Part shown: positions 1 to 64,000 of the stretch, in pieces
How positions within the stretch are numbered: position 1 is the stretch's first letter
Layout of the letters: every line of letters begins with the position of its first letter
Origin: Escherichia coli
GTDB taxonomy: Bacteria > Pseudomonadota > Gammaproteobacteria > Enterobacterales > Enterobacteriaceae
DNA length: 64,000 bases
Assembly (NCBI RefSeq): GCF_030384885.1
Contig: NZ_CP128613.1
Direction: 5' to 3' (one strand)
Position numbers and translations under genes: made by a program
The notes under the pieces: model-generated
The model's database searches: none
The model's input: the letters and a program-made list of their open reading frames with translations, nothing else
What the model was told of the DNA's origin: nothing

Positions 1-256
1 CAATAACCCGCGTCATCCGTACACCCAGGCGCTACTCTCCGCAACGCCGCGCCTGAACCCGGACGATCGCCGCGAGCGCATTAAGCTCACCGGTGAACTG
101 CCAAGCCCGCTCAATCCACCGCCGGGCTGCGCGTTTAACGCCCGCTGTCGTCGGCGCTTCGGCCCCTGCACCCAGTTGCAGCCGCAGCTAAAAGACTACG
201 GCGGTCAACTGGTAGCTTGTTTTGCTGTTGATCAGGATGAAAATCCGCAGCGGTAA
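1..256 (+). CDS. dppF: Dipeptide ABC transporter ATP-binding protein DppF, C-terminal fragment (5' end outside window)
   Basis: Open frame from window edge ending at TAA 254-256; position convergent with yhjV matches known dpp-yhjV neighbourhood; C-terminal peptide consistent with oligopeptide ABC ATPase tail. Confidence 0.75.
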   Translation, partial: NNPRHPYTQALLSATPRLNPDDRRERIKLTGELPSPLNPPPGCAFNARCRRRFGPCTQLQPQLKDYGGQLVACFAVDQDENPQR

Positions 257-285
257 CTCACAAAACCGGGGCCATGCGCTCCGGT

Positions 286-1557
286 TTACTCAATCAGCTT
301 CAACAGTGGCGACAAGCATAACAAAATGCCGTACAGCAGAATCATCCAGGCTTTAAACCCGCGAAGTTTTTCCAGTTGTGAGACTTTTGAGATCAGGAAA
401 AACGGAATGAGGCACGACACAATGCCATATAACGGGCTTCCCAACTGAAAGAACACCAGCACCGATACACGAAACGAAACCCAAATCGTCAACGTAATGA
501 CGATAAAAGCGCAGATCGCCAGAGTCAGCATACGTGAGTTAATTTTCTGGGTATCAATAATTCGGCTTAACAGATTGAGAATAATGCCTTTAATGGCCTC
601 GTGGAAACCGAGATAAATGCCAAAGAATGCGGTCAGTACGGCAAAGATATTCAGCACCGTAGAGGTGATATGAATGATATGCCCAGGGATCACCTGCGCG
701 GCCAGTGCCAGTGCCGAGATATTTTGTTCAAAGGCAGAAACGGCTTCTTCGTGGCTAATTGAGAAGGTAAACGAAAAGGCAAAAAACAGGATCACCGCGA
801 TGAGCGTGACATAACTAATTCGGTGGGTGCGCAGCGCGAGCCGGGTTGCCAGTACTTTATCCGCTTCCCGTTTACGATAGGCAATATTCATTGGGTTAAG
901 TACCTGAATAAATACCGCAGAAAAGAAGCAAAAGGGAATGGTAAGCAGGACATCGCGGAAAAAGACGGAGGCTTGCGGGAAGGCGGTTATATTGGCGAAA
1001 TTCCAGTGCGGGATCATCGCAAAACCGAACACGACGATAATCCCTACTTTGACCACCACCATTGGCCCGGAAATCTTAAACAGTAATCGTTCACCACCAG
1101 ACGCAATTGCCACCAGTACGGCGAAAATGGCGACTTTATAAAGTAGAGATTGTGAAAGATCGGCATCGGTTAAACCGAAGGTTTTCAGGTACGAGGCGCT
1201 GTCGAAAACCACGGAGAGAGAGTAGATAAAAATCCCGTGGATAATCATCAAAAAGTAGATAACCCCGAGGAAAATTCCCCAGTTCTTCCCCAGGTAATGA
1301 CTGATAATATCGGTGTAGTCATTACAGGAATCGCTTTCAGAAAGGGTTTTTAAATAAATGTCCTGCACTACCCAGGTGGCAGGATAAGCAATGATCGCTG
1401 CGGTAATAAATACCCAAATTCCCTTCAAGCCAATTTGTACTGGCATCAGCACGGTTCCGGCACCAATCGCCATGCCTATGCATAATAAAACCCAGCCGAA
1501 GTCGTAGCGTGTAAACGGCATTTTCTGATCGTGTTTCGGTAGTGTGTTGTGCTGCAT
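286..1557 (-). CDS. yhjV: Inner-membrane transporter YhjV (HAAAP-family amino-acid permease-like), 423 aa
   Basis: ORF track 286..1620; start trimmed to internal ATG ([15 protein letters not shown]...) to give the 423-aa product; highly hydrophobic multi-TM sequence. Confidence 0.85.
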
Positions 1558-1915
1558 AAAGTCCTGTCCAGAAAGAAGTCGGCCTCGCAAAAATGAATAA
1601 ACCCAGTTTCTCTTGCGCAACAGGTGGAGAAGTCGAATACGCAGTATGTAAAAAATGAGGCAACAGATTCACTGGGGAGGTCGCGAGGAGGCGCAATTCT
1701 ACAAAATTGCGCATTTCACTACCAGTCTGGAGTCAGCCCGGATATGAACTGCAACTATTGCAAATAAAGAAATTAAGCTGGAAGGCATCACGCAATGAGG
1801 AAGATTGCCGGGTGCTGACGGTAAAAAGCAATCGTAAAAGCAGCGGCAAGCCGGAAAGGTTCCGGTGAGGCGCAATGTTGCGAGGGCTTAATCCCTGGTG
1901 GCATTGGTTGCTGGA

Positions 1916-1984
1916 GAGAGAAAACCCCCGCACGTTGCAGATATTCACCTGACAACATCACGGGGGCTAATCTTGAACCTAGAC
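1916..1984 (-). ncRNA. rdlD: Rdl-type antisense sRNA (antitoxin of Ldr), copy 1; ends approximate
   Basis: Minus-strand sequence 'GTCTAGGTTCAAGATTAGCCCCCGTGATGTTGTCAGGTG...CTGCAACGTGCGGGGGTTTTCTCTC' matches recalled Rdl RNA; lies antisense in ldr 5' leader. Confidence 0.5.
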
Positions 1985-2032
1985 CACTCAAGAATAGCCG
2001 CGAAACGTTGTCATTACAACACAGGCGGCTAT

Positions 2033-2140
2033 ATGACGCTCGCAGAACTGGGCATGGCCTTCTGGCATGATTTAGCGGCTCCGGTCATTGCTGGCATTCT
2101 TGCCAGCATGATCGTGAACTGGCTGAATAAGCGGAAGTAA
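2033..2140 (+). CDS. ldrD: Type I toxin Ldr (35 aa, MTLAELGMAFWHDLAAPVIAGILASMIVNWLNKRK), copy 1
   Basis: 35-codon ORF at C-terminus of track ORF 1898..2140; sequence matches Ldr family small hydrophobic toxin; followed by hairpin+T-run. Confidence 0.8.
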   Translation: MTLAELGMAFWHDLAAPVIAGILASMIVNWLNKRK

Positions 2141-2190
2141 CGTGTCAGACGGGCGTCAGGCTGCCGTAATGGCAATTTGCGCCCGGACCA

Positions 2191-2222
2191 GGCCGCAGGG
2201 ATAAAACTCTGCGGCCTTTTTC
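2191..2222 (+). terminator. Rho-independent terminator of ldr copy 1
   Basis: GC stem ggccgcag / ctgcggcc followed by TTTTT. Confidence 0.6.
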
Positions 2223-2396
2223 GTAAGAAAAATGCAACGGTTGCAAGCGGATAATATTCTGCGGAATGCGCAGCACAGAGTGAAGAAGTGATGGATTCCG
2301 GAACAGAAAAACAGTCGTAGAATCAGCGGCAAGCCGGAAGGGTTCCGGTGAGGCGCAATGTTGCGGGGGCTTAATCCCTGGTGGCATTGGTTGCTG

Positions 2397-2465
2397 GAGA
2401 GAGAAAACCCCCGCACGTTGCAGGTATGCACCTGACAACATCACGGGGGCTAATCTTGAACCCAA
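2397..2465 (-). ncRNA. rdlD: Rdl-type antisense sRNA, copy 2; ends approximate
   Basis: Second copy of the Rdl-like sequence (GCATACCTGCAACGTGCGGGGGTTTTCTCTC on minus strand). Confidence 0.5.
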
Positions 2466-2515
2466 ACAACTCAAGAATAGCCGCGAAACGTTGTCATTAC
2501 AACAGAGGCGGCTAT

Positions 2516-2623
2516 ATGACGCTCGCAGAACTGGGCATGGCCTTCTGGCATGATTTAGCGGCTCCGGTCATTGCTGGCATTCTTGCCAGTCTGATCGTGA
2601 ACTCGCTGAATAAGCGGAAGTAA
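2516..2623 (+). CDS. ldrD: Type I toxin Ldr (35 aa), copy 2 (differs at 2 residues from copy 1)
   Basis: MTLAELGMAFWHDLAAPVIAGILASLIVNSLNKRK at C-terminus of track ORF 2381..2623. Confidence 0.8.
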   Translation: MTLAELGMAFWHDLAAPVIAGILASLIVNSLNKRK

Positions 2624-2673
2624 CGTGTCATGCGGGCGTCAGGCTGCCGTAATGGCAATTTGCGCCCGGATCA

Positions 2674-2705
2674 GGCCGCAGGGGTGAAACTCTGCGGCCT
2701 TTTTC
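2674..2705 (+). terminator. Rho-independent terminator of ldr copy 2 (possibly bidirectional with bcsG end)
   Basis: ggccgcag...ctgcggcc hairpin followed by T-run, 5 nt from bcsG stop. Confidence 0.55.
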
Positions 2706-2709
2706 GTTC

Positions 2710-4389
2710 TTATTGCGGGTAAGGCACCCAGTCGCCGCCGTTCAGGCGAACGTACGGTTTATCCTGGTATTGAATAACTACTGCATTTGAGTTCTCGGAG
2801 ACCGGTGCTGTTTGTGGCAACCCACTGGTGAGTTTTTTCCAGTCAACATTGTCTTCGGTGAAAATCTTACCATCAAGAACGCGAACCACCAGATCGGAGA
2901 TAGCCAGGAAGCTGCTCGGTTGGTTGATGACAATCGGTGCCCCCTGATGTGGTGCCTTCATGCCGAAGAATTTCACCCCAACGGGGACGTCTGTGATAGA
3001 CGGGCTAGGGATATCACGTAGGCCAGATACCTGCATTCTGTCGCCCTTCAGCGCGCCACCGTGTTCCGGCACCACTACCACCATCACTTTACGACCCGAT
3101 TTCTCCAGTTCAGTAAAGAAGGCGTCCAGCTCATCAAAGAATTTCTGCGCTCGCGCTTTGTAATCCGCTGTTTTGCTGACGCCCGGATAATGGTTGCCGT
3201 CATGCAGTGGAAGCGTGTTGTAGAACGTGGCACTACGGCTGTTTTTATCTTTTTCGGTAACGTCCAGCCAGCGGTTAAGCACGGCGGTATCGTCATAAAC
3301 CGGCGAACCATCAAAGCCCAACAAAATAACCGGCAGATTTGTTTGATCCATCAATTCGGTCTGCATGCCGCCATTTTCGCGAACTTCTTTCAAAAAACCG
3401 CCGAACTGGCCGTTATGTCCCATCATCAGGTGCTGGGTAAAGCCCAGTTTCGACAGGTTATCAAACAGATAGCAGTCGTTATTTGCCGGTTGATACAGAT
3501 TAGTGTGCGAAGTCTGCCCGCAGCTGGCGCGCAGTAAACGGATCGCTGCCGGGCCACTGTAGGAGGTGGCGGAGTTAAAGTTCTTGAACTCAATATCGAA
3601 ATGCGACCACAGCGGATGCGACATCAACCCGGCGGCTTCAATATCCGACCAGGAAAGCGAACAGATATTAATCACCAGTAGTTCAAATGGCTGAGCATCA
3701 GCGGGCAGCGAAGACGGGAAGGTCGATTTACGTTTCGCCTCCGCGTTATAGAAATTATTCAGCCAGGCGTTAAGGTTCGCCGTTGTTGGCGGTGCAGTTT
3801 GTGCGGGCATATCACCCACTACCGGTGCGCCACCCGTCGCCGCAACGGTTGCCGCTGCGTTACCACCCGTCGTTGTTACAGTGGTCGTCGGTTGACCGGC
3901 AGGCCACAAGGAGAAACTTGGTCCCGCCAGGGTAAGTACGTTCAGCCATAGCAGAATGGCAACCACAAAAACGGTAATGCGAATCCATTGTGATAGGAAT
4001 AACCAGGCCACTAATAAAACAAAAATGGCCCCAATCATCTGCCAGTTAATAAAGCGTGTGACAAGGTCGATTAAATAATCGGTACTGAACCCCGCCACCT
4101 GCGAACCCTGGCTCATTATGCTTTCCGGGCCAGGCAACCAGGTGTCATGCCAGAACAAAGCAAAGCCGATCGGCAGGGCAATCCAGTGGCGTAAGCGATG
4201 CAGGCTGTAGCGCGGAATGGGCATCAGCAGAAACGCGGCAAACACCAGATTGAGGAGCGGATGGAAGTTAAGATATCCCGCCCACAACAGGCCGAACTTA
4301 ACCAGAAAATAGAAGTTCCAGCCGGAAAGGCCGCGCCAGTATTGCCAGAGGGAAGAAGGCATGGCGGTATTTTGCGTAAATTGAGTCAT
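2710..4389 (-). CDS. bcsG: Cellulose phosphoethanolamine transferase BcsG (559 aa)
   Basis: ORF track; N-terminal TM helices plus alkaline-phosphatase-like periplasmic domain; size and position (bcsEFG operon) match. Confidence 0.9.
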
Positions 4390-4577
4390 TTTTTGGTTGC
4401 CCTGGCTTTTTCCGTGCGGCGTAACGTCCCGGCCGGTTTAACATAACGAGGTTTAGCAAAGAACAAACGTAAGGTGTCGCGAATGCGTCGCAAAGAGTGC
4501 CGCGCCAGATAGCCCAGCGGGAAAAATATCAGTGCGCAAACGACAATAATTTCAATGATATCGCTGATGGTCATCAT
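4386..4577 (-). CDS. bcsF: Cellulose biosynthesis small membrane protein BcsF (63 aa)
   Basis: 63-aa ORF overlapping bcsG start by 4 nt and bcsE stop by 4 nt (translational coupling); single TM helix. Confidence 0.85.
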
Positions 4578-6145
4578 GATGAGCGCTCCACAGTATCATC
4601 TAACAGTCGCATTGGTTCTGGTATTCTTCGCCAGTGGCGACCATCGTGCTCGGCATTGATGACCGGTTTAGAACTTTGCGTTAAAGGCAGCGGCATGCCC
4701 CATTGTTCTGGAGCAAGCAGGCGCATCTGCACCAGCTCGGCACTGATTTGATCATCTTCAAACCAGACCATACGGTTTGAGAAAATGTCGCCAGTCGGCA
4801 ATGGGAAAATATGATTCAACGCGGTATCCAGATCGTTAATCCGACAGAATGAGAGAAACAGCACCAGCCGATTACCGCCAATGGTCATGATATCGCCGGT
4901 ACGGTTAGGGCGACACAGCGTCAGGGCTTGCTCAACGCGGATACCCGGTACCGGACGTAGGGCAACCAGAACGCCTTTACCATGTGCAGGCAAGAGAGGG
5001 TTATTCATCATGTTGTTAACGGCATTACAGAACACATCCCACTTCTGGAAACCACGTAGTTTGAGCGGCTGGGTCATTGACAGCAAGGTAGTGATATCTT
5101 CCGGCACATAGCGACTAAACTTCTGCCCTTGCACGCTTTCGATCATCGTCAGACAGCGGGAGAGTGGCGCATTCCACGGGATAACCATATTTGCACCGCA
5201 GGCCAATAACAAACGTTCATCGGTGGCGCGCAAGCTTGCGGTATTTTCCCGTACGAGGATTTTCATCGCACTACCGCGCTGGCGACGCAGAGTATGAATG
5301 CTGCGGGCCAGTGGCTCGATTTGCGCATTTTGCTGTAAAGAAAAGACCACCGTTGCCGCCTGAGCGGTACGGGCTTCATTGAACAGAATTTCGTTATTGT
5401 TGAACAGTTGCCAGTGTTCCGATAGCGGCGGCGCACCTTCCAGTACAGCAACATTACTCAGAATGCGTTTTTCGTCGCTGCGTGGTTGGATCTCCGCCTC
5501 TTCGCTTTGAACTAATGTCCAGATACCTTTTTGTTGCTGAACGCTAAGCTGCTGACGGGCGCTGACCCCTTTTTCGTTGCACCAGAAGGCAATATCCAGC
5601 AAATGTTGGTCGCCCTGAAAACGCAAACTGGCAAGACCAAAAAGTGAACGGTATTCCTCAAGCAACAATGAAAATTGTTTATCGTTATTATTTCCGGGAT
5701 TAATTACCAAAAGCGAACAATGGTTTAACCTGCTCCATTTATTCATTTTATCCAACCATGAGCGAAGCCGCTCGGCAGGAATGTTTTGCCATGCGTTATT
5801 TGCGCAAACAAGAATAAAAAGGTAATTATTGGGAACAATAGAACACTGCAAATCACGGGCCAAATAGTATAGACCTTTTTCATGATTTAGCATTGAAAAT
5901 AATTTTATTTTTTCCGGCCCTTGAGAATCATCTAATTGAAAGATTTTCGCCGGATCGCTGTCCATGCTAATGACCGCGACGTGTGCGGTTTCAGCCTGGG
6001 ATGCAATTGTTTGATTCGCCAGACTGATAGCATCTTCATGGCGATCGACGTTAAACCACCAGACGCCGCCTGCTGGCATATGTCGCAGCTCATCCCATAA
6101 TGATGAGATACCGATAGAGAATACAGGGTCCACAATGTCCCTCAT
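4574..6145 (-). CDS. bcsE: c-di-GMP-binding cellulose biosynthesis protein BcsE (523 aa)
   Basis: ORF track 523 aa; first gene of bcsEFG, divergent from bcsR. Confidence 0.9.
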
Positions 6146-6416
6146 GTCACCATTTTGTCTGATTATCAGTTTACTAGCGAAAGCTAAGAAATAAACCTAC
6201 CATTGAAATTAAAACTTATCAGATTTAGCATGTGAATCAATTTAGCAGGTCACAAGACGTGTGATTTTAGTCTTTTCGTTTTTAACTTTTTTTGTTGCGT
6301 AACGGAAAGTCAAAAAGTGAGCAAATTCCCGTCTCGCCGTAAACAATAAACCGGCGAAATGCTCACGGTTAGAATTGTCTCATGAACGGTGCGGTTATTT
6401 CATAGGGATCAAGCAA

Positions 6417-6605
6417 ATGAATAACAATGAACCAGATACTCTGCCTGATCCCGCGATAGGCTATATCTTCCAGAATGATATTTTGGCGTTAAAGCAGGCG
6501 TTTTCACTGCCTGATATTGATTATGCCGATATTTCCCAACGCGAACAGTTGGCCGCGGCATTAAAACGCTGGCCGTTGCTGGCAGAGTTTGCGCAACAAA
6601 AGTAG
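6417..6605 (+). CDS. bcsR: Cellulose biosynthesis protein BcsR (62 aa)
   Basis: ATG at 6417 inside track ORF 6375..6605 (MNNNEPDTLPDP...); immediately upstream of bcsQ. Confidence 0.8.
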   Translation: MNNNEPDTLPDPAIGYIFQNDILALKQAFSLPDIDYADISQREQLAAALKRWPLLAEFAQQK

Positions 6606-6616
6606 GGGATTGGTGA

Positions 6617-7369
6617 ATGGCCGTACTGGGATTGCAGGGGGTGCGGGGAGGCGTGGGAACAACAACCATCACTGCCGCATTAGCCTGGTCATTACAAATG
6701 TTGGGAGAAGATGTCCTGGTGGTCGATGCCTGCCCGGACAACTTGTTGCGCCTGTCATTTAACGTTGATTTTACCCACCGTCAGGGCTGGGCCAGAGCCA
6801 TGCTGGACGGTCAGGACTGGCGTGACGCCGGGTTGCGCTATACCTCGCAACTCGATTTGCTGCCTTTTGGTCAGTTATCCATTGAAGAACAAGAAAATCC
6901 ACAGCACTGGCAAACCCGGCTGAGCGATATTTGCTCCGGCTTACAGCAACTAAAAGCCAGCGGGCGTTACCAGTGGATTTTAATCGACTTACCGCGTGAT
7001 GCCTCGCAGATAACCCACCAGCTGCTGAGTTTGTGCGATCACTCGCTGGCAATCGTCAATGTGGATGCCAACTGCCATATCCGGCTGCATCAGCAGGCGC
7101 TGCCGGATGGCGCGCATATTTTGATTAATGACTTCCGCATTGGCAGTCAGGTTCAGGACGATATTTACCAGCTTTGGTTGCAAAGCCAGCGCCGATTACT
7201 GCCAATGCTCATTCATCGTGATGAAGCGATGGCTCAATGCCTGGCGGCTAAGCAACCAGTCGGTGAATACCGCAGTGATGCGCTGGCGGCTGAAGAGATA
7301 CTGACGCTGGCTAACTGGTGCCTGTTGAACTATTCCGGGCTGAAAACGCCAGTCGGGAGTGCATCATGA
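6617..7369 (+). CDS. bcsQ: Cellulose synthase operon protein BcsQ (ParA/MinD-like ATPase), intact 250 aa
   Basis: Full-length ORF; codon 6 is TTG (Leu), not the TAG stop found in K-12. Confidence 0.9.
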   Translation: MAVLGLQGVRGGVGTTTITAALAWSLQMLGEDVLVVDACPDNLLRLSFNVDFTHRQGWARAMLDGQDWRDAGLRYTSQLDLLPFGQLSIEEQENPQHWQTRLSDICSGLQQLKASGRYQWILIDLPRDASQITHQLLSLCDHSLAIVNVDANCHIRLHQQALPDGAHILINDFRIGSQVQDDIYQLWLQSQRRLLPMLIHRDEAMAQCLAAKQPVGEYRSDALAAEEILTLANWCLLNYSGLKTPVGSAS

Positions 7370-9984
7370 GTATCCTGACCCGGTGGTTGCTTATCCCGCC
7401 GGTCAACGCGCGGCTTATCGGGCGTTATCGCGATTATCGTCGTCACGGCGCGTCGGCTTTCAGCGCGACGCTCGGCTGTTTTTGGTTGATCCTGGCCTGG
7501 ATTTTTATTCCGCTGGAGCACCCGCGCTGGCAGCGTATTCGCGCAGAACATAAAAACCTGTATCCGCATATCAACGCCTCGCGTCCGCGTCCGCTGGACC
7601 CGGTCCGTTATCTCATTCAAACATGCTGGTTACTGATCGGTACATCGCGCAAAGAAACGCCGAAACCGCGCAGGCGGACATTTTCAGGTCTGCAGAATAT
7701 TCGTGGACGTTACCATCAATGGATGAACGAGCTGCCTGAGCGCGTTAGCCATAAAACACAGCATCTCGATGAGAAAAAAGAACTCGGCCATTTGAGCGCC
7801 GGGGCGCGGCGGTTGATCCTCGGTATCATCGTCACCTTCTCGCTGATTCTGGCGTTAATCTGCGTTACCCAGCCGTTTAACCCGCTGGCGCAGTTTATCT
7901 TCCTGATGCTGCTGTGGGGTGTAGCGCTGATCGTACGGCGGATGCCGGGGCGCTTCTCGGCGCTAATGTTGATTGTGCTGTCGCTGACCGTTTCTTGCCG
8001 TTATATCTGGTGGCGCTACACCTCTACGCTGAACTGGGACGATCCGGTCAGTCTGGTGTGCGGGCTTATACTGCTGTTCGCTGAAACGTACGCGTGGATT
8101 GTGCTGGTGCTCGGCTACTTCCAGGTGGTATGGCCGCTGAATCGTCAGCCAGTACCGTTGCCGAAAGATATGTCGCTGTGGCCGTCGGTAGATATCTTTG
8201 TCCCGACTTACAACGAAGATCTCAACGTGGTGAAAAATACGATTTACGCCTCGCTGGGTATCGACTGGCCGAAAGACAAGCTGAACATCTGGATCCTCGA
8301 TGACGGCGGCAGGGAAGAGTTTCGCCAGTTTGCACAAAACGTGGGGGTGAAATATATCGCCCGTACCACTCATGAACATGCGAAAGCAGGCAACATCAAC
8401 AATGCGCTGAAATATGCCAAAGGCGAGTTCGTGTCGATTTTCGACTGCGACCACGTGCCGACGCGCTCATTCCTGCAAATGACCATGGGCTGGTTCCTGA
8501 AAGAAAAACAGTTGGCGATGATGCAGACGCCGCACCACTTCTTCTCACCGGATCCGTTTGAACGTAACTTGGGGCGTTTTCGTAAAACGCCAAACGAAGG
8601 CACGCTGTTTTATGGTCTGGTGCAGGACGGCAATGATATGTGGGATGCCACTTTCTTCTGCGGTTCCTGTGCGGTGATTCGTCGTAAGCCGCTGGATGAG
8701 ATTGGCGGCATTGCTGTCGAAACGGTAACCGAAGATGCGCATACTTCTCTGCGTTTGCACCGTCGTGGCTACACCTCTGCATATATGCGTATTCCGCAGG
8801 CGGCGGGGCTGGCGACCGAAAGTCTGTCGGCGCATATCGGTCAGCGTATTCGCTGGGCGCGCGGGATGGTGCAAATCTTCCGTCTCGATAACCCGCTCAC
8901 CGGTAAAGGGCTGAAGTTTGCTCAGCGGCTGTGCTACGTCAACGCCATGTTCCATTTCTTGTCGGGCATTCCACGACTGATCTTTCTGACTGCGCCGCTG
9001 GCGTTCCTGCTGCTGCATGCCTACATCATCTACGCGCCTGCGTTAATGATCGCTCTGTTTGTGCTGCCGCATATGATTCACGCCAGCCTGACCAACTCGA
9101 AGATTCAGGGTAAATATCGCCACTCTTTCTGGAGCGAAATCTACGAAACGGTACTGGCGTGGTATATCGCACCACCGACGCTGGTGGCGCTGATTAACCC
9201 GCACAAAGGCAAATTTAACGTCACCGCCAAAGGTGGACTGGTGGAAGAAGAGTACGTCGACTGGGTGATCTCACGGCCCTACATTTTCCTGGTATTGCTC
9301 AACCTGGTCGGTATTGCGGTCGGTATCTGGCGTTACTTCTACGGCCCGCCAACCGAGATGCTCACTGTCATCGTCAGTATGGTGTGGGTGTTCTACAACC
9401 TGATTATTCTCGGTGGTGCGGTAGCGGTATCGGTAGAAAGCAAACAGGTTCGCCGATCGCACCGCGTGGAGATGACGATGCCCGCGGCAATTGCCCGCGA
9501 AGATGGTCACCTCTTCTCGTGTACCGTTCAGGATTTCTCCGACGGTGGTTTGGGGATCAAGATCAACGGTCAGGCACAGATTCTGGAAGGGCAGAAAGTG
9601 AATCTGTTGCTTAAACGCGGTCAGCAAGAATACGTCTTCCCGGCCCAGGTGGCGCGCGTGATGGGTAATGAAGTTGGGCTGAAATTAATGCCGCTCACCA
9701 CCCAGCAACATATCGATTTTGTGCAGTGTACGTTTGCCCGTGCGGATACATGGGCGCTCTGGCAGGACAGCTATCCGGAAGATAAGCCGCTGGAAAGTCT
9801 GCTGGATATTCTGAAGCTCGGCTTCCGTGGCTACCGCCATCTGGCGGAGTTTGCGCCTTCTTCGGTGAAGGGCATATTCCGTGTGCTGACTTCTCTGGTT
9901 TCCTGGGTTGTATCGTTTATTCCGCGCCGCCCGGCGCGGAGCGAAACGGCACAACCATCGGATCAGGCTTTGGCTCAACAATGA
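7366..9984 (+). CDS. bcsA: Cellulose synthase catalytic subunit BcsA (872 aa, GT2 + PilZ)
   Basis: ATG at 7366 (MSILTRWLL...) overlapping bcsQ stop (ATGA); GT2 motifs (DDG, DCD, QTPH, QRIRW) and C-terminal PilZ. Confidence 0.95.
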   Translation: MSILTRWLLIPPVNARLIGRYRDYRRHGASAFSATLGCFWLILAWIFIPLEHPRWQRIRAEHKNLYPHINASRPRPLDPVRYLIQTCWLLIGTSRKETPKPRRRTFSGLQNIRGRYHQWMNELPERVSHKTQHLDEKKELGHLSAGARRLILGIIVTFSLILALICVTQPFNPLAQFIFLMLLWGVALIVRRMPGRFSALMLIVLSLTVSCRYIWWRYTSTLNWDDPVSLVCGLILLFAETYAWIVLVLGYFQVVWPLNRQPVPLPKDMSLWPSVDIFVPTYNEDLNVVKNTIYASLGIDWPKDKLNIWILDDGGREEFRQFAQNVGVKYIARTTHEHAKAGNINNALKYAKGEFVSIFDCDHVPTRSFLQMTMGWFLKEKQLAMMQTPHHFFSPDPFERNLGRFRKTPNEGTLFYGLVQDGNDMWDATFFCGSCAVIRRKPLDEIGGIAVETVTEDAHTSLRLHRRGYTSAYMRIPQAAGLATESLSAHIGQRIRWARGMVQIFRLDNPLTGKGLKFAQRLCYVNAMFHFLSGIPRLIFLTAPLAFLLLHAYIIYAPALMIALFVLPHMIHASLTNSKIQGKYRHSFWSEIYETVLAWYIAPPTLVALINPHKGKFNVTAKGGLVEEEYVDWVISRPYIFLVLLNLVGIAVGIWRYFYGPPTEMLTVIVSMVWVFYNLIILGGAVAVSVESKQVRRSHRVEMTMPAAIAREDGHLFSCTVQDFSDGGLGIKINGQAQILEGQKVNLLLKRGQQEYVFPAQVARVMGNEVGLKLMPLTTQQHIDFVQCTFARADTWALWQDSYPEDKPLESLLDILKLGFRGYRHLAEFAPSSVKGIFRVLTSLVSWVVSFIPRRPARSETAQPSDQALAQQ

Positions 9985-9994
9985 TGATAACGCG

Positions 9995-12334
9995 ATGAAA
10001 AGAAAACTATTCTGGATTTGTGCAGTGGCTATGGGGATGAGTGCGTTCCCCTCTTTCATGACGCAGGCGACGCCAGCAACGCAACCACTGATCAATGCTG
10101 AGCCAGCTGTAGCCGCCCAGACGGAACAAAATCCGCAGGTGGGGCAAGTGATGCCGGGCGTGCAGGGCGCTAATGCCCCCATCGTGGCGCAGAACGGTCC
10201 TTCGCGTGATGTGAAGCTGACCTTTGCGCAAATTGCGCCACCGCCGGGCAGCATGGTGCTACGTGGCATTAACCCGAACGGCAGCATTGAGTTTGGTATG
10301 CGCAGCGATGAAGTGGTGACGAAGGCGATGCTCAACCTCGAATACACGCCATCGCCATCGTTACTGCCTGTCCAGTCGCAGTTAAAGGTTTATCTCAATG
10401 ATGAACTGATGGGCGTGCTGCCAGTGACCAAAGAACAGTTGGGTAAAAAAACGCTGGCACAAATGCCAATTAACCCACTGTTTATTACCGACTTCAACCG
10501 TGTGCGGCTGGAGTTTGTCGGTCATTATCAGGACGTGTGCGAAAACCCGGCCAGCACCACGCTTTGGCTGGATGTTGGGCGGAGCAGTGGACTGGATCTG
10601 ACCTATCAGACCCTGAATGTGAAGAATGATCTGTCACACTTCCCGGTACCATTCTTTGACCCGCGTGATAACCGCACCAACACCTTGCCGATGGTCTTTG
10701 CGGGTGCGCCGGATGTTGGGCTGCAACAAGCATCTGCCATTGTCGCCTCGTGGTTTGGTTCGCGTTCTGGCTGGCGTGGGCAGAACTTCCCGGTGCTCTA
10801 TAACCAACTGCCGGATCGCAATGCCATCGTTTTTGCCACTAATGACAAACGCCCGGACTTCCTGCGCGATCATCCGGCGGTAAAAGCCCCGGTGATTGAG
10901 ATGATCAACCATCCACAGAATCCTTACGTCAAACTGCTGGTGGTCTTTGGTCGTGACGACAAAGACCTGTTGCAGGCAGCAAAAGGTATCGCTCAGGGTA
11001 ACATTCTGTTCCGTGGTGAAAGCGTGGTAGTGAATGAAGTAAAACCGCTGCTACCGCGTAAGCCGTACGATGCGCCGAACTGGGTGCGTACCGATCGCCC
11101 GGTCACCTTTGGTGAACTAAAAACCTATGAAGAACAGTTACAATCCAGCGGTCTTGAGCCAGCAGCGATTAACGTTTCGCTAAACCTGCCGCCGGATCTC
11201 TACCTGATGCGCAGTACCGGCATTGATATGGATATCAACTATCGCTACACCATGCCGCCGGTGAAAGACAGTTCGCGGATGGATATCAGCCTGAATAACC
11301 AGTTCCTGCAATCCTTCAACCTGAGCAGTAAACAGGAGGCGAACCGCCTGCTGCTGCGTATTCCGGTATTACAAGGTTTGCTGGATGGCAAAACGGATGT
11401 CTCTATTCCGGCGCTGAAACTGGGCGCGACCAACCAGTTGCGGTTCGACTTTGAGTATATGAACCCGATGCCGGGCGGTTCGGTGGATAACTGTATTACC
11501 TTCCAGCCGGTGCAGAATCATGTGGTGATTGGTGACGACTCCACCATCGACTTCTCGAAGTATTACCACTTCATCCCGATGCCGGATCTACGCGCCTTTG
11601 CTAACGCGGGCTTCCCGTTCAGCCGGATGGCGGATCTGTCACAAACCATCACCGTGATGCCGAAAGCGCCTAACGAAGCACAGATGGAAACCTTGCTGAA
11701 TACCGTTGGCTTTATCGGTGCGCAGACGGGCTTCCCGGCGATTAACCTGACGGTGACCGATGATGGCAGCACCATTCAGGGCAAAGATGCCGACATCATG
11801 ATCATCGGTGGTATCCCGGACAAACTGAAAGACGACAAGCAGATCGACCTGTTGGTGCAGGCGACCGAAAGCTGGGTGAAAACGCCGATGCGCCAGACCC
11901 CGTTCCCCGGCATTGTGCCGGACGAGAGCGATCGCGCGGCAGAAACTCAATCAACGCTGACCTCTTCCGGTGCGATGGCAGCGGTGATTGGCTTCCAGTC
12001 GCCGTATAACGACCAGCGTAGCGTGATTGCGCTGCTGGCAGATAGCCCACGCGGTTATGAAATGCTTAACGATGCGGTGAACGATAGCGGCAAACGCGCC
12101 ACCATGTTCGGCTCGGTCGCGGTGATCCGCGAGTCCGGTATCAATAGCCTGCGTGTTGGCGACGTCTATTACGTTGGCCATCTGCCGTGGTTCGAACGCT
12201 TATGGTATGCGCTGGCAAACCATCCGATTCTGCTGGCAGTGCTGGCGGCAATCAGCGTCGTGCTGCTGGCCTGGGTACTGTGGCGTTTGCTGCGTATTAT
12301 CAGCCGTCGTCGTCTTAACCCGGATAACGAGTAA
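9995..12334 (+). CDS. bcsB: Cellulose synthase periplasmic subunit BcsB (779 aa)
   Basis: ATG at 9995 (MKRKLFWICAVAMGMSA... signal peptide) within track ORF 9908..12334. Confidence 0.9.
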   Translation: MKRKLFWICAVAMGMSAFPSFMTQATPATQPLINAEPAVAAQTEQNPQVGQVMPGVQGANAPIVAQNGPSRDVKLTFAQIAPPPGSMVLRGINPNGSIEFGMRSDEVVTKAMLNLEYTPSPSLLPVQSQLKVYLNDELMGVLPVTKEQLGKKTLAQMPINPLFITDFNRVRLEFVGHYQDVCENPASTTLWLDVGRSSGLDLTYQTLNVKNDLSHFPVPFFDPRDNRTNTLPMVFAGAPDVGLQQASAIVASWFGSRSGWRGQNFPVLYNQLPDRNAIVFATNDKRPDFLRDHPAVKAPVIEMINHPQNPYVKLLVVFGRDDKDLLQAAKGIAQGNILFRGESVVVNEVKPLLPRKPYDAPNWVRTDRPVTFGELKTYEEQLQSSGLEPAAINVSLNLPPDLYLMRSTGIDMDINYRYTMPPVKDSSRMDISLNNQFLQSFNLSSKQEANRLLLRIPVLQGLLDGKTDVSIPALKLGATNQLRFDFEYMNPMPGGSVDNCITFQPVQNHVVIGDDSTIDFSKYYHFIPMPDLRAFANAGFPFSRMADLSQTITVMPKAPNEAQMETLLNTVGFIGAQTGFPAINLTVTDDGSTIQGKDADIMIIGGIPDKLKDDKQIDLLVQATESWVKTPMRQTPFPGIVPDESDRAAETQSTLTSSGAMAAVIGFQSPYNDQRSVIALLADSPRGYEMLNDAVNDSGKRATMFGSVAVIRESGINSLRVGDVYYVGHLPWFERLWYALANHPILLAVLAAISVVLLAWVLWRLLRIISRRRLNPDNE

Positions 12335-12340
12335 TTGAAG

Positions 12341-13447
12341 ATGAATGTGTTGCGTAGTGGACTCGTGACGATGCTGCTGCTGGCTGCCTTTAGTGTTCAG
12401 GCAGCCTGCAACTGGCCTGCCTGGGAGCAGTTCAAAAAGGATTACATCAGTCAGGAAGGGCGCGTCATCGACCCCAGCGACGCGCGCAAAATCACCACCT
12501 CCGAAGGGCAAAGTTACGGCATGTTCTTTGCCCTGGCGGCTAACGACCGTGCAGCTTTCGATAATATTCTCGACTGGACGCAGAACAATCTCGCTCAGGG
12601 TTCTTTAAAAGAACATTTGCCCGCCTGGCTGTGGGGCAAGAAAGAGAACAGTAAGTGGGAAGTGCTGGACAGCAATTCGGCCTCTGATGGTGATGTCTGG
12701 ATGGCCTGGTCACTGCTGGAGGCGGGGCGTTTGTGGAAAGAGCAGCGTTATACCGACATCGGCAGCGCGTTGTTAAAACGTATTGCGCGGGAGGAAGTGG
12801 TGACGGTGCTTGGGCTGGGTTCCATGTTGTTGCCGGGCAAAGTGGGATTTGCTGAGGATAACAGCTGGCGTTTTAACCCCAGCTACCTGCCGCCGACGCT
12901 GGCGCAGTATTTCACCCGCTTTGGCGCGCCGTGGACTACGCTGCGCGAAACCAATCAACGTTTATTGCTGGAAACCGCCCCGAAAGGCTTTTCGCCAGAC
13001 TGGGTGCGCTATGAGAAAGACAAAGGCTGGCAGCTAAAAGCCGAAAAAACATTGATCAGCAGCTACGACGCTATCCGTGTTTACATGTGGGTAGGCATGA
13101 TGCCTGACAGCGATCCGCAAAAAGCGCGGATGCTCAACCGGTTTAAACCGATGGCGACATTCACCGAGAAAAACGGCTATCCGCCGGAAAAAGTCGATGT
13201 GGCTACGGGGAAAGCGCAGGGTAAAGGACCGGTCGGTTTTTCTGCCGCCATGCTGCCCTTTTTACAAAACCGCGATGCACAGGCCGTTCAGCGCCAGCGC
13301 GTGGCCGATAACTTTCCCGGCAGCGATGCCTATTACAACTATGTGCTGACCCTGTTTGGACAAGGCTGGGATCAACACCGTTTCCGCTTCTCGACAAAAG
13401 GTGAGTTATTACCTGACTGGGGCCAGGAATGCGCAAATTCACACTAA
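12341..13447 (+). CDS. bcsZ: Endo-1,4-beta-glucanase BcsZ (GH8, 368 aa)
   Basis: [21 protein letters not shown] signal peptide; GH8 family sequence; position after bcsB. Confidence 0.9.
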
Positions 13448-16400
13448 ACATATTCACGCTTTCCCTCGGTCTGGCCGTCATTCCGATGGTTGAGGCAGCA
13501 CCAACCGCTCAGCAACAGTTGCTGGAGCAAGTTCGGTTAGGCGAAGCGACCCATCGTGAAGACCTGGTGCAACAGTCGTTGTATCGGCTGGAACTTATTG
13601 ATCCGAATAACCCGGACGTCGTTGCCGCCCGTTTCCGTTCTCTGTTACGTCAGGGCGATATTGATGGCGCGCAAAAACAGCTCGATCGGCTGTCGCAGTT
13701 AGCGCCGAGTTCAAATGCGTATAAATCGTCGCGGACCACAATGTTACTTTCTACGCCGGATGGTCGTCAGGCACTGCAACAGGCAAGATTGCAGGCGACT
13801 ACCGGTCATGCAGAAGAAGCTGTGGCGAGTTACAACAAGCTGTTCAACGGTGCGCCGCCAGAAGGTGATATTGCCGTCGAGTACTGGAGTACGGTGGCGA
13901 AAATTCCGGCTCGCCGTGGCGAAGCGATTAATCAGCTAAAACGCATTAATGCGGATACGCCGGGCAATACGGGCCTGCAAAACAATCTGGCGCTATTGCT
14001 GTTTAGTAGCGATCGGCGTGATGAAGGTTTTGCTGTACTGGAGCAGATGGCGAAATCGAACGCCGGGCGCGAGGGAGCCTCTAAAATCTGGTACGGGCAG
14101 ATTAAAGACATGCCTGTCAGCGATGCCAGCGTGCAGGCGCTGAAAAAATATCTCTCTATCTTTAGCGATGGCGACAGCGTAGCTGCTGCGCAATCGCAAC
14201 TGGCAGAACAGCAAAAACAGCTGGCCGACCCTGCTTTCCGCGCTCGTGCGCAAGGTTTAGCGGCAGTGGACTCTGGCATGGCGGGTAAAGCCATTCCCGA
14301 ACTACAACAGGCAGTGCGGGCGAACCCGAAAGACAGTGAGGCACTGGGGGCGCTGGGCCAGGCGTATTCTCAGAAAGGCGATCGCGCCAATGCGGTGGCG
14401 AATCTGGAAAAAGCCCTCGCACTGGACCCGCACAGCAGCAACAACGACAAATGGAACAGTCTGCTGAAAGTAAACCGCTACTGGCTGGCGATCCAGCAGG
14501 GTGATGCCGCGCTGAAAGCCAATAATCCTGACCGGGCAGAACGCCTGTTCCAGCAGGCGCGTAACGTTGATAATACTGACAGCTATGCAGTGTTGGGGCT
14601 GGGCGATGTGGCGATGGCGCGAAAAGATTATTCCGCCGCCGAACGCTATTACCAGCAGACCTTGCGTATGGACAGCGGCAACACTAACGCCGTGCGCGGG
14701 CTGGCGAATATTTACCGCCAGCAGTCGCCAGAAAAAGCAGAAGCGTTTATCGCCTCGCTCTCTGCCAGCCAGCGGCGCAGCATTGATGATATCGAACGTA
14801 GCCTGCAAAACGATCGTCTGGCACAGCAGGCAGAGGCACTGGAAAACCAGGGCAAATGGGCGCAGGCAGCAGCACTTCAGCGGCAACGACTGGCACTGGA
14901 CCCCGGCAGTGTATGGATTACTTACCGACTTTCGCAGGATCTCTGGCAGGCCGGACAACGCAGCCAGGCTGATACATTAATGCGCAATCTGGCACAGCAG
15001 AAGCCGAACGACCCGGAGCAGGTTTACGCTTACGGGCTGTACCTCTCAGGTCACGACCAGGACAGAGCGGCACTGGCTCATATCAACAGCCTGCCGCGCG
15101 CGCAGTGGAACAGCAATATTCAGGAGCTGGTTAATCGGCTGCAAAGCGACCAGGTGCTGGAAACCGCTAATCGCCTGCGAGAAAACGGTAAAGAGGCAGA
15201 AGCAGAAGCGATGCTGCGCCAGCAACCGCCTTCCTCGCGTATTGATCTGACGCTGGCTGACTGGGCGCAACAACGACGTGATTACGCTGCTGCCCGTGCT
15301 GCATATCAGAATGTCCTGACGCGGGAGCCAACTAACGCTGATGCCATTCTTGGCCTGACGGAAGTGGATATCGCTGCCGGTGACAAAGCGGCGGCACGTA
15401 GCCAACTGGCGAAACTGCCTGCCACCGATAACGCCTCCCTGAACACACAGCGGCGCGTGGCGCTGGCGCAGGCGCAGCTTGGCGATACCGCAGCGGCGCA
15501 GCAGACATTTAACAAGCTGATCCCGCAGGCAAAATCTCAGCCACCGTCGATGGAAAGCGCGATGGTACTGCGCGACGGTGCGAAGTTTGAAGCGCAGGCG
15601 GGCGATCCAAAGCAGGCGCTGGAAACCTACAAAGACGCGATGGTCGCATCCGGTGTGACCACGACGCGTCCGCAGGATAACGACACCTTTACCCGGCTGA
15701 CCCGTAACGACGAGAAAGATGACTGGCTGAAACGCGGCGTGCGCAGCGATGCAGCGGACCTCTATCGCCAGCAGGATCTTAACGTCACCCTCGAGCACGA
15801 TTACTGGGGGTCGAGCGGCACCGGTGGTTACTCCGATCTGAAAGCGCACACCACCATGTTGCAGGTGGACGCACCGTATTCTGACGGGCGGATGTTCTTT
15901 CGCAGTGATTTCGTCAATATGAACGTCGGCAGTTTCTCCACTAATGCCGATGGCAAATGGGATGACAACTGGGGCACCTGTACATTACAGGACTGTAGCG
16001 GCAACCGCAGCCAGTCGGATTCCGGTGCCAGCGTGGCGGTCGGCTGGCGAAATGACGTCTGGAGCTGGGATATCGGCACCACGCCGATGGGCTTCAACGT
16101 GGTGGATGTGGTCGGCGGCATCAGTTACAGTGATGATATCGGGCCGCTGGGTTACACCGTTAACGCCCATCGTCGGCCCATTTCCAGTTCTTTGCTGGCC
16201 TTTGGCGGGCAAAAAGACTCCCCGAGCAATACCGGGAAAAAATGGGGTGGCGTGCGTGCTGATGGCGTAGGACTAAGCCTGAGCTACGATAAAGGTGAAG
16301 CAAACGGCGTCTGGGCATCGCTTAGCGGCGACCAGTTAACCGGTAAAAATGTTGAAGATAACTGGCGTGTGCGCTGGATGACGGGCTATTACTATAAGGT

Positions 16401-16902
16401 CATCAACCAGAACAATCGCCGCGTGACAATCGGCCTGAACAACATGATCTGGCATTACGACAAAGACCTGAGTGGGTACTCACTCGGTCAGGGCGGTTAC
16501 TACAGCCCGCAGGAATACCTGTCGTTTGCCATTCCGGTGATGTGGCGTGAGCGGACAGAAAACTGGTCGTGGGAGCTGGGGGCGTCTGGTTCGTGGTCGC
16601 ATTCGCGCACCAAAACCATGCCGCGGTATCCGCTGATGAATCTGATCCCGACTGACTGGCAGGAAGAAGCTGCGCGGCAATCCAACGATGGCGGCAGCAG
16701 TCAGGGCTTTGGCTATACGGCGCGGGCATTACTTGAGCGTCGCGTCACATCCAACTGGTTTGTCGGTACGGCAATTGATATCCAGCAGGCGAAAGATTAC
16801 GCGCCCAGCCATTTCCTGCTCTACGTACGTTATTCCGCCGCCGGATGGCAGGGTGACATGGATTTACCGCCGCAGCCGCTGATACCTTACGCCGACTGGT
16901 AA
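13429..16902 (+). CDS. bcsC: Cellulose synthase outer-membrane/TPR subunit BcsC (1157 aa)
   Basis: ORF track; signal peptide, long TPR region, C-terminal beta-barrel; overlaps bcsZ end by 19 nt. Confidence 0.95.
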
Positions 16903-16983
16903 GTTTTCAGATAGCGCCTCTCTTAATGCCGCTGCGATCGGGTATACTCGGGCGGCAATCTGGGATTTCCGGGGGGAGACAAT

Positions 16984-18972
16984 TTGCGCGTAAGTCGCTC
17001 GTTAACAATCAAGCAGATGGCAATGGTGGCAGCCGTTGTCCTGGTGTTCGTTTTTATTTTTTGCACCGTTTTGCTGTTCCATCTGGTCCAGCAGAATCGC
17101 TATAACACGGCTACGCAACTGGAAAGCATTGCTCGCTCTGTCCGCGAACCCTTATCTTCTGCCATTTTGAAAGGCGATATTCCCGAAGCGGAAGCTATTC
17201 TTGCCAGCATTAAACCGGCAGGCGTGGTCAGCCGTGCCGATGTGGTGCTGCCTAACCAGTTCCAGGCGCTGCGTAAAAGTTTTATTCCAGAGCGTCCGGT
17301 GCCGGTAATGGTTACTCGCATGTTTGAGCTACCGGTGCAAATCTCGCTGGGCGTTTACTCGCTGGAACGTCCGGCAAACCCGCAGCCAATTGCCTATCTG
17401 GTGCTACAGGCGGATTCCTTCCGCATGTATAAGTTCGTGATGAGCACCCTCTCAACGTTAGTGACCATTTACTTACTTTTGTCGTTAATATTGACGGTGG
17501 CGATTAGCTGGTGCATTAACCGCCTGATTTTGCATCCGTTACGCAATATTGCTCGTGAACTTAACGCCATCCCAGCCCAGGAGCTTGTTGGTCACCAACT
17601 GGCATTACCACGTCTGCATCAGGACGATGAAATCGGTATGCTGGTGCGCAGTTACAACCTCAACCAGCAATTGCTGCAGCGCCATTATGAAGAACAGAAC
17701 GAAAATGCGATGCGCTTCCCGGTGTCGGATTTGCCGAACAAAGCCTTGCTGATGGAGATGCTGGAGCAGGTTGTCGCGCGTAAACAAACCACCGCGCTGA
17801 TGATTATCACCTGTGAAACCCTGCGTGATACTGCGGGCGTGCTGAAAGAGGCGCAACGAGAAATTCTGCTGCTGACGCTGGTGGAAAAACTCAAATCGGT
17901 ACTGTCGCCACGTATGATCCTCGCGCAAATTAGTGGTTATGACTTTGCTGTCATTGCCAACGGTGTACAGGAACCGTGGCATGCTATTACTTTAGGTCAG
18001 CAAGTGCTCACTATCATGAGCGAGCGCCTGCCGATTGAACGTATTCAACTTCGTCCGCACTGTAGCATTGGCGTGGCGATGTTCTACGGCGATCTCACCG
18101 CCGAACAGCTTTACAGTCGCGCTATTTCTGCGGCATTTACCGCTCGCCATAAAGGTAAGAATCAGATTCAGTTCTTTGATCCGCAGCAGATGGAAGCCGC
18201 CCAACAGCGGTTGACGGAAGAGAGCGATATCCTTAATGCACTGGAAAATCATCAGTTTGCGATTTGGTTACAGCCACAGGTCGAGATGACCAGCGGTAAA
18301 CTGGTCAGTGCGGAAGTGTTACTGCGTATCCAGCAACCGGATGGCAGTTGGGATCTGCCGGATGGCTTAATCGATCGCATTGAGTGCTGTGGGCTGATGG
18401 TTACCGTCGGTCACTGGGTGCTGGAAGAGTCCTGTCGACTGCTGGCTGCCTGGCAAGAGCGCGGCATTATGTTGCCCTTGTCGGTAAACCTCTCAGCGCT
18501 GCAACTGATGCACCCGAATATGGTAGCGGATATGCTGGAACTGTTAACCCGCTATCGCATTCAGCCGGGAACACTGATTCTGGAAGTGACAGAAAGCCGA
18601 CGTATTGACGACCCTCATGCAGCGGTGGCAATCCTCCGCCCGTTGCGTAATGCCGGCGTTCGGGTGGCGCTGGATGATTTCGGCATGGGCTACGCAGGGC
18701 TGCGTCAGCTGCAGCATATGAAATCGTTGCCAATCGACGTGTTAAAAATCGACAAAATGTTTGTTGAAGGCTTGCCGGAAGATAGCAGCATGATTGCTGC
18801 AATTATCATGTTGGCGCAAAGCCTGAACTTACAAATGATTGCCGAAGGCGTGGAGACTGAAGCACAACGCGACTGGCTGGCAAAAGCGGGCGTTGGTATT
18901 GCCCAGGGCTTCCTTTTTGCTCGCCCACTCCCTATTGAAATCTTCGAAGAGAGTTACCTGGAAGAAAAGTAG
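16984..18972 (+). CDS. pdeK: c-di-GMP phosphodiesterase PdeK/YhjK (HAMP - degenerate GGDEF - EAL), start probably TTG
   Basis: ORF track 662 aa beginning at TTG 16984 preceded by gggggga RBS; EAL motifs present (ELTE..., DDFGMGYAG); alternative ATG starts at 17017/17023. Confidence 0.8.
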
Positions 18973-19118
18973 CTACCCCAAACTGATTACAAAACTTTAA
19001 AAAGTGCTGGTTTGTGCGAGCCAGCTCAAACTTTTTAACCTTTTTGTTTCAATTATGATCCAGGTACATTTCTGTGATGTTGTCTGGGTGTTATTTTAAG
19101 GCCGCAGGTACCCCATAA

Positions 19119-20441
<1,323 letters not shown>

Positions 20442-20448
20442 TCTCACC

Positions 20449-20486
20449 ACTTATGCCCGCACTCCCTTCCCCGAGTGCGGGTGTTT
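20449..20486 (+). terminator. Putative intrinsic terminator after dctA
   Basis: Inverted repeat cccgcactc / gagtgcggg followed by gtgtttg. Confidence 0.45.
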
Positions 20487-20660
20487 GCGCATAATTGACC
20501 CCTGTGCCTGAACTTACCACCTGGGTGAGTTCAGGTTTATTTCACTTCTTCCGTGACATTTTCATGTTCTTGCGGTCTAACACGAAGTGTTTTTAATGTC
20601 ATTTAGACTGACCGACAACGGGCAGTTTTTTATTACCAGGATAGTTGATCAGGGGTTCAC

Positions 20661-22157
20661 ATGCAGGGCACAAAAATTCGACTTTTAGCGGGCGGTTTGC
20701 TGATGATGGCCACTGCTGGCTATGTGCAGGCAGATGCGCTCCAGCCTGATCCAGCATGGCAACAGGGGACGCTTTCCAACGGTTTACAGTGGCAAGTGCT
20801 GACCACGCCCCAGCGTCCCAGCGATCGCGTTGAAATTCGCCTGCTGGTTAATACCGGTTCGCTCGCCGAAAGTACACAACAGAGCGGTTACAGTCACGCC
20901 ATCCCTCGTATTGCGTTAACGCAAAGCGGTGGCCTTGAAGCAGCACAGGCGCGTTCATTGTGGCAGCAGGGGATCGACCCTAAACGCCCGATGCCGCCGG
21001 TAATTGTCTCTTATGACACCACGCTGTTTAATCTGAGTTTGCCCAATAACCGTAACGACTTGCTGAAAGAAGCGCTCTCTTATCTGGCAAATGCCACTGG
21101 CAAACTGACTATCACGCCAGAAACCATCAACCACGCGCTGCAAAGTCAGGACATGGTGGCAACCTGGCCTGCCGATACTAAAGAGGGCTGGTGGCGCTAT
21201 CGTCTGAAAGGATCAACCTTGTTAGGTCACGATCCTGCCGATCCGCTGAAACAACCCGTTGAAGCGGAAAAGATTAAAGATTTCTATCAGAAATGGTACA
21301 CCCCGGATGCAATGACGCTGCTGGTGGTGGGAAACGTGGATGCGCGCTCGGTTGTCGACCAAATCAACAAAACGTTTGGCGAACTGAAAGGCAAACGTGA
21401 AACACCGGCTCCGGTGCCGACGCTTTCTCCGCTGCGTCCTGAAGCGGTGAGTATTATGACCGATGCGGTACGTCAGGACCGGTTATCTATCATGTGGGAT
21501 ACGCCGTGGCAGCCTATTCGTGAATCAGCCGCACTGCTGCGCTACTGGCGTGCGGACCTGGCCCGTGAGGCGCTGTTCTGGCACGTTCAGCAAGCGTTAA
21601 GCACCAGTAACAGCAAAGACATCGGTCTTGGATTTGACTGCCGTGTGCTGTATCTGCGTGCGCAGTGTGCCATCAACATCGAATCACCAAACGACAAGCT
21701 GAACAGCAACCTTAATTTGGTAGCGCGTGAGCTGGCAAAGGTTCGCGATAAAGGTCTGCCGGAAGAAGAGTTCAATGCGTTAGTGGCGCAAAAGAAACTG
21801 GAGCTGCAGAAACTGTTTGCCGCCTATGCGCGAGCTGATACCGATATTTTGATGGGTCAGCGGATGCGTTCGTTGCAAAATCAGGTCGTTGATATCGCGC
21901 CGGAGCAATATCAGAAACTGCGCCAGGACTTCCTTAACAGCCTGACGGTGGAGATGTTAAATCAGGATCTGCGTCAGCAGTTGTCGAACGATATGGCGTT
22001 AATTCTTCTGCAGCCGAAAGGCGAGCCAGAATTTAACATGAAAGCGTTGCAGGCGGCCTGGGATCAAATCATGGCCCCATCTACTACTGCTGCCACAACC
22101 TCAGTTGCCACGGATGACGTACATCCTGAAGTGACGGATATTCCACCCGCACAGTAA
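20661..22157 (+). CDS. yhjJ: Periplasmic M16-family peptidase-like protein YhjJ (498 aa)
   Basis: ORF track; signal peptide; size and position match yhjJ. Confidence 0.85.
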   Translation: MQGTKIRLLAGGLLMMATAGYVQADALQPDPAWQQGTLSNGLQWQVLTTPQRPSDRVEIRLLVNTGSLAESTQQSGYSHAIPRIALTQSGGLEAAQARSLWQQGIDPKRPMPPVIVSYDTTLFNLSLPNNRNDLLKEALSYLANATGKLTITPETINHALQSQDMVATWPADTKEGWWRYRLKGSTLLGHDPADPLKQPVEAEKIKDFYQKWYTPDAMTLLVVGNVDARSVVDQINKTFGELKGKRETPAPVPTLSPLRPEAVSIMTDAVRQDRLSIMWDTPWQPIRESAALLRYWRADLAREALFWHVQQALSTSNSKDIGLGFDCRVLYLRAQCAINIESPNDKLNSNLNLVARELAKVRDKGLPEEEFNALVAQKKLELQKLFAAYARADTDILMGQRMRSLQNQVVDIAPEQYQKLRQDFLNSLTVEMLNQDLRQQLSNDMALILLQPKGEPEFNMKALQAAWDQIMAPSTTAATTSVATDDVHPEVTDIPPAQ

Positions 22158-22360
22158 TAAATCACCCGGCAGCGTTTCTTCTGCGCTGCCGGGATTAACG
22201 GTAATAAATTAGTTACCGTGATATAACCGCAGATATTTTTCCTGGCACGGCGGTAGCGCGCAGATAACCATTCATTATTAAAATAAACTTACCGTAGAGT
22301 GGGTTTAATTATTTATTAGCTGAATAAATTATACCGGTGCCTCCTGGAAGGAGTGAGTTT

Positions 22361-22786
22361 ATGCTTGTGTTAAAATCACAATCGATTGGATTCAGGATTT
22401 CCACAGCTTATTTATCTTTAACATATACAGAGTCTGATGGCGTCAAGATTAAAGTAGATGCTCTGGAGTTAATATCAACAGAGAGAGATTATGTTCAAAT
22501 TGAACTGGTCTTCACTACTGTTGCTGAAGTTAAGTGTGCTACCGTCAATTTTTATGAAGCCAACTATAACAATATTGTTATTAAGAAGGTTGATGGTGAA
22601 AATCTGGACTCCGGTATATATCAAGTAATGAATTCTGTACCGCTTGAAGAAAAAGAGAAATTATATGATCCTAAAAAACGGTTGAAGTTAAAACATTATA
22701 TTATAGCAGGTTATGATAGTTATGTTGAGATTTTAGCTACTGGTTTTAGCTGTATACGATGCCAGGCAATAGATGGTGTTAAATAA
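22361..22786 (+). CDS. Hypothetical protein (141 aa), AT-rich accessory ORF 1
   Basis: ATG at 22361 preceded by ggaaggagtg RBS (track ORF 22337..22786); low GC; no recognised family. Confidence 0.5.
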   Translation: MLVLKSQSIGFRISTAYLSLTYTESDGVKIKVDALELISTERDYVQIELVFTTVAEVKCATVNFYEANYNNIVIKKVDGENLDSGIYQVMNSVPLEEKEKLYDPKKRLKLKHYIIAGYDSYVEILATGFSCIRCQAIDGVK

Positions 22787-23040
22787 TGGCCTATCATATA
22801 GAAATATTGAAAATTGAAGAAACTGATAAAGTAGTAAAATATGAATTTGGACCTACATCTTCTGACTATTGTAGATCTGATTACGGCGAATTCGTGATAG
22901 ATAAAAGAACGGGTGAGATGACATTAGTCAGAATGGTTAAAAACGATTCAGCTAATAAATTTTATTTGCGAGCGAGTTTTAAGATTCTGACCTGTTGGCG
23001 AAAGGGCTATTTGCCAAAAAATGAGGAATGGGCTTCTTAA
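22786..23040 (+). CDS. Hypothetical protein (84 aa), AT-rich accessory ORF 2
   Basis: ATG overlaps stop of ORF 1 (TAATG), suggesting translational coupling. Confidence 0.45.
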   Translation: MAYHIEILKIEETDKVVKYEFGPTSSDYCRSDYGEFVIDKRTGEMTLVRMVKNDSANKFYLRASFKILTCWRKGYLPKNEEWAS

Positions 23041-23139
23041 TAAGTAACTTTGCAGAATAAGTGAATTTTCCCATTTTTTTGGGGGCAGTCGTTGATTCTT
23101 ACACAGTTTATGTTATGGGTGCCAAATTTAGGATAGGCT

Positions 23140-23619
23140 ATGGATTTTCACTTGGATATTTTGCTCCCTACACAATTCGCTCCAGAGGAACTAGATCTAC
23201 AAGAGGTTATGATTCACTGGGGTGGGGAAACCTTTCATCGCGACCCTCCGGTATACGCCTGGTGTAATCATCATCTTTTGCAGAGATGCAATCTACCGAT
23301 TACTTATGGCCCACCTTTAGATGAGCACATAGACTTTAATGAATATCATGTTTACAACTTCAATGGTTCTTTAGTCGATGACCTGGAAATGGCTGTGAAT
23401 AAAGGAAAGGATATTTCAACCAATCCTATAATTAAATTTATTAACAACCTGGTTAGCAAAAATTACGGGGGGTGGGTAATCTTGTCATTAGATGATGAAA
23501 AAATAGAAGTGATTAAAAATATAAGCTTCCAGTATTCTTTTCTATCATTATTAGTTGATGGACTAAAATGGGAAAGACCGCATGGGGTGGCAATATTATA
23601 TAATTCACACTTAATTTAA
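23140..23619 (+). CDS. Hypothetical protein (159 aa), AT-rich accessory ORF 3
   Basis: ORF track; low GC; no recognised family. Confidence 0.45.
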   Translation: MDFHLDILLPTQFAPEELDLQEVMIHWGGETFHRDPPVYAWCNHHLLQRCNLPITYGPPLDEHIDFNEYHVYNFNGSLVDDLEMAVNKGKDISTNPIIKFINNLVSKNYGGWVILSLDDEKIEVIKNISFQYSFLSLLVDGLKWERPHGVAILYNSHLI

Positions 23620-23640
23620 TTAATTAATGAATGGAAACAT

Positions 23641-23943
23641 ATGTATCGTGTAAAGGTTGTTTGGCTTACAGAAAATGAAGGTGGCAGAAGGAGCGCACCT
23701 CCTATCGGTAGATATTATCCCGTCTCCAGGTTTCCAGAGGAGAAAACTGACTGGCAAAATAATGCATGGAGTGTTGTTTTTGAATTGGAAAAACCTAATG
23801 TAACCGATGGACGTATCGTTTCAATGGGGTGCGTTCAGTTCCTTTTCGATACCGCCCCTGAACAATGGATGACTAAGTACGAGGCATTTGAGATCTACGA
23901 AGGACCAAGAAAAGTCGCAGATGTATTATTGATAGGGAATTAA
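23641..23943 (+). CDS. Hypothetical protein (100 aa), AT-rich accessory ORF 4
   Basis: ORF track; 21 nt after ORF 3; low GC. Confidence 0.45.
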   Translation: MYRVKVVWLTENEGGRRSAPPIGRYYPVSRFPEEKTDWQNNAWSVVFELEKPNVTDGRIVSMGCVQFLFDTAPEQWMTKYEAFEIYEGPRKVADVLLIGN

Positions 23944-24004
23944 TTTTATTTATGTCAGGCTATTTAATTATATTTGCGACCTCAACGCATTTTCAGGAGT
24001 ATAA

Positions 24005-24538
24005 ATGCGTAACAAAAAACGCATACTATTCTTGCTAACAGTCATTTTTTGCTTAACAGGTCTTTATTCCTGCAACAAAAATTTTCTCTTACTCTGGGAT
24101 GCCAATAATATGTATGTCAGCACAAGAAATAATATCGATAAAGACAAGGTAAAAATAGAATTCGGTATCAGCGTCAACACGATCAACCGAGAAACGGATG
24201 CCGAATTATTTGCTGACAGAGATAAGTATGCAGTGCTCTTCGATGGTAGCCTGAAAAATAAGATGATAAGCGAATACGGAGAAAATGATTTTTTAATTAC
24301 CTACGATAACCGCTGCTATTTATCATTTCGTCAATTTAAAACAAATCGTCGTCATCAACATGACTATTATTTTGACTTCTTTAACAAGGATGGGAATGTC
24401 TTCGTCACGGTCGAAATTAAAGGTGAGAACCCGCTTAAATTTACGCGTAGTTTTAATGATATGCGTCAGCAGTTTTCACCATTCCGTAAGGGTAGCCCTT
24501 CTCACTCCTGCAAGGTTATTTCTTCAGATCCTTCTTAA
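24005..24538 (+). CDS. Hypothetical exported protein, possible lipoprotein (177 aa), AT-rich accessory ORF 5
   Basis: N-terminal signal peptide MRNKKRILFLLTVIFCLTGLYSC with Cys after hydrophobic core; ggagt RBS upstream; 3' end overlaps convergent gene by 23 nt. Confidence 0.5.
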   Translation: MRNKKRILFLLTVIFCLTGLYSCNKNFLLLWDANNMYVSTRNNIDKDKVKIEFGISVNTINRETDAELFADRDKYAVLFDGSLKNKMISEYGENDFLITYDNRCYLSFRQFKTNRRHQHDYYFDFFNKDGNVFVTVEIKGENPLKFTRSFNDMRQQFSPFRKGSPSHSCKVISSDPS

Positions 24539-26510
24539 ACACTGGTTCTGGACAATCACGACCAAAATGCGCCGCCCAGTCAAAAGATTTACCGTTTTTC
24601 ACGTAGCGTTGATAAATTAATGCACCGGTTTCTGGATCAAGATATCTGATCCAACTTGCAGCATGGCATAACACGGCAGCCCAAGCCTGGGTTTTAGGGT
24701 GAAGTAAATCGGCTGATTGTCCGGCCCATTCCGCAGCCTGCCAGCGGTAATGCAAAAAATGCTCATCAACAGTGGGGATTGCGTGGCGGAAACGTTGTTT
24801 TTCTTTACGACTTATCCACTGATCGTTATTGCTGTATTCAAAGGGTTCTGAATACTGCCCGCTGGTAATGGCATAATCGGGATACATTTCATAAGCCGCC
24901 AATTCGATACCACTGAAACGCAAAAGCCGCGCAGCTTCGTATTGCGCCTGGGCGCGTTGCTTATCAGGGATGTTTTTATTTTTTGCTATCGCCATTAAAT
25001 CAGCCAGTTTTTGTGCGGCCTGGCGATAATTGGGAATATCAAACCAATTGATGGCCTGCTGGTACTGGCCATGACGAATTAATCGTCTACCCAATAACGC
25101 CCGTAATTTAACATCCGTTGGAATGATATCTGGCGAAAGATAATAACCGTCATTGTTATTATTTAAATCTACAGGTTTTAAAGGGTGCTGAGGTACCGGT
25201 ACGTTTTTTTCAACAAACGCCTGTAACTCCGGTAAGGTCAAAACGTTTTCTGCAACCCAGGCTAAATCGGCCCAATAGAGATCTTTGGCCTGGTAAAACA
25301 ATGCGGTGGCCTGAAGATAATCATCGCGTTTTAATGCCAAAATCGCCTGCTCACTGGCAATACGGCAAGATGGGATAATAACTTTATCTCCATGATAATA
25401 AGGACTTTCCGGGTCCATACTTCCCCACACTTCATCGGTCGGGAACATCGGGGCTGCGCGAGCATAGTGACGCGTTGCCAGTGGAATATCTCCGGCTCGT
25501 AATGCCATTTTTGCTTTTAACCATTCGCTTAATCCACTTTCTGGCGCATCCTGCAACAGCGTTTGTGCTAACGAATAATTTCCTGCCCGATACGCCAGTG
25601 CTGCCAGGCGATCGCTATAACTAAATCCTTTAACTCTGTGTTGACTTAGCAACTTAATTAAACGGTCGCGATGCGTTGGACAGGTATAATCTACAAGGTC
25701 CTTAGTACAGGCTTCGCTAACATACCCCCAGTCATGACGAATAAAGAGCTCTGCGATTACCAGTTGCTGAACCAGAGAATCATTAATAACCGACTCCAGC
25801 AGTGGTAAATTTTTCTCCCTGGTTATATACAGCGAAATCATCCGTAGCGACGCTTTCCCGGAGGGCGAACCCTGGGCCGCTTGCCGGGCATACATTTTTA
25901 CTGCCGCAGCGACATCACCTTTTTTCAGATAATAATGCCCAATCTGACCGAGACTGGCGAGAGAGAGCAATTCAGGATCGGCTGCGCCATTACGCACTTC
26001 TTCAATGATTTGCTGATAACGCTGTATGGCCTGCTCAGCAAGTTCCTGATTAAAGCCACCTTTATTGATTATAAGATCGAGATCGTCGTCAGAGGCATCA
26101 AATCCCCCCCTTGCCAGACTATATAGCGCAGCCAGCCGCCATTCTCCTTGCTCTGTTTTCGGCAAGGCTAATAATTGCTGAAAGTATGGGCTATCGTATT
26201 TTCCCTGATGGAAATCCTTAGCTCCTGAATAATAAAGTTCCAGTGCCCGATTTTGCACAGGAGGTTCAGCATCTGTATCTGTCTGCGTTGCCTCTTCAGG
26301 CGTATTTTCTTGCCATACTGGTAAACCAGGATCGCGTTTAACCAACTGTTGTACTTCAAAGACAAAACTGCCATTTGGCATTTCCAGCAGTGCGCTATTG
26401 CGGTCAGTTAACAGATGATTGGGAATAAATGGTCCACAGGCATTAACGTTGGCGCTAATTAGCGAGAGAAATACAACAACGGAAAGCCGCGATATTTTAG
26501 GGGATAACAT
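24516..26510 (-). CDS. Secreted helical-repeat (TPR/Sel1-like) protein of unknown function (~664 aa)
   Basis: Track ORF 24516..26735 trimmed to ATG at 26510 (MLSPKISRLSVVVFLSLISANVNA signal peptide, ggagag RBS, 8 nt after stop of upstream gene); Sel1/TPR-like segments (e.g. VKMYARQAAQG) seen by eye. Confidence 0.6.
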   Translation of the reverse strand: MLSPKISRLSVVVFLSLISANVNACGPFIPNHLLTDRNSALLEMPNGSFVFEVQQLVKRDPGLPVWQENTPEEATQTDTDAEPPVQNRALELYYSGAKDFHQGKYDSPYFQQLLALPKTEQGEWRLAALYSLARGGFDASDDDLDLIINKGGFNQELAEQAIQRYQQIIEEVRNGAADPELLSLASLGQIGHYYLKKGDVAAAVKMYARQAAQGSPSGKASLRMISLYITREKNLPLLESVINDSLVQQLVIAELFIRHDWGYVSEACTKDLVDYTCPTHRDRLIKLLSQHRVKGFSYSDRLAALAYRAGNYSLAQTLLQDAPESGLSEWLKAKMALRAGDIPLATRHYARAAPMFPTDEVWGSMDPESPYYHGDKVIIPSCRIASEQAILALKRDDYLQATALFYQAKDLYWADLAWVAENVLTLPELQAFVEKNVPVPQHPLKPVDLNNNNDGYYLSPDIIPTDVKLRALLGRRLIRHGQYQQAINWFDIPNYRQAAQKLADLMAIAKNKNIPDKQRAQAQYEAARLLRFSGIELAAYEMYPDYAITSGQYSEPFEYSNNDQWISRKEKQRFRHAIPTVDEHFLHYRWQAAEWAGQSADLLHPKTQAWAAVLCHAASWIRYLDPETGALIYQRYVKNGKSFDWAAHFGRDCPEPVFKKDLKK

Positions 26511-27705
26511 TGAACTCTCCTTGTAAATTTGGGGTGCATCGCGCCCATCCCAGCGCACTGCTTTCACCAGCACGCAACTGCCTGGTACTGATGCGAATAA
26601 AACGTAACGAGGATGCGTTGGTTTGTGCCTGATAATGGCCTGCGCCATCAGCATATGTGCATTGAGCAGCAGGCAGCTCGATCTGTTGTGGCAATGGCGC
26701 GTCAATATCACCATTGTTTTTAATGGCCAAATCAATAAGTTGCTTGTCAGCCTGTGGCGAAATTATCAAAGACCAGCGCGGCGTCAAAGGTTTATGGTGA
26801 ATAACGGCATCTAAAGTAGACAGGGACCAGGCGCGGCGATCATTTGCCAGCGGGAGTCGGAACCAGATAAATCCCTGTAACCCTGAGGGCGGTTTTTGTT
26901 CCAGCTGTTGGGTAAAATCAGCCAACGTTTGTGGCGCCACACTCAGCTCCCGCAACTCTTGTGCAATATACAGTGGGGCTTCGCTTTCAATACGGTTATC
27001 GCGCGTCAGCGCAGAACCGTAAGCCGGCAGAGCGATGTAAAAAGGATGGGGAGAAATACGTGCATATTGCGTGCTCCAGCGCTTAGCCAGTTTACTGTCG
27101 AATAATCCCTGTTGCGGCGATAACACCGTATGCACCTGCAAAACAGAAATATCGGCGTCAGCCAGCAGCGCAGGCAGATGTGGTGAATTCAGCCAGTCAG
27201 GTAATGCAGTAATACTGAGTTTTAATTCTGCAGGAAGATTCTGGCGCAATGTCCTTAGCAACTGTTGGTATTCCACCAGTTTTGCCGTTGGCGCATCGAA
27301 ATCAATTTCAATGCCAGCCAGCTTAATACCCGCCTCTTTCCACTCATTCATTGTTCGTACAATGTTCTGCACAACATTTTGTTGATTAATATGAGAGAGC
27401 TTACCGTCCAGTCGCGCAACCAGCCAGACGGGGCGATCATCTTGTTTTATAAATGTTTTATTAACGGCGGTGTAGCGTATACCTTCCTGAGGATGAACTT
27501 GTAGCTCCAGAATGCGTAGCGTTGAGAACAGATTACGGCTCTGTTTTAGTGCGTGCTCATGTTGCGCGGTCCACAAACGCTGCCAGATATAGACTTGTTG
27601 ATCGAGGGGGCGTGTTTTTTGCGGCATAAGCCGGGTCAGCAGCCCATATCCAGAGCCGATAAAAACGATGAGTGAAATGGCAAAAATCCATTTGCGAGAG
27701 GGCAT
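26497..27705 (-). CDS. Membrane-anchored periplasmic protein of unknown function (402 aa)
   Basis: ORF track; single N-terminal TM helix (WIFAISLIVFIGSGYGLL) then soluble domain; first gene of two-gene operon. Confidence 0.6.
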   Translation of the reverse strand: MPSRKWIFAISLIVFIGSGYGLLTRLMPQKTRPLDQQVYIWQRLWTAQHEHALKQSRNLFSTLRILELQVHPQEGIRYTAVNKTFIKQDDRPVWLVARLDGKLSHINQQNVVQNIVRTMNEWKEAGIKLAGIEIDFDAPTAKLVEYQQLLRTLRQNLPAELKLSITALPDWLNSPHLPALLADADISVLQVHTVLSPQQGLFDSKLAKRWSTQYARISPHPFYIALPAYGSALTRDNRIESEAPLYIAQELRELSVAPQTLADFTQQLEQKPPSGLQGFIWFRLPLANDRRAWSLSTLDAVIHHKPLTPRWSLIISPQADKQLIDLAIKNNGDIDAPLPQQIELPAAQCTYADGAGHYQAQTNASSLRFIRISTRQLRAGESSALGWARCTPNLQGEFNVIP

Positions 27706-27759
27706 TTGAACCCGGAATCCATGTGGTCAATAACAGAAAGTATACTGCGGAACTATTTA

Positions 27760-27789
27760 GCGGAGAAATTATTCCATTAATTTCTCCGC
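27760..27789. terminator. Perfect hairpin between kdgK 3' end and accessory operon start
   Basis: gcggagaaatta-ttcc-ttaatttctccgc inverted repeat. Confidence 0.4.
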
Positions 27790-27806
27790 TATGATTGATG
27801 TGTTAT

Positions 27807-28736
27807 TTACTGAGGCATGGCTTCGCGAGGAATAATCGCGCCGCGATACTGAATAACGGTACTTGCGGTCAGGTGCCCGCGTTTCGCCGCATTTTCCGCA
27901 CTGGCGCCCGTCAAACGTACCGCCAGATAACCGGCACTGAAAGAGTCGCCAGCTGCAGTGGTATCGATCACTTTTTCTTTTGGCAGTTTCACCGCCGGAA
28001 CATCCACTAACCCCTCGCCAGCAATGGACACCAGGCAAGAATCCGCCCCGCGTTTCACCACCACTTCTTTCACGCCCGCGTTATGGGTGCGCGCAATGAC
28101 GTCTTCCACCGGTTGTTGACCCCACAGCGCGTCTTCGTCGTCCAGCGTCAGGAAGGCGATATCCGTGCATTCCAGCATTTGCTGGTACATCTGCTGTGTC
28201 TCTTCTTTGCTGGCCCACAAGCGCGGACGGTAGTTATTGTCGAAAATCACTTTTCCACCGTTAGTGCGGCATTCGCGCAGCAGGGAAAGCAGCTTTTCGC
28301 GGCTGGTCGGGCTTAAGATTGCCAGGCTAATCCCGCTCAGGTAGAGATAATCAAAATTCGCCAGCTCTGCACAAATCGCTGCGGATTGCTCACTCTCCAG
28401 CCAAAATTTGGCGGCGGCTTCGTTACGCCAGTAGTAGAACGTACGTTCGCCAGTGCTGTCGGTTTCAATGTAGTAAAGACCCGGCAGACGGTTTTCCATC
28501 CGCTGGGTCAGGGAAGTATCAACGTTCTCGCCGTGCCAGGCGTCCAGCATCTGCTGACTAAAACTGTCCGTTCCCAGCGCCGTCACGTAATGAACGGTTA
28601 ATGCCGCAGGATCGACCTGACGGGCGATATAGACGGAAGTGTTCAGGGTATCGCCGCCGAAACCGCGCTTAACGTCCGCGCCTTTCTCGGAAAGCTCAAT
28701 CATGCATTCGCCAATCACGGCAATCTTTTTGGACAT
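27807..28736 (-). CDS. kdgK: 2-dehydro-3-deoxygluconokinase KdgK (309 aa)
   Basis: ORF track; PfkB-family sugar kinase sequence; size matches. Confidence 0.9.
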   Translation of the reverse strand: MSKKIAVIGECMIELSEKGADVKRGFGGDTLNTSVYIARQVDPAALTVHYVTALGTDSFSQQMLDAWHGENVDTSLTQRMENRLPGLYYIETDSTGERTFYYWRNEAAAKFWLESEQSAAICAELANFDYLYLSGISLAILSPTSREKLLSLLRECRTNGGKVIFDNNYRPRLWASKEETQQMYQQMLECTDIAFLTLDDEDALWGQQPVEDVIARTHNAGVKEVVVKRGADSCLVSIAGEGLVDVPAVKLPKEKVIDTTAAGDSFSAGYLAVRLTGASAENAAKRGHLTASTVIQYRGAIIPREAMPQ

Positions 28737-28966
28737 AGTCGTGAACCTGATCTGTAAAAATTAGCGTTAGTTTGCGCTGTGGTGGTTTGCTGGTCAACCA
28801 TATTAAAACAGTGTTCCATTATTTTTTTGAGCCAGAACGTATTCCTGAAAGATTCCGTAGTGGAGTGGGGAAATTTAACCCGGTCAGGCGGTAAAGTTCT
28901 GCTCTTGCGCGCCGATAATCTTTGTCAAGTCCGGGCAGCATCACTTTTAAACACAGGACATCTTTG

Positions 28967-29734
28967 ATGATAAGGCAGGTTATCCAGCGAATAAGCAACC
29001 CTGAAGCAAGCATCGAGAGCTTGCAGGAACGGCGTTTTTGGTTGCAGTGTGAGCGTGCTTACACCTGGCAGCCGATCTATCAAACCTGCGGACGGTTAAT
29101 GGCCGTGGAGCTATTAACGGTGGTCACGCATCCCTCGAACCCTTTACAACGTCTGCCGCCGGATCGCTATTTTACTGAAATCACCGTCAGCCATCGGATG
29201 GAGGTTGTGAAAGAGCAGATTGATTTGCTGGCGCAAAATGCCGACTTCTTTGTCGAGCACGGCCTGCTGGCATCGGTCAATATTGATGGTCCTACGCTCA
29301 TCGCCCTGCGTCAGCAACCAAAAATCCTGCGCCAGATTGAGCATCTTCCCTGGCTGCGTTTCGAACTGGTAGAACACATCCGCCTGCCAAAAGACTCAAC
29401 CTTTGCCTCGATGTGTGAATTTGGTCCGCTGTGGCTGGATGATTTCGGCACTGGGATGGCAAATTTCTCTGCGCTAAGTGAAGTACGTTACGACTACATC
29501 AAAATCGCCCGTGAGCTGTTTGTGATGCTGCGTCAGTCGCCGGAAGGACGCACGCTCTTTTCTCAGCTTTTACATCTAATGAATCGCTATTGTCGCGGGG
29601 TGATTGTCGAAGGTGTGGAAACGCAGGAAGAGTGGCGCGATGTACAAAATTCGCCTGCATTTGCCGCACAAGGCTGGTTTCTTTCACGCCCGGCACCGAT
29701 AGAAACGCTGAATTCGGCAGTTCTGGCGCTATAA
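28967..29734 (+). CDS. pdeH: c-di-GMP phosphodiesterase PdeH/YhjH (EAL only, 255 aa)
   Basis: ATG at 28967 (MIRQVIQRISNPEA...) inside track ORF 28922..29734; EAL domain motifs. Confidence 0.9.
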   Translation: MIRQVIQRISNPEASIESLQERRFWLQCERAYTWQPIYQTCGRLMAVELLTVVTHPSNPLQRLPPDRYFTEITVSHRMEVVKEQIDLLAQNADFFVEHGLLASVNIDGPTLIALRQQPKILRQIEHLPWLRFELVEHIRLPKDSTFASMCEFGPLWLDDFGTGMANFSALSEVRYDYIKIARELFVMLRQSPEGRTLFSQLLHLMNRYCRGVIVEGVETQEEWRDVQNSPAFAAQGWFLSRPAPIETLNSAVLAL

Positions 29735-29804
29735 GCTGCCTCATTTTCTGCCTGGCTGGACTATCTTTAGGACTGGCACAGGAAGAAATATGAGGAAGCG
29801 AATG

Positions 29805-31865
29805 ATGAGCAAGGCAGGCAAAATAACCGCTGCGATTTCAGGGACTTTCTTGTTGTTGATTGTCGTGGCGATCATTTTGATTGCAACATTTGACTGGAAT
29901 CGACTCAAACCGACCATCAACCAGAAAGTCTCTGCGGAGTTGAATCGTCCATTCGCTATCCGTGGCGATCTGGGCGTGGTGTGGGAGCGGCAAAAACAAG
30001 AAACCGGCTGGCGCAGCTGGGTGCCGTGGCCTCATGTGCATGCAGAAGACATCATTCTTGGCAATCCGCCGGATATTCCCGAAGTAACAATGGTGCATTT
30101 GCCGCGGGTAGAAGCGACGCTGGCCCCGCTGGCGTTGCTGACCAAAACGGTCTGGCTGCCGTGGATAAAACTGGAGAAGCCCGACGCGCGTCTGATTCGT
30201 CTCTCTGAAAAGAACAATAACTGGACCTTTAATCTCGCCAATGATGACAACAAAGACATGAATGCAAAGCCGTCTGCGTGGTCGTTTCGACTGGATAATA
30301 TTCTGTTCGATCAAGGGCGGATCGCTATTGATGACAAAGTAAGCAAAGCGGATCTGGAAATTTTTGTCGATCCGTTAGGCAAGCCGCTGCCGTTCAGTGA
30401 AGTTACCGGATCGAAAGGTAAAGCGGACAAAGAAAAGGTGGGCGATTACGTTTTTGGTCTGAAGGCGCAGGGACGTTATAACGGTGAACCGCTCACGGGC
30501 AAAGGTAAAATCGGCGGTATGCTGGCACTACGCGGCGAAGGTACACCGTTTCCGGTACAGGCTGATTTCCGCTCCGGGAATACTCGCGTCGCTTTTGATG
30601 GCGTCGTGAATGACCCAATGAAGATGGGCGGTGTCGATTTACGGCTTAAATTTTCTGGCGATTCGCTGGGTGATCTCTATGAACTGACGGGCGTTCTGCT
30701 GCCCGATACCCCGCCGTTTGAAACGGATGGTCGGCTGGTAGCGAAAATCGACACTGAAAAATCGTCGGTCTTTGATTATCGCGGTTTTAATGGGCGCATT
30801 GGCGATAGCGATATCCACGGTTCTCTGGTCTACACCACCGGCAAGCCACGACCAAAACTGGAAGGTGATGTCGAATCGCGGCAATTGCGGCTGGCAGATT
30901 TAGGGCCATTGATTGGCGTTGATTCTGGAAAAGGTGCAGAAAAGTCGAAACGGTCTGAGCAGAAGAAAGGCGAAAAAAGCGTTCAGCCTGCGGGCAAAGT
31001 GCTGCCTTATGACCGCTTCGAAACCGATAAATGGGACGTCATGGATGCCGATGTCCGCTTCAAAGGTCGGCGCATTGAACATGGTAGTAGCTTGCCGATT
31101 AGCGATCTCTCTACCCATATCATTCTCAAAAATGCTGACCTGCGCCTGCAACCGCTGAAATTTGGCATGGCAGGCGGCAGCATTGCGGCGAATATTCATC
31201 TGGAAGGCGATAAAAAGCCGATGCAAGGGCGGGCTGATATTCAGGCGCGTCGGCTGAAACTCAAAGAACTGATGCCCGATGTAGAACTGATGCAGAAGAC
31301 GCTGGGGGAAATGAACGGTGACGCGGAACTACGCGGTAGCGGTAACTCGGTGGCGGCGCTTTTAGGCAACAGTAACGGCAACCTGAAACTGTTGATGAAT
31401 GACGGGCTGGTGAGCCGCAACCTGATGGAGATTGTCGGCCTGAATGTCGGCAACTACATTGTCGGTGCGATATTTGGTGATGATGAGGTGCGGGTGAACT
31501 GCGCGGCAGCGAATCTGGATATTGCCAACGGTGTAGCGCGTCCGCAGATTTTTGCTTTTGATACTGAGAATGCGTTGATCAATGTTACCGGCACGGCAAG
31601 TTTTGCTTCGGAGCAACTGGATTTGACTATCGATCCAGAAAGTAAAGGGATTCGGATTATCACACTGCGTTCGCCGCTGTATGTGCGTGGGACATTTAAA
31701 AATCCGCAGGCTGGGGTGAAAGCCGGACCGTTGATTGCTCGCGGAGCCGTCGCGGCGGCACTGGCAACGCTGGTAACACCGGCGGCGGCGTTACTGGCGC
31801 TGATCTCTCCTTCCGAAGGGGAGGCTAATCAGTGTCGGACGATTTTGTCGCAGATGAAGAAGTGA
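29805..31865 (+). CDS. yhjG: AsmA-family inner-membrane protein YhjG (686 aa)
   Basis: ATG at 29805 with gaggaag RBS; N-terminal TM anchor, long periplasmic domain. Confidence 0.85.
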   Translation: MSKAGKITAAISGTFLLLIVVAIILIATFDWNRLKPTINQKVSAELNRPFAIRGDLGVVWERQKQETGWRSWVPWPHVHAEDIILGNPPDIPEVTMVHLPRVEATLAPLALLTKTVWLPWIKLEKPDARLIRLSEKNNNWTFNLANDDNKDMNAKPSAWSFRLDNILFDQGRIAIDDKVSKADLEIFVDPLGKPLPFSEVTGSKGKADKEKVGDYVFGLKAQGRYNGEPLTGKGKIGGMLALRGEGTPFPVQADFRSGNTRVAFDGVVNDPMKMGGVDLRLKFSGDSLGDLYELTGVLLPDTPPFETDGRLVAKIDTEKSSVFDYRGFNGRIGDSDIHGSLVYTTGKPRPKLEGDVESRQLRLADLGPLIGVDSGKGAEKSKRSEQKKGEKSVQPAGKVLPYDRFETDKWDVMDADVRFKGRRIEHGSSLPISDLSTHIILKNADLRLQPLKFGMAGGSIAANIHLEGDKKPMQGRADIQARRLKLKELMPDVELMQKTLGEMNGDAELRGSGNSVAALLGNSNGNLKLLMNDGLVSRNLMEIVGLNVGNYIVGAIFGDDEVRVNCAAANLDIANGVARPQIFAFDTENALINVTGTASFASEQLDLTIDPESKGIRIITLRSPLYVRGTFKNPQAGVKAGPLIARGAVAAALATLVTPAAALLALISPSEGEANQCRTILSQMKK

Positions 31866-31872
31866 TGGAAAC

Positions 31873-31970
31873 TGCCGGATGCGGCGTGAACGCCTTATCC
31901 GGCCTACAAATCCTTGCGAATTCAATATATTTTATGGAAATTCAGGCCTGATAAGCGTAGCGCATCAGGC
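31873..31970. repeat. REP/BIME palindromic element
   Basis: gccggatgcggcgtgaacgccttatccggcctac and inverted partner aggcctgataagcgtagcgcatcaggc. Confidence 0.75.
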
Positions 31971-31982
31971 TTTTCACTCTTA

Positions 31983-33305
31983 TTACAACGACTGATGTCG
32001 CGTTTCATGGGTCAGCAGCAGGGCGATTAACGTCAAGCCAGCCATCGCCGCCAGATATAACCCCACCGCACCTAACCCGTAGTTAGTCTGCAACCAGGCT
32101 GCGATATATGGCGCAACGGAAGCCCCAAGAATCGACGATACGTTGTAAGAGAACGATGCTCCGGTGTAACGCACTTCTGTCGGGAACAGCTCTGGTAACA
32201 GCGCGCCCATCGGCCCGAAGGTCAGTCCCATCAGACTTAACCCCAGCAGCAGGAAGGCAAAAACCAGAATCGGGTTGCCAGAACCGAGCAGCGGGTTAAA
32301 GGCGAACAGCGCGAACAGGATGATCAGCGTGGTGATGATTACCATGCTTTTACGGCGACCAAAGGCATCAGCCAGTAATCCGGCGACTGGCACCATCACG
32401 CCAAAACCAATCACTGCCATCATCAGCATCCACAACACTTCGTTACGCGGCAGGCCAAGCCCAACTGGCGCGGCGGCGGTACTAAAGGTCATAGAGTAGA
32501 CCGTCATGATGTAAAACAGCGTATAGGTTGCCAGCATAATGAACGTACCCAGTACGGTTACGCGAACATGTTTGGTCAGCAGCGTACCCAGCGGGATCTT
32601 CACCTGTTTTTTCGCTTTAGCGACTTTCTCAAACACCGGCGACTCATGCAGCGATACGCGAACATACAGGCCGATAATGACCAGCACCGCCGAGAAGATA
32701 AATGGCACCCGCCAGCCCCAGCTCATAAACTGCTCGTCGGTCAGTAGCCAGGAAAGCAGTAAGAAAGTGCCGTTGGCAAAGAAGAAGCCAATCGGTGCGC
32801 CCAGCTGCGGGAAGGAGCCGTACAATGCACGTTTGCGCGGTGGTGCGTTCTCGGTTGCCAGCAGCGCCGCTCCGCCCCATTCGCCGCCTAAGCCCAGACC
32901 CTGACCAAATCGAGCCAGTGCCAGCAGCAGCGGGGCGAAAATACCAATCGTGGCATAGCCCGGCAGCAGACCAATCACCACGGTCGAAATCCCCATCGTT
33001 AGCAACGAGGCGACCAGCGTCGCTTTACGCCCAACGCGATCGCCAAAATGACCAAAGACGGCAGAGCCAATAGGGCGCGCGACGAAGGCGATGGCGAAGG
33101 TGGCAAGCGACTGTAGCGTTGCTGCCGTAGGATCACCCTGTGGGAAGAAGATATGCGGGAACACAATAACGGCTGCCGTTGCGTAAATATAGAAGTCGAA
33201 GAACTCAATGGCTGTACCGATGAGTGAGGCAACCAGAACTTTATTACGTGAGTTTACCGGCGTAAATTCCTGGTTATTTTCGAGTGTTGTGGCTGTTGCT
33301 TGCAT
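31983..33305 (-). CDS. yhjE: MFS transporter YhjE (440 aa)
   Basis: ORF track; 12-TM MFS-like sequence. Confidence 0.9.
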   Translation of the reverse strand: MQATATTLENNQEFTPVNSRNKVLVASLIGTAIEFFDFYIYATAAVIVFPHIFFPQGDPTAATLQSLATFAIAFVARPIGSAVFGHFGDRVGRKATLVASLLTMGISTVVIGLLPGYATIGIFAPLLLALARFGQGLGLGGEWGGAALLATENAPPRKRALYGSFPQLGAPIGFFFANGTFLLLSWLLTDEQFMSWGWRVPFIFSAVLVIIGLYVRVSLHESPVFEKVAKAKKQVKIPLGTLLTKHVRVTVLGTFIMLATYTLFYIMTVYSMTFSTAAAPVGLGLPRNEVLWMLMMAVIGFGVMVPVAGLLADAFGRRKSMVIITTLIILFALFAFNPLLGSGNPILVFAFLLLGLSLMGLTFGPMGALLPELFPTEVRYTGASFSYNVSSILGASVAPYIAAWLQTNYGLGAVGLYLAAMAGLTLIALLLTHETRHQSL

Positions 33306-33614
33306 AATCTTTTCTTATTTTTTGGCTAACGAATAGCCATATTACGCACAGCAAAAGTGATATTTCAATGTGTAACAAATCGCGGAGTTGGTCGAAAATC
33401 AGCCAAAAAGGGAATAATGTTTAAGCTGGTGATTTTTCTTCTATGAAATGCTTCACATAATTTCATAAATGGTGGATAAAACTGGTTTTAGGTTAAATAA
33501 AAGTTACCAACTGGATTTATATGCTGGAGTAATGAGTTGGAATGAAATTGTTTGCTCCTAAGAGATGACAGAAAAGGCTCTGGGGAAGAGTTTAAGTGGT
33601 TATGTGCGCATGAT

Positions 33615-33708
33615 AGCCGGATGCGATGCTGGCGCATTTTATCCGGCCTACGGGGAGCCAGGCCGAATAAATTCGTAGGCCGGATAAGGCGTTACGCTGC
33701 ATCCGGCA
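33615..33708. repeat. REP/BIME palindromic element pair
   Basis: agccggatgcg...atccggcctac and gtaggccggataaggcgttacgctgcatccggca. Confidence 0.75.
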
Positions 33709-33712
33709 TATT

Positions 33713-34726
33713 TTAAGACTGCGTTTTCCCCGGCATTCTCGGGTCGTCTTTGTATTCGGCGGTGGCAATCCACGCCGCGCAAAACAGCGTCAGACGAGCG
33801 AAGAAGTAGAAAAACGCCATCAGTCCCAGCACGGAGCCAAATGCTGCGCCAGACGGAGATTTCATCAGCGATGGCAGTGTGTAGGTCATCACGATTTTAA
33901 TCACTTCAAAACCTATAGCAGCAAGAAATGTTCCGCGAATTAGCGCTTTTTTGCGCGGACGGTGGCGCGGCAATCGCCAAAAGATCCAGAAGAAAAGCAG
34001 ATAGTTGGCGAAGATGGAAATCGCAAGACCAATCAACCGCCACGTTGGTTTCAGCCACTCAATGCTGTTCAGGTGCAGGGCGCTAATAATCATTTGCTGC
34101 GCCGAACCGGCAACCGAGGTGATCGAAAGCGTCACAATGAGCGCAATCAACAAACCAATCAGCGAAATAAAATCACGCAGATATTTAACCCAAAATTTTT
34201 CCTGATCCTGTGGCGAACGTTCCCAGACATCGCGCGATTGAGCGCGAATCGCTTCACGCAGGTTACCCATCCAGTTGATGCCGGAATAAAGCGCCACCGC
34301 CAGGCCGACAAGCCCTACCGTCGTACGCTGTTGAACGGCGGTATTGATGGTGTTTTTCAATGTAGCTGCCAGCGTCGGATCGCTAATATTTTGCAGAATT
34401 TTGTCGAAGATATCCTGCAGCAGCATCGGATGGGAGGCCAGAACGAAACCAGCGGCGGCAAACGACACCATCAAAATCGGAATCATCGACAAAAATGAGA
34501 AATAGGTGATAGCCGCACCAAACTGATTACCCAGCCGATCGTTAAAGCGTTCAGTCGCGCGAATCAGGTGCGCAATAATCGGTTGGCGTTGGACTTTTTC
34601 GGCAGTAGTGGTGACGGTTTCCAGCGCCTGGCTAACTTTGCCGCCTTTCTCGCTATTATCCAGCGGTTTAATCGGCTCGAGCTCCAGATCCTGGGTGGGA
34701 CGTTTAATCTCGTTTTCCTGCGTCAT
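33713..34726 (-). CDS. yhjD: Inner membrane protein YhjD (YihY/BrkB family, 337 aa)
   Basis: ORF track; multi-TM. Confidence 0.85.
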   Translation of the reverse strand: MTQENEIKRPTQDLELEPIKPLDNSEKGGKVSQALETVTTTAEKVQRQPIIAHLIRATERFNDRLGNQFGAAITYFSFLSMIPILMVSFAAAGFVLASHPMLLQDIFDKILQNISDPTLAATLKNTINTAVQQRTTVGLVGLAVALYSGINWMGNLREAIRAQSRDVWERSPQDQEKFWVKYLRDFISLIGLLIALIVTLSITSVAGSAQQMIISALHLNSIEWLKPTWRLIGLAISIFANYLLFFWIFWRLPRHRPRKKALIRGTFLAAIGFEVIKIVMTYTLPSLMKSPSGAAFGSVLGLMAFFYFFARLTLFCAAWIATAEYKDDPRMPGKTQS

Positions 34727-34774
34727 CCGCTCATTTATCCTTCTGTCTTTATCATTCTTAAAAAGTATAGTCTG

Positions 34775-35674
34775 TCAGTCTAGGTACTCTTTCATTACGC
34801 CAGCCAGCCACTGCATAAACAGGTTTACACGCCGGGAAAGCTCCCGACGCTGCGGATAAACCAGCGAAAGGGAGAGCGGCTCGGCACGGTAGCCAGGTAA
34901 TACTTCAATAAGCCGCCCGGCACGCAGGGCTTCGCGCACGGCAATGCGCGGGATCTGGATAATCCCCAGACCGGCAAGACCGGCGGCGAGATAGTTTTCG
35001 CTACTGTTTACCGTCAACATGCCGCCAGACTTAAACCACTGGACACCATTAACGCTGGCAACCTCAAAACCTAACGGATGTACGCCCAGGTGCGGTGTGT
35101 AACGCACTATTGCGTGTGAAGTCAGATCATCGGGGCTTTGCGGATAACCAAAGCGCGTCAGATAGTGCGGACTGGCACAGTTGACCATGGTCAGTTTGCC
35201 GAGGGGACGGGCGATAACGCCATCTTCCGATAACGCGCCAGTGCGTATCACGCAATCAAAACCATCATGAAGAATATCTACCGGACGGTCATGGCTACTC
35301 AGTTCCAGCTCAATTCCCGGATGCTGATAGAGAAATTCCGACAGGCGCGGCAGTAACAGGCTTTTCGCGATTCCTGGTGGGATGTCGATGCGTAATTTAC
35401 CGCTGATACTGGTGGCATCCTGTTGAAACAGACCGTCCAGTTCGTTGAGATTACTCAACACATCTTTTGCCCGTTGATAATAGGTCATGCCTTCTGGCGT
35501 GAGTTTGACCCGTCGCGTGGTGCGCTGGAGAAGCTGGGTGCCAAGTTGATGTTCCAGTGCCTGTATCTGGCGCGAAACGCTTCCCTTTGGCAAAGCAAAG
35601 AAATCCGCTGCGCGGGAAAAACTTTCCAGCTCCGCGACTTTGATGAACAACTGCATTGCGTGAATTTTATCCAT
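34775..35674 (-). CDS. yhjC: LysR-family transcriptional regulator YhjC (299 aa)
   Basis: N-terminal HTH (MDKIHAMQLFIKVAELESFSRAAD...) typical of LysR family. Confidence 0.9.
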   Translation of the reverse strand: MDKIHAMQLFIKVAELESFSRAADFFALPKGSVSRQIQALEHQLGTQLLQRTTRRVKLTPEGMTYYQRAKDVLSNLNELDGLFQQDATSISGKLRIDIPPGIAKSLLLPRLSEFLYQHPGIELELSSHDRPVDILHDGFDCVIRTGALSEDGVIARPLGKLTMVNCASPHYLTRFGYPQSPDDLTSHAIVRYTPHLGVHPLGFEVASVNGVQWFKSGGMLTVNSSENYLAAGLAGLGIIQIPRIAVREALRAGRLIEVLPGYRAEPLSLSLVYPQRRELSRRVNLFMQWLAGVMKEYLD

Positions 35675-36192
35675 TTCTTTGGCCGATTGTTGTTCACAGC
35701 GAAACAGTAACGCGCATATCGCATTGTTTATTGTTTTTCTAACATCTAATGCTGGGTTTCACAATGTTGTCATGACGAATGTGGCGATTTCTCAGTAGGA
35801 AAAGGGTGGAATAGCTTTATGAGAAAGGTGAATCCCCTTAAACAGAGCGTATTTTTCAGCGATTCCCTTTAAAGTGAACAGAGGACGTATTGGCTATTTG
35901 TGCTTATTTTTGTCTCATTGCCGTTTGTTATTTTGGCTTGTGGTCGCGGAATTTCATTTTTAATTGCATGCGTACTAGCCATCAATATAAGGAAATCCTC
36001 AAAATTGTTTTAAATAATGCCCTCGACATGTAATTTCAGGCGCTTAGCTGTAACTATTTATATCGGTAACTATTTTCTACGCGTCATCTCTGTAGAATGG
36101 CCACCGCCAAATGGCGAATTCTTATTTTTTCTCGCGGGTAATACCCTTCCACTACTTAAGTCTTTTTAACGTATTCAGGTGGAGATTCAGTT

Positions 36193-36795
36193 ATGCAAAT
36201 AGTCATGTTTGACAGGCAGTCAATATTTATTCATGGAATGAAAATCAGTTTACAGCAACGTATTCCAGGAGTGAGTATTCAGGGGGCCAGTCAGGCAGAC
36301 GAGTTATGGCAAAAGCTGGAAAGTTACCCTGAAGCCTTAGTGATGCTCGATGGCGATCAGGATGGTGAGTTTTGCTACTGGTTGCTGCAAAAAACCGTGG
36401 TGCAATTTCCTGAGGTTAAGGTGTTAATTACGGCGACGGATTGCAATAAACGGTGGTTACAGGAAGTTATTCATTTTAATGTGCTGGCCATTGTGCCTCG
36501 TGATTCAACCGTCGAGACATTTGCGTTGGCGGTCAATAGTGCGGCGATGGGGATGATGTTTCTGCCTGGAGACTGGCGAACGACGCCGGAAAAGGACATT
36601 AAAGATCTCAAATCGTTAAGCGCCCGCCAGCGGGAGATTTTAACCATGTTAGCGGCGGGCGAATCAAATAAAGAGATCGGCAGGGCGCTGAATATCAGTA
36701 CCGGAACGGTAAAAGCGCATCTGGAATCACTGTATCGCCGTCTGGAAGTGAAAAATCGCACCCAGGCGGCAATGATGTTAAATATCTCCTCCTGA
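36193..36795 (+). CDS. yhjB: LuxR/FixJ-family response-regulator-like protein YhjB (200 aa)
   Basis: C-terminal LuxR HTH (LSARQREILTMLAAGESNKEIGRALNISTGTVKAH). Confidence 0.9.
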   Translation: MQIVMFDRQSIFIHGMKISLQQRIPGVSIQGASQADELWQKLESYPEALVMLDGDQDGEFCYWLLQKTVVQFPEVKVLITATDCNKRWLQEVIHFNVLAIVPRDSTVETFALAVNSAAMGMMFLPGDWRTTPEKDIKDLKSLSARQREILTMLAAGESNKEIGRALNISTGTVKAHLESLYRRLEVKNRTQAAMMLNISS

Positions 36796-36805
36796 AGAGG
36801 ATAAT

Positions 36806-36840
36806 TTTACAGCCAGCAGGAAGTTAGCGGCTGGCTGTAA
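36806..36840. terminator. Bidirectional terminator between convergent yhjB and treF
   Basis: cagccagc...gctggctg hairpin flanked by A/T runs. Confidence 0.55.
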
Positions 36841-36845
36841 AAATA

Positions 36846-38525
<1,680 letters not shown>

Positions 38526-38899
38526 TTATCGGGCTTTTCTTTAAGGGTAGTCATTCGCTCCGCCTGGTGGGCGACAAAGCGTGCGGTGGATCACGTTTAT
38601 TAACTTGTCAAAAAATATAACGCACTAATATCAATAGAATTTATAAAAATACGGATTCCGTGTTGTTTTTCATTTTCAGAACATTCAATCCTGCTCTCGT
38701 CGCAATCATGATATGCCATCCCTGCTCTTTATAATAGGCACAGGCTATCTTATTGATAGTTTATATTCATGTAATTGATTGATTCCTATCAAAAAGCGTA
38801 TTTCCCTGTTTTTTATGATGGCTTTGTCTCGCAGAGACGTTTGCAGCATTCTGGAAAATTTTCTGGGTCACAATAACTCACCACCGTGAGGGAAGAATA

Positions 38900-40297
38900 A
38901 TGAAAATGGTCTCACGTATTACCGCGATCGGCCTGGCTGGCGTCGCGATTTGCTATTTAGGGTTATCTGGTTATGTGTGGTACCACGATAATAAACGCAG
39001 TAAACAGGCCGATGTTCAGGCATCTGCTGTCAGTGAAAATAATCAGGTTTTAGGTTTTCTTCGCGAAAAAGGATGCGACTATTGTCATACGCCTTCGGCA
39101 GAATTACCCGCCTATTATTATATTCCTGGCGCGAAACAGTTGATGGATTACGACATTAAGCTTGGATATAAATCTTTTAACCTCGAGGCCGTGCGTGCGG
39201 CTCTGTTGGCAGATAAACCCGTTTCGCAAAGCGATCTGAATAAGATTGAATGGGTGATGCAGTATGAAACTATGCCGCCAACGCGTTACACCGCGCTACA
39301 CTGGGCGGGTAAGGTGAGTGATGAAGAGCGGGCGGAAATACTTGCCTGGATTGCAAAACAGCGCGCGGAATATTACGCCAGTAATGATACTGCTCCGGAG
39401 CATCGCAATGAACCGGTGCAGCCTATTCCGCAAAAACTGCCTACCGATGCGCAAAAAGTGGCGTTGGGTTTTACGCTGTATCATGATCCCCGTTTATCGG
39501 CTGATAGCACCATTTCATGTGCACATTGCCATGCGTTAAATGCGGGTGGCGTTGATGGCAGAAAAACGTCGATTGGTGTTGGTGGTGCCGTTGGACCGAT
39601 TAACGCACCGACGGTCTTTAACTCAGTATTTAACGTTGAGCAGTTCTGGGATGGTCGTGCGGCAACATTGCAGGATCAGGCGGGGGGACCGCCGTTGAAC
39701 CCGATTGAAATGGCGTCGAAATCCTGGGACGAAATTATTGCTAAGCTGGAAAAAGATCCGCAGCTTAAAGCGCAGTTCCTCGAAGTCTATCCGCAAGGTT
39801 TCAGTGGCGAAAATATTACTGATGCTATTGCTGAATTTGAGAAAACATTAATTACGCCGGATTCCCCATTTGATAAATGGTTGCGTGGAGATGAGAATGC
39901 GCTGACGGTGCAACAGAAAAAAGGCTATCAATTATTTAAAGATAATAAATGTGCAACTTGTCATGGTGGTATTATTCTCGGCGGACGTTCTTTCGAGCCG
40001 TTGGGGCTGAAAAAAGACTTTAACTTTGGGGAAATTACGGCGGCGGATATTGGTCGTATGAATGTTACTAAAGAAGAGCGTGATAAATTGCGTCAGAAAG
40101 TACCCGGTTTACGTAACGTTGCTTTAACGGCACCGTACTTCCATCGCGGTGACGTGCCGACGCTGGACGGGGCGGTAAAACTGATGCTGCGCTATCAGGT
40201 AGGCAAAGAGCTGCCGCAGGAGGATGTGGATGATATCGTAGCTTTCCTGCACAGTCTGAACGGGGTATATACGCCGTATATGCAGGATAAACAATAA
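38900..40297 (+). CDS. yhjA: Cytochrome c peroxidase YhjA/Ccp (465 aa)
   Basis: Multiple CxxCH haem motifs (CDYCH, CAHCH, CATCH). Confidence 0.9.
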   Translation: MKMVSRITAIGLAGVAICYLGLSGYVWYHDNKRSKQADVQASAVSENNQVLGFLREKGCDYCHTPSAELPAYYYIPGAKQLMDYDIKLGYKSFNLEAVRAALLADKPVSQSDLNKIEWVMQYETMPPTRYTALHWAGKVSDEERAEILAWIAKQRAEYYASNDTAPEHRNEPVQPIPQKLPTDAQKVALGFTLYHDPRLSADSTISCAHCHALNAGGVDGRKTSIGVGGAVGPINAPTVFNSVFNVEQFWDGRAATLQDQAGGPPLNPIEMASKSWDEIIAKLEKDPQLKAQFLEVYPQGFSGENITDAIAEFEKTLITPDSPFDKWLRGDENALTVQQKKGYQLFKDNKCATCHGGIILGGRSFEPLGLKKDFNFGEITAADIGRMNVTKEERDKLRQKVPGLRNVALTAPYFHRGDVPTLDGAVKLMLRYQVGKELPQEDVDDIVAFLHSLNGVYTPYMQDKQ

Positions 40298-40507
40298 TTA
40301 ATTTGATCGCCTGAACAGGAATGTTTGGGCGATTTTTATTACGACAATAAAGTCTGTTTTTAATATTATCATGTTAAATGTTTATATTATAAAAAGTCGT
40401 TTTTCTGCTTAGGATTTTGTTATTTAAATTAAGCCTGTAATGCCTTGCTTCCATTGCGGATAAATCCTACTTTTTTATTGCCTTCAAATAAATTTAAGGA
40501 GTTCGAA

Positions 40508-41908
40508 ATGGACCAGAAGCTGTTAACGGATTTCCGCTCAGAACTACTCGATTCACGTTTTGGCGCAAAGGCCATTTCTACTATCGCGGAGTCAAAACGA
40601 TTTCCGCTGCACGAAATGCGCGATGATGTCGCATTCCAGATTATCAATGATGAATTATATCTTGATGGCAACGCTCGTCAGAACCTGGCCACTTTCTGCC
40701 AGACCTGGGACGACGAAAACGTCCATAAATTGATGGATTTGTCGATCAACAAAAACTGGATCGACAAAGAAGAATATCCGCAATCTGCAGCTATCGACCT
40801 GCGTTGCGTAAATATGGTTGCTGACTTGTGGCATGCGCCTGCGCCGAAAAATGGTCAGGCCGTTGGCACCAACACCATTGGCTCTTCCGAGGCCTGTATG
40901 CTCGGCGGGATGGCGATGAAATGGCGTTGGCGCAAGCGTATGGAAGCCGCAGGCAAGCCAACGGATAAACCTAATCTGGTGTGCGGCCCGGTACAAATCT
41001 GCTGGCATAAATTCGCCCGTTACTGGGATGTGGAGCTGCGTGAAATCCCTATGCGCCCCGGTCAGTTGTTTATGGATCCGAAACGCATGATTGAAGCCTG
41101 CGACGAAAACACCATCGGCGTGGTGCCGACTTTCGGCGTGACCTACACCGGTAACTATGAATTCCCGCAACCGCTGCACGATGCACTGGATAAATTCCAG
41201 GCCGACACCGGTATCGACATCGACATGCACATCGACGCCGCCAGCGGTGGCTTCCTGGCACCGTTCGTCGCCCCGGATATCGTCTGGGACTTCCGCCTGC
41301 CTCGTGTGAAATCGATCAGTGCTTCAGGCCACAAATTCGGTCTGGCTCCGCTGGGCTGCGGCTGGGTTATCTGGCGTGACGAAGAAGCGCTGCCGCAGGA
41401 ACTGGTATTCAACGTTGACTACCTCGGTGGTCAGATTGGCACTTTCGCCATCAACTTCTCCCGTCCGGCGGGCCAGGTAATTGCACAGTACTACGAGTTC
41501 TTGCGCCTCGGTCGTGAAGGCTATACCAAAGTACAGAACGCTTCCTACCAGGTAGCTGCCTATCTGGCAGATGAAATCGCCAAACTGGGGCCGTATGAGT
41601 TCATCTGTACCGGTCGCCCGGATGAAGGCATCCCGGCGGTTTGCTTCAAACTGAAAGATGGTGAAGATCCGGGATACACCCTGTATGACCTCTCTGAACG
41701 TCTGCGTCTGCGCGGCTGGCAGGTTCCGGCCTTCACCCTCGGCGGTGAAGCCACCGACATCGTGGTGATGCGCATTATGTGCCGTCGTGGCTTCGAAATG
41801 GACTTTGCTGAACTGTTACTGGAAGACTACAAAGCCTCCCTGAAATACCTCAGCGATCACCCGAAACTGCAGGGTATAGCCCAGCAGAACAGCTTTAAAC
41901 ACACCTGA
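40508..41908 (+). CDS. gadA: Glutamate decarboxylase alpha GadA (466 aa)
   Basis: ATG at 40508 ([19 protein letters not shown]...); PLP-dependent decarboxylase; adjacent to gadX, hence gadA rather than gadB. Confidence 0.95.
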
Positions 41909-42276
41909 TAACATAATTTTGTAAAAACCGAATGCCCCGACCTTAAAAAACAGGTGGGGTATTCGGTTACTTATTCATGCAATAATATATTGGCTGTTTA
42001 TTCATCGTGTTGATAAGATATATGTTATATGAATGTTATTAAGGGTGGCAGGACCGTTTAATATCACAATAAGGGATTATTTGCTTACTAATAATTTCTC
42101 TGCGTTTTTAACGCCTTTTTTTGTATTATAAATCCAGTTATCCAGCCCGATTATCATCACACATCATCATCCTGTTTTCCCGCTTCGTTTAAATTTATTT
42201 ATCAATCAATTTGACTTAAGAGGGCGGCGTGCTACATTAATAAACAGTAATATGTTTATGTAATATTAAGCCGACT

Positions 42277-43101
42277 ATGCAATCACTACATGGTAATTGT
42301 CTAATTGCGTACGCAAGACATAAATATATTCTCACCATGGTTAATGGTGAATATCGCTATTTTAATGGCGGTGAACTGGTTTTTGCGGATGCAAGTCAAA
42401 TTCAAGTGGATAAGTGTGTCGAGAATTTTGTATTAGTTTCAAGGGACACGCTTTCATTATTTCTCCCGATGCTCAAGGAGGAGGCATTAAATCTTCATGC
42501 ACATAAAAAAGTTCCTTCGTTACTCGTTCATCACTGTACCAGAGATATTCCTGTTTTTCAGGAGGTTGCGCAACTATCGCAGAATAAGAATCTGCGCTAT
42601 GCAGAAATGCTCCGTAAAAGAGCATTAATCTTTGCGTTGTTATCTGTTTTCCTGGAGGACGAGCAGTTTATACCGCTGCTTCTGAACGTTTTGCAACCGA
42701 ACATGCGAACACGAGTTTGTACGGTCATCAATAATAATATCGCCCATGAGTGGACATTAGCCCAAATCGCCAGCGAGCTGTTGATGAGTTCAAGCCTGTT
42801 AAAGAAAAAATTGCGCGAAGAAGGTACGTCATATTCACAGTTGCTTACTGAGTGTAGAATGCAACGTGCTTTACAACTTATTGTTATACATGGGTTTTCA
42901 ATTAAAAGAGTCGCAGTGTCCTGTGGTTATCACAGCGTGTCGTATTTCATTTACGTTTTTCGAAATTATTATGGGATGACGCCCACAGAGTATCAGGAGC
43001 GATCGGCACAAGAATTGCCGAACCGTGACTCGGTGGCAAGTATTGTTGCACAAGGGAATTTTTACGGCACTGACCGTTCTGCGGAAGAAATAAGATTATA
43101 G
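42277..43101 (+). CDS. gadX: AraC-family acid-resistance regulator GadX (274 aa)
   Basis: ORF track; C-terminal AraC HTH. Confidence 0.95.
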   Translation: MQSLHGNCLIAYARHKYILTMVNGEYRYFNGGELVFADASQIQVDKCVENFVLVSRDTLSLFLPMLKEEALNLHAHKKVPSLLVHHCTRDIPVFQEVAQLSQNKNLRYAEMLRKRALIFALLSVFLEDEQFIPLLLNVLQPNMRTRVCTVINNNIAHEWTLAQIASELLMSSSLLKKKLREEGTSYSQLLTECRMQRALQLIVIHGFSIKRVAVSCGYHSVSYFIYVFRNYYGMTPTEYQERSAQELPNRDSVASIVAQGNFYGTDRSAEEIRL

Positions 43102-43116
43102 TTTTTACCCAGACAT

Positions 43117-43222
43117 AAAAAAAACCCGGCATAGGGGACCGGGAAGAGGATAGTCTGCCGTCTCCAGACTAATAAACCGTTATAACACTCCCTGTTGGCA
43201 CGGGAAACTTTGTGCTCTCAGT
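43117..43222 (-). ncRNA. gadY: GadY small RNA (antisense to gadX 3' end)
   Basis: Minus-strand sequence ACTGAGAGCACAAAGTTTCCCGTGCCAACAGGGAGTGTTATAACGG...CCTATGCCGGGTTTTTTTT matches recalled GadY, ending in a hairpin and T-run. Confidence 0.8.
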
Positions 43223-43468
43223 AAGTTAAATATAACTTTTACTGGAGATAAGATCAGCCATTTTTTTATAAACATAAGCTATGCGCTGTGTGAAAATATA
43301 TTCTTCTTGCATTTTCTTATTATCAATTAACTGTTATGTCAAACTACTTTTTGGATAACTTTTGGTCCTACCAAATATGGCAGTTTATGCACGAAGAAGC
43401 GGTCTGGCATCATTTCATTAGTATACTGAAATTGAAATAATCGCAGTAATGAAATATAAGGGATAGTC

Positions 43469-44197
43469 ATGACTCATGTCTGCTCGGTGATCCTCGTTCG
43501 TCGTTCATTGGATATTCATCATGAACAGCAAAAAATATCGTTGCACAACGAAAGTATTCTACTGCTGGATAAAAATTTGGCAGACGATTTTGCGTTTTGT
43601 TCACCGGATACGCGACGACTGGATATCGATGAGCTGACAGTTTGCCATTACTTACAAAATATTCGTCAGTTACCGCGCAATTTAGGGTTACATAGCAAAG
43701 ACCGTTTGTTAATTAACCAGTCCCCGCCCATGCCTCTGGTGACGGCGATTTTTGATAGTTTCAATGAATCCGGAGTAAATTCGCCGATACTGAGCAATAT
43801 GCTCTACCTTTCCTGTTTATCTATGTTTTCTCATAAGAAAGAACTAATCCCCTTACTTTTCAATAGTATCAGCACTGTTTCAGGAAAAGTTGAACGCCTT
43901 ATTAGCTTTGATATCGCTAAACGTTGGTATCTACGCGATATCGCGGAAAGAATGTATACCAGCGAGAGTCTAATCAAAAAAAAGTTGCAGGACGAAAATA
44001 CCTGTTTCAGTAAAATATTACTCGCTTCCAGGATGTCGATGGCCAGACGATTACTCGAGTTACGTCAAATTCCTTTGCATACTATTGCTGAAAAATGTGG
44101 GTATAGCAGTACGTCATACTTTATAAACACATTTCGACAATATTATGGTGTAACGCCACATCAGTTTGCGCAACATTCGCCGGGTACCTTTTCCTGA
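43469..44197 (+). CDS. gadW: AraC-family regulator GadW (242 aa)
   Basis: ORF track; AraC HTH. Confidence 0.95.
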   Translation: MTHVCSVILVRRSLDIHHEQQKISLHNESILLLDKNLADDFAFCSPDTRRLDIDELTVCHYLQNIRQLPRNLGLHSKDRLLINQSPPMPLVTAIFDSFNESGVNSPILSNMLYLSCLSMFSHKKELIPLLFNSISTVSGKVERLISFDIAKRWYLRDIAERMYTSESLIKKKLQDENTCFSKILLASRMSMARRLLELRQIPLHTIAEKCGYSSTSYFINTFRQYYGVTPHQFAQHSPGTFS

Positions 44198-44558
44198 CCT
44201 ATTTCGTATTTGAATATTGGTCAGGATCTCGCACCTGCTTCATGTGAAACTCTTTCCTGATGATTTTGCCGGGCTACCGGCAAGATCTCTTTCGCAGTAT
44301 GCCAGGCGGTATAGGTATTTTCAGGAGGAAAAGACTCGGCATGTTTGGGATTATTAAGCTGACAATTCATACGATTACGGGAATGTGGGTCAGTATTGTG
44401 CTGTTCAAATTGATGACGAATGGCTGGAGTGGCTTCTACTTTCAGTGCTGTGTACTAAGCCTGGTATTCCTGACGGTCAGCTGGTTGTTGAGTGGTGAAT
44501 GGTTAGCAGGAAAGAGTAAGGCTGAACCCTCACGTTCAACCTTACTCTCATTTACACG

Positions 44559-47500
44559 TTACGCTTTTTTAAAGCGGGCAAAGAGATGTTCCACTACAAC
44601 GAAAAAGACTGGAACGAAGTAAATGGCCAGCACTGTTGCGGCAAACATCCCGCCCATCACGCCGGTACCTACCGCGTTTTGCGCGCCGGAACCGGCACCA
44701 TGACTGATTACCAGCGGCAGCACGCCGAGAATAAAGGCCAGAGAGGTCATCAGGATTGGGCGTAAACGCATTCGCGCCGCTTCGATGATCGCCTCTATCG
44801 GCGTTTTCCCTTCTTTCTGCATCATCTCAACGGCAAATTCGACGATCAGGATGGCGTTCTTGGCGGAAAGCCCGATGGTAGTCAGCAAACCAACCTGGAA
44901 GTAGACGTCATTACTTAAGCCGCGCAGATCGGTGGCCAGTAATGCGCCAACGACGCCTAACGGTACAACCAACATCACCGAGAACGGAATTGACCAGCTC
45001 TCATAAAGTGCGGCAAGGGCGAGGAACACCACGACCAGTGAAATGGCATACAGCGCGGGAGCCTGATTTGAGGATAACGCTTCCTGATACGACAGTCCGG
45101 TCCATGAGTAGCCGACGCCTGCCGGAAGTTTAGCGACCAGGTCTGCCATAAATTTCATGGCGTCACCGGTACTTTTCCCGGCCGCCGCTTCACCTAAAAT
45201 CTCCATTGACGGGATGCCGTTGTAGCGTTCCAGTCGCGGTGAACCATAGGTCCATTCGGTAGACGAATAGGCCGAAAGCGGTGCCATCGTGCCAGAGGCG
45301 TTGCGTACATACCACTGGTTGATGTTATCCGGCAACATACGGAACGGCGTGCCTGCCTGGACATACACTTTTTTCACCCGCCCCTGGTTGAGGAAGTCGT
45401 TCACGTAGCTGCTGCCGAAGGCGGTGGAAATTGTCTGGTTGATATCAGACAGCGCCACACCCATTGCCTCGGCTTTCGCGGCGTTGACGTTCACTTTGAA
45501 CATCGGCGTATCTTCCAGTCCGTTCGGGCGTACCCCGGTGACCTGATTCGGTGATTGCGCTGCCAGTGATAATAGCTCGTTTCGCGCCTGGGTCAGTTTT
45601 TCGTGCCCCAGGTTACCGTTGTCCAGCAGTTCCATATCAAAACCTGACGCGGTACCCAGTTCAGCCACCGCGGGTAAGTTGAACGGGAAGACGACGGCTT
45701 TATTGATACTGCTTAACGCAATCATTGCCCGCTGAATGATCGCGGTAACCGAGTTTTCCTCACCGACACGTTCAGACCACGGTTTGAGGCTGATAAACGC
45801 CAGACCGTTGTTTTGCCCCTGGCCACTGAAGCCAAAGCCGCCAACGGTAAACACCGACTGAACATTATCTTTCTCTTTTGTCAGATAATAATCAGTCACC
45901 TGTTGCAGCACTTTCGTGGTGTTAACCATGGTTGCACCGGAAGGTAACTGCGCGGTGGTCATAAATACCCCCTGATCCTCTTCTGGTAAGAAAGAGGTCG
46001 GCGTACGCAGGAACAGCACCGCCATCCCGGCGCAAATCAGCAGGTAGACCACCATGTAGCGACCGGTACAACGCAACAGCGAGCGGGTGCTGTCGGTATA
46101 GTGATGAGTCGATTTTTCAAACAGCGTGTTGAAGCGTGCGAACAGGGCGTTAGGTTTGTGACCGCCTTCCGGCGCGGCTTTCAGAATGGTGGCGCACAGG
46201 GCAGGGGTCAGGCTCATTGCCACAAATACTGAAAGCAGCATGGAGGAGATCAGCGTGATGGAGAACTGTCGGTAGATCTCCCCGGTTGCACCGCTCATAA
46301 AGGCCATCGGCATAAACACTGCGGAAAGAACAACGGCAATCCCGACCAGCGCACGTTGGATCTGCCCCATCGATTTATGCGTCGCTTCCTTCGGCGGTAG
46401 TTTATCTTCCGCAATGACACGCTCGACGTTCTCCACCACCACGATGGCGTCATCCACCAGTAACCCTATCGCCAGCACCATCCCGAACATAGTTAACGTG
46501 TTGATGGTGAAACCGACCGCCGACAAGATCGCAAACGTCCCGAGAATAACCACCGGTACGGCAATCGTCGGGATGATTGTGGCGCGGAAATTCTGCAAAA
46601 ACAGATACATGACCAGGAAGACGAGGATGATAGCCTCAACCAGCGTTTTGAAAACTTCCTGAATAGAAATTTTGATAAACGGTGTGGTGTCGTAAGGATA
46701 AACCGTCTTCAGGCTTGTGGGGAAATAAGCCGATAAACGGTTCAGCTCCTCTTTCACCGCTCGCGAGGTATCCAGGGCGTTTGCTCCGGTAGCCAGTTTG
46801 ATGGCGATCCCGGCAGCAGGTTTGCCGTTATAGCGCGCCACGGTGGAATAATCTTCCGCCCCAAGTTCGACGCGGGCGACATCACGCAGCAGTACTTGCG
46901 AACCATCTTGCTGAACTTTCAACAGGATTTTGCCAAATTCTTCCGGCGTTTGCAGACGCGTCTGCACAATGATCGAGGCGTTCAGTTGCTGGTCTGCCGC
47001 CTGTGGCATGCCACCCAGTTGACCACCGGAAATCTGGTTGTTTTGCACCTTAATCTGGGAAATAACATCGGAAGGTACCAGGTTATATTTATTGAGTTTT
47101 TGCGGGTCCAGCCAGATACGCATGGCGTACTCGGAACCAAAGAGTTGTACGCTACCAACGCCCGCGGTACGGCTTAGCGGGTCTTTGATATTAGACGCTA
47201 CATAGTCCGCGATATCGTACTGGTTGAGACTGCCGTTATCAGAAATGAACGCCGCTACCATCAGGATATTACTGCTCGACTTATCGACGCTAATACCCTG
47301 CTGCTGCACCGCTTCAGGTAATGAAGGCATAGCGAGTTGCAGTTTATTTTGCACCTGAACCTGCGCGATATCAGGCGATGTCCCCGTCTCAAAGGTCAGA
47401 GTGATGGAGGCATTACCCGCCGCATCGCTGGTTGAAGACATGTACATCAGGCCATCAAGCCCATTCATATTTTGCTCAATCACCTGAGTGACCGAGTCTT

Positions 47501-47672
47501 CTACCGTTTGCGCATCGGCACCCGGATAGGTTGCGCTGACGGTAATGGTTGGTGGCGCAATCTGCGGATATTGCGCAACCGGTAAGTTCATGATCGCCAG
47601 ACCACCTGCAAGCATCATAATAATGGCAAGTACCCAGGCAAAAACCGGGCGATCAATAAAATAGTTAGCCAT
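44559..47672 (-). CDS. mdtF: RND multidrug efflux pump MdtF (1037 aa)
   Basis: ORF track; AcrB-like RND transporter. Confidence 0.95.
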
Positions 47673-47696
47673 GAAAGTCCCCTTAAGCCTGCAACG

Positions 47697-48854
47697 TTAT
47701 TGTTTCGATTCGGTGCTGGCGTTTTCCTGGCTGGAGGAAATTGCACGTGCTTTGATACCCGGACGAATGCGTTGCAACCCGGAAACGATCACCCGATCGC
47801 CAGCCTGCAAGCCAGAGGTGACAACCCACTGGTCGCCGATGGCTTTGCTGGCTTCAATTTCGCGTAGCTGCACAACATCGTCTTTATCCAGAATGAGCGC
47901 CGTTGCTTTACCCTGCGCGTTGTGGGTGACGCCTTCCTGCGGCACCAGTAATACATTCTGGCGGCTACCTTCATCCACTAATGCCGTGACATACATACCT
48001 GGCAGCAAGTCACCATTTGGGTTGGGGAAAATCGCCCGTAACGTCACGGAGCCCGTGGTTTCATCCACCGTCGGGTCGGAGAATTTCAGCGTGCCGGTCT
48101 GGCTGTAACGTTTACCATTTTCCAGATTGAGCTGTACTGGCGTACTGCCCTGAACCTGTTTGATTTGTCCACTGGCGACCTCTTCTTTCATGCGCAAAAA
48201 ATCCTGCACCGACTGCGTGAGATCGACATAAATCGGGTCCAGACGTTGTACGGTAACCAGCGAATCTGCCTGATTAGCGGTAACGAGTGCGCCGACGGTC
48301 ACCGACGATTTCCCGCTGACGCCCGTAATCGGCGAGGTGACATTTGCGTATTGCAGGTTGATAGTCGCCTGTTCAACAGCCGCTTTGGCGACGGTGACAT
48401 TGGCTTCTGCTTCATTCAGCTGGGTGCGCGCGGTGTCGTAATCCTGACGGCTAACGTAGTTGGTCTTCAGCAATGATGCCTGGCGGTTGAAGGTGATGCG
48501 GGCATTGCTGGCGGTAGAGAGCGCTTTCGCCAGCGTGCCTTTGGCGGAGTTTAGATCGGCCTGTAAAGGCGCAGGATCAATCTGATACAGCGAATCGCCC
48601 TGGTTCACTTTATCGCCTTCGATAAAGTTGCGTTTAATGATAATACCGCCCACCTGGGGGCGTATCTCGGCAACTTCATAAGGAACGGTTCTACCGGGCA
48701 ATTCGCTCAACACATTGACCGAACCGGGGGAGAGTGTGACGACACCGACCTCAGGCGTCATGGCGGCGGCGTTTTCCGTCGATTTGTCATCGCAGGCGGT
48801 GAGCATCGTGCCGCAGAATAACAACGGTATTAACAGTTTTCTTCTTCTGTTCAT
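47697..48854 (-). CDS. mdtE: RND efflux membrane fusion protein MdtE (385 aa)
   Basis: ORF track; lipoprotein signal (LTAC) and MFP fold sequence. Confidence 0.95.
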   Translation of the reverse strand: MNRRRKLLIPLLFCGTMLTACDDKSTENAAAMTPEVGVVTLSPGSVNVLSELPGRTVPYEVAEIRPQVGGIIIKRNFIEGDKVNQGDSLYQIDPAPLQADLNSAKGTLAKALSTASNARITFNRQASLLKTNYVSRQDYDTARTQLNEAEANVTVAKAAVEQATINLQYANVTSPITGVSGKSSVTVGALVTANQADSLVTVQRLDPIYVDLTQSVQDFLRMKEEVASGQIKQVQGSTPVQLNLENGKRYSQTGTLKFSDPTVDETTGSVTLRAIFPNPNGDLLPGMYVTALVDEGSRQNVLLVPQEGVTHNAQGKATALILDKDDVVQLREIEASKAIGDQWVVTSGLQAGDRVIVSGLQRIRPGIKARAISSSQENASTESKQ

Positions 48855-49192
48855 TTTAGTCCCTGAAAATTCTTGAGATATAACGGTTCTTTAAATTGCG
48901 CGCGAGGAGAGGTATGAGGGATTTACAGACCAGCGGCATAGTGGGGTTGTCAGCCAGTAAGATGGGATGCAAGCACAGTGATCGACATGGTGAGGTCAAC
49001 GACAAAAAAAATGTTGCCGTTCTGCCAACAGTTCCTGCCAGCATTCGGGCAACGAAGGGTTCTACTGGTGGATACACATACCAGGGGAATAAAGTCGTTT
49101 TCGCCTCTCCTTTAGTCATCACCGGGGATAATGAAATCAGCATCTGCATCCCTCTTCATGCCTGCCATCATTTTCAGTTAATTATGTCCTGA

Positions 49193-49720
49193 CTAAAAAT
49201 AAGATGTGATACCCAGGGTGACGATGTCGCTCATACGTCTTAGTTTCAGCTTGTACATAATGTTGAATTTCTGAATCTTTAATGTTTGTTGCGAAATATT
49301 GAGCGTTGACGTGATATTGCTTTCGTTTTTGTTTTTCAGAATCAGCTGCATAATTTTGAACTGATTATGTGAAAAACATAATTGTGAATTCTTATGGGGC
49401 AAGTGTTTACCATAAGTAATCTCAAGAAGATTTTTGATACTTTCTTTGCGGCTGACAAAATAAATAGGCGCTTTAGCTTTTAGTTTACTGATGTGATAAG
49501 GTGCCAAAACAATAATTCTCTCGGCGTCTAATTTCTCCAGAAATTTAATCGCTTCTTCATCAAGGATATGGTTGTGATAGGTATCAATGATAACCTTGAA
49601 GGGTTTATTACCTACTTTTTTGATCTCTGACAGGGAATTGATTTTTATCATTTCGTGATTATCTTTCAACTGCCAAAAGCCCTGTAAAAGAAAAGAATCT
49701 TTCGTCATGAGAAAAATCAT
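49193..49720 (-). CDS. gadE: LuxR-family acid-resistance master regulator GadE (175 aa)
   Basis: ATG at 49720 (MIFLMTKDSFLLQGFW...) with ggag RBS, inside track ORF 49193..49798. Confidence 0.9.
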   Translation of the reverse strand: MIFLMTKDSFLLQGFWQLKDNHEMIKINSLSEIKKVGNKPFKVIIDTYHNHILDEEAIKFLEKLDAERIIVLAPYHISKLKAKAPIYFVSRKESIKNLLEITYGKHLPHKNSQLCFSHNQFKIMQLILKNKNESNITSTLNISQQTLKIQKFNIMYKLKLRRMSDIVTLGITSYF

Positions 49721-50518
49721 AACTTGCTCCTTAGCCGTTATCGTTTCGAACATGTCATCCTTTTCATTATTTACATCCCTGTCCGAATCGTTGTTCAATA
49801 TAGTAAACGCCTATAAGAACCTTGCCCTTCGTGAACTAATACGTCTATTAACACTAATCAATAATTCAGATTTATCCATCACGCACTCCATATATTGATC
49901 CTAAGTAAAATTCCTGGTTGTTATCAGATTGTAAACTGCAAACAAAAAATTAACGTTTGCGGATTACTGCCCAAGAATAAGTTATCAATAACCAGTTTGT
50001 GATCTCTGAAGAATATTACTAAAGTTAAAATGTAATCCGATTTAAATATCGAGTCTCCTTGTTTCGACTTAAGCTGGCAATTGGATTGCCAGCTTTCTTT
50101 TAACGCATTGAAATTACCTGAGTAAATAACTCATTCATGTCTTCAGGTTATTATATAGCGTCTGGAGACACGGATATTTATGCAATGTAATCAACGCCAA
50201 TTGCAAAAAAATGAACCCGGATTACTTATTTAACCGCCCATAGCATCAACGCCTACGGAACTCTTTGTTCACTTTCCCACAGCACTTTTAAAACATTAAA
50301 CCTGACTACGGAAAATATCAGCCATGATAATGTTTGAAATGGCTAATTTGCCATGCAATGAAAAAAATCAGATAAAATTCAGTAGGTTGAAATACTTATC
50401 AGCAGGTAATTATTTCAATGATAGCGCGCAATTGATCTAAAATGCTGTGTAGCGGAGAGAGTATTAATTGGATCATAGTCACATCAAGTGACTATGATCC
50501 AGGTGGCAATAGGGATAA
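49721..50518 (-). promoter_or_regulatory. Long AT-rich gadE upstream control region
   Basis: ~800 bp non-coding AT-rich tract between hdeD 3' end and gadE start; established knowledge that gadE has an extended multi-promoter regulatory region. Confidence 0.6.
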
Positions 50519-51091
50519 TTATTGCTTTTTAACAAACAAACTGGCGAAGCTGAACAGGCTAGCGGCGCTAAATATCAGTTCAATTCCCACTAGTGTGGAA
50601 ACCAGCGTTACAGAAACCATCGGCGTTGCGCCAAGGAATATCCAGGCAATGACGATATCCAGCACACCAATAACGAGCTGTAGCCAACTGCCTTTCATTG
50701 AACGCTGACGATACCAACTCATCAGACGAATAACTCCTGCCACACAGAACAAACCGGCAATAAATGCCGCAATGGCAAAAATGCCCAGCTCCGGTGCGCG
50801 GATGAAGAAATAGCCGATCAATAAATAGGCGATTGCGACGAGGAAACCGGATAATACAGGCCAGAAATTATGACTGCGGTTGCTGAATAACCCGACAATA
50901 AGCGCAATACCTGAGCAGATTAATAATGCACCCACTACTGTGCTTAAAATGTCGCCAGAGACGAACGGGAAACTGATACACAGCAACCCGACGATAAACA
51001 GCAGCACGGCAATAAACTGGATTGCTCTACGGTGCTTTTTAAGCATCTCCAGATCAAACTTCAAAATTGTTGCCTTATCTATATATAACAT
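50519..51091 (-). CDS. hdeD: Acid-resistance membrane protein HdeD (190 aa)
   Basis: ORF track; multi-TM. Confidence 0.9.
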   Translation of the reverse strand: MLYIDKATILKFDLEMLKKHRRAIQFIAVLLFIVGLLCISFPFVSGDILSTVVGALLICSGIALIVGLFSNRSHNFWPVLSGFLVAIAYLLIGYFFIRAPELGIFAIAAFIAGLFCVAGVIRLMSWYRQRSMKGSWLQLVIGVLDIVIAWIFLGATPMVSVTLVSTLVGIELIFSAASLFSFASLFVKKQ

Positions 51092-51345
51092 ATAACCACC
51101 CTATAAAATTAAGAAGAAAATCCCCTGCTATCAATCTATGCCAAAAACGCGTCTAAGAATGCAGTCGATTTAATAAAAATTTCCTAATTACAGTATCTGA
51201 TGCATCTGTAACTCATTGTATTGAAATAAAAATATCTGATTTTGATATTTTCCATCAACATGACATATACAGAAAACCAGGTTATAACCTCAGTGTCGAA
51301 ATTAATTCGTGACGGCTCTTTCACTTTATAGTTGAGGATATTACG

Positions 51346-51678
51346 ATGAAAAAAGTATTAGGCGTTATTCTTGGTGGTCTGCTTCTTCTGCCAGTGGTGA
51401 GCAATGCAGCGGATGCACAAAAAGCAGCTGATAACAAAAAACCGGTCAACACCTGGACCTGTGAAGATTTTCTGGCTGTGGACGAATCCTTCCAGCCAAC
51501 TGCAGTTGGTTTTGCTGAAGCACTGAACAATAAAGATAAACCAGAAGATGCGGTTTTAGATGTTCAGGGTATTGCAACCGTAACCCCAGCGATCGTTCAG
51601 GCTTGTACTCAGGATAAACAAGCCAACTTTAAAGATAAAGTTAAAAGCGAATGGGACAAAGTTAAGAAAGATATGTAA
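51346..51678 (+). CDS. hdeA: Periplasmic acid stress chaperone HdeA (110 aa)
   Basis: ORF track; signal peptide; aggata RBS. Confidence 0.95.
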   Translation: MKKVLGVILGGLLLLPVVSNAADAQKAADNKKPVNTWTCEDFLAVDESFQPTAVGFAEALNNKDKPEDAVLDVQGIATVTPAIVQACTQDKQANFKDKVKSEWDKVKKDM

Positions 51679-51793
51679 TTCCGGGAATACGTTACATCGT
51701 ACTTCCTTGCATATTGAACAGGTAGGAATACCTTCTTCAAAAGCAGCTATTCCTTCTGTTCATATTTAATCTCTATATTGAATGGGTTACAAA

Positions 51794-52120
51794 ATGAATA
51801 TTTCATCTCTCCGTAAAGCGTTTATTTTTATGGGCGCTGTAGCGGCTTTGTCACTGGTGAACGCACAATCTGCGCTGGCAGCCAATGAATCCGCTAAAGA
51901 TATGACTTGCCAGGAATTTATTGATCTGAATCCAAAAGCAATGACACCGGTTGCGTGGTGGATGCTGCATGAAGAAACAGTTTATAAAGGTGGTGATACT
52001 GTTACTTTAAATGAAACCGATCTTACTCAAATTCCTAAAGTGATCGAATACTGCAAAAAAAATCCGCAGAAAAATTTGTATACTTTCAAAAATCAAGCAT
52101 CTAATGACTTGCCGAATTAA
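51794..52120 (+). CDS. hdeB: Periplasmic acid stress chaperone HdeB (108 aa)
   Basis: ATG at 51794 (MNISSLRKAFIFMGAVAALSLVNA...) within track ORF 51782..52120. Confidence 0.9.
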   Translation: MNISSLRKAFIFMGAVAALSLVNAQSALAANESAKDMTCQEFIDLNPKAMTPVAWWMLHEETVYKGGDTVTLNETDLTQIPKVIEYCKKNPQKNLYTFKNQASNDLPN

Positions 52121-52183
52121 TGGGGCACAAGTAAAAAGGAGTAGCAAGTTGAGCCATCTTGCTGCTCCTTTTTGCATTTTTAT

Positions 52184-52831
52184 ATGACAGCAGAATTTAT
52201 TATACGTCTTATACTCGCAGCAATTGCCTGTGGCGCTATTGGCATGGAAAGGCAAATGCGCGGCAAAGGAGCAGGGTTACGCACACATGTATTAATTGGC
52301 ATGGGAAGCGCCCTGTTTATGATTGTTTCGAAATATGGTTTTGCTGACGTGCTGTCTTTAGATCACGTCGGACTGGACCCCAGCCGTATTGCTGCTCAGG
52401 TGGTGACGGGCGTCGGGTTTATCGGTGCAGGTAACATTCTCGTTCGTAACCAAAATATTGTGGGTCTGACGACGGCAGCCGATATCTGGGTGACTGCGGC
52501 TATTGGTATGGTGATTGGCAGCGGTATGTATGAGCTGGGCATTTATGGTTCAGTAATGACCTTGCTGGTGCTGGAAGTCTTCCATCAATTAACCTTCCGC
52601 CTGATGAATAAAAATTACCATTTACAGCTGACATTAGTGAACGGTAATACGGTATCAATGCTCGACTGGTTTAAGCAGCAAAAAATAAAAACGGATTTAG
52701 TTTCGTTGCAGGAAAATGAAGATCATGAAGTGGTCGCCATTGATATCCAGCTTCATGCCACGACGTCGATAGAAGATCTGTTGCGATTATTAAAAGGTAT
52801 GGCAGGGGTGAAAGGCGTTTCAATTAGCTAA
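52184..52831 (+). CDS. yhiD: MgtC-family inner membrane protein YhiD (215 aa)
   Basis: ATG at 52184 (MTAEFIIRLILAAIACGAIGMERQ...) - MgtC/SapB signature. Confidence 0.9.
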   Translation: MTAEFIIRLILAAIACGAIGMERQMRGKGAGLRTHVLIGMGSALFMIVSKYGFADVLSLDHVGLDPSRIAAQVVTGVGFIGAGNILVRNQNIVGLTTAADIWVTAAIGMVIGSGMYELGIYGSVMTLLVLEVFHQLTFRLMNKNYHLQLTLVNGNTVSMLDWFKQQKIKTDLVSLQENEDHEVVAIDIQLHATTSIEDLLRLLKGMAGVKGVSIS

Positions 52832-52873
52832 TCTGTGTGGTAGCGAAATCACACTCGCCACCCTACTGGAAAT

Positions 52874-53404
52874 TCACACCAGATAATCAATATGCTGATG
52901 GCGTACCAACTCATTGATCCGCTTAAGATTGAGGATCATCATGATATTGTGTTTATGGCAGTAGAACGTTTTTAGCGATATTTTCAGTTTCTCCAGAATA
53001 TCTTCCGTTGTCATTTGATTCGCAATACAGCTTAGAACCTGATGCTGCTTGCGCGAAAGGGACACATCCGCTTCAGGCACAGAGCAGTAACTGCCATTGA
53101 TGAGTGCGACAAAGTCGATGATGGTGATAGTTCGCGGAACAAAGGTCACCGGTACTTTCCCCAGGCAGCGTTTAATATTAAAGGGAGAGAAAATAATCAC
53201 ATGGACAGGTTTTAATCGTTCAATCTGAGTGAGCAAATTAGAATGAAATACATTATTCATTAATGTATCAATAATGACGAAGGCATGCTGATGCAACATT
53301 ACGTCGATCTCTTCTTCGTTCTGTATATGAACGACATTACCTTTGCTCAGAATGTTTTTCATCGCAGTGAAGAACATCGTATCCCTGGTAATTATAAGAA
53401 ACAT
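52874..53404 (-). CDS. dctR: LuxR-family regulator DctR/YhiF (176 aa)
   Basis: ORF track; C-terminal LuxR HTH. Confidence 0.9.
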   Translation of the reverse strand: MFLIITRDTMFFTAMKNILSKGNVVHIQNEEEIDVMLHQHAFVIIDTLMNNVFHSNLLTQIERLKPVHVIIFSPFNIKRCLGKVPVTFVPRTITIIDFVALINGSYCSVPEADVSLSRKQHQVLSCIANQMTTEDILEKLKISLKTFYCHKHNIMMILNLKRINELVRHQHIDYLV

Positions 53405-53556
53405 AACCGACTCCTGGTGCGGACATTAACTTTATAATCAGTTTGCCAAAGGTAATTAACAGGACAGGGCTTATAATAATAGTTAGCTGGCTGTGTATTA
53501 ATTTGATGCAATGCATGATGCAGATGCTGAGAAAGCATCTGCATCTCTCGGTGGTG

Positions 53557-54123
53557 TTATTTGACCAGCTCAGGTGTTACTTGACTCACCGCATTGGTGT
53601 AGTAAGGCGCGCCCCAGCCCGGTTCCGGCCAGAATGCACCATAGCCGTAATCCCACAGGTTATAGGTGGTATTAACCACTTCTCTCAAATGCCACACCTG
53701 GATGCCCTGCATATTCACTTCCAGGAAGTTATACGGGACTTTATTGATAAAGCCAGGTTGTTCACCCTGAATGGTACCGAGGATGGTAACAAAGTGATTA
53801 CGATAGTTCACTGGATCAAGGAAGCCGCTTTGTCTGGCGAGCAGTCGGCCCTGATAGTTGGCTTCAATATCAGGCTTCGCATAGCTATCCAACGGTAATA
53901 CAGCGATTTCTAACAACGTATCCGTTTTGCCATTGATAACGTTGATAACCTTCCCGCCAAAGCGCGCTTGTTGACCAACATATAACCCCGGCTGGTTATG
54001 AACAGCAACAAAACTTTTTTGAATATCAGGTTGGTTATTGCCTTTGATATTTTGCGGAATTGAACTACATGCGGCAAGCAAAAATGAAAGGCTGAGGATG
54101 AGTGCACCTTTTGTCATGTTCAT
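53557..54123 (-). CDS. slp: Outer-membrane starvation lipoprotein Slp (188 aa)
   Basis: ATG at 54123 (MNMTKGALILSLSFLLAACSS lipobox) inside track ORF 53557..54342. Confidence 0.9.
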   Translation of the reverse strand: MNMTKGALILSLSFLLAACSSIPQNIKGNNQPDIQKSFVAVHNQPGLYVGQQARFGGKVINVINGKTDTLLEIAVLPLDSYAKPDIEANYQGRLLARQSGFLDPVNYRNHFVTILGTIQGEQPGFINKVPYNFLEVNMQGIQVWHLREVVNTTYNLWDYGYGAFWPEPGWGAPYYTNAVSQVTPELVK

Positions 54124-54368
54124 GTTACTATCCTTATCAACAAATATTAAAACCATAATAGATATTTCTTTATAGTTTTCATCTGATTCTGAGGCGATAT
54201 GCCTGATAGTAACGTAAACCTGTCTGATGTTTATATCCATTCTGTTTAGTTTAATTCTGTTAATTTTGGGGCGTGACATGAGTATCCATCGCCCCATAAA
54301 ATAGCCTTTTTTTAAAGGTACATAAAATCTATTTTTATTCAATGCTTATAAAGCGCTAATGTTCAATA

Positions 54369-55592
54369 TTATGGGATTATATTCTGGTAATGATTTGATA
54401 AGCGAATTCTTTTGCCAGTTGATATTTCTATTTCCACCCCATAATTTATAGTTTTTTCATCAGGTAGCGATCTCTTTAAATAAGGTGCGTATGACATTTT
54501 TTTAGGATGAAACGTATCGTGTTGAAATATTTCGAATTGATATTCAGACATTTGTGCCCATGTTTGAATTTTATTGTATCGGGAGAGTGTCGTAAAGGCT
54601 TTAACTTGCTTATAACATTGTTTTTGGAATTCTTGCTGATATTTTAATATGTCGTTGTATGAAAGATTGGTTATCCTGGCCTCTAAAAACTTAATTATCG
54701 TCGAAGCAACTTCAGCTTTTGCTCGTAAAAAGTTGTCATTAATGGTTAATAATGTTGAAAATAAACCTTCAATTTGTTTGTCAAGATATTGTTCATCTTT
54801 ATATAATTTATGGGTAGGGTGTTCCTTATGTGAAAAAATAGTGTCACATAAATTTGCGTCAGTGAAATTTATATTAAGTAGATCTTCGAAATAAAACCTT
54901 GACAAGGTTAGAACGAACCCGGACAGGTTCTGTCCTGTCATATTGAAATCAATAAAGTTGGTTCCGGCAAAGACTTTCATTCTGTTTTTATTTTCACTGT
55001 GCTCAATATATAACTTCGTCATTTTTTGATACAGGCTTTGAATATCTTTTATATTAGTTGGTAAGTCAGCTCGTTGTTCAGCAATAAAATTAGTATCTGA
55101 AAACATGGTTTGGACACTGAATGTTATGGGTATTCCCTCTTCTACGCTAATTTTAGTTATGATTGCCTTGTCGGGTTTAGGATTAGCGACAACAATGATT
55201 CGACATTCAGCACTTTTGTTCTTTTCGTATCTAATGTTATTAATCTGATTAAGTATTGATTGTGTCTGTTGCGTAAGTGGTGTCGAACTTATCGTTTCAA
55301 TGTTATTAATAAGTTTTACAAGTTGAGCCACAACTTTTGAGTAGTCTGCATTTGTATATGTGGTGTTCGTGTGGCACGCATTAATTTGTTGGAGTTGTTG
55401 TTGCGCTAAATCAAATTGTTCAGCGTTATATCCTTCTTCAGACAATGAAAAATTAATGGGTTGCTGTTCTTCCTGATTATCACAAGGCCACATCGGTGTG
55501 TTTGGTGTTTTAATATTGTCGGTATCTGTTGTGCGGTTATAAATATCGCCGTGATATGTATTTATCATACCTGGGGTAAAGTCAATTGACAT
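54369..55592 (-). CDS. yhiS: YhiS-like protein, intact (407 aa), pentapeptide-repeat-like central region
   Basis: ORF track; AT-rich; position between slp and ars region corresponds to yhiS, which in K-12 is split by IS5; no IS seen here. Confidence 0.7.
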
Positions 55593-56172
55593 AACATTCC
55601 TTATTGTTCATCTATTTCGCTAAATTTTTGCAAATCGGAGAATTAGAACAGGAATGGATTTTCTTCTACGCGGAAATAAACACAATGCGTCATATCTTCC
55701 TGATATAATTACCTTTAACTTCCCTTTCATTTCCACCCGGTAATATTTGTGTATAAAAAAAGGGCAGTGATAGTATCGTAAAGGAAAACATTAACAACTA
55801 TCAAAAAGCGCTCATTTTAAAAAGTTATGATGTTCTCCGATAGTGTGTGAAGTGATATTTTTGTGATGTTTTAGATGTGTAATAATGAACCAGGTTAAAG
55901 TGTATTTAAAAATGTGTTGTATTGGCGACTGAAATCTGCCCTTTAAAAGGGGGGATAGCACTGAGACAAAGAGGCATTGCTTCTCCGATAAAATGTCAGA
56001 GAAGCATGATTGCGTGGTGATTGTCGATTGATGACTTACTGACGGATCCGTCATCATTCTCAAAGCATTAGTTAAGTTATTTGTGATTTTTAAGGATTAT
56101 CCTATCTATGATTTTCTACTCAGAAGGATAAGGCACTCACAATGCTCCTTATAGTTTACTGCTGGCATCTAT

Positions 56173-57186
56173 TTAAAATAGCATTTGAGTCAAATAGCCC
56201 ATCAAGATAGCCATACCTAAGATAACCGTCAGGAATGCAACTATCATCGGTATTCTGAACATTGATTTAAGTAATATCACTTCCGTCAGACTTGCGCCGG
56301 CACTGCCGATGATTAATGCCATTAATGCTCCCAGACCCATTCCTTTTGTCATCAGAACAGATGCCAGAGGGATAACCGCCTCTGCCCGGATATACAGCGG
56401 GATTCCGACAACGGCGCTCAATGGGATGGCGAAGGGATTATCTGCCCCTGCATGAGCGGCAATCCACGCTGAGGGAATAAAGCCATAAATAAAAGAGCCT
56501 ATTAATACCCCTAACAAAAGATATGGCAGTACATCTTTAAACTGTTGCAACGCATCTTTGGTGGCTAGTTTTATGGGATTAATACTTACCACAGCTTTGG
56601 TACTGCAACAGTTTACTACCGGTTTCTCAATGGCTTTAGCCGCTGGACTACAGCAACTCACTTTTATTGGCGTATATGTCGTCCCCGGCGAAGTTTTGGC
56701 TGGAGAGCAACAATTTGCTGATGAGCTTTTACTGGCAATGATATGACGTTCAAATCTCAGAGAATCCAGGATAATACTGGCAAGTACGGAGACGCCGGCG
56801 GCGATAATCGCGTACAACAAGGTAACTTTCCAACCAAAGGTCACCCACATTAACCCGACGATAATGGGATTAAGTAACGGTGAAACAAATAAAAAAGTGA
56901 GAGTCGGACCAAACCCGGCTTTCGCTGACAACAATCCACGTAGCATGGGTATTGTCGAGCAACTACAGAACGGGGTAACGGCTCCCAACAGAGCAGCCAG
57001 GAGATAGCCTCTCCCTTTTCTGGCCCCCATCATCTGCTGGATTTTATGGTCTGGCACCTTTTGTCTTATCAGGCTGACACCGGCACTAATCACCATAAAC
57101 AGCAAAGAAAGCTCGACGGCGAGAAACACAAACATCTCTGCGGCATCTTGCAGCATCGCAAGCCAACTACTCATAAGTAACCTCAT
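56173..57186 (-). CDS. DUF318/ArsP-like permease with TPFCSCS motif and Cys-rich loop (337 aa)
   Basis: ORF track; multi-TM; motif GAVTPFCSCSTIPM; loop with three CC pairs; divergent from an ArsR-family regulator. Confidence 0.65.
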   Translation of the reverse strand: MRLLMSSWLAMLQDAAEMFVFLAVELSLLFMVISAGVSLIRQKVPDHKIQQMMGARKGRGYLLAALLGAVTPFCSCSTIPMLRGLLSAKAGFGPTLTFLFVSPLLNPIIVGLMWVTFGWKVTLLYAIIAAGVSVLASIILDSLRFERHIIASKSSSANCCSPAKTSPGTTYTPIKVSCCSPAAKAIEKPVVNCCSTKAVVSINPIKLATKDALQQFKDVLPYLLLGVLIGSFIYGFIPSAWIAAHAGADNPFAIPLSAVVGIPLYIRAEAVIPLASVLMTKGMGLGALMALIIGSAGASLTEVILLKSMFRIPMIVAFLTVILGMAILMGYLTQMLF

Positions 57187-57281
57187 TGAATAAAACTATA
57201 TTTCCAGAATAATCGAAATGAAGTTCAGATCAAGATATTTCTGGTATTATCGAAATATCAACCAGACAGAGGGGGTGACAC

Positions 57282-57602
57282 ATGCAATTGGAAGAGGTCG
57301 CTAAGGCACTGAAAGAGTTAGGTCATCCGACCCGTTTGTTCATATTTAAGCATCTGGTCAAAGCGGGGGAACAAGGGTTGCCGGTCGGTGAGTTGCAAAA
57401 GCAGCTTGGGATACCCGGCTCTACACTCAGTCACCATATTTCAGCACTGGTATCGGTAGGGTTGGTCAAACAAAACCGTGAGAGTCGGACGCTGATGTGT
57501 GTTTCGCAATACGCAATGCTGGAAGCGATAATTGAATTTTTATGTGAGGAGTGCTGCGTAAACAGCAAAACAGATGGCGAAGGAGCCACGAAGAACAAAT
57601 AA
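57282..57602 (+). CDS. ArsR/SmtB-family metalloregulatory transcriptional repressor (106 aa)
   Basis: HTH signature (LGHPTRLFIFKHL...VGELQKQLGIPGSTLSHHISAL) and C-terminal CEECC cysteine cluster. Confidence 0.7.
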   Translation: MQLEEVAKALKELGHPTRLFIFKHLVKAGEQGLPVGELQKQLGIPGSTLSHHISALVSVGLVKQNRESRTLMCVSQYAMLEAIIEFLCEECCVNSKTDGEGATKNK

Positions 57603-57622
57603 GGGGGCATATCCCCCTATAG

Positions 57623-58048
57623 TTATTTCAGGCGTTTACCCGCTTCATCAACCACTTTTTCGCCATCTTCCTTGGTGAACGCGCCTTGTTGCGCATCTGG
57701 CAGAATTTCCAGCACCACTTCTGAAGGGCGGCACAGGCGAGTTCCTAGCGGCGTCACCACAATCGGGCGATTAATCAGAATCGGGTGCTGAAGCATAAAG
57801 TCGATTAACCGATCGTCAGTAAATTTATCTTCTGCAAGGCCCAGTTCCTCATACGGCTCGACGTTTTTACGCAACAGCGCGCGTACGGAAATCCCCATAT
57901 CGGCAATGAGTTTGACCAGCTCATCGCGCGTTGGCGGTGTTTCCAGATAATAGATAATGGTCGGTTCTGTACCGCTGTTGCGGATCATCTCCAGCGTATT
58001 ACGCGACGTGCCGCAGGCCGGGTTGTGATAAATAGTAATGTTGCTCAT
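57623..58048 (-). CDS. arsC: Arsenate reductase ArsC (141 aa)
   Basis: ORF track; MSNITIYHNPACGTSRNTLEMIR - glutaredoxin-coupled ArsC catalytic Cys motif. Confidence 0.95.
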   Translation of the reverse strand: MSNITIYHNPACGTSRNTLEMIRNSGTEPTIIYYLETPPTRDELVKLIADMGISVRALLRKNVEPYEELGLAEDKFTDDRLIDFMLQHPILINRPIVVTPLGTRLCRPSEVVLEILPDAQQGAFTKEDGEKVVDEAGKRLK

Positions 58049-58060
58049 ATCAGTATCTCA

Positions 58061-59350
58061 TTACGATGTGAAAGAGAGACGAAGCGCCAGCGCGGTAAGC
58101 GTCACAAACAGCACCGGCAGGGTCATGATAATCCCTGTACGGAAGTAATATCCCCAGCTGATAGTCATATTCTTCTGCGAAAGTACGTGCAGCCAGAGCA
58201 GCGTTGCCAGGCTACCAATCGGTGTAATTTTCGGCCCCAAATCGCAGCCAATCACGTTGGCATAAACCATCGCTTCTTTGATGACACCAGATGCCGTGCT
58301 GCCATCAATGGACAACGCGCCAACCAGTACCGTCGGCATATTGTTCATAATAGAAGAGAGGAAGGCGGTGAGGAATCCGGTGCCGAGCGTCGCCGCCCAC
58401 AGGCCGTGATCCGCCAGCACGTTGAGTACGCCAGAAAGATATTCCGTTAGTCCGGCATTGCGCAGGCCGTAAACCACCAGATACATGCCGAGCGAGAAGA
58501 TGACAATCTGCCAGGGGGCACCGCGCAGCACTTTACCCGTATTAATCGCATGGCCGCGTTTAGCGACGGCAAATAATATCAGCGCGCCTACTGCCGCAAT
58601 GGCGCTTACCGGAATGCCGAGCGGTTCCAGGACGAAAAATCCCACCAGCAGAAGCAGTAAAACAACCCAGCCAGTTTTGAAGGTGGCAGGATCTTTAACC
58701 GCTTCTACGGGAGATTTAAGCAGCGCCATGTCGTAGTTCTGCGGAATATCTTTGCGGAAATAGAGATGCAACATCACCAGGGTAGCCAGTATTGCAGCGA
58801 TATCCACCGGCACCATCACCGAGGCATATTCGCGAAAACCAAGGCCAAAGAAATCTGCTGAAACGATATTCACCAGGTTAGAGACAATAAGCGGCAGACT
58901 GGCGGTATCGGCAATGAATCCGGCCGCCATAACAAACGCCAGCGTAGTGCCTTTGCTGAACCCTAAAGCCAGCAGCATGGCGATGACAATCGGCGTCAAA
59001 ATAAGCGCCGCACCATCATTGGCAAACAGGGCAGCAACGGTAGCACCGAGCAGGACAATCCAGGTAAACAGCAAGCGACCGCGCCCATTGCCCCAGCGTG
59101 AGACGTGCAGTGCCGCCCATTCAAAAAAGCCGGACTCATCCAGCAGCAGGCTGATGATAATGACGGCAATAAACGCAGCCGTCGCGTTCCAGACGATATT
59201 CCACACCACCGGAATATCGCCCGGATGGACCACGCCAGTAACTAACGCCAGTACGGCGCCCAGTGTCGCACTCCAGCCGATGCCTAAACCTTTCGGCTGC
59301 CAGATAACCAATACGATGGTCAGGACAAAGATAGCGCCCGCCAGTAACAT
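58061..59350 (-). CDS. arsB: Arsenite efflux pump ArsB (429 aa)
   Basis: ATG ([11 protein letters not shown]...) inside track ORF 58061..59371. Confidence 0.9.
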
Positions 59351-59404
59351 CATGCCTCCTGGATAAAACACATTCGAATATTCATATGTGTTTAGATAAA
59401 TTTT

Positions 59405-59758
59405 TTAACTACAAATATTCTTACTGTCTGCGGAACAATTTTGTCTGACGAGGTTACGGACAATCACCTGAACCTTTTCCTGTTCGCATCGCCAGGCCTG
59501 CTCAATAATTTTCGCCGCCCATGCTGGAATATGCGGCGATAAGCGATAATGAACCCACTTACCCTGCTTGCGGTCCAGCAATAGCCCACTTTCACGCAGT
59601 AATGCCAGATGGCGGGAGATCTTGGGCTGCGACTGATCGAGGGCAGTGCAGAGATCGCAGACGCATAACTCTCCCAGTTCGCTGAGCAGTAAAACGATGC
59701 CCAGACGGGTTTCATCGGCAAGAATTTTGAACAATTGGATGGGTAACAGAAATGACAT
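59405..59758 (-). CDS. arsR: Arsenical resistance operon repressor ArsR (117 aa)
   Basis: ORF track; ELCVCDLC metal-binding motif plus HTH. Confidence 0.95.
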   Translation of the reverse strand: MSFLLPIQLFKILADETRLGIVLLLSELGELCVCDLCTALDQSQPKISRHLALLRESGLLLDRKQGKWVHYRLSPHIPAWAAKIIEQAWRCEQEKVQVIVRNLVRQNCSADSKNICS

Positions 59759-59911
59759 ATTGCGCTCCTGATTGTTGCAGGTAGTGTCTCTCTTCGAAGC
59801 GGATAAGTCAAAAACATATATGTTTTAACGAATGTGTAAGTGCAGAGGAAGGTAATAGGTGTGAATTAAGCGTTGGGTGTTCATTTGAAAGGAAGTCTGA
59901 ATCAGGATGTA

Positions 59912-60005
59912 AAAAAACCGACTTTGCGTCGGTTTTTTACTCTTCAGCCAGAGTTGGTGGCTCTGGCTGGAGTGAGAATGCCCACATCTAACGGTTCAAT
60001 ACTAT
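59912..60005 (-). ncRNA. agrB: AgrB-like sRNA (antisense regulator of dinQ); ends approximate
   Basis: Repeat unit 'ggctctggctggagtgaga-tgcccacatctaac' whose minus-strand transcript is complementary to the dinQ leader copy at ~60395-60430; ends in hairpin ccgac-gcaaa-gtcgg plus T-run. Confidence 0.45.
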
Positions 60006-60147
60006 TAGCCAGTGGCTAACATTGCAAGCGTTAGCGATTTCTTCAGCTGGCGAAGGGACAGTTTGCTATACATGGTGGTGAAAGAGGATTGATATACTTT
60101 CATCGGGTCGCTGCCGTACCAAGCCTTGTCCGAATCCGGACGTAAAA

Positions 60148-60240
60148 AAACCGACTTCGCGTCGGTTTTTTTACTCTTCAGCCCAGAATTGGTGGCTCTG
60201 GCTGGAGTGAGATAGCCATCATCTAACACATCAATGCTAA
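60148..60240 (-). ncRNA. agrA: AgrA-like sRNA (antisense regulator of dinQ); ends approximate
   Basis: Second copy of the repeat plus the same terminator hairpin. Confidence 0.45.
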
Positions 60241-60291
60241 TACCATACTGAAACTATTGCAAGGACGTGCTGGTTTTATAACCCGCAAGTA

Positions 60292-60307
60292 CTGTATAAT
60301 TATCCAG
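60292..60307 (+). promoter_or_regulatory. LexA (SOS) box overlapping a TATAAT -10 element, upstream of dinQ
   Basis: CTGTATAATTATCCAG matches CTGT-N8-ACAG with one mismatch; TATAAT at 60295-60300. Confidence 0.6.
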
Positions 60308-60500
60308 TTAGCTCTGAGGCATTTTCACTCTGGTAATGCGCATAAACGCTTTCAAAGTCCTGGTCAGAAGTACGGGTGGTGCCGTTAACTGATGCTCTGG
60401 CCGGAGTGAGATTGCCCACATCTAACAATGAGGCATGCGCCGTGACAGGCAGTGGATGAGTAAGCGGATGCATTCTCACTCCATCGCATGGAGAAAACGG

Positions 60501-60584
60501 GTGATTGATAAAGCAATCATCGTTCTTGGGGCGTTAATTGCGCTGATGGAACTGATCCGCTTCCTGCTTCAGCTTCTGAACTGA
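60501..60584 (+). CDS. dinQ: SOS-induced type I toxin peptide DinQ (27 aa, GTG start)
   Basis: GTG-initiated ORF VIDKAIIVLGALIALMELIRFLLQLLN, hydrophobic single helix; followed by terminator hairpin. Confidence 0.7.
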   Translation: MIDKAIIVLGALIALMELIRFLLQLLN

Positions 60585-60601
60585 TAGCGGAAACGTAACT
60601 A

Positions 60602-60637
60602 AGGGCAAAGAGCACACCACTCTTTGCCCTTTAACAT
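60602..60637. terminator. Bidirectional terminator between dinQ and gor
   Basis: gggcaaagag-cacaccac-tctttgccc hairpin followed by T-rich tract. Confidence 0.55.
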
Positions 60638-61990
60638 TTAACGCATGGTAACGAACTCTTCTGCCGCCGTTGGGTGAATGGCGACGGTATTGTCGAAGTC
60701 TTTTTTGGTTGCGCCCATCTTCAGCGCCACTGCGAAGCCCTGCAACATTTCATCCATACCAAAGCCAATGCCGTGAATACCGACAATCTTCTCTTCCGGT
60801 CCAACGCACACCAGTTTCATGCGGCACGGCTGGCGGTGCGTGGTGACGGCGGTATACATCGCGGTGAAAGAGGATTTATACACTTTCACCTGATCGTCGC
60901 CGTATTGCTCGCGCGCCTGCGGTTCCGTTAAACCAACAGTCCCAATCGGCGGATGGCTGAAGACCACGGTCGGAATATTGCTGTAATCCAGATGCTCATC
61001 CGGCTTGTTATTAAACAGGCGTTCAGAGAGGCGGCGGCCTGCTGCAACTGCCACCGGTGTCAGTTCCACTGCGCCCGTGTTATCGCCCACCGCGTAAATA
61101 CCTTCAACGCTGGTATTTTGATATTTATCGACGACGATATAGCCTTTTTCGTTGGTTTTTACGCCAGCGGCTTCGAGGTTAATGTTGTCATTGGCAGGCT
61201 CACGACCAATCGCCCAAATCAGGCAATCCACCGTTTCACTGCGACCATCTTCCAGCTCCAGCGTCAGGCTGCCATCAGCATTTTTCACGACCGCTTTCGG
61301 GATGGCGTTGGTGTGCAACTGCGGACCTTCGGCGTTCATCACTTCGACCAGCGTTTCAGAGATCATCGGGTCGAAGCTGCGCAGCGGCGCATGTTTACGA
61401 ACAAACAGATGCGTCTTTGCGCCGAGGCCGTTAATCACACCCGCCAGTTCAACGGCGATGTAACCCGCGCCAACAACCGCTACACGCTCTGGCAAAGCAG
61501 GAAGGGCGAAGAAGCCATCGGAATCAATACCGTATTCCACGCCCGGAATATCCGGGTGGCTCGGGCGACCGCCGGTGGCGATCAGGATATGATCGGCCGT
61601 GATGGTTTCGCCGTTTACTTCAATGGTTTTGGCATCAACGAAGCGGGCAAAGCCTTTGATTACATCAACGTTATTTTTACCGAGCACGTTTTCATAGGAG
61701 GTATGAATACGGTCGATATAGGCGGTACGGCTGGCGATCAACGTTTCCCAGTTGAACTTATTGATGGTGGTATCGAAACCATAATCCGGGCCGTACATGT
61801 GGATCGCTTCACGGATTTGCGCCGCGTGCCACATCACTTTTTTCGGCACGCAGCCAACATTCACGCAGGTGCCGCCCAGTTCTTTGGCTTCAATCAGCGC
61901 GCATTTCTGACCGTACATAGCCGCGCGGTTGATGGAGGCGATACCGCCGCTGCCGCCGCCGATGGCGATGTAATCATAGTGTTTAGTCAT
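60638..61990 (-). CDS. gor: Glutathione reductase Gor (450 aa)
   Basis: ORF track; FAD/NAD-binding GxGxxG motifs and redox-active CVNVGC. Confidence 0.95.
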
Positions 61991-62061
61991 GACATATTGT
62001 CCTTATCGTTGATTACCGCGATTGTAGCGCGAGACGTAATAGGTGCCAGCAATGGCTGCAA

Positions 62062-62904
62062 TTACTCTGGCACGATCCAGCTTACGGTGGCATGTCCGGT
62101 GCCAGCCGGAACCAGTTTGCTATGCAACCACGGCAACACGTTATTCATCTGCTGTTCCAGCTTCCACGGCGGGTTAATCACAATCATGCCGGAAGCGGTC
62201 ATGCCACGGCGATCGCTGTCTGGCAATACTGCCAGTTCAATTTGCATAATCTTGCGAATACCGGTCGCTTCCAGATCGTGGATCATGCGCTTGATTTGCT
62301 GACGCAGCACCACTGGATACCACAGCGCGTAGACGCCTGTGGCAAAACGTTTATACCCCTCGTTAATGCCGCTGACCACCGCCTGATAGTCGGTTTTCAT
62401 TTCATACGGCGGGTCGATAAGGATTAAACCACGGCGAGAAACCGGCGGCAGCTTGGCTTTAAGCTGCTGGAAACCGTCGGCTTTTTCCACGCGCGCACGG
62501 CTGTCTTTCTGAAATTCAGAGCGCAGCAACGGGTAATCGCTCGGGTGCAGCTCGGTCAGTTGTAGACTGTCCTGCTCGCGCAGTAGCTGGCGAGCAATCA
62601 ACGGCGAACCTGGGTAGTAACGTAACTGCCCGCTACGGTTAAAATGTTCCACCACGCTGATGTACGGTTCCAGCTCCGCAGGCAGATCGTCCTGCTGCCA
62701 GATACGGGCGATACCTTCGAGATATTCGCCGGTACGCTCGGCATGTTCACTGCCTAACTGATAACGCCCCGCACCCGCGTGGGTATCCAGATAGAGAAAC
62801 GGTTTATCTTTCTCTTTCAGTGACTCGATGATCAGGCTCTGAACGGTATGTTTAAGGACGTCGGCGTGGTTGCCAGCGTGAAAGCTGTGGCGATAACTGA
62901 GCAT
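62062..62904 (-). CDS. rlmJ: 23S rRNA m6A2030 methyltransferase RlmJ/YhiR (280 aa)
   Basis: ATG at 62904 (MLSYRHSFHAGNHADVLKH...) inside track ORF 62062..62955. Confidence 0.85.
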   Translation of the reverse strand: MLSYRHSFHAGNHADVLKHTVQSLIIESLKEKDKPFLYLDTHAGAGRYQLGSEHAERTGEYLEGIARIWQQDDLPAELEPYISVVEHFNRSGQLRYYPGSPLIARQLLREQDSLQLTELHPSDYPLLRSEFQKDSRARVEKADGFQQLKAKLPPVSRRGLILIDPPYEMKTDYQAVVSGINEGYKRFATGVYALWYPVVLRQQIKRMIHDLEATGIRKIMQIELAVLPDSDRRGMTASGMIVINPPWKLEQQMNNVLPWLHSKLVPAGTGHATVSWIVPE

Positions 62905-63106
62905 GGGTAAAGGTGTTCCGGTAAGTAAAAATCGGCCCGTATTCGGGGCGCACAAAAGCCTATCAGGACAGTATACCGAAAAGAGGCCGTCGCCGCGAAA
63001 GCGTAACGTTTCTCATTGAAATTCACTACACTTAACCCCATGCTACACACATTATGTAAAGCGCCTGTTGAGCGCTTCCTTAACCTCTTTAACCAGGACT
63101 GCGCTA

Positions 63107-64000
63107 ATGACGAATCCGTTACTGACTCCCTTTGAATTGCCTCCGTTTTCTAAAATTCTCCCGGAACATGTGGTTCCAGCCGTGACGAAGGCATTGAATG
63201 ACTGCCGCGAAAATGTGGAGCGCGTAGTAGCGCAAGGGGCACCGTACACCTGGGAAAATCTCTGCCAGCCGCTGGCGGAAGTGGACGATGTGTTGGGGCG
63301 TATCTTCTCCCCGGTCAGCCACCTGAACTCGGTGAAAAATAGCCCGGAACTGCGTGAAGCCTACGAACAAACCCTGCCACTGCTGTCGGAATACAGCACC
63401 TGGGTAGGGCAACATGAAGGGCTGTATAAAGCGTACCGCGATCTGCGCGATGGCGATCATTACGCCACGCTGAATACGGCGCAGAAGAAAGCGGTTGATA
63501 ACGCCCTGCGTGATTTTGAACTCTCTGGCATCGGTCTGCCGAAAGAGAAACAGCAACGCTACGGCGAAATTGCTACCCGTCTTTCCGAGCTGGGCAACCA
63601 GTACAGCAACAACGTCCTTGATGCGACGATGGGCTGGACCAAACTCGTTACCGACGAAGCGGAACTGGCGGGTATGCCAGAAAGCGCGCTGGCGGCGGCA
63701 AAAGCCCAGGCCGAAGCGAAAGAACTGGAAGGCTACTTGCTGACGCTGGATATCCCAAGCTATTTGCCGGTAATGACCTACTGCGACAACCAGGCCTTGC
63801 GTGAAGAGATGTATCGCGCTTACAGCACCCGCGCTTCCGATCAAGGCCCGAACGCCGGTAAGTGGGACAATAGCAAGGTGATGGAAGAGATCCTCGCTCT
63901 GCGTCACGAACTGGCGCAACTGCTGGGCTTTGAAAACTACGCCTTTAAATCTCTGGCTACCAAAATGGCGGAGAACCCGCAGCAGGTGCTTGATTTCTTA
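63107..64000 (+). CDS. prlC: Oligopeptidase A PrlC, N-terminal fragment (3' end outside window)
   Basis: ATG at 63107 (MTNPLLTPFELPPFSKI...) open to window end; divergent from rlmJ as expected. Confidence 0.85.
   Translation, partial: MTNPLLTPFELPPFSKILPEHVVPAVTKALNDCRENVERVVAQGAPYTWENLCQPLAEVDDVLGRIFSPVSHLNSVKNSPELREAYEQTLPLLSEYSTWVGQHEGLYKAYRDLRDGDHYATLNTAQKKAVDNALRDFELSGIGLPKEKQQRYGEIATRLSELGNQYSNNVLDATMGWTKLVTDEAELAGMPESALAAAKAQAEAKELEGYLLTLDIPSYLPVMTYCDNQALREEMYRAYSTRASDQGPNAGKWDNSKVMEEILALRHELAQLLGFENYAFKSLATKMAENPQQVLDFL

Follow-up and report, generated by a model that had tools for sequence, protein, structure and literature searches.

Four REP palindromes forming two BIMEs flank yhjE in a minority lineage of Escherichia coli

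The BIME-1 repeats of Escherichia coli have also been described as RIB/RIP elements. By the published definition, a BIME-1 joins a y and a z1 REP through a long, conserved L linker, frequently with an IHF site, and occurs as a single copy, and BIME-2 is described as a y and a z2 REP with a short linker in multiple tandem copies (PMC3333891). The L linker belongs to an IHF-binding class (PMC3333891, PMC2817692), and y/z2 pairs are preferred, transcription-independent gyrase sites, with gyrase cleavage enriched in BIME-2 (PMC6379681). The REP-associated transposase (RAYT/TnpA-REP) requires a GTAG foot and a mismatch in the REP stem (PMC3333891, PMC3479197), and variability of BIMEs between strains has been described (PMC3333891). 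PMC12306157 summarises Liang, Rudd and Deutscher 2015 as reporting that ribosomes stall and translation is reduced when a REP lies no more than 15 nt from a stop codon.

The window analysed here, a 64-kb stretch of E. coli DNA, contains the yhjG / yhjE / yhjD / rcdB region, as identified from its open reading frame listing and by comparison with annotated E. coli genomes, and the identities of yhjG, yhjE and yhjD agree with the RefSeq annotation of matching records (Table 1). The whole window was scanned with the REP stem pattern GCC[GT]GAT[GA]...[TC]ATC[CA]GGC and by blastn-short. The stem pattern revealed exactly four REP palindromes in the 64 kb, all within the two spacers that border yhjE; the head motif GCC[GT]GATGC[GA] had four matches, confined to the same four sites, and the tail motif ATCCGGCCTAC occurred exactly three times, again only at REP sites. 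All four elements are extragenic, lying between the annotated coding regions of yhjG, yhjE and yhjD, and the MG1655 RefSeq record has no repeat_region features annotated at this locus. They form two pairs, pair 1 between yhjG and yhjE, and pair 2 just past the yhjD stop codon, ahead of the yhjE promoter region and approximately 300 bp upstream of the yhjE start. A sequence-only reading of this DNA had proposed canonical REPs in both intergenic regions around yhjE, spanning 31873-33708, as the source of the repeated motifs at 31.9 and 33.6 kb, with a REP-consensus pattern search as the check. That search and blastn-short matched all four elements, pair 1 and pair 2 lie where the repeated motifs had been seen, and the boundaries agree (REP-a starting at 31873/31874 and REP-d ending at 33707).

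Table 1. Genes, spacers and repeat features around yhjE, with positions numbered from the first nucleotide of the 64-kb window
Feature	Position	Strand	Length	Details
yhjG	29790-31865	+		stop TGA 31863-31865
yhjG-yhjE spacer	31866-31982		117 bp	flanking genes convergent
Putative 64-bp deletion junction (relative to K-12)	31866-31882	+		two TGCCGGATG direct repeats
Pair 1 (REP-a, linker, REP-b)	31874-31970			BIME-1 by architecture; tail to tail
REP-a, y-type	31874-31907	+		GCCGGATGCGGCGTGAACGCCTTATCCGGCCTAC; 34/34 to y consensus, blastn-short E 6e-15
L linker	31908-31943		36 nt	AAATCCTTGCGAATTCAATATATTTTATGGAAATTC; joins REP-a and REP-b tails
IHF-like core	31920-31932	+		ATTCAATATATTT; 11/13 to WATCAANNNNTTR
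REP-b, short CCTGAT-type	31944-31970	-		GCCTGATGCGCTACGCTTATCAGGCCT; 27/27 to short Z consensus, E 7e-11
yhjE (transporter gene)	31983-33305	-		stop TAA 31985-31983
yhjE-yhjD spacer	33306-33712		407 bp	flanking genes co-directional
Promoter-like site of yhjE	33368-33339	-		consensus scan
Pair 2 (REP-c, linker, REP-d)	33616-33707			tail to tail
REP-c, long REP	33616-33651	+		GCCGGATGCGATGCTGGCGCATTTTATCCGGCCTAC; matches unlinked long REPs
Short S-type linker	33652-33674		23 nt	GGGGAGCCAGGCCGAATAAATTC
Partial REP-tail duplicate	33660-33670			AGGCCGAATAA; within the pair-2 linker
REP-d, y-type	33675-33707	-		GCCGGATGCAGCGTAACGCCTTATCCGGCCTAC; 32/34 to y consensus, E 8e-8
yhjD	33713-34726	-		stop TAA 33715-33713

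The four elements are almost certainly copies of the E. coli REP (palindromic unit), arranged as two BIMEs flanking yhjE, and this is the best explanation overall. The REP consensus strings used for the comparison (Table 1) were afterwards compared with 121 copies of the family. The elements measure 27-36 nt, with inverted-repeat arms that are 76-86% complementary and loops of variable length; REP-a has 14-nt arms and an intact GTAG foot on the minus strand. This foot (GTAG/CTAC) is kept in three of the four elements (REP-a, REP-c and REP-d) and reads TCAG in REP-b. The motif earlier quoted for the group, gccggatgcg...atccggcctac, is exact in REP-a and REP-c and has a single mismatch in REP-d, but does not hold for REP-b, which is of the CCTGAT type and has no CTAC/GTAG foot. 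Both the 117-bp spacer and a 103-bp pair-2 segment occurred at a median of at least 40 places per genome in 5,425 of 5,426 complete E. coli genomes. Consensus match and high dispersed copy number together place these elements far beyond chance palindromes, and neither of the two observations that would speak against family identity, a unique or low copy number and a mismatch to the consensus, occurred. REP/BIME repeats around yhjE are already known biology and ordinary, with nothing new in their presence.

By its architecture, pair 1 is a BIME-1, composed of a y REP, an L linker and a short z1-type REP, REP-b being termed z1 in the nomenclature of PMC3333891. As in the described BIME-1 elements, the y and short CCTGAT-type REPs are inversely oriented, the 36-nt linker is homologous, and the unit is present as a single copy, with no tandem repetition, at the 3' ends of transcription units. 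Unlinked copies at cmoB-torZ, sbp-pfkA and ysaA-avtA can be aligned with pair 1 over its full length. The linker with a 9-nt REP tail on each side is dispersed (median of 13 places per genome), and an exact 53-nt linker query (100% identity) retrieved 16 records only. An exact-pattern scan of one genome per species recovered 109 stretches with the y / linker / short-REP architecture, hosted by E. coli, E. albertii, E. whittamii, Escherichia sp. E1V33 and Pseudocitrobacter; contamination appears to account for a few matches located on MAG contigs or very short contigs that bear the names of unrelated organisms. A family consensus was built from 121 copies extracted from the fetched loci (Escherichia and Pseudocitrobacter), and pair 1 aligns with this consensus, the family linkers being 35-38 nt long. 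None of the 109 loci taken from other Escherichia and Pseudocitrobacter genomes included an orthologous yhjG-yhjE spacer.

Unlike the BIME-1 family, pair 1 has an IHF-like core ending in TTT, a z1 foot reading TCAG and neither of the conserved flanks. The core ends in TTG in K-12 and in TTR in 118 of the 121 family copies, none of which carries TTT, and its two mismatches to WATCAANNNNTTR correspond to a level expected approximately 11 times per kb by chance; as judged by these bases, the IHF-like core is degenerate in the lineage of the window. The REP-b foot is GTAG in 119 of 121 family copies, and in its present sequence REP-b lacks this tetranucleotide, on which recognition by RAYT depends. 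K-12 has the conserved left flank AAAGTGCGCTTTGTTCA, which is missing from the window because of an apparent 64-bp deletion (see below), and the right-flank consensus of the 121 copies is absent from the BIME-1 of the window.

Pair 2, which corresponds to approximately 3,674,380-3,674,480 in K-12, is classed here as a single BIME-2-type unit and could equally be labelled a minimal or atypical BIME. Like BIME-2, it has a y REP joined tail to tail to a long REP by a short linker; unlike BIME-2, it consists of one unit only, both in the window and in all aligned strains. From the association with a short linker and the class definitions of PMC3333891, we infer that REP-c is of the z2 type. Units with the composition of pair 2 are also found at loiP-speB, malQ-gntT and ybhJ-ybhC, and their linkers share a GCCGAA(Y)C motif before GTAG. 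The pair-2 linker differs from these paralogous linkers, which are shorter, by its 23-nt length and by the duplicated partial REP tail, which is seen as direct repeat D3 (AGGCCGAATAA / AGGCCGGATAA).

All four REPs fold as stable hairpins with internal mismatches on both strands (-13.4 to -21.3 kcal/mol, z -3.3 to -4.9), the individual values being -21.3 kcal/mol (z -4.9) for REP-a, -13.4 kcal/mol (z -3.8) for REP-b, -18.4 kcal/mol for REP-c and -15.9 kcal/mol for REP-d. Each whole spacer also gives a more stable fold than shuffled sequences do (z -3.8 to -5.1). REP-a starts 8 nt past the yhjG stop, REP-b 12 nt past the yhjE stop and REP-d 5 nt past the yhjD stop, and these three elements, starting less than 15 nt from a stop codon, thus lie within the published distance for ribosome stalling. 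As RNA, G+C-rich REP hairpins would be located at the 3' ends of the yhjG, yhjE and yhjD transcripts, where they would block 3'-to-5' exonucleases and thereby define and stabilise mRNA 3' ends; they could also attenuate read-through, for example from yhjD into yhjE, and those close to stop codons may hold back ribosomes at termination and reduce the amount of protein made. As DNA, the L linker of pair 1 would represent the class of site bound by IHF, and pair 2, as a y/z2 pair, would represent a preferred gyrase site. The proposal that the repeats bind gyrase and IHF may thus hold by class for one pair each (IHF for pair 1, gyrase for pair 2), and not for both pairs. The gyrase-site supplement of PMC6379681 makes no mention of yhjD, yhjE or yhjG, the supplements of PMC12306157 and PMC3333891 contain nothing on these genes, and the IHF ChIP literature yielded no useful entry on the yhjG-yhjE-yhjD locus.

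Comparison between strains places the window in a minority lineage of E. coli: for two other 3-kb segments of it, identity reaches 99% or more in only 4-5 of approximately 5,400 genomes and is 95-99% in the rest, and local identity between the window and K-12 ranges from 91 to 99%. In K-12 and the majority of strains sampled, REP-a is separated from the yhjG stop codon by an additional 64 bp, which comprise a small yhjG-proximal hairpin (GCCGGATGTCTGACATCCGGC) and the BIME-1 left flank. The form in the window looks, from the alignment, like a deletion between two TGCCGGATG direct repeats; it places REP-a directly after yhjG, and its junction is present in 18 of 5,426 genomes. In 1,468 of the 5,426 genomes (~27%), the yhjG-yhjE spacer is filled by an unrelated 233-bp sequence, which carries box-C-like G/C-rich palindromes and replaces both BIME-1 and the 64-bp segment. 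Pair 2 also varies, with a 19-bp deletion in REP-d in ST131 and BP0083 and a box-C-like element in place of the whole pair in CFSAN061771 and T-HYM1. The non-REP spacer in ~27% of genomes, together with the loss or truncation of pair 2 in some strains, indicates that E. coli can dispense with any function the repeats may have at this locus.

Both spacers are hotspots of repeat turnover, in which BIMEs, a box-C-like element and small deletions alternate between E. coli lineages.

Strong hairpins at the 3' ends of three genes, and the presence of TTTTCACTC after the REP-b hairpin on the plus strand, are also what would be seen if the elements were intrinsic or bidirectional terminators of transcription specific to these genes, with no more than a resemblance to REPs. 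This is highly improbable, as sequences found at 40 or more places per genome and matching the REP consensus exactly are not gene-specific. In addition, no proper U-tract follows any REP hairpin on the relevant mRNA strands, and a consensus terminator scan assigned no terminator-like site at the REPs to any of the three transcripts (yhjG, yhjE, yhjD), being empty at REP-a, REP-b and REP-d; its sole match within a REP was a partial REP-c stem on the plus strand, which is not the yhjD mRNA strand. Copy number and the missing U-tract refute a gene-specific terminator identity. A nucleoid-associated small RNA of the naRNA4 (REP325-derived) kind is suggested by weak matches to Rfam RF02564 at 31868-31904 (38.4 bits), 33678-33748, 31834-31904 and 33612-33647, with which the elements share the REP hairpin sequence. 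The scores (27.6-38.4 bits) are all far under the 59.5-bit gathering threshold, so the elements are not members by score, and the matches span the REP hairpin only, as expected since naRNA4 itself derives from a REP cluster. Each site here has two REPs as opposed to a long REP array, and the consensus scan detected no promoter-like site adjoining the REPs, the one found for yhjE being distant from them (Table 1). That these elements encode such an RNA is barely conceivable, and a naRNA4-like small RNA gene was rejected on the sub-threshold Rfam score.

Spread and reshuffling by the REP-associated transposase (RAYT/TnpA-REP) would account for the origin of the elements, and the presence, absence and deletion variation between strains at both spacers fits such an origin. 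As in REPIN / RAYT systems, pairs 1 and 2 are both inverted REP doublets, and the GTAG foot together with the stem mismatch is found in three of the four; REP-b departs from those systems in having no GTAG. The RAYT gene (yafM in K-12) is absent from the window, and its position in K-12 is far outside this 64-kb region. It is conceivable, if rather unlikely, that the REPs are selfish or neutral passengers, inserted and reshuffled by RAYT in permissive intergenic spots and changing neither local chromosome structure nor the expression of yhjG, yhjE or yhjD. The high polymorphism of both spacers (BIME-1 replaced, pair 2 replaced or truncated, 64 bp deleted) and the degeneration of the REP-b foot and the IHF-like core favour a passenger status. 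Against it, the REP stems are perfectly conserved between the window and K-12 (REP-a being the same throughout) despite a 5-8% divergence of the flanking genes, and the REPs lie 5-12 nt from three stop codons, exactly the position at which REPs have been reported to affect mRNA decay and translation. A passenger status is compatible with the REP family assignment and differs from the proposed roles on local function only.

With the elements taken as REP copies forming two BIMEs, the spacer variants provide natural alleles for the effect of REP-to-stop distance or L-linker integrity on expression. There is a slight chance that, through the 64-bp deletion and the TTG to TTT change, this lineage departs from mainstream E. 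coli in yhjG/yhjE 3'-end processing, stop-proximal ribosome stalling or IHF occupancy; if true, the lineage of the window would itself be a natural allele with which to test REP position effects. Labelling the two repeat clusters also avoids mistaking them for yhjE-specific regulators, small RNA genes or terminators.

Compared with K-12 and most strains, 64 bp are missing from the stretch of the window that separates the stop codon of yhjG from the y-type REP of the BIME-1 pair (REP-a). Among 5,426 complete E. coli genomes, only 18 have this short junction. The 64-bp K-12 segment, which contains a small perfect hairpin and the left flank of BIME-1, is bordered by two TGCCGGATG direct repeats. 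Mechanical calling of the adjacent yhjG open reading frame gave 691 aa compared with 686 aa (2,061-bp gene) in the RefSeq annotations, a difference that probably reflects only start codon choice.

The repeats on both sides of yhjE vary between strains. The BIME-1 of the yhjG-yhjE spacer is missing from 1,468 of the 5,426 genomes, and the spacer there is a 233-bp sequence (as in strain 10153) that carries box-C-like, G/C-rich palindromes (CCCTCACCCTAACCCTCTCCCC...GGGGCGAGGGG); its inner part of ~50 bp recurs at dispersed positions (median of 5 per genome). A box-C-like element likewise stands in place of the BIME-2-type unit of the yhjE-yhjD spacer in CFSAN061771 and T-HYM1. ST131-type strains have a 3-bp deletion in REP-a, and a 19-bp deletion in the yhjE-yhjD pair, shared by ST131 and BP0083, joins the partial REP tail of the linker to the remaining half of REP-d. 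The sole sigma-70-like promoter match of the region (TTGAAA, 18-nt spacer, TAATAT) precedes the start codon of yhjE by 34 nt and is located within the A+T-rich, non-REP part of the spacer (34% G+C).

Coordinates of features in the window and at comparison loci (L-numbers) of other genomes
Feature	Genome	Coordinates	Strand
yhjG ORF	window	29790-31865	+
Short yhjG-REP junction	window	31866-31882	
Sigma-70-like match	window	33339-33368	-
Locus compared for the 64-bp segment	K-12	L001:5110-5290	
Replacement yhjG-yhjE spacer	10153	L004:467-699	
Box-C-like element, yhjE-yhjD	CFSAN061771, T-HYM1	L006:2195-2371, L008:4160-4337	
Pair with 19-bp deletion	ST131	L003:2195-2372	
IS4 transposase gene	RMDEC465	L002:8112-8200	

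Exact BIME-1 matches also turn up on very short contigs assigned to Desulfosporosinus, Methylobacterium frigidaeris and Alkalicoccobacillus, as well as on Collinsella MAG contigs (L027, L084 and L085, contigs of ~260 bp, and L081-L083); the matches in these assemblies most likely represent Escherichia contamination. For NZ_CP026085.1, labelled DH5alpha and, at 4.83 Mb, larger than a typical DH5alpha genome, the top L-linker match was the paralogous BIME-1 at cmoB-torZ (81.5%) rather than yhjG-yhjE, which is unexpected for a K-12 derivative. In RMDEC465, the closest relative of the window, an IS4 transposase gene lies directly past yhjB.

Identity to other genomes was checked at three segments of the window (8000-11000, 31700-33900 and 50000-53000). 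Only 4-6 complete genomes, including 2013C-4282, RMDEC465, 2017-02-2CC and EC42405, show at least 99% identity; the bulk of E. coli is ~95-97% identical, and yhjG and yhjD share only 91-95% identity with K-12. The window belongs to a minority E. coli lineage, which may be cryptic-clade-like.

Follow-up and report, generated by a model that had tools for sequence, protein, structure and literature searches.

We hold with high confidence that the 64-kb stretch of DNA analysed here (the window) carries the canonical Escherichia acid fitness island (AFI) in the chu-less arrangement of K-12 and in a host of cryptic clade I, that the island is a mosaic in base composition and probably under H-NS/StpA control, and that it was assembled early and has since passed down by vertical descent. 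The AFI is a well-known system for acid resistance, and the copy in this window is an ordinary member of it, with nothing new.

Gene content and chromosomal position

Along the + strand the gene order is gadA-gadX-(GadY)-gadW-mdtF-mdtE-gadE-hdeD-hdeA-hdeB-yhiD-dctR-slp, with ccp (yhjA) and treF on one side and yhiS, ars and gor on the other, which is the chromosomal site of the AFI. E. coli 2013C-4282 aligns colinearly with the window at 99.4-99.5% identity, and its annotation supplied the gene names and coordinates; colinearity with the annotated AFIs of 2013C-4282, K-12 BW25113 and O157 holds gene for gene. All 12 genes have intact reading frames and correspond one by one to those of K-12, which bears out the gene list from slp to gadA given in the earlier note. 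That list follows the K-12 order, i.e., the reverse of the + strand of the window.

Family models scored above their curated cutoffs for GadA, GadX, MdtE, MdtF, HdeD, HdeA, HdeB and YhiD, and Pfam domains were matched in GadE, DctR and Slp (Table 1). The profile matches of gadW included no GadW-specific model and reached the level of the AraC family, its name following from colinearity. The regulatory elements of an AFI are likewise in place, namely GadY between gadX and gadW, the 798-bp control region of gadE, and a GAD box upstream of gadA that was found with a sequence we take to be the published consensus (TTAGGATTTTGTTATTTAAA). A match to the small RNA ES205 in the gadE-mdtE spacer has the same orientation as the gadE-mdtEF operon. 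The yhiS-like ORF next to the island gave no Pfam domain match.

Table 1. Features of the AFI and its right-hand margin (positions in the window)
Feature	Position	Strand	Evidence or remark
GAD box, predicted GadE binding site, upstream of gadA	40409-40428	+	perfect 20/20 match to TTAGGATTTTGTTATTTAAA; chance expectation 0.01
gadA, glutamate decarboxylase	40508-41908	+	TIGR01788, 693 bits (cutoff 380); intact ORF
AT-rich module 1, 39.8% GC	41891-44630	.	segmentation and per-gene GC
gadX, AraC-family activator	42277-43101	+	NF007432 GadX, 593 bits (cutoff 500)
GadY small RNA, antisense, gadX 3' end	43112-43225	-	Rfam RF00122, 150 bits (gathering score 45), full-length
gadW, AraC-family regulator	43469-44197	+	AraC-family matches; colinear with annotated gadW
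mdtF, RND efflux pump	44559-47672	-	TIGR00915, 1704 bits
mdtE, RND efflux pump	47697-48806	-	NF007362 MdtE, 836 bits (cutoff 738)
ES205 small RNA match, gadE-mdtE spacer	49004-49075	-	Rfam RF02754, 105 bits (gathering score 86)
gadE, LuxR-family central activator	49193-49720	-	Pfam GerE HTH
gadE upstream regulatory region, 798 bp, 35.5% GC	49721-50518	.	length identical in K-12
hdeD, acid-resistance membrane protein	50519-51091	-	NF007577, 302 bits (cutoff 189)
hdeA	51346-51678	+	NF007576, above cutoff
hdeB	51794-52120	+	NF008599, above cutoff
yhiD	52184-52831	+	NF007431, above cutoff
yhiD-dctR spacer, 42 bp, chu-less junction	52832-52873	.	site of the ~9-kb chu locus in O157-type islands
dctR/yhiF, LuxR family	52874-53404	-	Pfam GerE
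slp, outer-membrane lipoprotein	53557-54123	-	Pfam Slp
AT-rich tract continuation, 33.5% GC	54111-56280	.	segmentation; slp promoter, yhiS-like ORF and 579-bp spacer
yhiS-like ORF, 407 aa	54369-55592	-	90% amino-acid identity to O157 YhiS

Base composition

The AFI is a mosaic, in which AT-rich stretches covering gadX-GadY-gadW and the segment from gadE to slp (and on into yhiS) are interleaved with gadA and mdtEF, whose GC content is normal. The earlier note had described positions 40445-54342 as an AT-rich, compositionally distinct block. Mean GC over that interval is indeed 45.6%, compared with 52.9% on the bcs side, 50.5% from kdgK to ccp and 52.2% on the ars/gor side, and from slp to gadA it is 45.9%, compared with 50.0% in a 300-kb sample of a near-identical genome. 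Base and codon statistics, on which that description had been made to depend, set the AFI genes apart from neighbouring core genes (GC, p=0.0006; median GC3 0.48 versus 0.589 in 27 flanking core genes, one-sided Mann-Whitney p=0.0013). The picture of one uniform block does not stand, however, as gadA (GC 54.0%, GC3 0.625) and mdtFE (44559-48806; GC 53.6%, GC3 0.62) are core-like, and together they make up about 41.5% of the AFI at GC and GC3 values at or above those of the core.

Likelihood segmentation grouped gadA with the left flank and returned AT-rich segments at 41891-44630 (39.8%), 48821-54110 (40.7%) and 54111-56280 (33.5%), with a GC-normal segment at 44631-48820 between them. The first contains the gadA-gadX spacer, gadX (GC 41.3%, GC3 0.40), GadY, gadW (GC 40.6%, GC3 0.41) and part of the gadW-mdtF spacer. 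The other two form a second AT-rich tract (48,821-56,280) that includes gadE (GC 33.7%) as well as hdeA and hdeB, which at 0.34 have the lowest GC3 of the island. This tract reaches yhiS, running ~2 kb beyond the right end of 54342 that had been proposed, so that the most AT-rich part (the slp promoter, yhiS and the next intergenic region) was left outside; at the other end, the GAD box of gadA falls just outside a boundary at 40445. Coding sequence occupies 78.5% of the AFI and 85-92% of the flanks, and pooled intergenic GC is 36.9% in the AFI as against 40.6-47.7% in the flanks. The four long AT-rich intergenic regions that had been singled out are real: gadE-hdeD (798 bp, 35.5% GC), hdeD-hdeA (254 bp, 31.9%), gadA-gadX (368 bp, 32.6%) and gadX-gadW (367 bp, 36.0%).

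Comparison with other acid fitness islands

The host is a strain of Escherichia cryptic clade I and not K-12, which accounts for a divergence of ~3.5% at the nucleotide level from the K-12 AFI. The K-12 island, for which PMC5799925 and PMC9144400 cite Hommais et al. 2004, Mates et al. 2007 and Tramonti et al. 2008, extends from slp to gadA, and in MG1655 it measures 13,620 bp at 46.0% GC (PMC9144400), compared with 13,616 bp and 45.9% here. The 12 genes, their order, orientation and lengths, the region upstream of gadE and the chu-less yhiD-dctR junction with its homologous spacer are all as in K-12 BW25113. GadA, GadE, YhiD and HdeB of the closest strain, 2013C-4282, have the same RefSeq accessions as those of BW25113. 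The two islands differ to the right of slp: yhiS, a gene that differs from strain to strain and survives only as a pseudogene in K-12 and 2013C-4282, the closest strain, lacks the IS5 interruption of K-12 and is open here, and between yhiS and arsC lie an ArsP-family permease and an ArsR/SmtB regulator, both absent from K-12.

The AFI of O157:H7 (EDL933 type), with its chu/shu haem transport locus included, is 22,676 bp long. It likewise lies between ccp and yhiS, and its 12 AFI genes are colinear with those of the window, with nucleotide identities of 96-98%; GadE (100%), YhiD and HdeB are 99-100% identical in amino-acid sequence. Of the two islands, only that of O157 has chuS, chuA, chuT, chuW, chuX, chuY, chuU and an ATPase gene, eight genes of ~9 kb that take the place of the ~40-bp spacer seen here between yhiD and dctR. 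The gap of 42 bp and its alignment to both O157 junctions rule out a chu-containing variant (the O157:H7 or Shigella dysenteriae type), and the comparison with O157, which had been recommended as a check, confirms a K-12-like island free of haem-uptake genes. Among 5,426 complete E. coli genomes, 3,177 have the same uninterrupted junction, and homologous spacers occur in K-12, E. whittamii and Escherichia sp. E1V33.

Gene order around gadE is the same in E. albertii, E. whittamii, E1V33, MOD1-EC7003 and E69, whose structural proteins are 96-99% identical to those here. A tblastn search of these loci with the Chu proteins of O157 found chu in E. albertii and E69, only chuS and chuA in MOD1-EC7003, and no chu genes in E. 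whittamii and E1V33. E. albertii lacks yhiD, and yhiS is absent from E. whittamii, E1V33 and MOD1-EC7003. GadX and GadW of the other species are only 75-89% identical to the copies in the window; GadW spans this whole range, and GadX is 75-76% identical in complete alignments to E69 and E. albertii, its alignments to E. whittamii and E1V33 being partial.

Function and regulation

GadA decarboxylates glutamate and thereby consumes one proton, and the gene for its partner antiporter, GadC, lies elsewhere, adjoining gadB. Two periplasmic chaperones, HdeA and HdeB, are activated by acid; three further products (HdeD, YhiD and Slp) belong to the cell envelope; and mdtEF, which is co-transcribed with gadE, encodes an efflux pump of the RND family. 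Regulation involves a circuit of two LuxR-family proteins (GadE and DctR), two AraC-family proteins (GadX and GadW) and the small RNA GadY.

In K-12 the AFI is under H-NS repression and RpoS control (PMC2984483), and H-NS occupies the gadE promoter, where it is antagonised by ArcA (PMC3708157). The stretch upstream of gadE in K-12 has been described both as a 750-bp sensory integration region and as the site of this antagonism (PMC3708157; work cited in PMC4918353). Further studies of K-12 reported an H-NS/StpA-dependent protein occupancy domain of ~5 kb over hdeAB-yhiD, hdeD, arrS and gadEF (bioRxiv 10.1101/2024.06.20.599902), and wide binding of H-NS across the AFI, with StpA at slp-dctR and yhiS (bioRxiv 10.64898/2026.02.10.705075). 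In K-12, H-NS and StpA coat the AT-rich modules and long intergenic regions and silence them; when the pH is low or the cells are in stationary phase, they are displaced by GadE, GadX/W, YdeO, ArcA and RpoS. Silencing by H-NS/StpA is established in K-12; because DNA identity is 96.5% and the regulatory elements are preserved, we infer that the same control probably operates in the present copy. A scan with the published high-affinity H-NS motif gave eight matches, with six expected.

Origin of the island

The AFI was matched in 5,425 of 5,426 complete E. coli genomes and was found in one piece, with at least 80% query coverage, in 5,406 of the 5,426 (~99.6%). Its identity to E. coli is 96.5%, compared with 95.8% for the flanks, so that the island is no more divergent than its surroundings. 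Among ~100,000 species representatives, relatives of GadE were found only in Escherichia species and in two obviously contaminated assemblies, in a contig scan for exact matches to 8-residue stretches of this GadE, which detects close relatives, misses distant homologues and also missed some Escherichia and Shigella representatives, including E. fergusonii. Published work likewise confines the AFI to Escherichia, reporting that Salmonella and Yersinia lack it (PMC5799925, PMC4918353), and places it on a branch within the genus (PMC5799925). This distribution supports the horizontal acquisition that had been proposed.

A classical mobile island is ruled out by near-universal presence in the species and by the lack of its hallmarks: ARAGORN found neither tRNA nor tmRNA genes anywhere in the 64 kb, the colinear record of 99.4% identity has no integrase, transposase or other mobility gene annotated from treF to gor, and no direct repeats bracket the island, the only flanking matches being short (16-38 nt, 60-94% identity). 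Variation among strains is limited to the chu insert, yhiS and the arsP-like pair. The AFI resembles xenogeneically silenced enterobacterial islands in its AT-rich segments, long AT-rich promoters, restricted distribution and the H-NS/StpA occupancy documented for the K-12 orthologue; unlike acquired islands of that kind, it has no tRNA site, integrase or direct repeats, is nearly universal, and is GC-normal over ~41% of its length. Near-universal presence, flank-like divergence and the missing hallmarks mean that a horizontal origin is supported by phyletic distribution and by the GC3 of nine of the 12 genes, and not by direct evidence of transfer. Presence in ~99.6% of genomes together with flank-like divergence points to an ancient acquisition with vertical inheritance since, and foreign DNA put together early in the history of the genus is the most likely source of the AFI, which is neither recent nor mobile.

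That the region simply falls within normal compositional variation, with no distinct feature, is very improbable. As a unit the 13.9-kb island is not compositionally extreme, because 17.6% of windows of that size in the 300-kb sample are equally or more AT-rich, and only one of its 13 1-kb windows lies below the 5th percentile of the sample; however, the sample itself holds islands (the capsule locus and prophage remnants), and segmentation at a stringent threshold recovers the AT-rich sub-blocks, the only extremes among the AFI parts, in a range (<42% GC) that covers about 4.6% of the sample. Segmentation and the comparison with core genes largely refute this reading. It is also unlikely, if less so, that AT-richness is functional and not historical, arising from an unusual abundance of intergenic control regions and from regulator genes that are small and weakly expressed, and kept by AT-biased mutation and selection for H-NS-based control, an explanation silent on foreign origin. 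The high non-coding share (21.5%, versus 8-15% in the flanks) and low intergenic GC favour it, as do the effectively core status and flank-like divergence of the AFI in E. coli, the missing mobility hallmarks, and AT-richness retained in all species compared despite long residence. Regulation alone, however, hardly explains GC3 values of hdeA/hdeB and gadX/gadW that rank among the lowest 3-9% when 176 ORFs sampled from the genome are compared, nor do the restriction of close GadE relatives to Escherichia (PMC4918353) and the extension of the AT-rich signature into strain-variable yhiS fit it well.

A composite origin, in which several modules of differing ancestry became neighbours, is a serious alternative, with somewhat less than an even chance, to a single acquired island. 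The foreign parts would be gadXW and gadE-hdeD-hdeAB-yhiD-dctR-slp-yhiS, whereas gadA, whose similarity to its partner gadB would be maintained by gene conversion, and mdtEF, which encodes an acrAB-like pump, would be native-like or derive from a donor of normal GC content. GC3 is 0.62 in gadA, mdtE and mdtF and 0.34-0.42 in hdeA, hdeB, gadX, gadW and gadE, and this 20-point gap argues against one homogeneous import, although it might also reflect expression level and selection, gadA being highly expressed and the pump genes long and conserved. The change points are sharp (41,890, 44,630 and 48,820), and homology of gadA to gadB (94.3% identity to the gadB of the near-identical strain) begins exactly at the GAD box and ends at the gadA stop codon. 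Between species, gadX/gadW show 75-78% amino-acid and 48-66% third-position identity, compared with 97-98% and 67-75% for their neighbours, and pairwise identities do not follow one tree (E69 versus E. whittamii, 96.3% in hdeB and 86.4% in yhiD); PMC5799925 also concludes in favour of a history with more to it than one event. Against a composite origin, no donor lineages have been identified, and the 12-gene order is kept in all Escherichia species examined, yhiD of E. albertii excepted, so that any assembly must be older than the divergence of these species.

Genomic background and gene content

The window is colinear with the chromosome of E. coli 2013C-4282 (NZ_CP027579.1), with no large insertions or deletions and 99.4-99.5% identity, and it matches nearly all complete E. 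coli genomes at approximately 96% identity. Because 2013C-4282 is found among the Escherichia cryptic clade I strains (PMC10100065), the identity of 99.4% to this strain, together with that of ~96% to E. coli, shows that the source is a clade I genome, and that it is neither K-12 nor a member of E. coli sensu stricto. The acid fitness island (AFI) itself is ~96.5% identical to its counterpart in nearly all of the 5,426 complete E. coli genomes, reaching at least 99% in only one, and the flank at 28000-38500 is ~95.8% identical, reaching at least 99% in only eight. Because the island is no more diverged than its flanks, this indicates that the AFI has been inherited vertically from a time before clade I and E. 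coli sensu stricto diverged.

Annotation was carried over from NZ_CP027579.1 and each reading frame was then verified in the window sequence. All 12 AFI genes have intact reading frames (see table), and the gene list of the earlier note proved correct, although the order in which it was given is that of K-12, opposite to the + strand of the window. From slp to gadA the island spans 13,616 bp with 45.9% GC, in agreement with the 13,620 bp and 46.0% GC of the MG1655 island (PMC9144400).

Features and compositional segments of the acid fitness island and its right boundary
Feature	Position	Strand	Basis or remark
gadA	40508-41908	+	NCBIfam score above curated cutoff
gadX	42277-43101	+	NCBIfam score above curated cutoff
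gadW	43469-44197	+	Generic AraC-family matches only; name from synteny
mdtF	44559-47672	-	NCBIfam score above curated cutoff
mdtE	47697-48806	-	NCBIfam score above curated cutoff
gadE	49193-49720	-	LuxR-type HTH domain
hdeD	50519-51091	-	NCBIfam score above curated cutoff
hdeA	51346-51678	+	NCBIfam score above curated cutoff
hdeB	51794-52120	+	NCBIfam score above curated cutoff
yhiD	52184-52831	+	NCBIfam score above curated cutoff
dctR	52874-53404	-	LuxR-type HTH domain
slp	53557-54123	-	Slp family match
GAD box	40409-40428		Perfect 20-nt consensus match, ~80 bp upstream of gadA
GadY small RNA	43112-43225	-	Rfam, 150 bits; between gadX and gadW
ES205 small RNA match	49004-49075	-	Rfam; gadE-mdtE spacer
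yhiS-like ORF	54369-55592	-	Past slp; open for 407 aa
ArsP-family (ArsP_1) permease	56173-57174		
ArsR/SmtB regulator	57282-57602		Divergent
Segment, 49.9% GC	24461-41890		gadA merged into left flank
Segment, 39.8% GC	41891-44630		gadX-GadY-gadW
Segment, 53.8% GC	44631-48820		mdtFE
Segment, 40.7% GC	48821-54110		gadE to slp
Segment, 33.5% GC	54111-56280		slp promoter, yhiS, spacer
Segment, 51.3% GC	56281-64000		Right flank

The GAD box, identified by its consensus from the literature, lies just beyond the left coordinate of the span assigned to the island in the earlier note (40445-54342). A 92-aa "hypothetical protein" called by PGAP at 48914-49192 (+) might bring the number of island genes to 13, but it is probably not a real gene: no Pfam domain matches it, it is encoded opposite the gadE-mdtE spacer on the strand complementary to the ES205 match, which it overlaps, and its amino acid identity between species is only 60-67%, compared with 97% for neighbouring genes. 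The gadA region (40409-41912) is 94.3% identical to the gadB region of the same lineage (35260-36763 of L005, the gadB locus of 2013C-4282), with homology that begins exactly at the GAD box and stops 4 nt past the stop codon. If the K-12 gadA/gadB pair is, as we presume, nearer 97-98% identical, gene conversion would have been less recent in the present lineage.

Base composition

The island had been described as a compositionally distinct, AT-rich block with long AT-rich intergenic regions. Its average AT-richness was borne out: GC content is 45.6% over 40445-54342, compared with 52.9% on the bcs side, 50.5% in kdgK-ccp and 52.2% on the ars/gor side. Median GC3 is 0.48 for the 12 AFI genes versus 0.589 for 27 flanking core genes (one-sided Mann-Whitney, p=0.0013; p=0.0006 for total GC), the coding fraction is 78.5% versus 85-92% in the flanks, and pooled intergenic GC is 36.9% versus 40.6-47.7%. 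The four intergenic regions that had been singled out, namely gadE-hdeD (798 bp), hdeD-hdeA (254 bp), gadA-gadX (368 bp) and gadX-gadW (367 bp), are likewise AT-rich (35.5, 31.9, 32.6 and 36.0% GC, respectively).

The description as a single block did not hold, nor did its boundaries, as likelihood-based segmentation of the window revealed that the AFI is a compositional mosaic (see table). Together, gadA (54.0% GC, GC3 0.625) and mdtF/mdtE (53.6% GC, GC3 0.62) make up 41.5% of the island, and their GC3 ranks at the 86th-90th percentile among 176 ORFs sampled from the near-identical 2013C-4282 genome, while hdeA and hdeB (GC3 0.34), gadX and gadW (0.40-0.41) and gadE (33.7% GC) fall within the lowest 3-9% of this sample. 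At a stricter threshold, the sole block kept in the island part of the window was 48,821-56,280, with 38.6% GC. The strongest AT-rich tract thus runs from gadE to past yhiS, and the segment of lowest GC places the most AT-rich DNA partly beyond 54342.

Nor is the 13.9-kb unit as a whole a compositional outlier relative to a 300-kb sample drawn from six parts of the 2013C-4282 genome, in which 17.6% of 13.9-kb windows were as AT-rich or more so (17.6th percentile). Strict segments below 42% GC made up only 4.6% of the same sample, and the claim of AT-richness is therefore better made for sub-blocks. Given this mosaic composition and the misplaced boundaries, the compositional observation is partly confirmed.

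The yhiD-dctR junction and divergence within the island

The island had also been described as K-12-like, with no iron or haem-uptake genes inserted, and comparison with reference strains showed that it is K-12-like and lacks chu. K-12 BW25113 carries an identical 12-gene set with equal gene lengths and an equal 798-bp region upstream of gadE. In O157:H7, eight haem uptake and utilisation genes (chu, ~9 kb) separate yhiD from dctR, which lie only 42 bp apart in the window. Alignment with O157 showed that common sequence reaches 5 nt beyond the yhiD stop codon and resumes at the dctR stop codon, the short spacer of the window being unrelated to either O157 junction. A query spanning the junction aligned without a break in 58.6% of the complete E. 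coli genomes (3,177 of 5,426); in all others the match was split. The word "inserted", on the other hand, prejudges a polarity that both a published study (PMC5799925) and the present data leave undecided.

Clade I shares a homologous ~40-bp spacer (52832-52873) with K-12, E. whittamii and Escherichia sp. E1V33, whereas chu-plus genomes lack it, so that chu and the spacer resemble alternative alleles at one site; of the chu genes, just chuS and chuA are retained in Escherichia sp. MOD1-EC7003. That chu-plus and chu-minus islands might be deeply diverged haplotypes is contradicted by their flanking genes: yhiD and dctR group by lineage and not by chu state, and in both genes identity between chu-minus K-12 and chu-plus O157 is 98.9-99.6%. 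Divergence within the island is uneven. GadX and GadW (42277-44197 compared with L012-L015, Escherichia loci of the GadE comparison) share 75-89% amino acid identity between Escherichia species, and GadA, MdtE and MdtF share 97-99%; in the comparison with E. albertii and E. whittamii, the values are 75-78% for GadX and GadW and 97-98% for GadA and MdtF. At third codon positions, identity between species is 48-74% for gadX/gadW versus 67-77% for gadA, mdtE and mdtF. Between E. coli-labelled E69 and E. whittamii, hdeB is 96.3% and yhiD 86.4% identical.

A tentative reading, which we consider somewhat less probable than its negation, is that the AFI is an old mosaic still being reshuffled by recombination among Escherichia lineages, with chu and the spacer as exchangeable alleles and with unusually fast evolution of gadXW. 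If true, continued reshuffling would account for a chu distribution that has been called "puzzling" (PMC5799925), and would imply that evolution of the acid-response regulators is diversifying or relaxed. A population-genetic study might start from the spacer that chu-less islands of different species have in common and from the rapid divergence of gadXW, although neither would surprise specialists.

Origin of the island

Horizontal acquisition, as claimed in the earlier note, is supported as an ancient event and not in the form of a classical mobile island. A scan for GadE with exact peptide words in one genome for each of 100,044 species, an approach that is restricted to close relatives and evidently passed over several representatives of Escherichia and Shigella, found relatives limited to Escherichia (E. 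coli-labelled SCPM-O-B-8794 and E69, Escherichia spp. MOD1-EC7003 and E1V33, E. whittamii and E. albertii), apart from two contigs. These contigs, assigned to "Flavobacterium paronense" (L016; NZ_JAUFQN010000010.1, 8.6 kb) and "Streptomyces sp. DH24" (L017; NZ_JARVKW010000110.1, 466 bp), would place the AFI outside Escherichia; the AFI and chu genes on both are E. coli-like, some encoding proteins up to 96-100% identical and others with noise typical of assembly errors, and the contigs are most likely contamination in public assemblies.

Searches around the island for tRNA and tmRNA genes and for direct and inverted repeats yielded no marker of an integration boundary and no bracketing repeats, and the transferred annotation contains no integrase or transposase for the AFI. 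The island is present in 5,406-5,425 of the 5,426 complete E. coli genomes. This near-universal presence, together with the lack of tRNA, integrase or transposase and bracketing repeats in these searches, argues against a classical mobile island, and the AFI is best read as having been acquired long ago and as belonging now to the core of the genus Escherichia. The 20-point gap in GC3 between modules, the very uneven divergence and a closest species that shifts from gene to gene would be compatible with assembly of the AFI in multiple steps.

Probable H-NS silencing

In K-12, H-NS broadly occupies the gadE promoter, from which it is displaced by ArcA (PMC3708157), and an H-NS/StpA-dependent extended protein occupancy domain of ~5 kb covers hdeAB-yhiD, hdeD, arrS and gadEF (bioRxiv 10.1101/2024.06.20.599902). 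Wide binding of H-NS over the AFI, with strong StpA binding at slp-dctR and yhiS, has also been reported in K-12 (bioRxiv 10.64898/2026.02.10.705075). These bound regions correspond to the AT-rich segments of the window. The published high-affinity H-NS motif TCGATAAATT, allowing at most one mismatch, gave 8 matches versus 6.0 expected, with no concentration in the island. Given that identity is 96.5% and that the GAD box, GadY and the lengths of the spacers are preserved, silencing as known from K-12 would be expected to extend to the present copy. The interpretation of the earlier note is supported, its H-NS part resting on K-12 literature.

The AFI is among the best-studied E. coli stress loci, and the finding, while correct in substance, concerns a textbook locus. 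Its low GC, H-NS silencing, restriction to Escherichia and chu-plus and chu-minus variants have all been published previously, so that confirming them adds little. Besides the correction to a compositional mosaic and the comparative observations above, what is contributed is context: a copy of the AFI in a cryptic clade I genome, which has kept an arsP-like/arsR-like pair that K-12 has lost.

Right boundary and other features of the window

No coding DNA near the island is more AT-rich than the yhiS-like ORF (33-34% GC). The ORF lacks a Pfam domain, and its product is 90% identical to a 371-aa O157 protein; in 2013C-4282 it carries an annotated frameshift, and in K-12 it is interrupted by IS5. 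Among strains, yhiS identity is 90-95%, making it more divergent than the AFI. Between yhiS and arsC lie the ArsP-family permease and ArsR/SmtB regulator, which are present in E. whittamii and absent from K-12 and O157. A query comprising yhiS and this pair (54124-57622) was matched over at least 80% of its length in 2,222 of 5,426 E. coli genomes, and the full-coverage matches, among the matches listed, are annotated with the pair. Some plasmids carry ~84% identical copies of it.

A 5.6-kb AT-rich insertion (22158-27806) separates yhjJ from kdgK, two genes that are direct neighbours in O157, and is more island-like than the AFI. Its GC content is 42.6% overall and 35.9% in the first 2.3 kb. 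It encodes five small proteins, one with a lipoprotein-like signal and none with a Pfam or PADLOC match, along with a 664-aa protein and a DUF3142 protein; DUF3142 and a sub-threshold TPR in the 664-aa protein were the only matches to Pfam and PADLOC in the insertion. Any match to it was found in only 200 of 5,426 E. coli genomes, with at least 80% coverage in 2. The first 2.3 kb occurs in ~170 E. coli genomes at 98.5% identity, which exceeds the ~96% of the core and suggests that this part may have been exchanged recently.

Type I toxin-antitoxin loci are found on both sides of the region (1919-2623 and 59909-60584). One is ldr/rdlD, where a tandem duplication (~484 bp, 95% identity) accounts for two ldr toxin genes and two rdlD antitoxin RNAs, and the other is dinQ with two AgrB antisense RNAs.

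Follow-up and report, generated by a model that had tools for sequence, protein, structure and literature searches.

The intergenic region between gadX and gadW in the 64-kb stretch of Escherichia coli DNA analysed here (the window) extends from 43102 to 43468 and contains, on the minus strand at 43117..43222, the gene of the small RNA GadY. Upstream on the plus strand lies gadX, which encodes an AraC-family activator of acid resistance of 274 aa (42277..43101), and downstream on the same strand lies gadW, which encodes an AraC-family regulator of 242 aa (43469..44197). The gadX product was recognized by the NCBIfam GadX equivalog NF007432 with 593.5 bits (cut-off 500). The gene gadW was assigned by its position, its length and its identity to K-12 b3515, and the genome with an intergenic region identical to that of the window annotates it as such. 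Compared with the K-12 genes, nucleotide identity is 94.4% for gadX and 95.9% for gadW. Further genes of the neighborhood are ccp (38900..40297, plus strand), gadA, with a glutamate decarboxylase equivalog match of 693 bits, and mdtF (44559..47672, minus strand). The gene order gadA-gadX-gadY-gadW-mdtF is that of K-12, with the acid fitness island running the opposite way. The strand of gadY is opposite to that of its two neighbors gadX and gadW, and the gene is divergent from gadW.

An Rfam scan of the whole window at gathering thresholds returned a single match to GadY (RF00122), located at 43225..43112 on the minus strand, covering model positions 1–114 of 114 with 150 bits (gathering score, 45; E = 8.3e-32). 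As the reference we used gadY of K-12 MG1655 (b4452), an annotated ncRNA of 106 nt at NC_000913.3 3664864..3664969. In the alignment, window positions 43222..43117 are identical to it at 106 of 106 nt, with the +1 an A at 43222 and the 3′ end of the U-tract at 43117. By its sequence, the interval 43117..43222 is, on its minus strand, the gadY gene known from the acid fitness island of E. coli. The length of full-length GadY has been reported as 105 nt, next to processed forms of 90 and 59 nt (PMC5686845); the one-base difference from the annotated 106 nt falls in the U-tract. By transfer from K-12, expression as RNAs of ~105, 90 and 59 nt, dependence on RpoS and binding of Hfq would be expected in this strain as well.

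The sequence-only reading had placed GadY on this interval of the minus strand, and both the alignment and the full-length Rfam match confirmed it. Its outer range, 43102..43468, is the entire gadX-gadW intergenic region, of which the RNA covers only 43117..43222. GadY has been studied since 2004, and its correct recognition at this place is an ordinary finding. Coding interpretations were rejected: GadY holds only an AUG within the terminator and a 10-codon frame starting with GUG, and the 61-aa minus-strand ORF at 42947..43132 merely extends from the terminator AUG antisense into gadX.

The window is, as its matches among complete genomes indicate, from a minority E. coli lineage. A 24-kb query from it (10000..34000) is 99.6% identical to strain 2013C-4282, other best full-length matches being ~94–95% identical, and at least 80% of the query is covered in one place in only 200 genomes. 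Per genome, the same query matches at a median of 25 places, and it thus contains repeated elements. For the gadX-gadW segment (42277..44197), no more than 4 of 5426 genomes reach an identity of 99% or above.

Further RNA loci were noticed elsewhere in the window. Two tandem ldr/rdl type I toxin-antitoxin units occupy 1898..2623, where two minus-strand matches to Rfam rdlD (1919..1984 and 2402..2467; 85 and 90 bits) are each antisense to an ORF ending in a 35-aa Ldr-like peptide, MTLAELGMAFWHDLAAPVIAGILAS(M/L)IVN(W/S)LNKRK. In K-12, there is presumably a single ldrD/rdlD at the corresponding locus. The ES205 sRNA family of Rfam matched at 49004..49075 on the minus strand with 105 bits (threshold 86), between the stop of gadE (ORF 49193..49798) and the start of mdtE (48854) and hence in the gadE 3′ UTR. 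This match recurs in two other loci compared, with 100 bits each, and it is probably the K-12 sRNA GadF. Two AgrB-family antisense RNA matches stand side by side at 59909..59991 and 60142..60226 (minus strand; 90 and 87 bits); they are agrA/agrB, the pair to be expected at the dinQ locus close to arsR-gor.

Predicted fold, terminator and promoter motifs of gadY

The minimum-free-energy fold of the 106-nt RNA agrees with the Rfam consensus structure. It consists of stem-loop 1 (nt 1–47; 43176..43222) and stem-loop 2 (nt 52–72; 43151..43171), the latter with a GGA at the stem/loop junction, followed by the single-stranded sequence UCCUCUU, a terminator hairpin at nt 80–98 and U8. Together, the 6-bp GC-rich hairpin (43143..43125) and the U8 (43124..43117) form an intrinsic terminator at 43117..43143 on the minus strand. 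In the terminator scan this minus-strand site, CCCGGTCCCCTATGCCGGG with T8 behind it, ranked highest among the terminator-like sites of the region, and the terminal hairpin with its U-tract is present as the sequence-only reading had described it. On the plus strand, A8 comes before the hairpin and no T-run after it. Therefore, it is not the terminator of gadX, an assignment that we considered and rejected. Between gadX and gadW, the scan found no terminator-like site on the plus strand, in keeping with the gadX-gadW read-through mRNA of the literature.

The stability of the GadY fold is no greater than that of shuffled sequence (z = −0.73), hence GadY is not detectable by thermodynamics alone. 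Two GGA motifs occur in the RNA, at nt 32 and nt 58. These may be CsrA sites, because GadY has been reported to titrate CsrA, affecting pgaABCD and biofilm formation (PMC10057817).

The gadY promoter was read from the sequence and from published motifs and was placed at 43226..43261 on the minus strand, where the sequence upstream of the +1 reads ...AAAAAAATGGCTGATCTTATCTCCAGTAAAAGTTATATTTAACTT. The −10 element TATATT at 43234..43229 (−12 to −7) is correctly placed for this +1 and is followed by TAA at 43228..43226, an arrangement that resembles the extended −10 region favored by sigma-S. The best −35 candidate, CTGATC at 43257..43252, is weak, and because of this weak −35 the promoter was not reported by a simple sigma-70 scan.

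A putative GadX/GadW box at 43261..43242 (−20 to −39, minus strand) matches the ChIP-exo motif AKGKCTGWTWTTWWYMYVAK (PMC4918353) with two mismatches. The motif was found three times in the window, compared to 0.46 matches expected by chance. The two further matches, at 40350..40369 (plus strand) upstream of gadA and at 50306..50325 (minus strand) between gadE and hdeD, lie where sites for GadX and GadW would be expected. The first eight bases of the match in the gadY promoter, ATGGCTGA at 43261..43254, are a perfect fit to the AppY motif ATGSCWGM, which overlaps the gadY −35 (PMC10057817). Both AppY and ArcA have been described as inputs at this promoter (PMC10057817, PMC11230228), and regulation of gadY by SdiA is reported in the literature. 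Positions −1 to −60 are 92–98% identical across lineages. An exact 18-nt promoter pattern was found among the loci only in the genome with the identical intergenic region, due to a polymorphism at 43246/43247. GadX and GadW are said to act at the divergent gadY-gadW promoters, according to the title of a 2008 report by Tramonti.

Conservation of gadY and variability of its flanks

Of 5426 complete E. coli genomes, 5412 carry the 114-nt span of the Rfam match with an identity of at least 99%. The 367-bp intergenic region reaches this level in only 14 of these genomes and is 90–95% identical in 4539. The gadY ncRNA is listed only in K-12 MG1655 and in no non-K-12 RefSeq record that we examined, despite the same or nearly the same sequence, hence a reading based on ORFs or on annotation misses it. 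The practical point is that gadY is overlooked in such records though its sequence is nearly always there.

Species-representative genomes were searched for the GadX peptide FRNYYGMTP by means of a degenerate pattern, an approach that avoids a bias towards conserved GadY. The search returned five Escherichia-lineage loci, two labelled E. coli and one each from Escherichia sp. E1V33, Escherichia sp. MOD1-EC7003 and E. whittamii, as well as six unrelated AraC-family loci that were used as negative controls. Full-length GadY stands beside gadX in all five Escherichia loci (123–150 bits) and was found in none of the six controls; these counts apply to the loci returned by the peptide, and species outside these returns (e.g. 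E. albertii, E. fergusonii or E. marmotae) are not to be called negative for gadX or GadY.

Site variability was determined by comparing nine lineages with the window, i.e. ten Escherichia lineages in all. Within GadY, 2 of 106 sites vary (1.9%), versus 42.7% of the sites in gadX, 32.9% in gadW and 48.9% in the rest of the intergenic region. The value is 80% for the 15 nt that separate the gadX stop from the 3′ end of GadY, and 23% for positions −1 to −60 of the gadY promoter. In the surrounding ~2.5 kb, 960 of 2544 sites vary (38%), and the binomial probability of finding at most two variable sites among the 106 of GadY is 3e-19. Among all 106-nt stretches of the 2650-nt region, the one with the fewest variable sites begins at 43116/43117; the runner-up among those not overlapping it has 22 such sites. 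Variability resumes at 43115 and at 43223, just outside both ends of GadY.

The only two substitutions in GadY among the ten lineages, G31U and U47C, occur in E. whittamii and Escherichia sp. E1V33, and both are located in stem-loop 1. Each breaks a predicted pair of that stem-loop, and no compensatory change was found in GadY, as judged from two variable sites in ten lineages. Without covariation, the constraint visible here is one on primary sequence. In E. whittamii, GadY is identical at 104 of 106 positions versus ~80% identity of gadX and gadW to the copies in the window. Among ordinary E. coli, comparisons of K-12, O157 and Nissle show an invariant GadY. The gadX gene itself is unusually polymorphic in such strains, with up to 54 of 825 nt differing (6.5%; O157 versus Nissle), and K-12 differs from Nissle at 51.

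Escherichia sp. MOD1-EC7003 has lost ~620 bp by deletion, and with them the promoter of gadX and its first ~198 codons. This genome keeps a 76-aa ORF of the gadX C-terminus, an intact GadY (106/106) and an intact gadW, a state compatible with roles of GadY beyond gadX. A different lesion was seen in a pig isolate (NZ_CP062863.1, 227866..230985), where an IS5-family element is inserted in the gadX-gadW segment and gadX is annotated as two pieces.

Proposed action of GadY on the gadX-gadW mRNA and possible sources of its invariance

The 3′ end of GadY lies 16 nt beyond the gadX stop codon. Thus, there is no overlap with coding sequence and GadY is antisense to the gadX 3′ UTR, as the sequence-only reading had proposed. 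Its predicted cis target is the gadX 3′ UTR, or gadX-gadW intercistronic segment, at 43117..43222 on the plus strand, with full complementarity from the shared DNA.

In K-12, GadY is an Hfq-binding RNA that is transcribed from an RpoS-dependent promoter upon entry into stationary phase (PMC11230228, PMC11300174). According to the model of 2004, it pairs with the gadX 3′ UTR and stabilizes the gadX mRNA, and this model is still quoted in the same way (PMC10057817). In a later refinement, the bicistronic gadX-gadW mRNA is cut in the paired region once GadY has paired with it; RNase III participates, and cleavage persists without it, suggesting a further nuclease (PMC3919570). The separated gadX and gadW transcripts are described as more stable in PMC10783499 and PMC11230228, the former being inconsistent about the nuclease, with RNase E in its text and RNase III in a figure legend. 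Moreover, sdiA mRNA has been reported as a target of GadY (PMC11300174), and many Hfq-bound mRNA partners and an action in trans have been described (PMC11230228). The stabilization of gadX by pairing, as stated in the sequence-only reading, hence stands as the published 2004 model (PMC10057817) but is incomplete, as it lacks the cleavage of gadX-gadW and the roles involving Hfq, CsrA and trans targets.

The locus analysed here and that of K-12 (b4452) share the same RNA with its three stem-loops and U8 tail, its position between gadX and gadW and the promoter motifs. The rest of the intergenic region is 92.3% identical, and the gadX stop is separated from the GadY 3′ end by one base less than in K-12. 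Identity, anatomy, context, promoter and terminator motifs and conservation were observed directly in the DNA compared, and transcription, cleavage and stabilization would follow from the K-12 literature through the identity of the sequences. On this basis we are very confident that gadY is best explained as the sRNA gene of the acid fitness island, engaged in the cleavage and stabilization of gadX-gadW and in a feedback loop.

The following course of events is the most probable one. Transcription of gadY, divergent from gadW, would start from a promoter with a good −10, a poor −35 and a GadX/GadW box plus an AppY motif over the −35, and it would stop at the hairpin and the eight U. GadY and the gadX 3′ UTR come from opposite strands of the same DNA, so that GadY is perfectly complementary to the intercistronic RNA of gadX-gadW. 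The resulting duplex would be cut, partly by RNase III, and the cut gadX and gadW transcripts would accumulate to higher levels. More GadX and GadW would raise the expression of the genes for glutamate-dependent acid resistance, and both regulators would act back on the gadY promoter, closing a feedback loop.

Other chromosomal antisense RNAs, among them type I antitoxins (OrzO/zorO, Sok/hok) and lambda OOP/cII-O, likewise form a duplex with their target that is cleaved within, RNase III being involved (PMC3919570). Pairing destroys or silences the target in these systems, whereas in the case of GadY the gadX and gadW products reportedly rise. GadY also binds Hfq (PMC11300174, PMC11230228), which fully complementary antisense RNAs do not usually do. 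Similar to GadY, SraG is described as an sRNA in the intergenic region of co-transcribed genes (rpsO and pnp) on the opposite strand (PMC5029454), but at another locus and with another sequence.

Complementarity between an antisense RNA and its target survives any mutation since both are read from the same DNA. Therefore, pairing cannot account for the invariance of GadY, and something else constrains its sequence. Candidate constraints are protein binding, trans targets, nuclease recognition and a joint constraint on two overlapping RNAs. One possibility is that GadY is real but that its sequence is fixed mainly by roles other than the one in cis, namely Hfq-dependent pairing in trans, e.g. 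with sdiA, and titration of CsrA, the effect on gadX-gadW being one function among several. This would fit the 104 of 106 invariant positions, which pairing does not explain against 30–49% variable sites in the flanks, the unchanged GadY of MOD1-EC7003, in which gadX is cut to its last 76 codons, the literature on Hfq-bound GadY-mRNA complexes, on CsrA titration (PMC10057817) and on the target sdiA, and the two GGA motifs. Nevertheless, we regard it as rather unlikely. A double constraint on both strands, consisting of GadY structure and protein binding on the one and of gadX-gadW RNA structure and cleavage sites on the other, could also explain the invariance, and gadW is intact in the genome with the truncated gadX, so that a role in cis is conceivable there. 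Moreover, dominance of such roles adds to the explanation by the acid fitness island sRNA gene and does not replace it.

Conservation alone is blind to the strand, and the conserved block could in principle be an element of the gadX 3′ UTR that functions on the plus strand only, as a terminator, stabilizer or processing site, with no antisense RNA involved. We consider this very improbable. The run of A lies before the hairpin on that strand and no T-run after it, the promoter and terminator signals point to transcription of the minus strand, and the block is bounded exactly by the +1 and the U-tract end of the minus-strand transcript. In addition, the identical sequence in K-12 is an annotated and experimentally studied ncRNA. 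That a silent relic or a fortuitous similarity in a divergent lineage accounts for the match, as the absence of a feature at this position from the RefSeq annotation of the closest relatives might suggest, is hardly credible given a full-length match with E = 8e-32, intact promoter motifs, a K-12-identical sequence despite ~5% background divergence (about 5–6% in the surroundings), with which a relic would be expected to diverge together, and an annotation gap that is general.

Within the explanation of gadY as the acid fitness island sRNA gene, we tentatively entertain, at somewhat less than an even chance, the idea that nearly every nucleotide of GadY is held by additional sequence-specific roles and that GadY is chiefly a global trans-acting RNA whose antisense location is incidental. 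The additional roles, advanced with the same reserve, might comprise trans targets reached through Hfq, titration of CsrA and nuclease recognition on both strands. If true, this would be supporting comparative evidence rather than a discovery, as a role in trans has already been raised in the literature. The sharply bounded invariant island within the fast-evolving, polymorphic gadX-gadW region clearly shows selection on the primary sequence of the RNA, with a source other than antisense pairing.

Follow-up and report, generated by a model that had tools for sequence, protein, structure and literature searches.

The control region of gadE in Escherichia coli carries multiple promoters, and sites for GadE, GadX/W, YdeO, EvgA, ArcA and H-NS are listed in it. 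It is known as the gadE 'sensory integration region' (Sayed and Foster 2009 and Ma et al. 2004, as summarized in PMC3708157). According to that summary, its 798-bp spacer is 'unusually long', a property of about eight intergenic regions in E. coli, and gadE transcripts start at -21, -124 (T1), -324/-317 (T2) and -566 (T3), where negative numbers count upstream from the gadE ATG (PMC3708157).

In strain K-12, the same region contains the gene for a small RNA, ArrS. The K-12 RefSeq record lists the ncRNA gene arrS (b4704) at 3657985..3658054, on the opposite strand to gadE (3658366..3658893), which corresponds to -381..-312. The K-12 literature describes production of ArrS in stationary phase and at acid pH, an antisense role against the longest gadE transcript, and synthesis that depends on sigma-S and GadE (PMC6755755). 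An RNase III cleavage site in ArrS has been mapped in vivo (PMC6212723). On overexpression of ArrS, T3 is processed to the more stable T2 (PMC6872547), and T2 levels and acid survival go up (PMC6755755, PMC6872547); the cleavage of T3 by ArrS has no direct experimental proof, as PMC6872547 points out, and a delta-arrS strain survives acid shock like the wild type (PMC6755755). RIL-seq classes ArrS with the Hfq sRNAs (PMC5145812). Two trans targets are relevant here: ArrS activates cfa, with its 5' end base-pairing so that an RNase E site is covered, as a C7G mutation and its compensatory partner show (PMC6755755), and its terminator loop is reported to be functional in repression of fepA (PMC11979758).

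The proposed mechanism, of which the cis part is taken second-hand from the citing literature, can be outlined as follows. ArrS would pair with nucleotides 186-255 of the T3 leader to form a duplex that serves as an RNase III substrate, and processing of this duplex would leave a shorter, T2-like gadE mRNA of greater stability; more GadE would in turn give more ArrS, a positive feedback loop. ArrS also binds Hfq and acts in trans, its 5' end (including C7) pairing with the cfa 5' UTR so that the RNase E site is masked and cfa is turned on, and its terminator loop is needed to repress fepA.

Two other small RNAs of the island are close counterparts. GadY (RF00122) is, like ArrS, a small sigma-S-linked RNA that is antisense to the mRNA of an acid regulator and acts positively, and RIL-seq likewise classes it as a cis and trans regulator (PMC5145812). 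GadY, however, overlaps the 3' region of gadX whereas ArrS overlaps a 5' leader, an Rfam family exists for GadY only, and the two RNAs have no sequence relationship. GadF, described in PMC5145812 and represented in Rfam by ES205, shares a transcription unit with gadE, binds Hfq and has the trans target cfa in common with ArrS; it differs in being a sense-strand RNA processed from the gadE mRNA, downstream of gadE, whereas ArrS is antisense and lies in the spacer.

The hdeD-gadE spacer

The DNA considered here, referred to below as the window, is a stretch of 64,000 nucleotides from E. coli (NZ_CP128613.1). It includes the acid fitness island in the orientation opposite to that of K-12: the list of open reading frames (ORFs) has mdtF, mdtE, gadE and hdeD on the - strand and hdeA, hdeB and yhiD on the + strand. 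The gadE coding sequence (49193-49720, - strand) specifies 175 amino acids beginning MIFLMTKDS, is 98.5% identical to K-12 gadE, and is annotated under that name in the genome of E. coli 2013C-4282 (NZ_CP027579.1), which is 100% identical to the window over the 2.1 kb around the spacer. This 2.1-kb segment is present in 5416 of 5426 complete E. coli genomes.

The region of interest, 49721-50518, is exactly the spacer between gadE, whose ATG is at 49720, and hdeD (50519-51091, - strand, from the ORF list), whose stop is at 50519. Its 798 bp match the K-12 length. The original prediction of about 800 bp of AT-rich non-coding DNA ahead of gadE describes it well: the GC content is 35.5% versus 49.1% for the whole window (the gadE coding sequence, at 33.7%, is equally AT-rich), and the spacer contains no ORF of at least 100 amino acids, just a few mechanically listed ORFs of 30-88 amino acids. 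That mechanical list also offers a longer gadE ORF starting from a TTG at 49798, which we rejected; a 1-nt indel near -68 breaks its frame in divergent lineages.

The spacer aligns end to end with that of K-12 MG1655 without indels; 34 substitutions leave the two 95.74% identical. Twenty of the 34 are packed into the hdeD-proximal 164 bp (-798..-635). Although the spacer itself is found in nearly all complete E. coli genomes (5413/5426), the window carries a rare allele of it: a match of at least 99% occurs in only 12 of the 5413, and most of the others fall at 95-97%.

Placed on the window, the published gadE starts are at 49741 (-21), 49844 (-124, T1), 50044/50037 (-324/-317, T2) and 50286 (-566, T3), and none has a substitution relative to K-12 within 19 nt. 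The P3 core promoter with the T3 start (50278-50367, - strand, equivalent to -647..-558; PMC3708157) is 89-98% identical to the window in all six Escherichia lineages that we aligned. The P1 promoter region and T1 leader, including the T1 and -21 starts, occupy 49721-49920 (- strand; lineage alignment and PMC3708157); the leader proper (-124..-1) is 94-98% identical across the lineages, and the adjoining -200..-125 is 87-97% identical. Multiple gadE promoters had been expected here from E. coli, and around each of the published starts the sequence indeed matches K-12 exactly and is conserved among the Escherichia lineages. Relative to the described sensory integration region, then, this is the same 798-bp spacer with the surroundings of T3, T2, T1 and -21 conserved, differing by the substitutions counted above and mostly at the hdeD end.

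A separate feature lies near that end. A 14-bp hairpin at 50469-50501, in the sense of the - strand, lies 18 nt past the hdeD stop and is kept in six Escherichia lineages. In three of its pairs both partners are exchanged (GGAUC..GAUCC to GCCUC..GAGGC), and its G-U wobbles are valid on the hdeD-sense strand only. The hairpin is not followed by a U-tract, and is probably an hdeD 3'-end or stabilizer hairpin.

Locating arrS

The original prediction named an antisense RNA, ArrS, against the long gadE leader but did not assign it a position. Alignment with the K-12 record, one of the checks suggested with that prediction, is decisive: the spacer is colinear with its K-12 counterpart, and a 70-nt segment on the + strand, 50032-50101, matches b4704 at 70 of 70 positions (the length is that of the K-12 annotation). 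The earlier description of the region as upstream of gadE stands and needs an amendment only as to strand; because gadE is on the - strand and ArrS is antisense to gadE, ArrS is encoded on the + strand of the window. In gadE coordinates the gene covers -312..-381, inside the T3 leader (-566..-1) and on its opposite strand, and the RNA is perfectly complementary to nucleotides 186-255 of the 566-nt leader. By coordinate arithmetic, the T2 5' ends at -317 and -324 (PMC3708157) face ArrS nucleotides 6 and 13. These fall in the 5' single-stranded part of ArrS (50032-50045, + strand), which also contains C7 (50038; PMC6755755).

The identity extends beyond the gene. From -411 to -229 (window 49950-50130) there are no substitutions relative to K-12, versus 34 across the spacer, and the identical stretch includes the 82 nt upstream of arrS. 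The gene itself is thus no different from K-12 arrS in position, strand, sequence or terminator, while the spacer around it is a rare allele 4.3% removed from that of K-12.

A second suggested check, an Rfam scan, gives a false negative. At the gathering threshold there is no match within 49721-50518, and at E<=10 nothing is found in 50032-50101, with only chance-level snoRNA matches elsewhere in the spacer. The scan is empty at arrS because Rfam 15 lacks any family matching ArrS, rather than because the RNA is absent. Likewise, in the RefSeq records that we inspected besides K-12, no feature is annotated at arrS. With ArrS missing from both Rfam and PGAP annotation, automated scans therefore overlook the gene, which comes to light only when the sequence is aligned to the curated K-12 record.

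From this sequence comparison, 49721-50518 is very probably the known gadE control region of the acid fitness island with an intact arrS. What it contains is ArrS itself, already known, inside a control region that is also known. Together they are textbook E. coli acid resistance, carried intact here: real but ordinary.

Predicted promoter and possible activator sites

A promoter for arrS can be predicted on the + strand at 49997-50025, with a -35 element TTGTGA (49997-50002), a 17-nt spacer, a C at -13 (50019) and a -10 element TAAAGT (50020-50025). The start of arrS, a G at 50032, follows the predicted -10 element at a distance of 6 nt. Three features of this promoter, namely TTTGTGAT, the C at -13 and a TANNNT pattern, recur in all six lineages, with TAGAAT or TAAAAT as the -10 element in the divergent ones. 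The C at -13 fits the sigma-S dependence reported in PMC6755755, as far as a sequence feature may indicate it. A general sigma-70 scan is uninformative, giving 7 sites versus 7.2 expected and none at the starts of arrS or at the published starts of gadE.

Upstream of the predicted -35 element, the block CCAAGAATAAGTTATCAAT (49971-49989, + strand) covers -61..-43 of arrS and -251..-269 of gadE; a single change, in one lineage, is its only variation in the alignment. The block is a candidate activator site. We do not claim a GadE site, there or elsewhere, because matches to the available motifs are at chance level: for the GAD-box consensus, the best match anywhere scanned is 13/20 (7 mismatches), with 12/20 on the -35 side of arrS and none above chance, and for the ChIP-exo GadE motif (from PMC4918353) there are 46 matches versus 35 +/- 7 expected. 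YdeO hexamers occur at -389, -615, -668 and -692, a 6-mer carrying no statistical weight.

Terminator and fold

A terminator scan, made independently of K-12, identifies an intrinsic terminator at the 3' end of the gene (50071-50101, + strand). Its hairpin spans 50071-50095 and consists of an 11-bp stem, AAGCUGGCAAU/AUUGCCAGCUU, with 5 G-C pairs and a 3-nt loop, UGG (50082-50084); the tail is UCUUUU (TCTTTT in the DNA). The 70-nt RNA folds with a dG of -20.2 kcal/mol and a z-score of -3.84, and none of 200 shuffled sequences folds as well.

Could this + strand hairpin be a chance or bidirectional terminator-like palindrome, with no sRNA made in this strain? A scan of species-representative genomes for the exact ArrS stem, with the loop left free, bears on the question. 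Outside Escherichia it gave nine matches, one in a contaminant contig (described below) and eight chance palindromes in unrelated genomes, so the same 10-nt arm palindrome can evidently arise by accident. Those eight, however, share only 2-15 of the 39 bases upstream with ArrS, whereas in the window all 70 nt of the gene and the 82 nt before it are those of K-12, in which the RNA has been both detected and investigated. We regard an accidental palindrome as highly improbable.

Within Escherichia, the scan matched E. whittamii, a divergent record titled 'E. coli' E69, Escherichia sp. E1V33 and Escherichia sp. MOD1-EC7003. It is blind to alleles such as A41G (see below), and so the lack of E. 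albertii, E. fergusonii and E. marmotae among its matches is uninformative on whether they have arrS.

Conservation within E. coli

The gene is present at full length in 5411 of 5426 complete E. coli genomes and is identical to the window's copy in 4095 of these. The 181-bp block that includes it (49950-50130) is at least 99% identical in 4149 of the 5411; for flanks of equal size on either side, the same level is reached in 3 and 6 genomes. Of the genomes with a non-identical arrS, three were inspected, and all carry a single change, A41G (50072). This allele converts an A-U pair at the base of the terminator stem to a G-U pair; on the gadE-sense strand it would give a C.A mismatch.

One genome illustrates loss of the segment. 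NZ_CP015023.1 (strain SRCC 1675, from apple cider) is without part of gadW, mdtF, mdtE, gadE, arrS and the spacer to about -544; the gadW remnant is fused beside the gadE P3 region and hdeD, with the breakpoint at approximately window position 50264. This is a natural deletion of gadE and arrS.

Conservation across Escherichia lineages

Alignment of six lineages shows where the spacer is held constant. Across arrS (-381..-312), identity to the window is 95.7-100%, with 67 of 70 columns invariant. Retrieval of the genomes with the exact stem fixes the 20 stem bases in advance; the 45 ArrS positions outside the hairpin are 93-100% identical. For comparison, identity to the window is 87-97% for the hdeD coding sequence and 88-98% for that of gadE, and in the three most divergent lineages both are at 87-89%. 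In those three, parts of the spacer are far less similar: identity is 28-34% over -557..-382 and drops to about 50% on the hdeD side (-798..-648).

The transition at the 3' end of arrS is abrupt. In the three divergent lineages, the approximately 80 nt past this end mostly align to gaps, and BLAST alignability restarts exactly at the final base of arrS (50101) in two of them and within ten bases of it in the other. The adjacent segment 50102-50190 (-382..-470) is present in E. coli, K-12 and Escherichia sp. MOD1-EC7003, and is missing or unalignable in E. whittamii, Escherichia sp. E1V33 and 'E69'. We considered whether -382..-470 might be a small mobile element and rejected this, the median copy number being one per genome.

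One explanation of the conserved block is that it reflects DNA elements of gadE, such as the P2 promoter or sites for YdeO, EvgA, GadE, GadX or GadW, rather than selection on ArrS. Since the T2 starts (-324/-317) fall within arrS, any P2 would overlap the gene; YdeO binds the gadEp2p3 fragment (PMC4222967); and the sequence on the upstream side of arrS (-311..-230) is also fairly conserved, at 72-84%. On the other hand, conservation ends at or near the end of the ArrS T-tract, with the DNA beyond it deleted or replaced in three lineages. Within the best-conserved part there is also a terminator hairpin in + strand orientation, A41G retains pairing on the ArrS strand only, and the scan found no sigma-70-like P2. 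We consider it improbable that DNA elements of gadE account for the block. The edge at the terminator and the strand-specific wobble allele instead lend modest support to the idea that the RNA itself may be under selection, beyond gadE promoter DNA. These two observations, the sharp edge and a common allele that pairs on one strand only, are the new, if minor, part of this analysis.

What would such selection act on? An RNA encoded opposite the leader is complementary to it by default. The strong conservation of arrS therefore suggests some further constraint, for example from the trans seed, the terminator with its loop, binding to Hfq, or overlapping P2 and processing signals of gadE. It is conceivable, and we offer it tentatively, that the constraint on ArrS exceeds what a cis antisense RNA needs and that ArrS is a conserved trans-acting core sRNA of the genus, defined by its 5' seed and terminator loop, with the effect on the T3 leader secondary to its position. 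This suggestion is made because arrS is 96-100% identical where the adjacent gadE leader DNA is deleted or replaced, and because A41G, the only common allele in E. coli, pairs on the ArrS strand only.

Another explanation is that ArrS is mainly a trans-acting, Hfq-dependent regulator (of cfa, fepA and other acid-response mRNAs) whose antisense position adds little to control of gadE. Cis complementarity survives any mutation and cannot explain 96-100% identity next to coding genes at 87-89%; no variation is seen in the 5' seed or in the terminator loop, each with a demonstrated trans function; the grouping of ArrS with sRNAs by RIL-seq (PMC5145812) agrees; and so do the absence of an acid-shock phenotype in the delta-arrS strain (PMC6755755) and the unproven status of direct T3 cleavage (PMC6872547). 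Against this, the RNase III site in ArrS agrees with a duplex on gadE mRNA (PMC6212723), and overexpression of ArrS does lift T2 and acid survival (PMC6755755, PMC6872547). A mainly trans role deserves consideration without being the outcome that we would expect. It is in any case compatible with the preferred reading of the region as the known gadE control region with an intact arrS, cis and trans roles not being mutually exclusive.

Neighboring RNAs and other observations

Outside the spacer, downstream of gadE, the locus of gadF, the sRNA from the gadE 3' UTR, is at 49004-49094 (- strand) and is identical to K-12 gadF (b4718) at 91 of 91 positions; Rfam ES205 (RF02754) matches 49004-49075 there at 105 bits, the sole Rfam match close to the spacer. 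In the genome that is 100% identical around the spacer, PGAP annotates a 92-residue 'hypothetical protein', WP_001205315.1, at the equivalent of 48914-49192 (+ strand), opposite gadF and between gadE and mdtE. No such gene is listed in the curated K-12 record, and the call of WP_001205315.1 across an sRNA locus is probably spurious.

Other Rfam sRNAs in the window are GadY at 43112-43225 (- strand, 150 bits), two copies of the rdlD antitoxin at 1919-1984 and 2402-2467 (- strand), and two copies of the AgrB antisense RNA at 59909-59991 and 60142-60226 (- strand).

Finally, the contaminant found in the stem scan is NZ_JAUFQN010000010.1, an 8635-bp contig assigned to 'Flavobacterium paronense CECT 8460'. 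It is colinear with the acid fitness island over window positions 45521-52836, is 96.7% identical to the window over 7.3 kb and 98.9% identical to K-12, and has a GC content of 46.7%. It is almost certainly E. coli contamination of the Flavobacterium assembly.

Follow-up and report, generated by a model that had tools for sequence, protein, structure and literature searches.

The yhiS gene borders the acid fitness island, flanked by the ars genes on one side and slp-dctR on the other. We analysed it in a stretch of 64,000 nucleotides from Escherichia coli (the window; contig NZ_CP128613.1). The gene order arsRBC - yhiS - slp - dctR, with yhiS oriented like slp-dctR, is syntenic in every genome examined, and the position of slp, 245 bp downstream of yhiS, agrees with an earlier note on this DNA that had placed the two genes side by side. 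In the window, arsC and yhiS are separated by an ArsP permease and a regulator of the ArsR family, both of which are absent from that place in K-12, B and Sakai. The features of the locus are as follows.

53557–54123: slp
54124–54368: spacer of 245 bp from the yhiS stop codon to the slp start codon, with no terminator-like site predicted
54369–55592, minus strand: yhiS coding sequence, 407 codons plus stop, ATG start, the sole open reading frame found there
55598–55602, minus strand: Shine-Dalgarno sequence AAGGA, 6 nt 5' of the yhiS ATG, read from the sequence
55593–56172: AT-rich upstream spacer of 580 bp, G+C about 0.35, presumed promoter region

The ribosome-binding site of yhiS is good, and the listing of reading frames bears out the continuous, AT-rich frame of 407 residues described in the note: its G+C is 0.32–0.35 (32% overall) versus 0.45–0.54 in the flanks. 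The translation of this frame includes the protein stretch quoted in the note. This is a real gene. Natural alleles of comparable divergence (up to 23% of nucleotides) hold 407 or 410 codons, while none of 5000 copies simulated with 181 or 275 random substitutions remained open, so the frame is not open by chance. By composition the product is a soluble protein of about 47 kDa with a pI of 6.0, and since its 19-residue hydropathy peaks at 0.9, a membrane helix is not predicted. Rfam gave no RNA family within or beside the frame, its sole match in the window being AgrB at 59909–59991.

The locus is not new. The exact YhiS protein of the window is present in public collections, labelled as a hypothetical protein, and the yhiS of the closest genome is an open frame with a single-base difference (C672T). 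PGAP marks this copy as 'frameshifted', a flag that we reject because the frame is open and only C672T differs; the correction is of use for annotation.

An ortholog of K-12 yhiS without IS5

Alignment to the two K-12 pieces (yhiS_1/yhiS_2) is gapless in both cases, with nucleotide identity of 95.6% over nt 1–744 and 92.5% over nt 742–1224. Synteny and this collinear identity to both pieces make the frame in the window orthologous to the K-12 yhiS fragments (b3504-type locus), and the relatedness presumed in the earlier note is confirmed. At the same locus, annotated orthologs include WP_000020596.1 in E. coli B and ECs_4376/Z4907 in O157:H7.

In K-12 the gene is split by IS5/insH at codons 248/249, whereas the window copy is unbroken and of full length. 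According to junctions taken from the K-12 derivative L002, the IS5 target is TTAG (nt 742–745, within the repeat region described below), with a 4-bp target duplication, and deleting IS5 together with one TTAG copy in silico regains a 407-codon frame. This is proof that the IS5 insertion is the sole lesion of K-12 yhiS, rightly given in the note as an IS5-split pseudogene, and since excision restores the 407 codons, the uninterrupted gene represents the ancestral state, which the note had considered likely. The equivalent of the target in the window is the following.

54848–54851, minus strand: TTAT, codons 248/249, inside an ANL(C/G)D pentad

The window copy is also free of insertion sequences, as had been claimed: the IS5 terminal repeat GGAAGGTGCGAATAAG, searched with up to two mismatches, is absent from the whole 64 kb, and no transposase-sized frame lies between arsC and slp.

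A short pentapeptide-repeat module in an orphan protein

54762–55043, minus strand: residues 184–277, full pentapeptide module, with a capping helix (184–198), an 'LY...G' linker, ten pentads and a second linker
54828–54977, minus strand: residues 206–255, ten consecutive pentapeptide repeats, about 2.5 turns of a predicted right-handed quadrilateral beta-helix
55428–55592, minus strand: residues 1–55, N-terminal region, polar, Thr/Asn/Pro-rich, net charge –7, no signal peptide

The pentapeptide-like region that had been noticed in the centre of YhiS is essentially right: it is real, though small, as the repeat makes up about 12% of the protein. The ten pentads run in register with F, L or M at every centre, a run matched by none of 20,000 shuffles in a period-5 test, and the centres are hydrophobic in 12 of 12 alleles; two residues before the centre, non-canonical residues (K, F, Q, E, I) are frequent. 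Aligned by hhalign with a true pentapeptide-repeat protein, residues 208–259 reach a probability of 93%. When 1.84 billion representative proteins were scanned with HMMER, the only matches outside Escherichia were five pentapeptide-repeat proteins (phmmer E 3e-5 to 4e-4), which themselves pass the Pfam Pentapeptide model PF00805 at E values of 1e-37 to 5e-80. The Pfam check suggested in the earlier note came out negative by the usual rule, YhiS of the window scoring 12.3 bits (E = 0.13) against a PF00805 gathering threshold of 20.2 bits. All 12 alleles stay under this threshold, and PF00805 is the sole Pfam family to match 11 of them (best E 0.037); DUF5894, PorH and CLZ were dismissed as weak and not consistent among alleles. 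Pfam and NCBIfam searches of the whole protein returned nothing that reaches threshold.

Structure prediction is in line with the repeat. A PDB profile search returns Rfr32 (2f3l, E = 0.0076) and TL15 (3n90) as best matches, and an AlphaFold2 model of residues 176–300 has the helix at 184–198 followed by beta bridges every five residues, with block-mean pLDDT of 62–79 for residues 176–255. It should be noted that the alignment given to AlphaFold2 for this model was seeded with true pentapeptide modules, which makes the model partly circular. Among the Foldseek PDB matches listed for the seeded model, 49 of 50 are pentapeptide-repeat proteins or engineered pentapeptide-type solenoids (E values of 0.024 and above), and it superposes on Rfr32 at 0.8–0.9 Å over 43–44 residues. 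Despite the sub-threshold Pfam score, we therefore hold to the pentapeptide reading, on which exhaustive HMMER, hhalign, the period-5 shuffles and AlphaFold/Foldseek agree.

Like PF00805 proteins (Rfr32, 2f3l; NP275, 2j8i; TL15, 3n90), YhiS has tandem pentads with L, F or M at the centre and N or D before it; unlike them, it has only ten, in an otherwise orphan protein. Its best matches outside Escherichia are metagenomic proteins (P0153, P0155 and P0161) built of modules of the type 'QLYSTxSYxDKxLxG + ~10 pentads'. Residues 190–278 of YhiS resemble one complete module, with the pentads and both LY...DK.L.G linkers aligned, at an identity of only 21–26%. Large proteins of this type carry many tandem units together with secreted or surface-type domains, autotransporter (PATR) or dockerin, whereas YhiS lacks a signal peptide and has a single unit between unrelated flanks. 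These flanks are the orphan part: outside the pentapeptide module, relatives beyond Escherichia/Shigella were not detected, residues 1–55 had no matches outside Escherichia, and AlphaFold confidence there was very low. A full-length AlphaFold2 model from a 12-allele alignment reached a pLDDT of 37 and was set aside for the fold search; as it is unusable, about 85% of YhiS is without structural assignment.

The note had linked the fold to DNA-mimic proteins, and MfpA, AlbG and QnrB1 (180–213 residues long) are indeed among the Foldseek matches listed, MfpA superposing locally at 1.0–1.6 Å over about 50 residues; the type of repeat is also shared. Qnr and MfpA consist of some 30–40 pentads forming 8 or more coils along nearly the whole protein, and dimerize into a rod comparable in length to a DNA segment (2bm5, 2xtw). 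With ten pentads (~2.5 coils) next to some 350 non-repeat residues, the YhiS repeat falls short of what a Qnr-like mimic requires; the net charge of residues 201–260, a sequence-level proxy for the surface, is only –1, and the reading frames of the window include no partner toxin or antibiotic genes near yhiS. That YhiS would protect a topoisomerase by mimicking DNA, in the manner of Qnr, MfpA, McbG or AlbG, is thus very improbable.

The note also linked the fold to type III effectors. A substrate of the LEE or ETT2 system resembling EspX or PipB2, its beta-helix binding a host protein, could account for the degenerate pentapeptide stretch in the middle of an AT-rich gene located in the chromosomal backbone, for the polar N-terminus that carries no Sec signal, and for the fast, mosaic, allele-rich evolution described below, which is typical of host-interaction genes. 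EspX1 likewise falls under the Pfam pentapeptide thresholds, and beta-helix domains of NleL and SopA are among the Foldseek matches listed. A relation to EspX1 of Sakai (ECs_0025) is nevertheless unsupported, the YhiS profile aligning to it with an hhalign probability of 2%, and YhiS differs from the EspX/PipB2/NleL-SopA effectors in that the HECT-like domain is absent. Nor does the distribution of yhiS track T3SS-positive lineages: E. coli B, a laboratory strain not known to have the LEE, carries an intact copy, LEE-positive O157:H7 Sakai a frameshifted one and O111:H2 a broken one. Full-text searches (yhiS, Z4907, ECs4376) gave no functional study or secretion report, only mentions as an 'unknown gene' or pseudogene. 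We consider a type III effector improbable.

Distribution, allele diversity and recurrent loss

The HMMER scan contained one full-length YhiS cluster, and the named homologs among those listed are all from E. coli or Shigella. A scan of species-representative contigs used two exact peptide patterns, which divergent orthologs could escape (HMMER covers those below 50% identity), and its sole match, a 409-bp contig at 0.77x coverage in an Ensifer assembly, was rejected as an ortholog because it looks like contamination. Judged by these searches, yhiS is restricted to Escherichia/Shigella, and it is probably a horizontally acquired, AT-rich accessory gene. No PADLOC family matches YhiS and the best PHROGs match has E = 0.25; an origin from a defence system or prophage was rejected on these negatives.

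Intact alleles fall into three classes separated by dS of 0.3–0.6, all of 407 or 410 stop-free codons, and they are deep and mosaic, with recombination within the gene. The window's allele is rare, at least 99% identity being found in no more than 2 of 5416 genomes. Each of the ten pairs of intact alleles has a dN/dS within 0.26–0.43, 5–10 times the value of the neighbours (about 0.05 or less). For yhiS dN is 0.045–0.21, and for arsC, slp and dctR taken from these genomes it is 0–0.009. One genome shares slp with the window at 100% identity and yhiS at only 77%. The upstream spacer diverges about as much as yhiS itself (75–92% identity with other strains, slp there 99–100%). The synonymous excess is significant in the three inter-class pairs tested (p = 1e-3 to 1e-9), and the near-identical pair STEC409/P0069 has a dN/dS of 0.37, from only 15 changes (p = 0.06). 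Constraint is uneven along the gene: it is clearest in codons 201–320, the repeat and the stretch that follows (lowest dN/dS, ~0.15–0.25), and for codons 321–400 a comparison with class II and III alleles gives a dN/dS of ~0.8–0.9, and one with the allele of E. coli B gives ~0.4. These rates indicate that purifying selection acts on yhiS, far more weakly than on its neighbours.

The intact gene is a minority state. Among 60 genomes taken at even spacing from the 5416 complete E. coli genomes, only 23 keep the span of 1224 nt, a count by span length, so that nonsense codons may occur among the 23; about 62% of the sample lack an in-frame full-length span, yhiS being broken or shortened by independent lesions. 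These are of at least eight types: IS5, IS1, a –1 in a T run, a –1 in an A run, +2, +1, a 914-bp deletion and nonsense codons. Two of them fall in homopolymer runs.

54833–54838, minus strand: T6 run (T7 in K-12-like alleles), a slippage hotspot where a –1 frameshift ends the protein at codon 282
54497–54503, minus strand: A7 run; with A6 instead, O157:H7 Sakai is frameshifted and encodes the 371-residue ECs_4376, which lacks the conserved C-terminus

The T-run –1 is present in seven genomes examined (A11, EC1908157, O111:H2 08-3342, MS10495, GCM74-1-1, YZLc4-1 and 08_4358), and clusters of 371 residues, as against the 407 of the window copy, are spread over several allelic backgrounds (P0030, P0046, P0055, P0058). 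Copies already frameshifted have accumulated secondary lesions: a stop at codon 105 in O111:H2, a stop at codon 44 in 08_4358 and a second frameshift in GCM74.

Such losses are equally compatible with no current function. In that case yhiS would be a decaying remnant, open in the window only because inactivation has so far spared this lineage, and its dN/dS would reflect past constraint; the variety of lesions, the secondary damage in frameshifted copies, rates 5–10 times those of the neighbours and the near-neutral values of codons 321–400 against classes II and III all fit. Against this reading, the three deep classes hold stop-free frames that random change does not leave open, the close pair STEC409/P0069 still has a low ratio, for what its 15 changes are worth, and the repeat and the codons after it are clearly constrained. 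We regard a functionless remnant as unlikely, though as an alternative of some weight.

An opposite reading takes YhiS for a polymorphic protein in antagonism with a host, phage or competitor rather than a fading relic. Diversifying or balancing selection would then maintain the three deep, recombining classes, the T and A runs, prone to slippage, would work as crude on/off or truncation switches, and the pentapeptide unit, similar to modules of secreted and surface repeat proteins, would present the face that binds the target. This seems to us quite improbable.

Proposed silencing and role of YhiS

Published data from K-12, whose own copy is broken, point to silencing of yhiS. Its spacer to arsC is reported to be an H-NS-bound 'promoter island' (PMC3661553), and the yhiS region a high-affinity StpA/H-NS site (bioRxiv 10.64898/2026.02.10.705075); by analogy, the gene would be silenced by H-NS/StpA in the strain of the window as well. 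A promoter scan found 12 sites versus 10.2 expected, no excess over shuffled sequence.

The place of yhiS directly upstream of slp-dctR, on the same strand, with the 245-bp spacer free of predicted terminators and the synteny conserved throughout, would also allow it to be a functional part of the acid fitness island, co-expressed with slp-dctR and aiding survival in acid or stationary phase. In K-12, however, where yhiS is disrupted, overexpression of YdeO induces slp and dctR and not yhiS (PMC4222967), and Z4907 has been treated as a gene bordering the island, outside it (PMC9729726). No GAD box with up to three mismatches occurs near yhiS, the sole one in the window being at 40409–40428 (degenerate boxes would be missed), and most lineages have lost yhiS, with slp conserved at 99–100%. 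A role in the acid island is accordingly of low probability.

The reading that we favour, and hold to be rather probable, is that intact yhiS is an Escherichia/Shigella accessory gene for a soluble pentapeptide-module protein, a non-enzymatic binding adaptor that is normally silenced by H-NS/StpA. A short, helix-capped beta-helix with two 'LY...DK.(L/I).G' linkers would sit between the orphan N- and C-terminal regions and offer a rigid surface for binding other proteins. As this is what pentapeptide modules generally do, YhiS would be an adaptor and not an enzyme; the binding itself, like the fold of its flanking regions, is inferred. The most likely function would thus be that of a dispensable protein-binding scaffold under H-NS/StpA silencing. 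If the gene is normally silent and useful in some niches only, such use would fit the weak purifying selection, the deep recombining alleles and the independent losses.

As to its significance, intact yhiS is a modest annotation gain and not a discovery. What our analysis adds is the pentapeptide unit with its capping linkers, an assignment missing from the precomputed Pfam data of the listed homologs; the evidence that IS5 is the only lesion in K-12; and a population picture in which an Escherichia-only gene with deep mosaic alleles and many inactivations stands beside a near-invariant slp. Derivatives of E. coli B hold intact yhiS, so its function can be tested there. The findings are relevant to those who use yhiS as a neutral site, and to the birth and decay of genes in H-NS-silenced islands.

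The uninterrupted gene and its surroundings

The K-12 counterpart of the window ORF is a pseudogene split by IS5, and the earlier note had proposed that the copy here is uninterrupted and gives the likely ancestral state of the locus. Alignment with the two K-12 fragments bears this out. In a K-12 derivative, nucleotides 1-744 of the ORF are found at 95.6% identity, followed by IS5 and then by nucleotides 742-1224 at 92.5% identity to the window with no gaps; both pieces and the IS5 are located between arsC and slp. The insertion point falls at codons 248/249, within the repeat region, duplicated TTAG stands directly at the IS5 ends, and deletion in silico of IS5 with one TTAG copy leaves 1224 nt with an open 407-codon frame. 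The split alignment and this in silico removal therefore identify the window ORF as the uninterrupted ortholog of yhiS, and the K-12 state is derived from the intact form by one insertion. No IS5 terminal repeat is present anywhere in the 64-kb window. The locus itself is already known. Of the 5426 complete E. coli genomes searched by megablast, 5416 have a chromosomal match to the ORF, and no match fell on a plasmid. The exact protein, described in the earlier note as of unknown role, is already public as an uncharacterised protein, found on 337 contigs, with E. coli TW10509 among their sources.

Features of the yhiS locus in the window
54369-55592, minus strand: yhiS, the single ORF found, with ATG start and 407 codons, containing the peptide quoted in the earlier note
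6 nt upstream of the yhiS ATG, minus strand: Shine-Dalgarno sequence AAGGA, by sequence inspection
53557-54123, same strand as yhiS: slp, with dctR also on this strand
56173-57186, minus strand: ArsP_1-family permease, between arsC and yhiS
57282-57602, plus strand: ArsR/SmtB-family regulator, divergent from the permease, between arsC and yhiS

G+C is 0.32-0.35 over yhiS and the 580-bp spacer upstream of it, versus 0.45-0.54 on both sides. The ArsP-family permease, the regulator and arsC lie on the opposite side of yhiS from slp. The permease-regulator pair is present in strains 2013C-4282 and STEC409 and in comparison locus L005, where an IS110-family transposase adjoins it. K-12, E. coli B and O157 Sakai lack the pair (56173-57602), which has the look of a variable arsenic-related insertion beside the arsRBC operon. 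Further along, an AgrB antisense RNA is matched at 59909-59991 (Rfam, 90 bits) and was assigned, from the annotation of related genomes, to the dinQ-agrAB type I toxin locus between gor and arsR. At 40409-40428, just upstream of an ORF (40445-41908) that is presumably gadA, stands a perfect 20-nt GAD box, TTAGGATTTTGTTATTTAAA; no other site in the 64-kb window matches with at most three mismatches.

In the nearest complete genome, that of strain 2013C-4282 (NZ_CP027579.1, locus L001, 6001-7224), the yhiS ORF is a single base away from that of the window (C672T). RefSeq/PGAP treats this copy as a pseudogene, labelled 'frameshifted', with its end at nt 1117. Its 407-codon frame is open, and the label is an annotation artefact, probably produced when the copy was compared with the 371-aa O157-type reference protein.

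Allele diversity, recurrent loss and constraint

Every name given by the sources for the YhiS homologs listed is E. coli or Shigella, and an exhaustive HMMER scan found one full-length cluster plus gene fragments. When each bacterial species was scanned through one representative genome, the only return was a 409-bp contig of Ensifer sp. MPMI2T (NZ_SRXN01000179.1, 0.77x coverage) with the C-terminal 93 residues at 85% identity, which looks like E. coli contamination of the assembly. The E. coli alleles fall into at least three deep classes, whose proteins are about 94%, 76% and 62% identical to that of the window. Mosaics between classes occur; one is the homolog P0045, with residues 1-200 of the class II allele and residues 261-320 closest to the window's class. 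This divergence is local to the gene region. In comparison locus L003, slp is 100% and dctR 99.4% identical to the window, with yhiS at 77% nucleotide identity; in L003 and L004 (8001-9233 against window 53557-55592) YhiS has 410 aa and 62% protein identity, the upstream spacer is at 75%, and the hyperdivergent segment is bounded sharply near the yhiS stop codon.

The gene has been lost repeatedly. The lesions examined comprise IS5 (K-12), IS1 (strain SCU-172), one +2 and one +1 insertion, a 914-bp deletion leaving approximately the first 379 nt (B2 strains such as 83972), and -1 slips in two homopolymer runs, the two commonest frameshift sites in other genomes:

54833-54838: T6 run in yhiS (T7 in K-12-like alleles), where slippage elsewhere truncates the frame at codon 282 (seven genomes, some with additional stops or frameshifts)
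54497-54503: A7 run in yhiS, where slippage elsewhere gives the 371-aa ECs_4376 form (O157:H7 Sakai)

Forms of 371 aa occur on several allele backgrounds, which may reflect recurrent slippage or recombination. Such runs and alleles could also be read as those of a polymorphic protein of antagonistic interactions, in which slippage-prone sites would act as switches, a reading that we hold to be highly improbable. In 83972 (locus L011, phylogroup B2 type) the annotation shows only arsC from dinQ to the yhiS remnant; arsR and arsB appear to have gone along with the 3' two-thirds of yhiS, and erosion seems to have affected the entire ars-yhiS segment of this lineage. Among 60 genomes evenly spaced through the 5416 with a match, 23 have the 1224-nt span, 21 a span not divisible by three, 11 are B2-like, 4 K-12-like and one carries IS1. 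The intact form is ancestral, yet it is the minority state in this sample today.

Up to 23% of nucleotides separate the window ORF from the intact alleles of E. coli B, STEC409 and two metagenome/assembly loci; these alleles keep 407 or 410 codons, and none of 5000 simulated copies with 181 or 275 random substitutions remained open. Pairwise dN/dS is 0.26-0.43. Synonymous excess reached p=1e-3 to 1e-9 in three inter-class pairs of the four pairs tested; the fourth, the near-identical STEC409 and homolog P0069, gave p=0.06. The retained length, the simulations and dN/dS together show that yhiS is a real gene whose frame is maintained by selection; that YhiS is a functionless relic is unlikely. 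The constraint is nevertheless weak: dN is 0.045-0.21 for yhiS versus 0-0.009 for arsC, slp and dctR in the same genome pairs, with dN/dS of about 0.05 or less for these neighbours. It is strongest in codons 201-320, and codons 321-400 are near neutrality against class II and class III alleles.

The pentapeptide module and possible role

YhiS is hydrophilic (GRAVY -0.55, pI 6.0), with an acidic, Thr/Asn/Pro-rich stretch at residues 1-55, and nowhere is its hydrophobicity sufficient for a membrane helix or signal peptide. No match at threshold came from scans with Pfam, NCBIfam, PADLOC and PHROGs. The pentapeptide-like centre proposed earlier on was to be checked with the Pfam HMM, which did not confirm it: PF00805 is the sole recurrent domain signal (11 of 12 alleles), always under the gathering score, with 12.3 bits for the window protein against a cut-off of 20.2. 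The proposal holds on four independent lines, which show the signal to be genuine. Across residues 206-255, ten pentads follow one another in a single register with F, L or M at each centre, a run reached by none of 20000 shuffles. Exhaustive HMMER against 1.84 billion representative proteins gave only five non-family matches (E 3e-5 to 4e-4), each of them a pentapeptide-repeat protein with a strong Pfam match. In a PDB profile search the pentapeptide proteins Rfr32 and TL15 came out on top, and hhalign with one true repeat protein gave 93% probability over residues 208-259. The AlphaFold2 model of residues 176-300 has a helix (184-198) and then beta bridges at 5-residue intervals (block-mean pLDDT 62-79); of its 50 listed Foldseek PDB matches, 49 belong to pentapeptide-repeat proteins or to engineered solenoids of the pentapeptide type, with NP275, Rfr32, MfpA, AlbG, Qnr, NleL and SopA among them. 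This line is weaker, as E-values are 0.024 or higher and true pentapeptide modules were part of the input alignment. The full-length model (pLDDT 37) is unusable.

By alignment, residues 190-278 resemble one complete 'QLYSTxSYxDKxLxG plus about ten pentads' module, both linkers included, which large proteins with autotransporter PATR or dockerin domains carry in many repeats. The remaining ~300 residues have no detectable relative, and YhiS is a divergent pentapeptide-repeat member joined to orphan sequence. A Qnr-like DNA mimic would share this repeat type, but the pentads are too few and the repeat region is not acidic, and we give this reading almost no credence. That YhiS is a type III effector like EspX/PipB2 is very unlikely, as hhalign with EspX1 gave 2% probability and yhiS is broken in O157:H7 and O111:H2 and intact in E. 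coli B.

In a comparative study Z4907, the O157:H7 yhiS, is an 'unknown gene' at the border of the acid fitness island (PMC9729726), and YdeO induces slp-dctR without inducing yhiS (PMC4222967); we consider membership in the acid-resistance regulon very unlikely. In K-12 the AT-rich yhiS region is reported as a high-affinity H-NS/StpA site (bioRxiv 10.64898/2026.02.10.705075) and a 'promoter island' (PMC3661553). The gene is real, under weak constraint and frequently lost, and its soluble product carries a single short pentapeptide unit, predicted to be a beta-helix. This rigid 2.5-turn helix may serve as a protein-binding face, and most of the uncertainty in the overall picture lies in this binding function. 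On balance we favour, with some reserve, a non-enzymatic accessory protein that would be kept under xenogeneic silencing, would act through this predicted face and may be important in some niches only.

Follow-up and report, generated by a model that had tools for sequence, protein, structure and literature searches.

In E. coli K-12, the spacer between arsC and yhiS overlaps the 'promoter island' 3648929_470, one of 78 AT-rich regions for which Panyukov and Ozoline (2013, PMC3661553) report H-NS binding and weak transcription. This island is associated with foreign genes and is marked 'A' in Table 1 of that work, denoting binding by H-NS in the ChIP-chip data of Grainger, Kahramanoglou and Oshima. 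A 2026 preprint lists yhiS among the high-affinity sites of StpA, with StpA alone holding the chromatin structure, and names it alongside slp-dctR. Over-expression of YdeO did not induce yhiS (PMC4222967), and the K-12 arsC-yhiS intergenic region is often hit in evolution experiments (PMC6928379).

We have analysed the counterpart of this spacer in a 64,000-nucleotide stretch of an E. coli chromosome (the window), and describe here its anatomy, its pattern of conservation, the polarity of its evolution and its lack of coding or known RNA genes. The order of genes, in an orientation that is the reverse of that usual for K-12, is gadE, hdeD, hdeAB, yhiD, dctR, slp, yhiS, the tract, the permease gene, arsR2, arsC, arsB, arsR, dinQ and gor. 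The features that frame the tract are as follows.

55593..56172, no strand: the whole tract, a co-directional spacer that follows the permease and precedes yhiS, the two genes being on the minus strand
54369..55592, minus strand: yhiS, a 407-aa ORF with no Pfam or NCBIfam match
56173..57186, minus strand: permease of the ArsP_1 family (PF03773, E = 9.5e-53); its 3' flank makes up the tract's right half
57282-57602, plus strand: arsR2, an ArsR/SmtB-family gene for a metalloregulator-type HTH protein

The first-pass annotation had described a 580-bp AT-rich non-coding tract between yhiS and the permease, and the description is accurate: the coordinates are exact, the GC content is 35% (0.350 against 0.491 window-wide, with equally low values in just 4.3% of 580-bp windows) and the tract is free of genes. 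It is 100% identical to the RefSeq record of E. coli 2013C-4282, where nothing is annotated between yhiS and the permease. The tract is long for an E. coli spacer, and its acid-fitness neighbours are similar (gadE-hdeD, for example, is ~800 bp). Rather than a separate patch of low GC, it is the right-hand end of a ~2.4-kb block (53848-56295) that takes in yhiS; the GC content is 0.335 in the yhiS CDS, 0.323 in the yhiS-proximal 310 bp and 0.381 in the permease-proximal 270 bp. Seven A/T runs reach a length of at least five, up to A7 at 55755. The full-length tract is found in 2177 of 5426 complete E. coli genomes. We consider it likely that the tract is an ordinary composite AT-rich intergenic spacer with no gene of its own, consisting of the permease 3' flank and the control region of yhiS. 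The right-hand ~200-270 bp (56172 to ~55960, minus strand) would be the 3' untranslated flank of the permease, and the left-hand ~310-370 bp would hold the promoter and leader of yhiS, up to the conserved ribosome-binding site and ATG. Together with yhiS, the tract would form a single block of low GC that closes the acid-fitness-island segment on the ars side.

The yhiS-proximal part was aligned in nine alleles, which are 75-92% identical to the window, and its features are these.

55593..55902, minus strand: putative yhiS 5' regulatory region (promoter and leader), 32% GC, 87% identical to K-12 (L002 4998-5307)
55582..55605, minus strand: yhiS translation start, with the ATG at 55592-55590 and the Shine-Dalgarno AAGGAA as the reverse complement of 55597-55602
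55695..55711, plus strand: longest invariant block, TCTTCCTGATATAATTA, 17 nt, the same in all nine alleles, including one that is just 75-79% identical overall
55775..55804, minus strand: sigma-70-like match TTGATA-18-TACGAT (9/12), the only one in the yhiS sense within the tract

Invariant columns make up 61% of the spacer and 59% of the first 200 nt of the yhiS CDS in the nine alleles, so the spacer is no freer to change than yhiS itself. The start of yhiS is nearly invariant, and the two invariant runs (55582-55594 and 55596-55605) cover the ATG and the Shine-Dalgarno sequence, lending support to the start as annotated. For a yhiS promoter, the best match, at 55775-55804, is weak (9/12) and incompletely conserved, with TGCGAT as the -10 in allele L006, and as a candidate promoter it would leave a yhiS leader of ~175 nt. 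A permutation test gives P~0.02 for an invariant run as long as the 17-nt block. When read on the plus strand, TCTTCCTGATATAATTA contains a perfect extended -10 (TG at 55701-55702, TATAAT at 55704-55709); in the yhiS sense it offers no good promoter. The block could be a fortuitous promoter of the kind found in H-NS-bound DNA, a site for a regulator of yhiS or, with a low prior, the promoter of an antisense RNA. The simple spacer model leaves the opposite-strand promoter reading of this most conserved block unexplained.

The permease-proximal part contains four elements with dyad symmetry.

55978..56006, minus strand: strong hairpin with an 11-bp stem and 7-nt loop, -16.8 kcal/mol with flanks, 167 nt past the permease stop
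55940..55956, minus strand: small, weak hairpin CCCCUUUUAAAGGG (z = -0.82)
56029..56056, no strand: inverted repeat TGATGAC...GTCATCA, enclosing the 14-bp perfect palindrome TGACGGATCCGTCA at 56040-56053 (z = -1.09)
56097..56131, minus strand: hairpin just past the permease stop codon (z = -2.34), broken in E. whittamii

The hairpin at 55978-56006 is the most stable of these (z = -4.16; none of 200 shuffles was as stable). All 11 of its pairs are kept in five sequences, with a G-U to A-U change in E. whittamii, in which, by our reading of the alignment, the stem also gains one additional pair. The small hairpin CCCCUUUUAAAGGG shows one compensatory change from C-G to U-A among the alleles (pair 232/240: CG in two, UA in two and UG in one). 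The 56029-56056 repeat is not conserved: the inner palindrome has decayed in L003 and L091, and E. whittamii has lost part of it by deletion. The strong hairpin resembles a Rho-independent terminator in its GC-containing 11-bp stem, its location downstream of a stop codon and its U-containing tail in the sense of the gene; it differs in its distance from the stop and in its non-canonical tail, AAUGCCUCUUUGUCU, which is not a U run. A scan of the tract called no terminator, since this tail fails the rule of five U in eight. In allele L089, a different GC-rich hairpin stands at the same position and is followed by AUUUUUGUCUC in the permease sense, which is what would be expected if a permease-sense terminator matters at this site. 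We suggest that the 55978-56006 hairpin is probably a terminator of the permease or a stabiliser of its 3' end; it would end or stabilise the permease transcript.

The most serious alternative is a non-coding RNA, in which the extended -10 TGATATAAT (55701-55709, plus strand) drives a plus-strand transcript from ~55717 that is antisense to permease-to-yhiS read-through and to the yhiS leader and perhaps ends at the 55978-56006 hairpin. The perfect TGnTATAAT and the invariance of its block in nine alleles that differ by up to 25% speak for such a transcript, and the hairpin is palindromic, so either strand could use it. On the plus strand, however, the hairpin carries a C-A mismatch in the E. 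coli alleles and lacks a U-tail, and K-12-type genomes keep the block without the hairpin. Both strands of 53000-58500 were searched against Rfam and gave no match at E <= 1; shuffled sequences fold as well as the plus-strand RNA of the entire tract (z = 0.16) and as the yhiS-sense leader RNA (z = -0.19). The permease-sense distal RNA is moderately structured (z = -2.03), and the sole structured portion of the tract is the permease 3' flank. Neither of the two marks of a small RNA gene, a match to a described family or a stable, conserved fold of the transcribed strand, was found. Fortuitous promoters abound in AT-rich H-NS-bound DNA (PMC3661553), TCTTCCTGATATAATTA is equally explicable as a regulator site for yhiS, and a K-12 3'-end data set mentions neither yhiS nor arsC in its supplements (PMC7815308). 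We therefore regard this transcript as unlikely. A more elaborate version, in which TCTTCCTGATATAATTA is a working plus-strand promoter for a conserved yhiS-leader antisense RNA that gates yhiS together with H-NS, and in which the deletions described below reflect selection, seems to us more doubtful still. If it were true, the recurrent deletions that end in the tract would be the product of selection on a control region and not of neutral decay.

A small protein is a much poorer explanation. Two frames come into question among the 11 ORFs of at least 20 aa that overlap the tract.

55812..56063, minus strand: 83-aa ORF with a TTG start, the frame pointed out in the first-pass annotation, not a gene; no Pfam or NCBIfam match
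55690-55797, minus strand: 35-aa ORF with a TTG start, upstream of yhiS; no family match

Both are present in the window, and the second, which could be proposed as a leader peptide of yhiS, is intact in three other alleles. However, both begin with TTG, neither is preceded by an obvious Shine-Dalgarno sequence and none of the 11 ORFs is conserved, each being broken or frameshifted in some alleles. The 83-aa frame is interrupted in two of the three other full-length alleles (L003 and L091) and is removed altogether by the K-12-type deletion, while the 35-aa frame is shifted in four of nine alleles through changes in the length of A-runs. Since these frames are broken across alleles and have no family matches, the first-pass annotation was right to see no convincing ORF here, and we think it very improbable that either is a gene. 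The validated small protein YhiY was also suspected in the tract; it is located upstream of yhiI.

We attach as little probability to the idea that the tract is the scar left where a permease/ArsR module inserted beside arsRBC. The first-pass annotation had raised this possibility, and at face value the K-12 genome favours it. K-12 has a 628-bp arsC-yhiS spacer without permease and arsR2, and the module is missing from 59% of complete E. coli genomes as well; homology between K-12 and the window runs from yhiS to 55901 by BLAST and, more weakly, to ~55935 by alignment, breaking inside the tract, and resumes at 57603 beside arsC. The comparison with the K-12 spacer, which had been put forward as a check, speaks against insertion, as that spacer consists in part of remnants of the module. 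Its positions 416-628 match the last ~70 nt of arsR2 and the REP-containing spacer of strains that have the module, such as L003 (79% over 213 bp, E = 3e-49), and the K-12-type spacer also holds a 17-23-nt fragment of the permease CDS that matches window 56527-56549. A query with the K-12-type scar was matched in 3178 of 5426 complete genomes, in 2119 of them over at least 80% of the query length. A second module-less spacer, of the L089 type, has other breakpoints: window 55593-55993 is followed by the last ~70 nt of the permease (56172-56242) and then by 57564-57622, and the full junction occurs in two genomes of 5426. Terminal repeats and target duplications were not found, the repeat search giving short, chance-level repeats only.

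The order arsRBC-arsR2-permease is colinear in E. fergusonii (L094, where arsB lacks a gene call), E. whittamii, Escherichia sp. E2562 and the divergent 'E. coli' lineage L096, and the alignment with a stretch of Citrobacter gillenii, which extends from arsB to the end of the permease, shows this order too. It follows that the module is ancestral. The K-12 type retains fragments of arsR2 and the permease, which makes it a deletion derivative. We conclude from these alignments that the permease/arsR2 pair was lost in the K-12 type and not gained in this strain, and that the left endpoint of the K-12-type deletion lies at ~55935, inside the tract. The gene remnants in the module-less spacers already refute the insertion reading. 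Of the earlier proposal of a junction, one part stands: the tract does hold a deletion endpoint, that of K-12, as well as the edge of an island; it is not the junction at which an ars module was inserted. The K-12 628-bp 'intergenic region' is partly the wreck of a permease/ArsR pair that is intact in 40% of E. coli.

Two further positions concern the island edge and the endpoints.

56172..56173, no strand: island edge, the border of a ~17.5-kb segment absent from E. fergusonii, at the permease stop codon
55895..55940, no strand: cluster of indels and endpoints, with a 9-bp indel, an 8-bp deletion in L006, the E. whittamii/E2562 endpoint at ~55902 and the K-12-type endpoint at ~55935

E. fergusonii L094 matches 61688-56172 at 96.3%, a match that takes in gor and ends one base beyond the permease stop; past 56172 it has 45 unrelated bases and then the treF side, at window 38692. 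It is without ~17.5 kb (~38.7 kb to 56172) comprising yhjA, gadA, gadXW, mdtEF, gadE, hdeD, hdeAB, yhiD, dctR, slp, yhiS and the tract. As the match stops there, the ars-side edge of the island is at 56172/56173 and the tract is island DNA. We conclude from this comparison that the junction at the right edge of the tract belongs to the yhiS/acid-fitness-island side and not to the ars module. The absence from E. fergusonii agrees with a published xenoGI analysis, which places the arrival of the acid fitness island later than the divergence of E. fergusonii (PMC5799925), and against E. fergusonii the segment is wider than the classical slp-to-gadA island, extending to yhjA at one end and to yhiS and the tract at the other. 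Citrobacter loci were tried as an outgroup for the island and gave no polarity, since the DNA downstream of the permease is unrelated.

The other neighbour of the tract has also been lost. In E. whittamii and E2562 the island is present and yhiS is missing; homology extends from the permease stop to ~55902-55903, and past ~55903 what is left of the yhiS 3' end (54463-54253) is decayed, at ~62% identity, and is colinear with the slp flank. The deletion in L096 is cleaner: it removes 54416-56052 and spares the last 47 nt of yhiS, at ~90%. The absence from E. whittamii had suggested insertion of a yhiS cassette at ~55902; this was rejected because E. whittamii and L096 keep yhiS 3' remnants with different breakpoints, and a plasmid search for a mobile yhiS cassette found as its sole matches chromosomes mis-filed as plasmids. 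By alignment, at least four independent deletions have an endpoint in the tract, two for each neighbour: those of the K-12 and L089 types on the permease side, and those of the E. whittamii/E2562 and L096 types on the yhiS side. The repeated gathering of endpoints in the tract is best explained by the dispensability of both flanking genes. Independent gene losses and deep allelic divergence make the ars-yhiS locus a small hotspot, and the IS110-family transposase found between arsC and arsR2 in some E. coli (L091/L092 388-1368) is a further sign that the interval is structurally unstable. The least probable explanation, that the tract is itself a decayed mobile or repeated element (an IS, MITE, REP or ERIC remnant), can appeal to IS activity nearby (IS5 in K-12 yhiS, IS1 in L008, IS110 in L091) and to the REP sequences that adjoin arsC in K-12 and L003, and is dismissed because the tract is single-copy (median one place per genome, maximum two, in 5413 genomes), is never plasmid-borne and contains only short, chance-level repeats.

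Other differences were seen on the ars side. The window is closer to E. fergusonii than to K-12 in gor (98.2% against 95.3%) and arsR (97.7% against 93.5%), and its arsR2 is 99.4% identical to that of E. fergusonii, compared with just 80.5% for the treF side. Such closeness from gor to arsR2 (56173-61688) has the look of an exchange between species or of a deep mosaic. At 57571-57622, the window lacks the REP-containing spacer that separates arsR2 from arsC, as do E. fergusonii and ~215 E. coli genomes; the arsR2 ORF of the window is 106 aa long, against 98, and extends into the bidirectional terminator of arsC, AGGGGGCATATCCCCCT (57602-57618). The B2-like L006 and L007 are without arsR and arsB and keep arsC alone. 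On the island side, the chu haem-uptake genes (chuS, chuA) directly follow dctR in several lineages among L006, L007, L089, L095 and L096, where the window has yhiD and hdeBA. An ArsP_1 permease 47% identical to that of the window is present in more than 20 identical copies around the genome of Pseudomonas bharatica CSV86 (L047-L068), which suggests that it rides a multi-copy mobile element.

The gene yhiS is confined to E. coli and Shigella; among 1.84 billion representatives, the search gave one full-length cluster at 50% identity, plus fragments. Within the species its alleles share 62-95% protein identity and are often pseudogenised. In RefSeq, yhiS is a frameshifted pseudogene in an otherwise identical strain (L001 4884-6000, corresponding to window 54476-55592; 99.974% identity over 3801 aligned positions), and the ORF in the window is intact. 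Residues ~205-280 of YhiS weakly resemble pentapeptide repeats (E 3e-9 to 1e-4 in the five top hits checked; E 0.008 to PDB 2f3l). PADLOC and PHROGs gave no match for YhiS, and an AlphaFold2 model built from an eight-sequence alignment was unusable (mean pLDDT 38.8).

The remaining point is the proposal, made from composition in the first-pass annotation, that the tract is an H-NS-bound silencing or regulatory region. For the left ~310 bp this is probably correct, by orthology to the H-NS-bound island of K-12. We placed island 3648929_470 on the K-12 locus through the offset of slp between the two coordinate systems; of its length, 85 nt are the start of yhiS, 310 bp are the shared part of the spacer and 75 bp belong to the deletion scar, and the whole is equivalent to window ~55508-55935. 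The tract shares two properties of promoter islands: it is AT-rich over several hundred bp (GC 0.35 against 0.491), and it is associated with horizontally acquired DNA, in that E. fergusonii lacks the tract along with yhiS and the whole slp-gadA-yhjA segment, and yhiS is restricted to E. coli and Shigella. The proposal did not gain from the H-NS nucleation motif of Lang (TCGATAAATT-like), which is not enriched; the tract has two matches with one or two mismatches, and the window has 81 against 76 expected. The 'promoter island' property itself was not reproduced with a simple scan, as 55400-56400 contains two sigma-70 promoter-like sites against 3.5 expected, and the scan is a different and simpler algorithm than the PlatProm used to define promoter islands. 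Over 20 kb, 16 of the 38 sigma-70 sites fall in 54147-55804, many of them in the yhiS CDS and two at or inside the left edge of the tract.

The occupancy by H-NS comes from the K-12 literature, and the K-12 sequence is 87% identical and lacks the right half of the tract. By analogy, the yhiS block is most likely coated by H-NS and StpA as in K-12, and we infer that it is silenced in this strain; filaments of the two proteins would keep yhiS, and the fortuitous promoters in its AT-rich DNA, largely silent. We know of no acid-stress regulator that counter-silences yhiS. Whether conserved blocks of sequence persist in H-NS-bound 'promoter islands' is a question for which the tract is a natural test case. 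It is otherwise of a known kind with a K-12 ortholog that is already catalogued, and its significance goes little beyond annotation; the small new details are the polarity of the permease/arsR2 loss and the exact edge of the island.

Set against the described systems, the closest relative is K-12 island 3648929_470, the positional ortholog of ~55508-55935 at 87% identity, with the same neighbour (yhiS), low GC and island DNA; it differs by a deletion in K-12 of a further 237 bp on the permease side, which the window retains. The tract also resembles the targets of H-NS/StpA silencing in the acid fitness island, such as hdeAB, gadE and slp-dctR, being the outermost piece of the same low-GC segment that is absent from E. 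fergusonii, although the classical island (slp to gadA) leaves out yhiS and the tract. The comparison with gene-remnant ('graveyard') spacers applies to the relatives: the K-12-type and L089-type spacers are remnants of permease and ArsR2, and E. whittamii and L096 carry remnants of yhiS, whereas the window keeps the intact, undeleted state, in which the tract is the common anchor where these deletions end.
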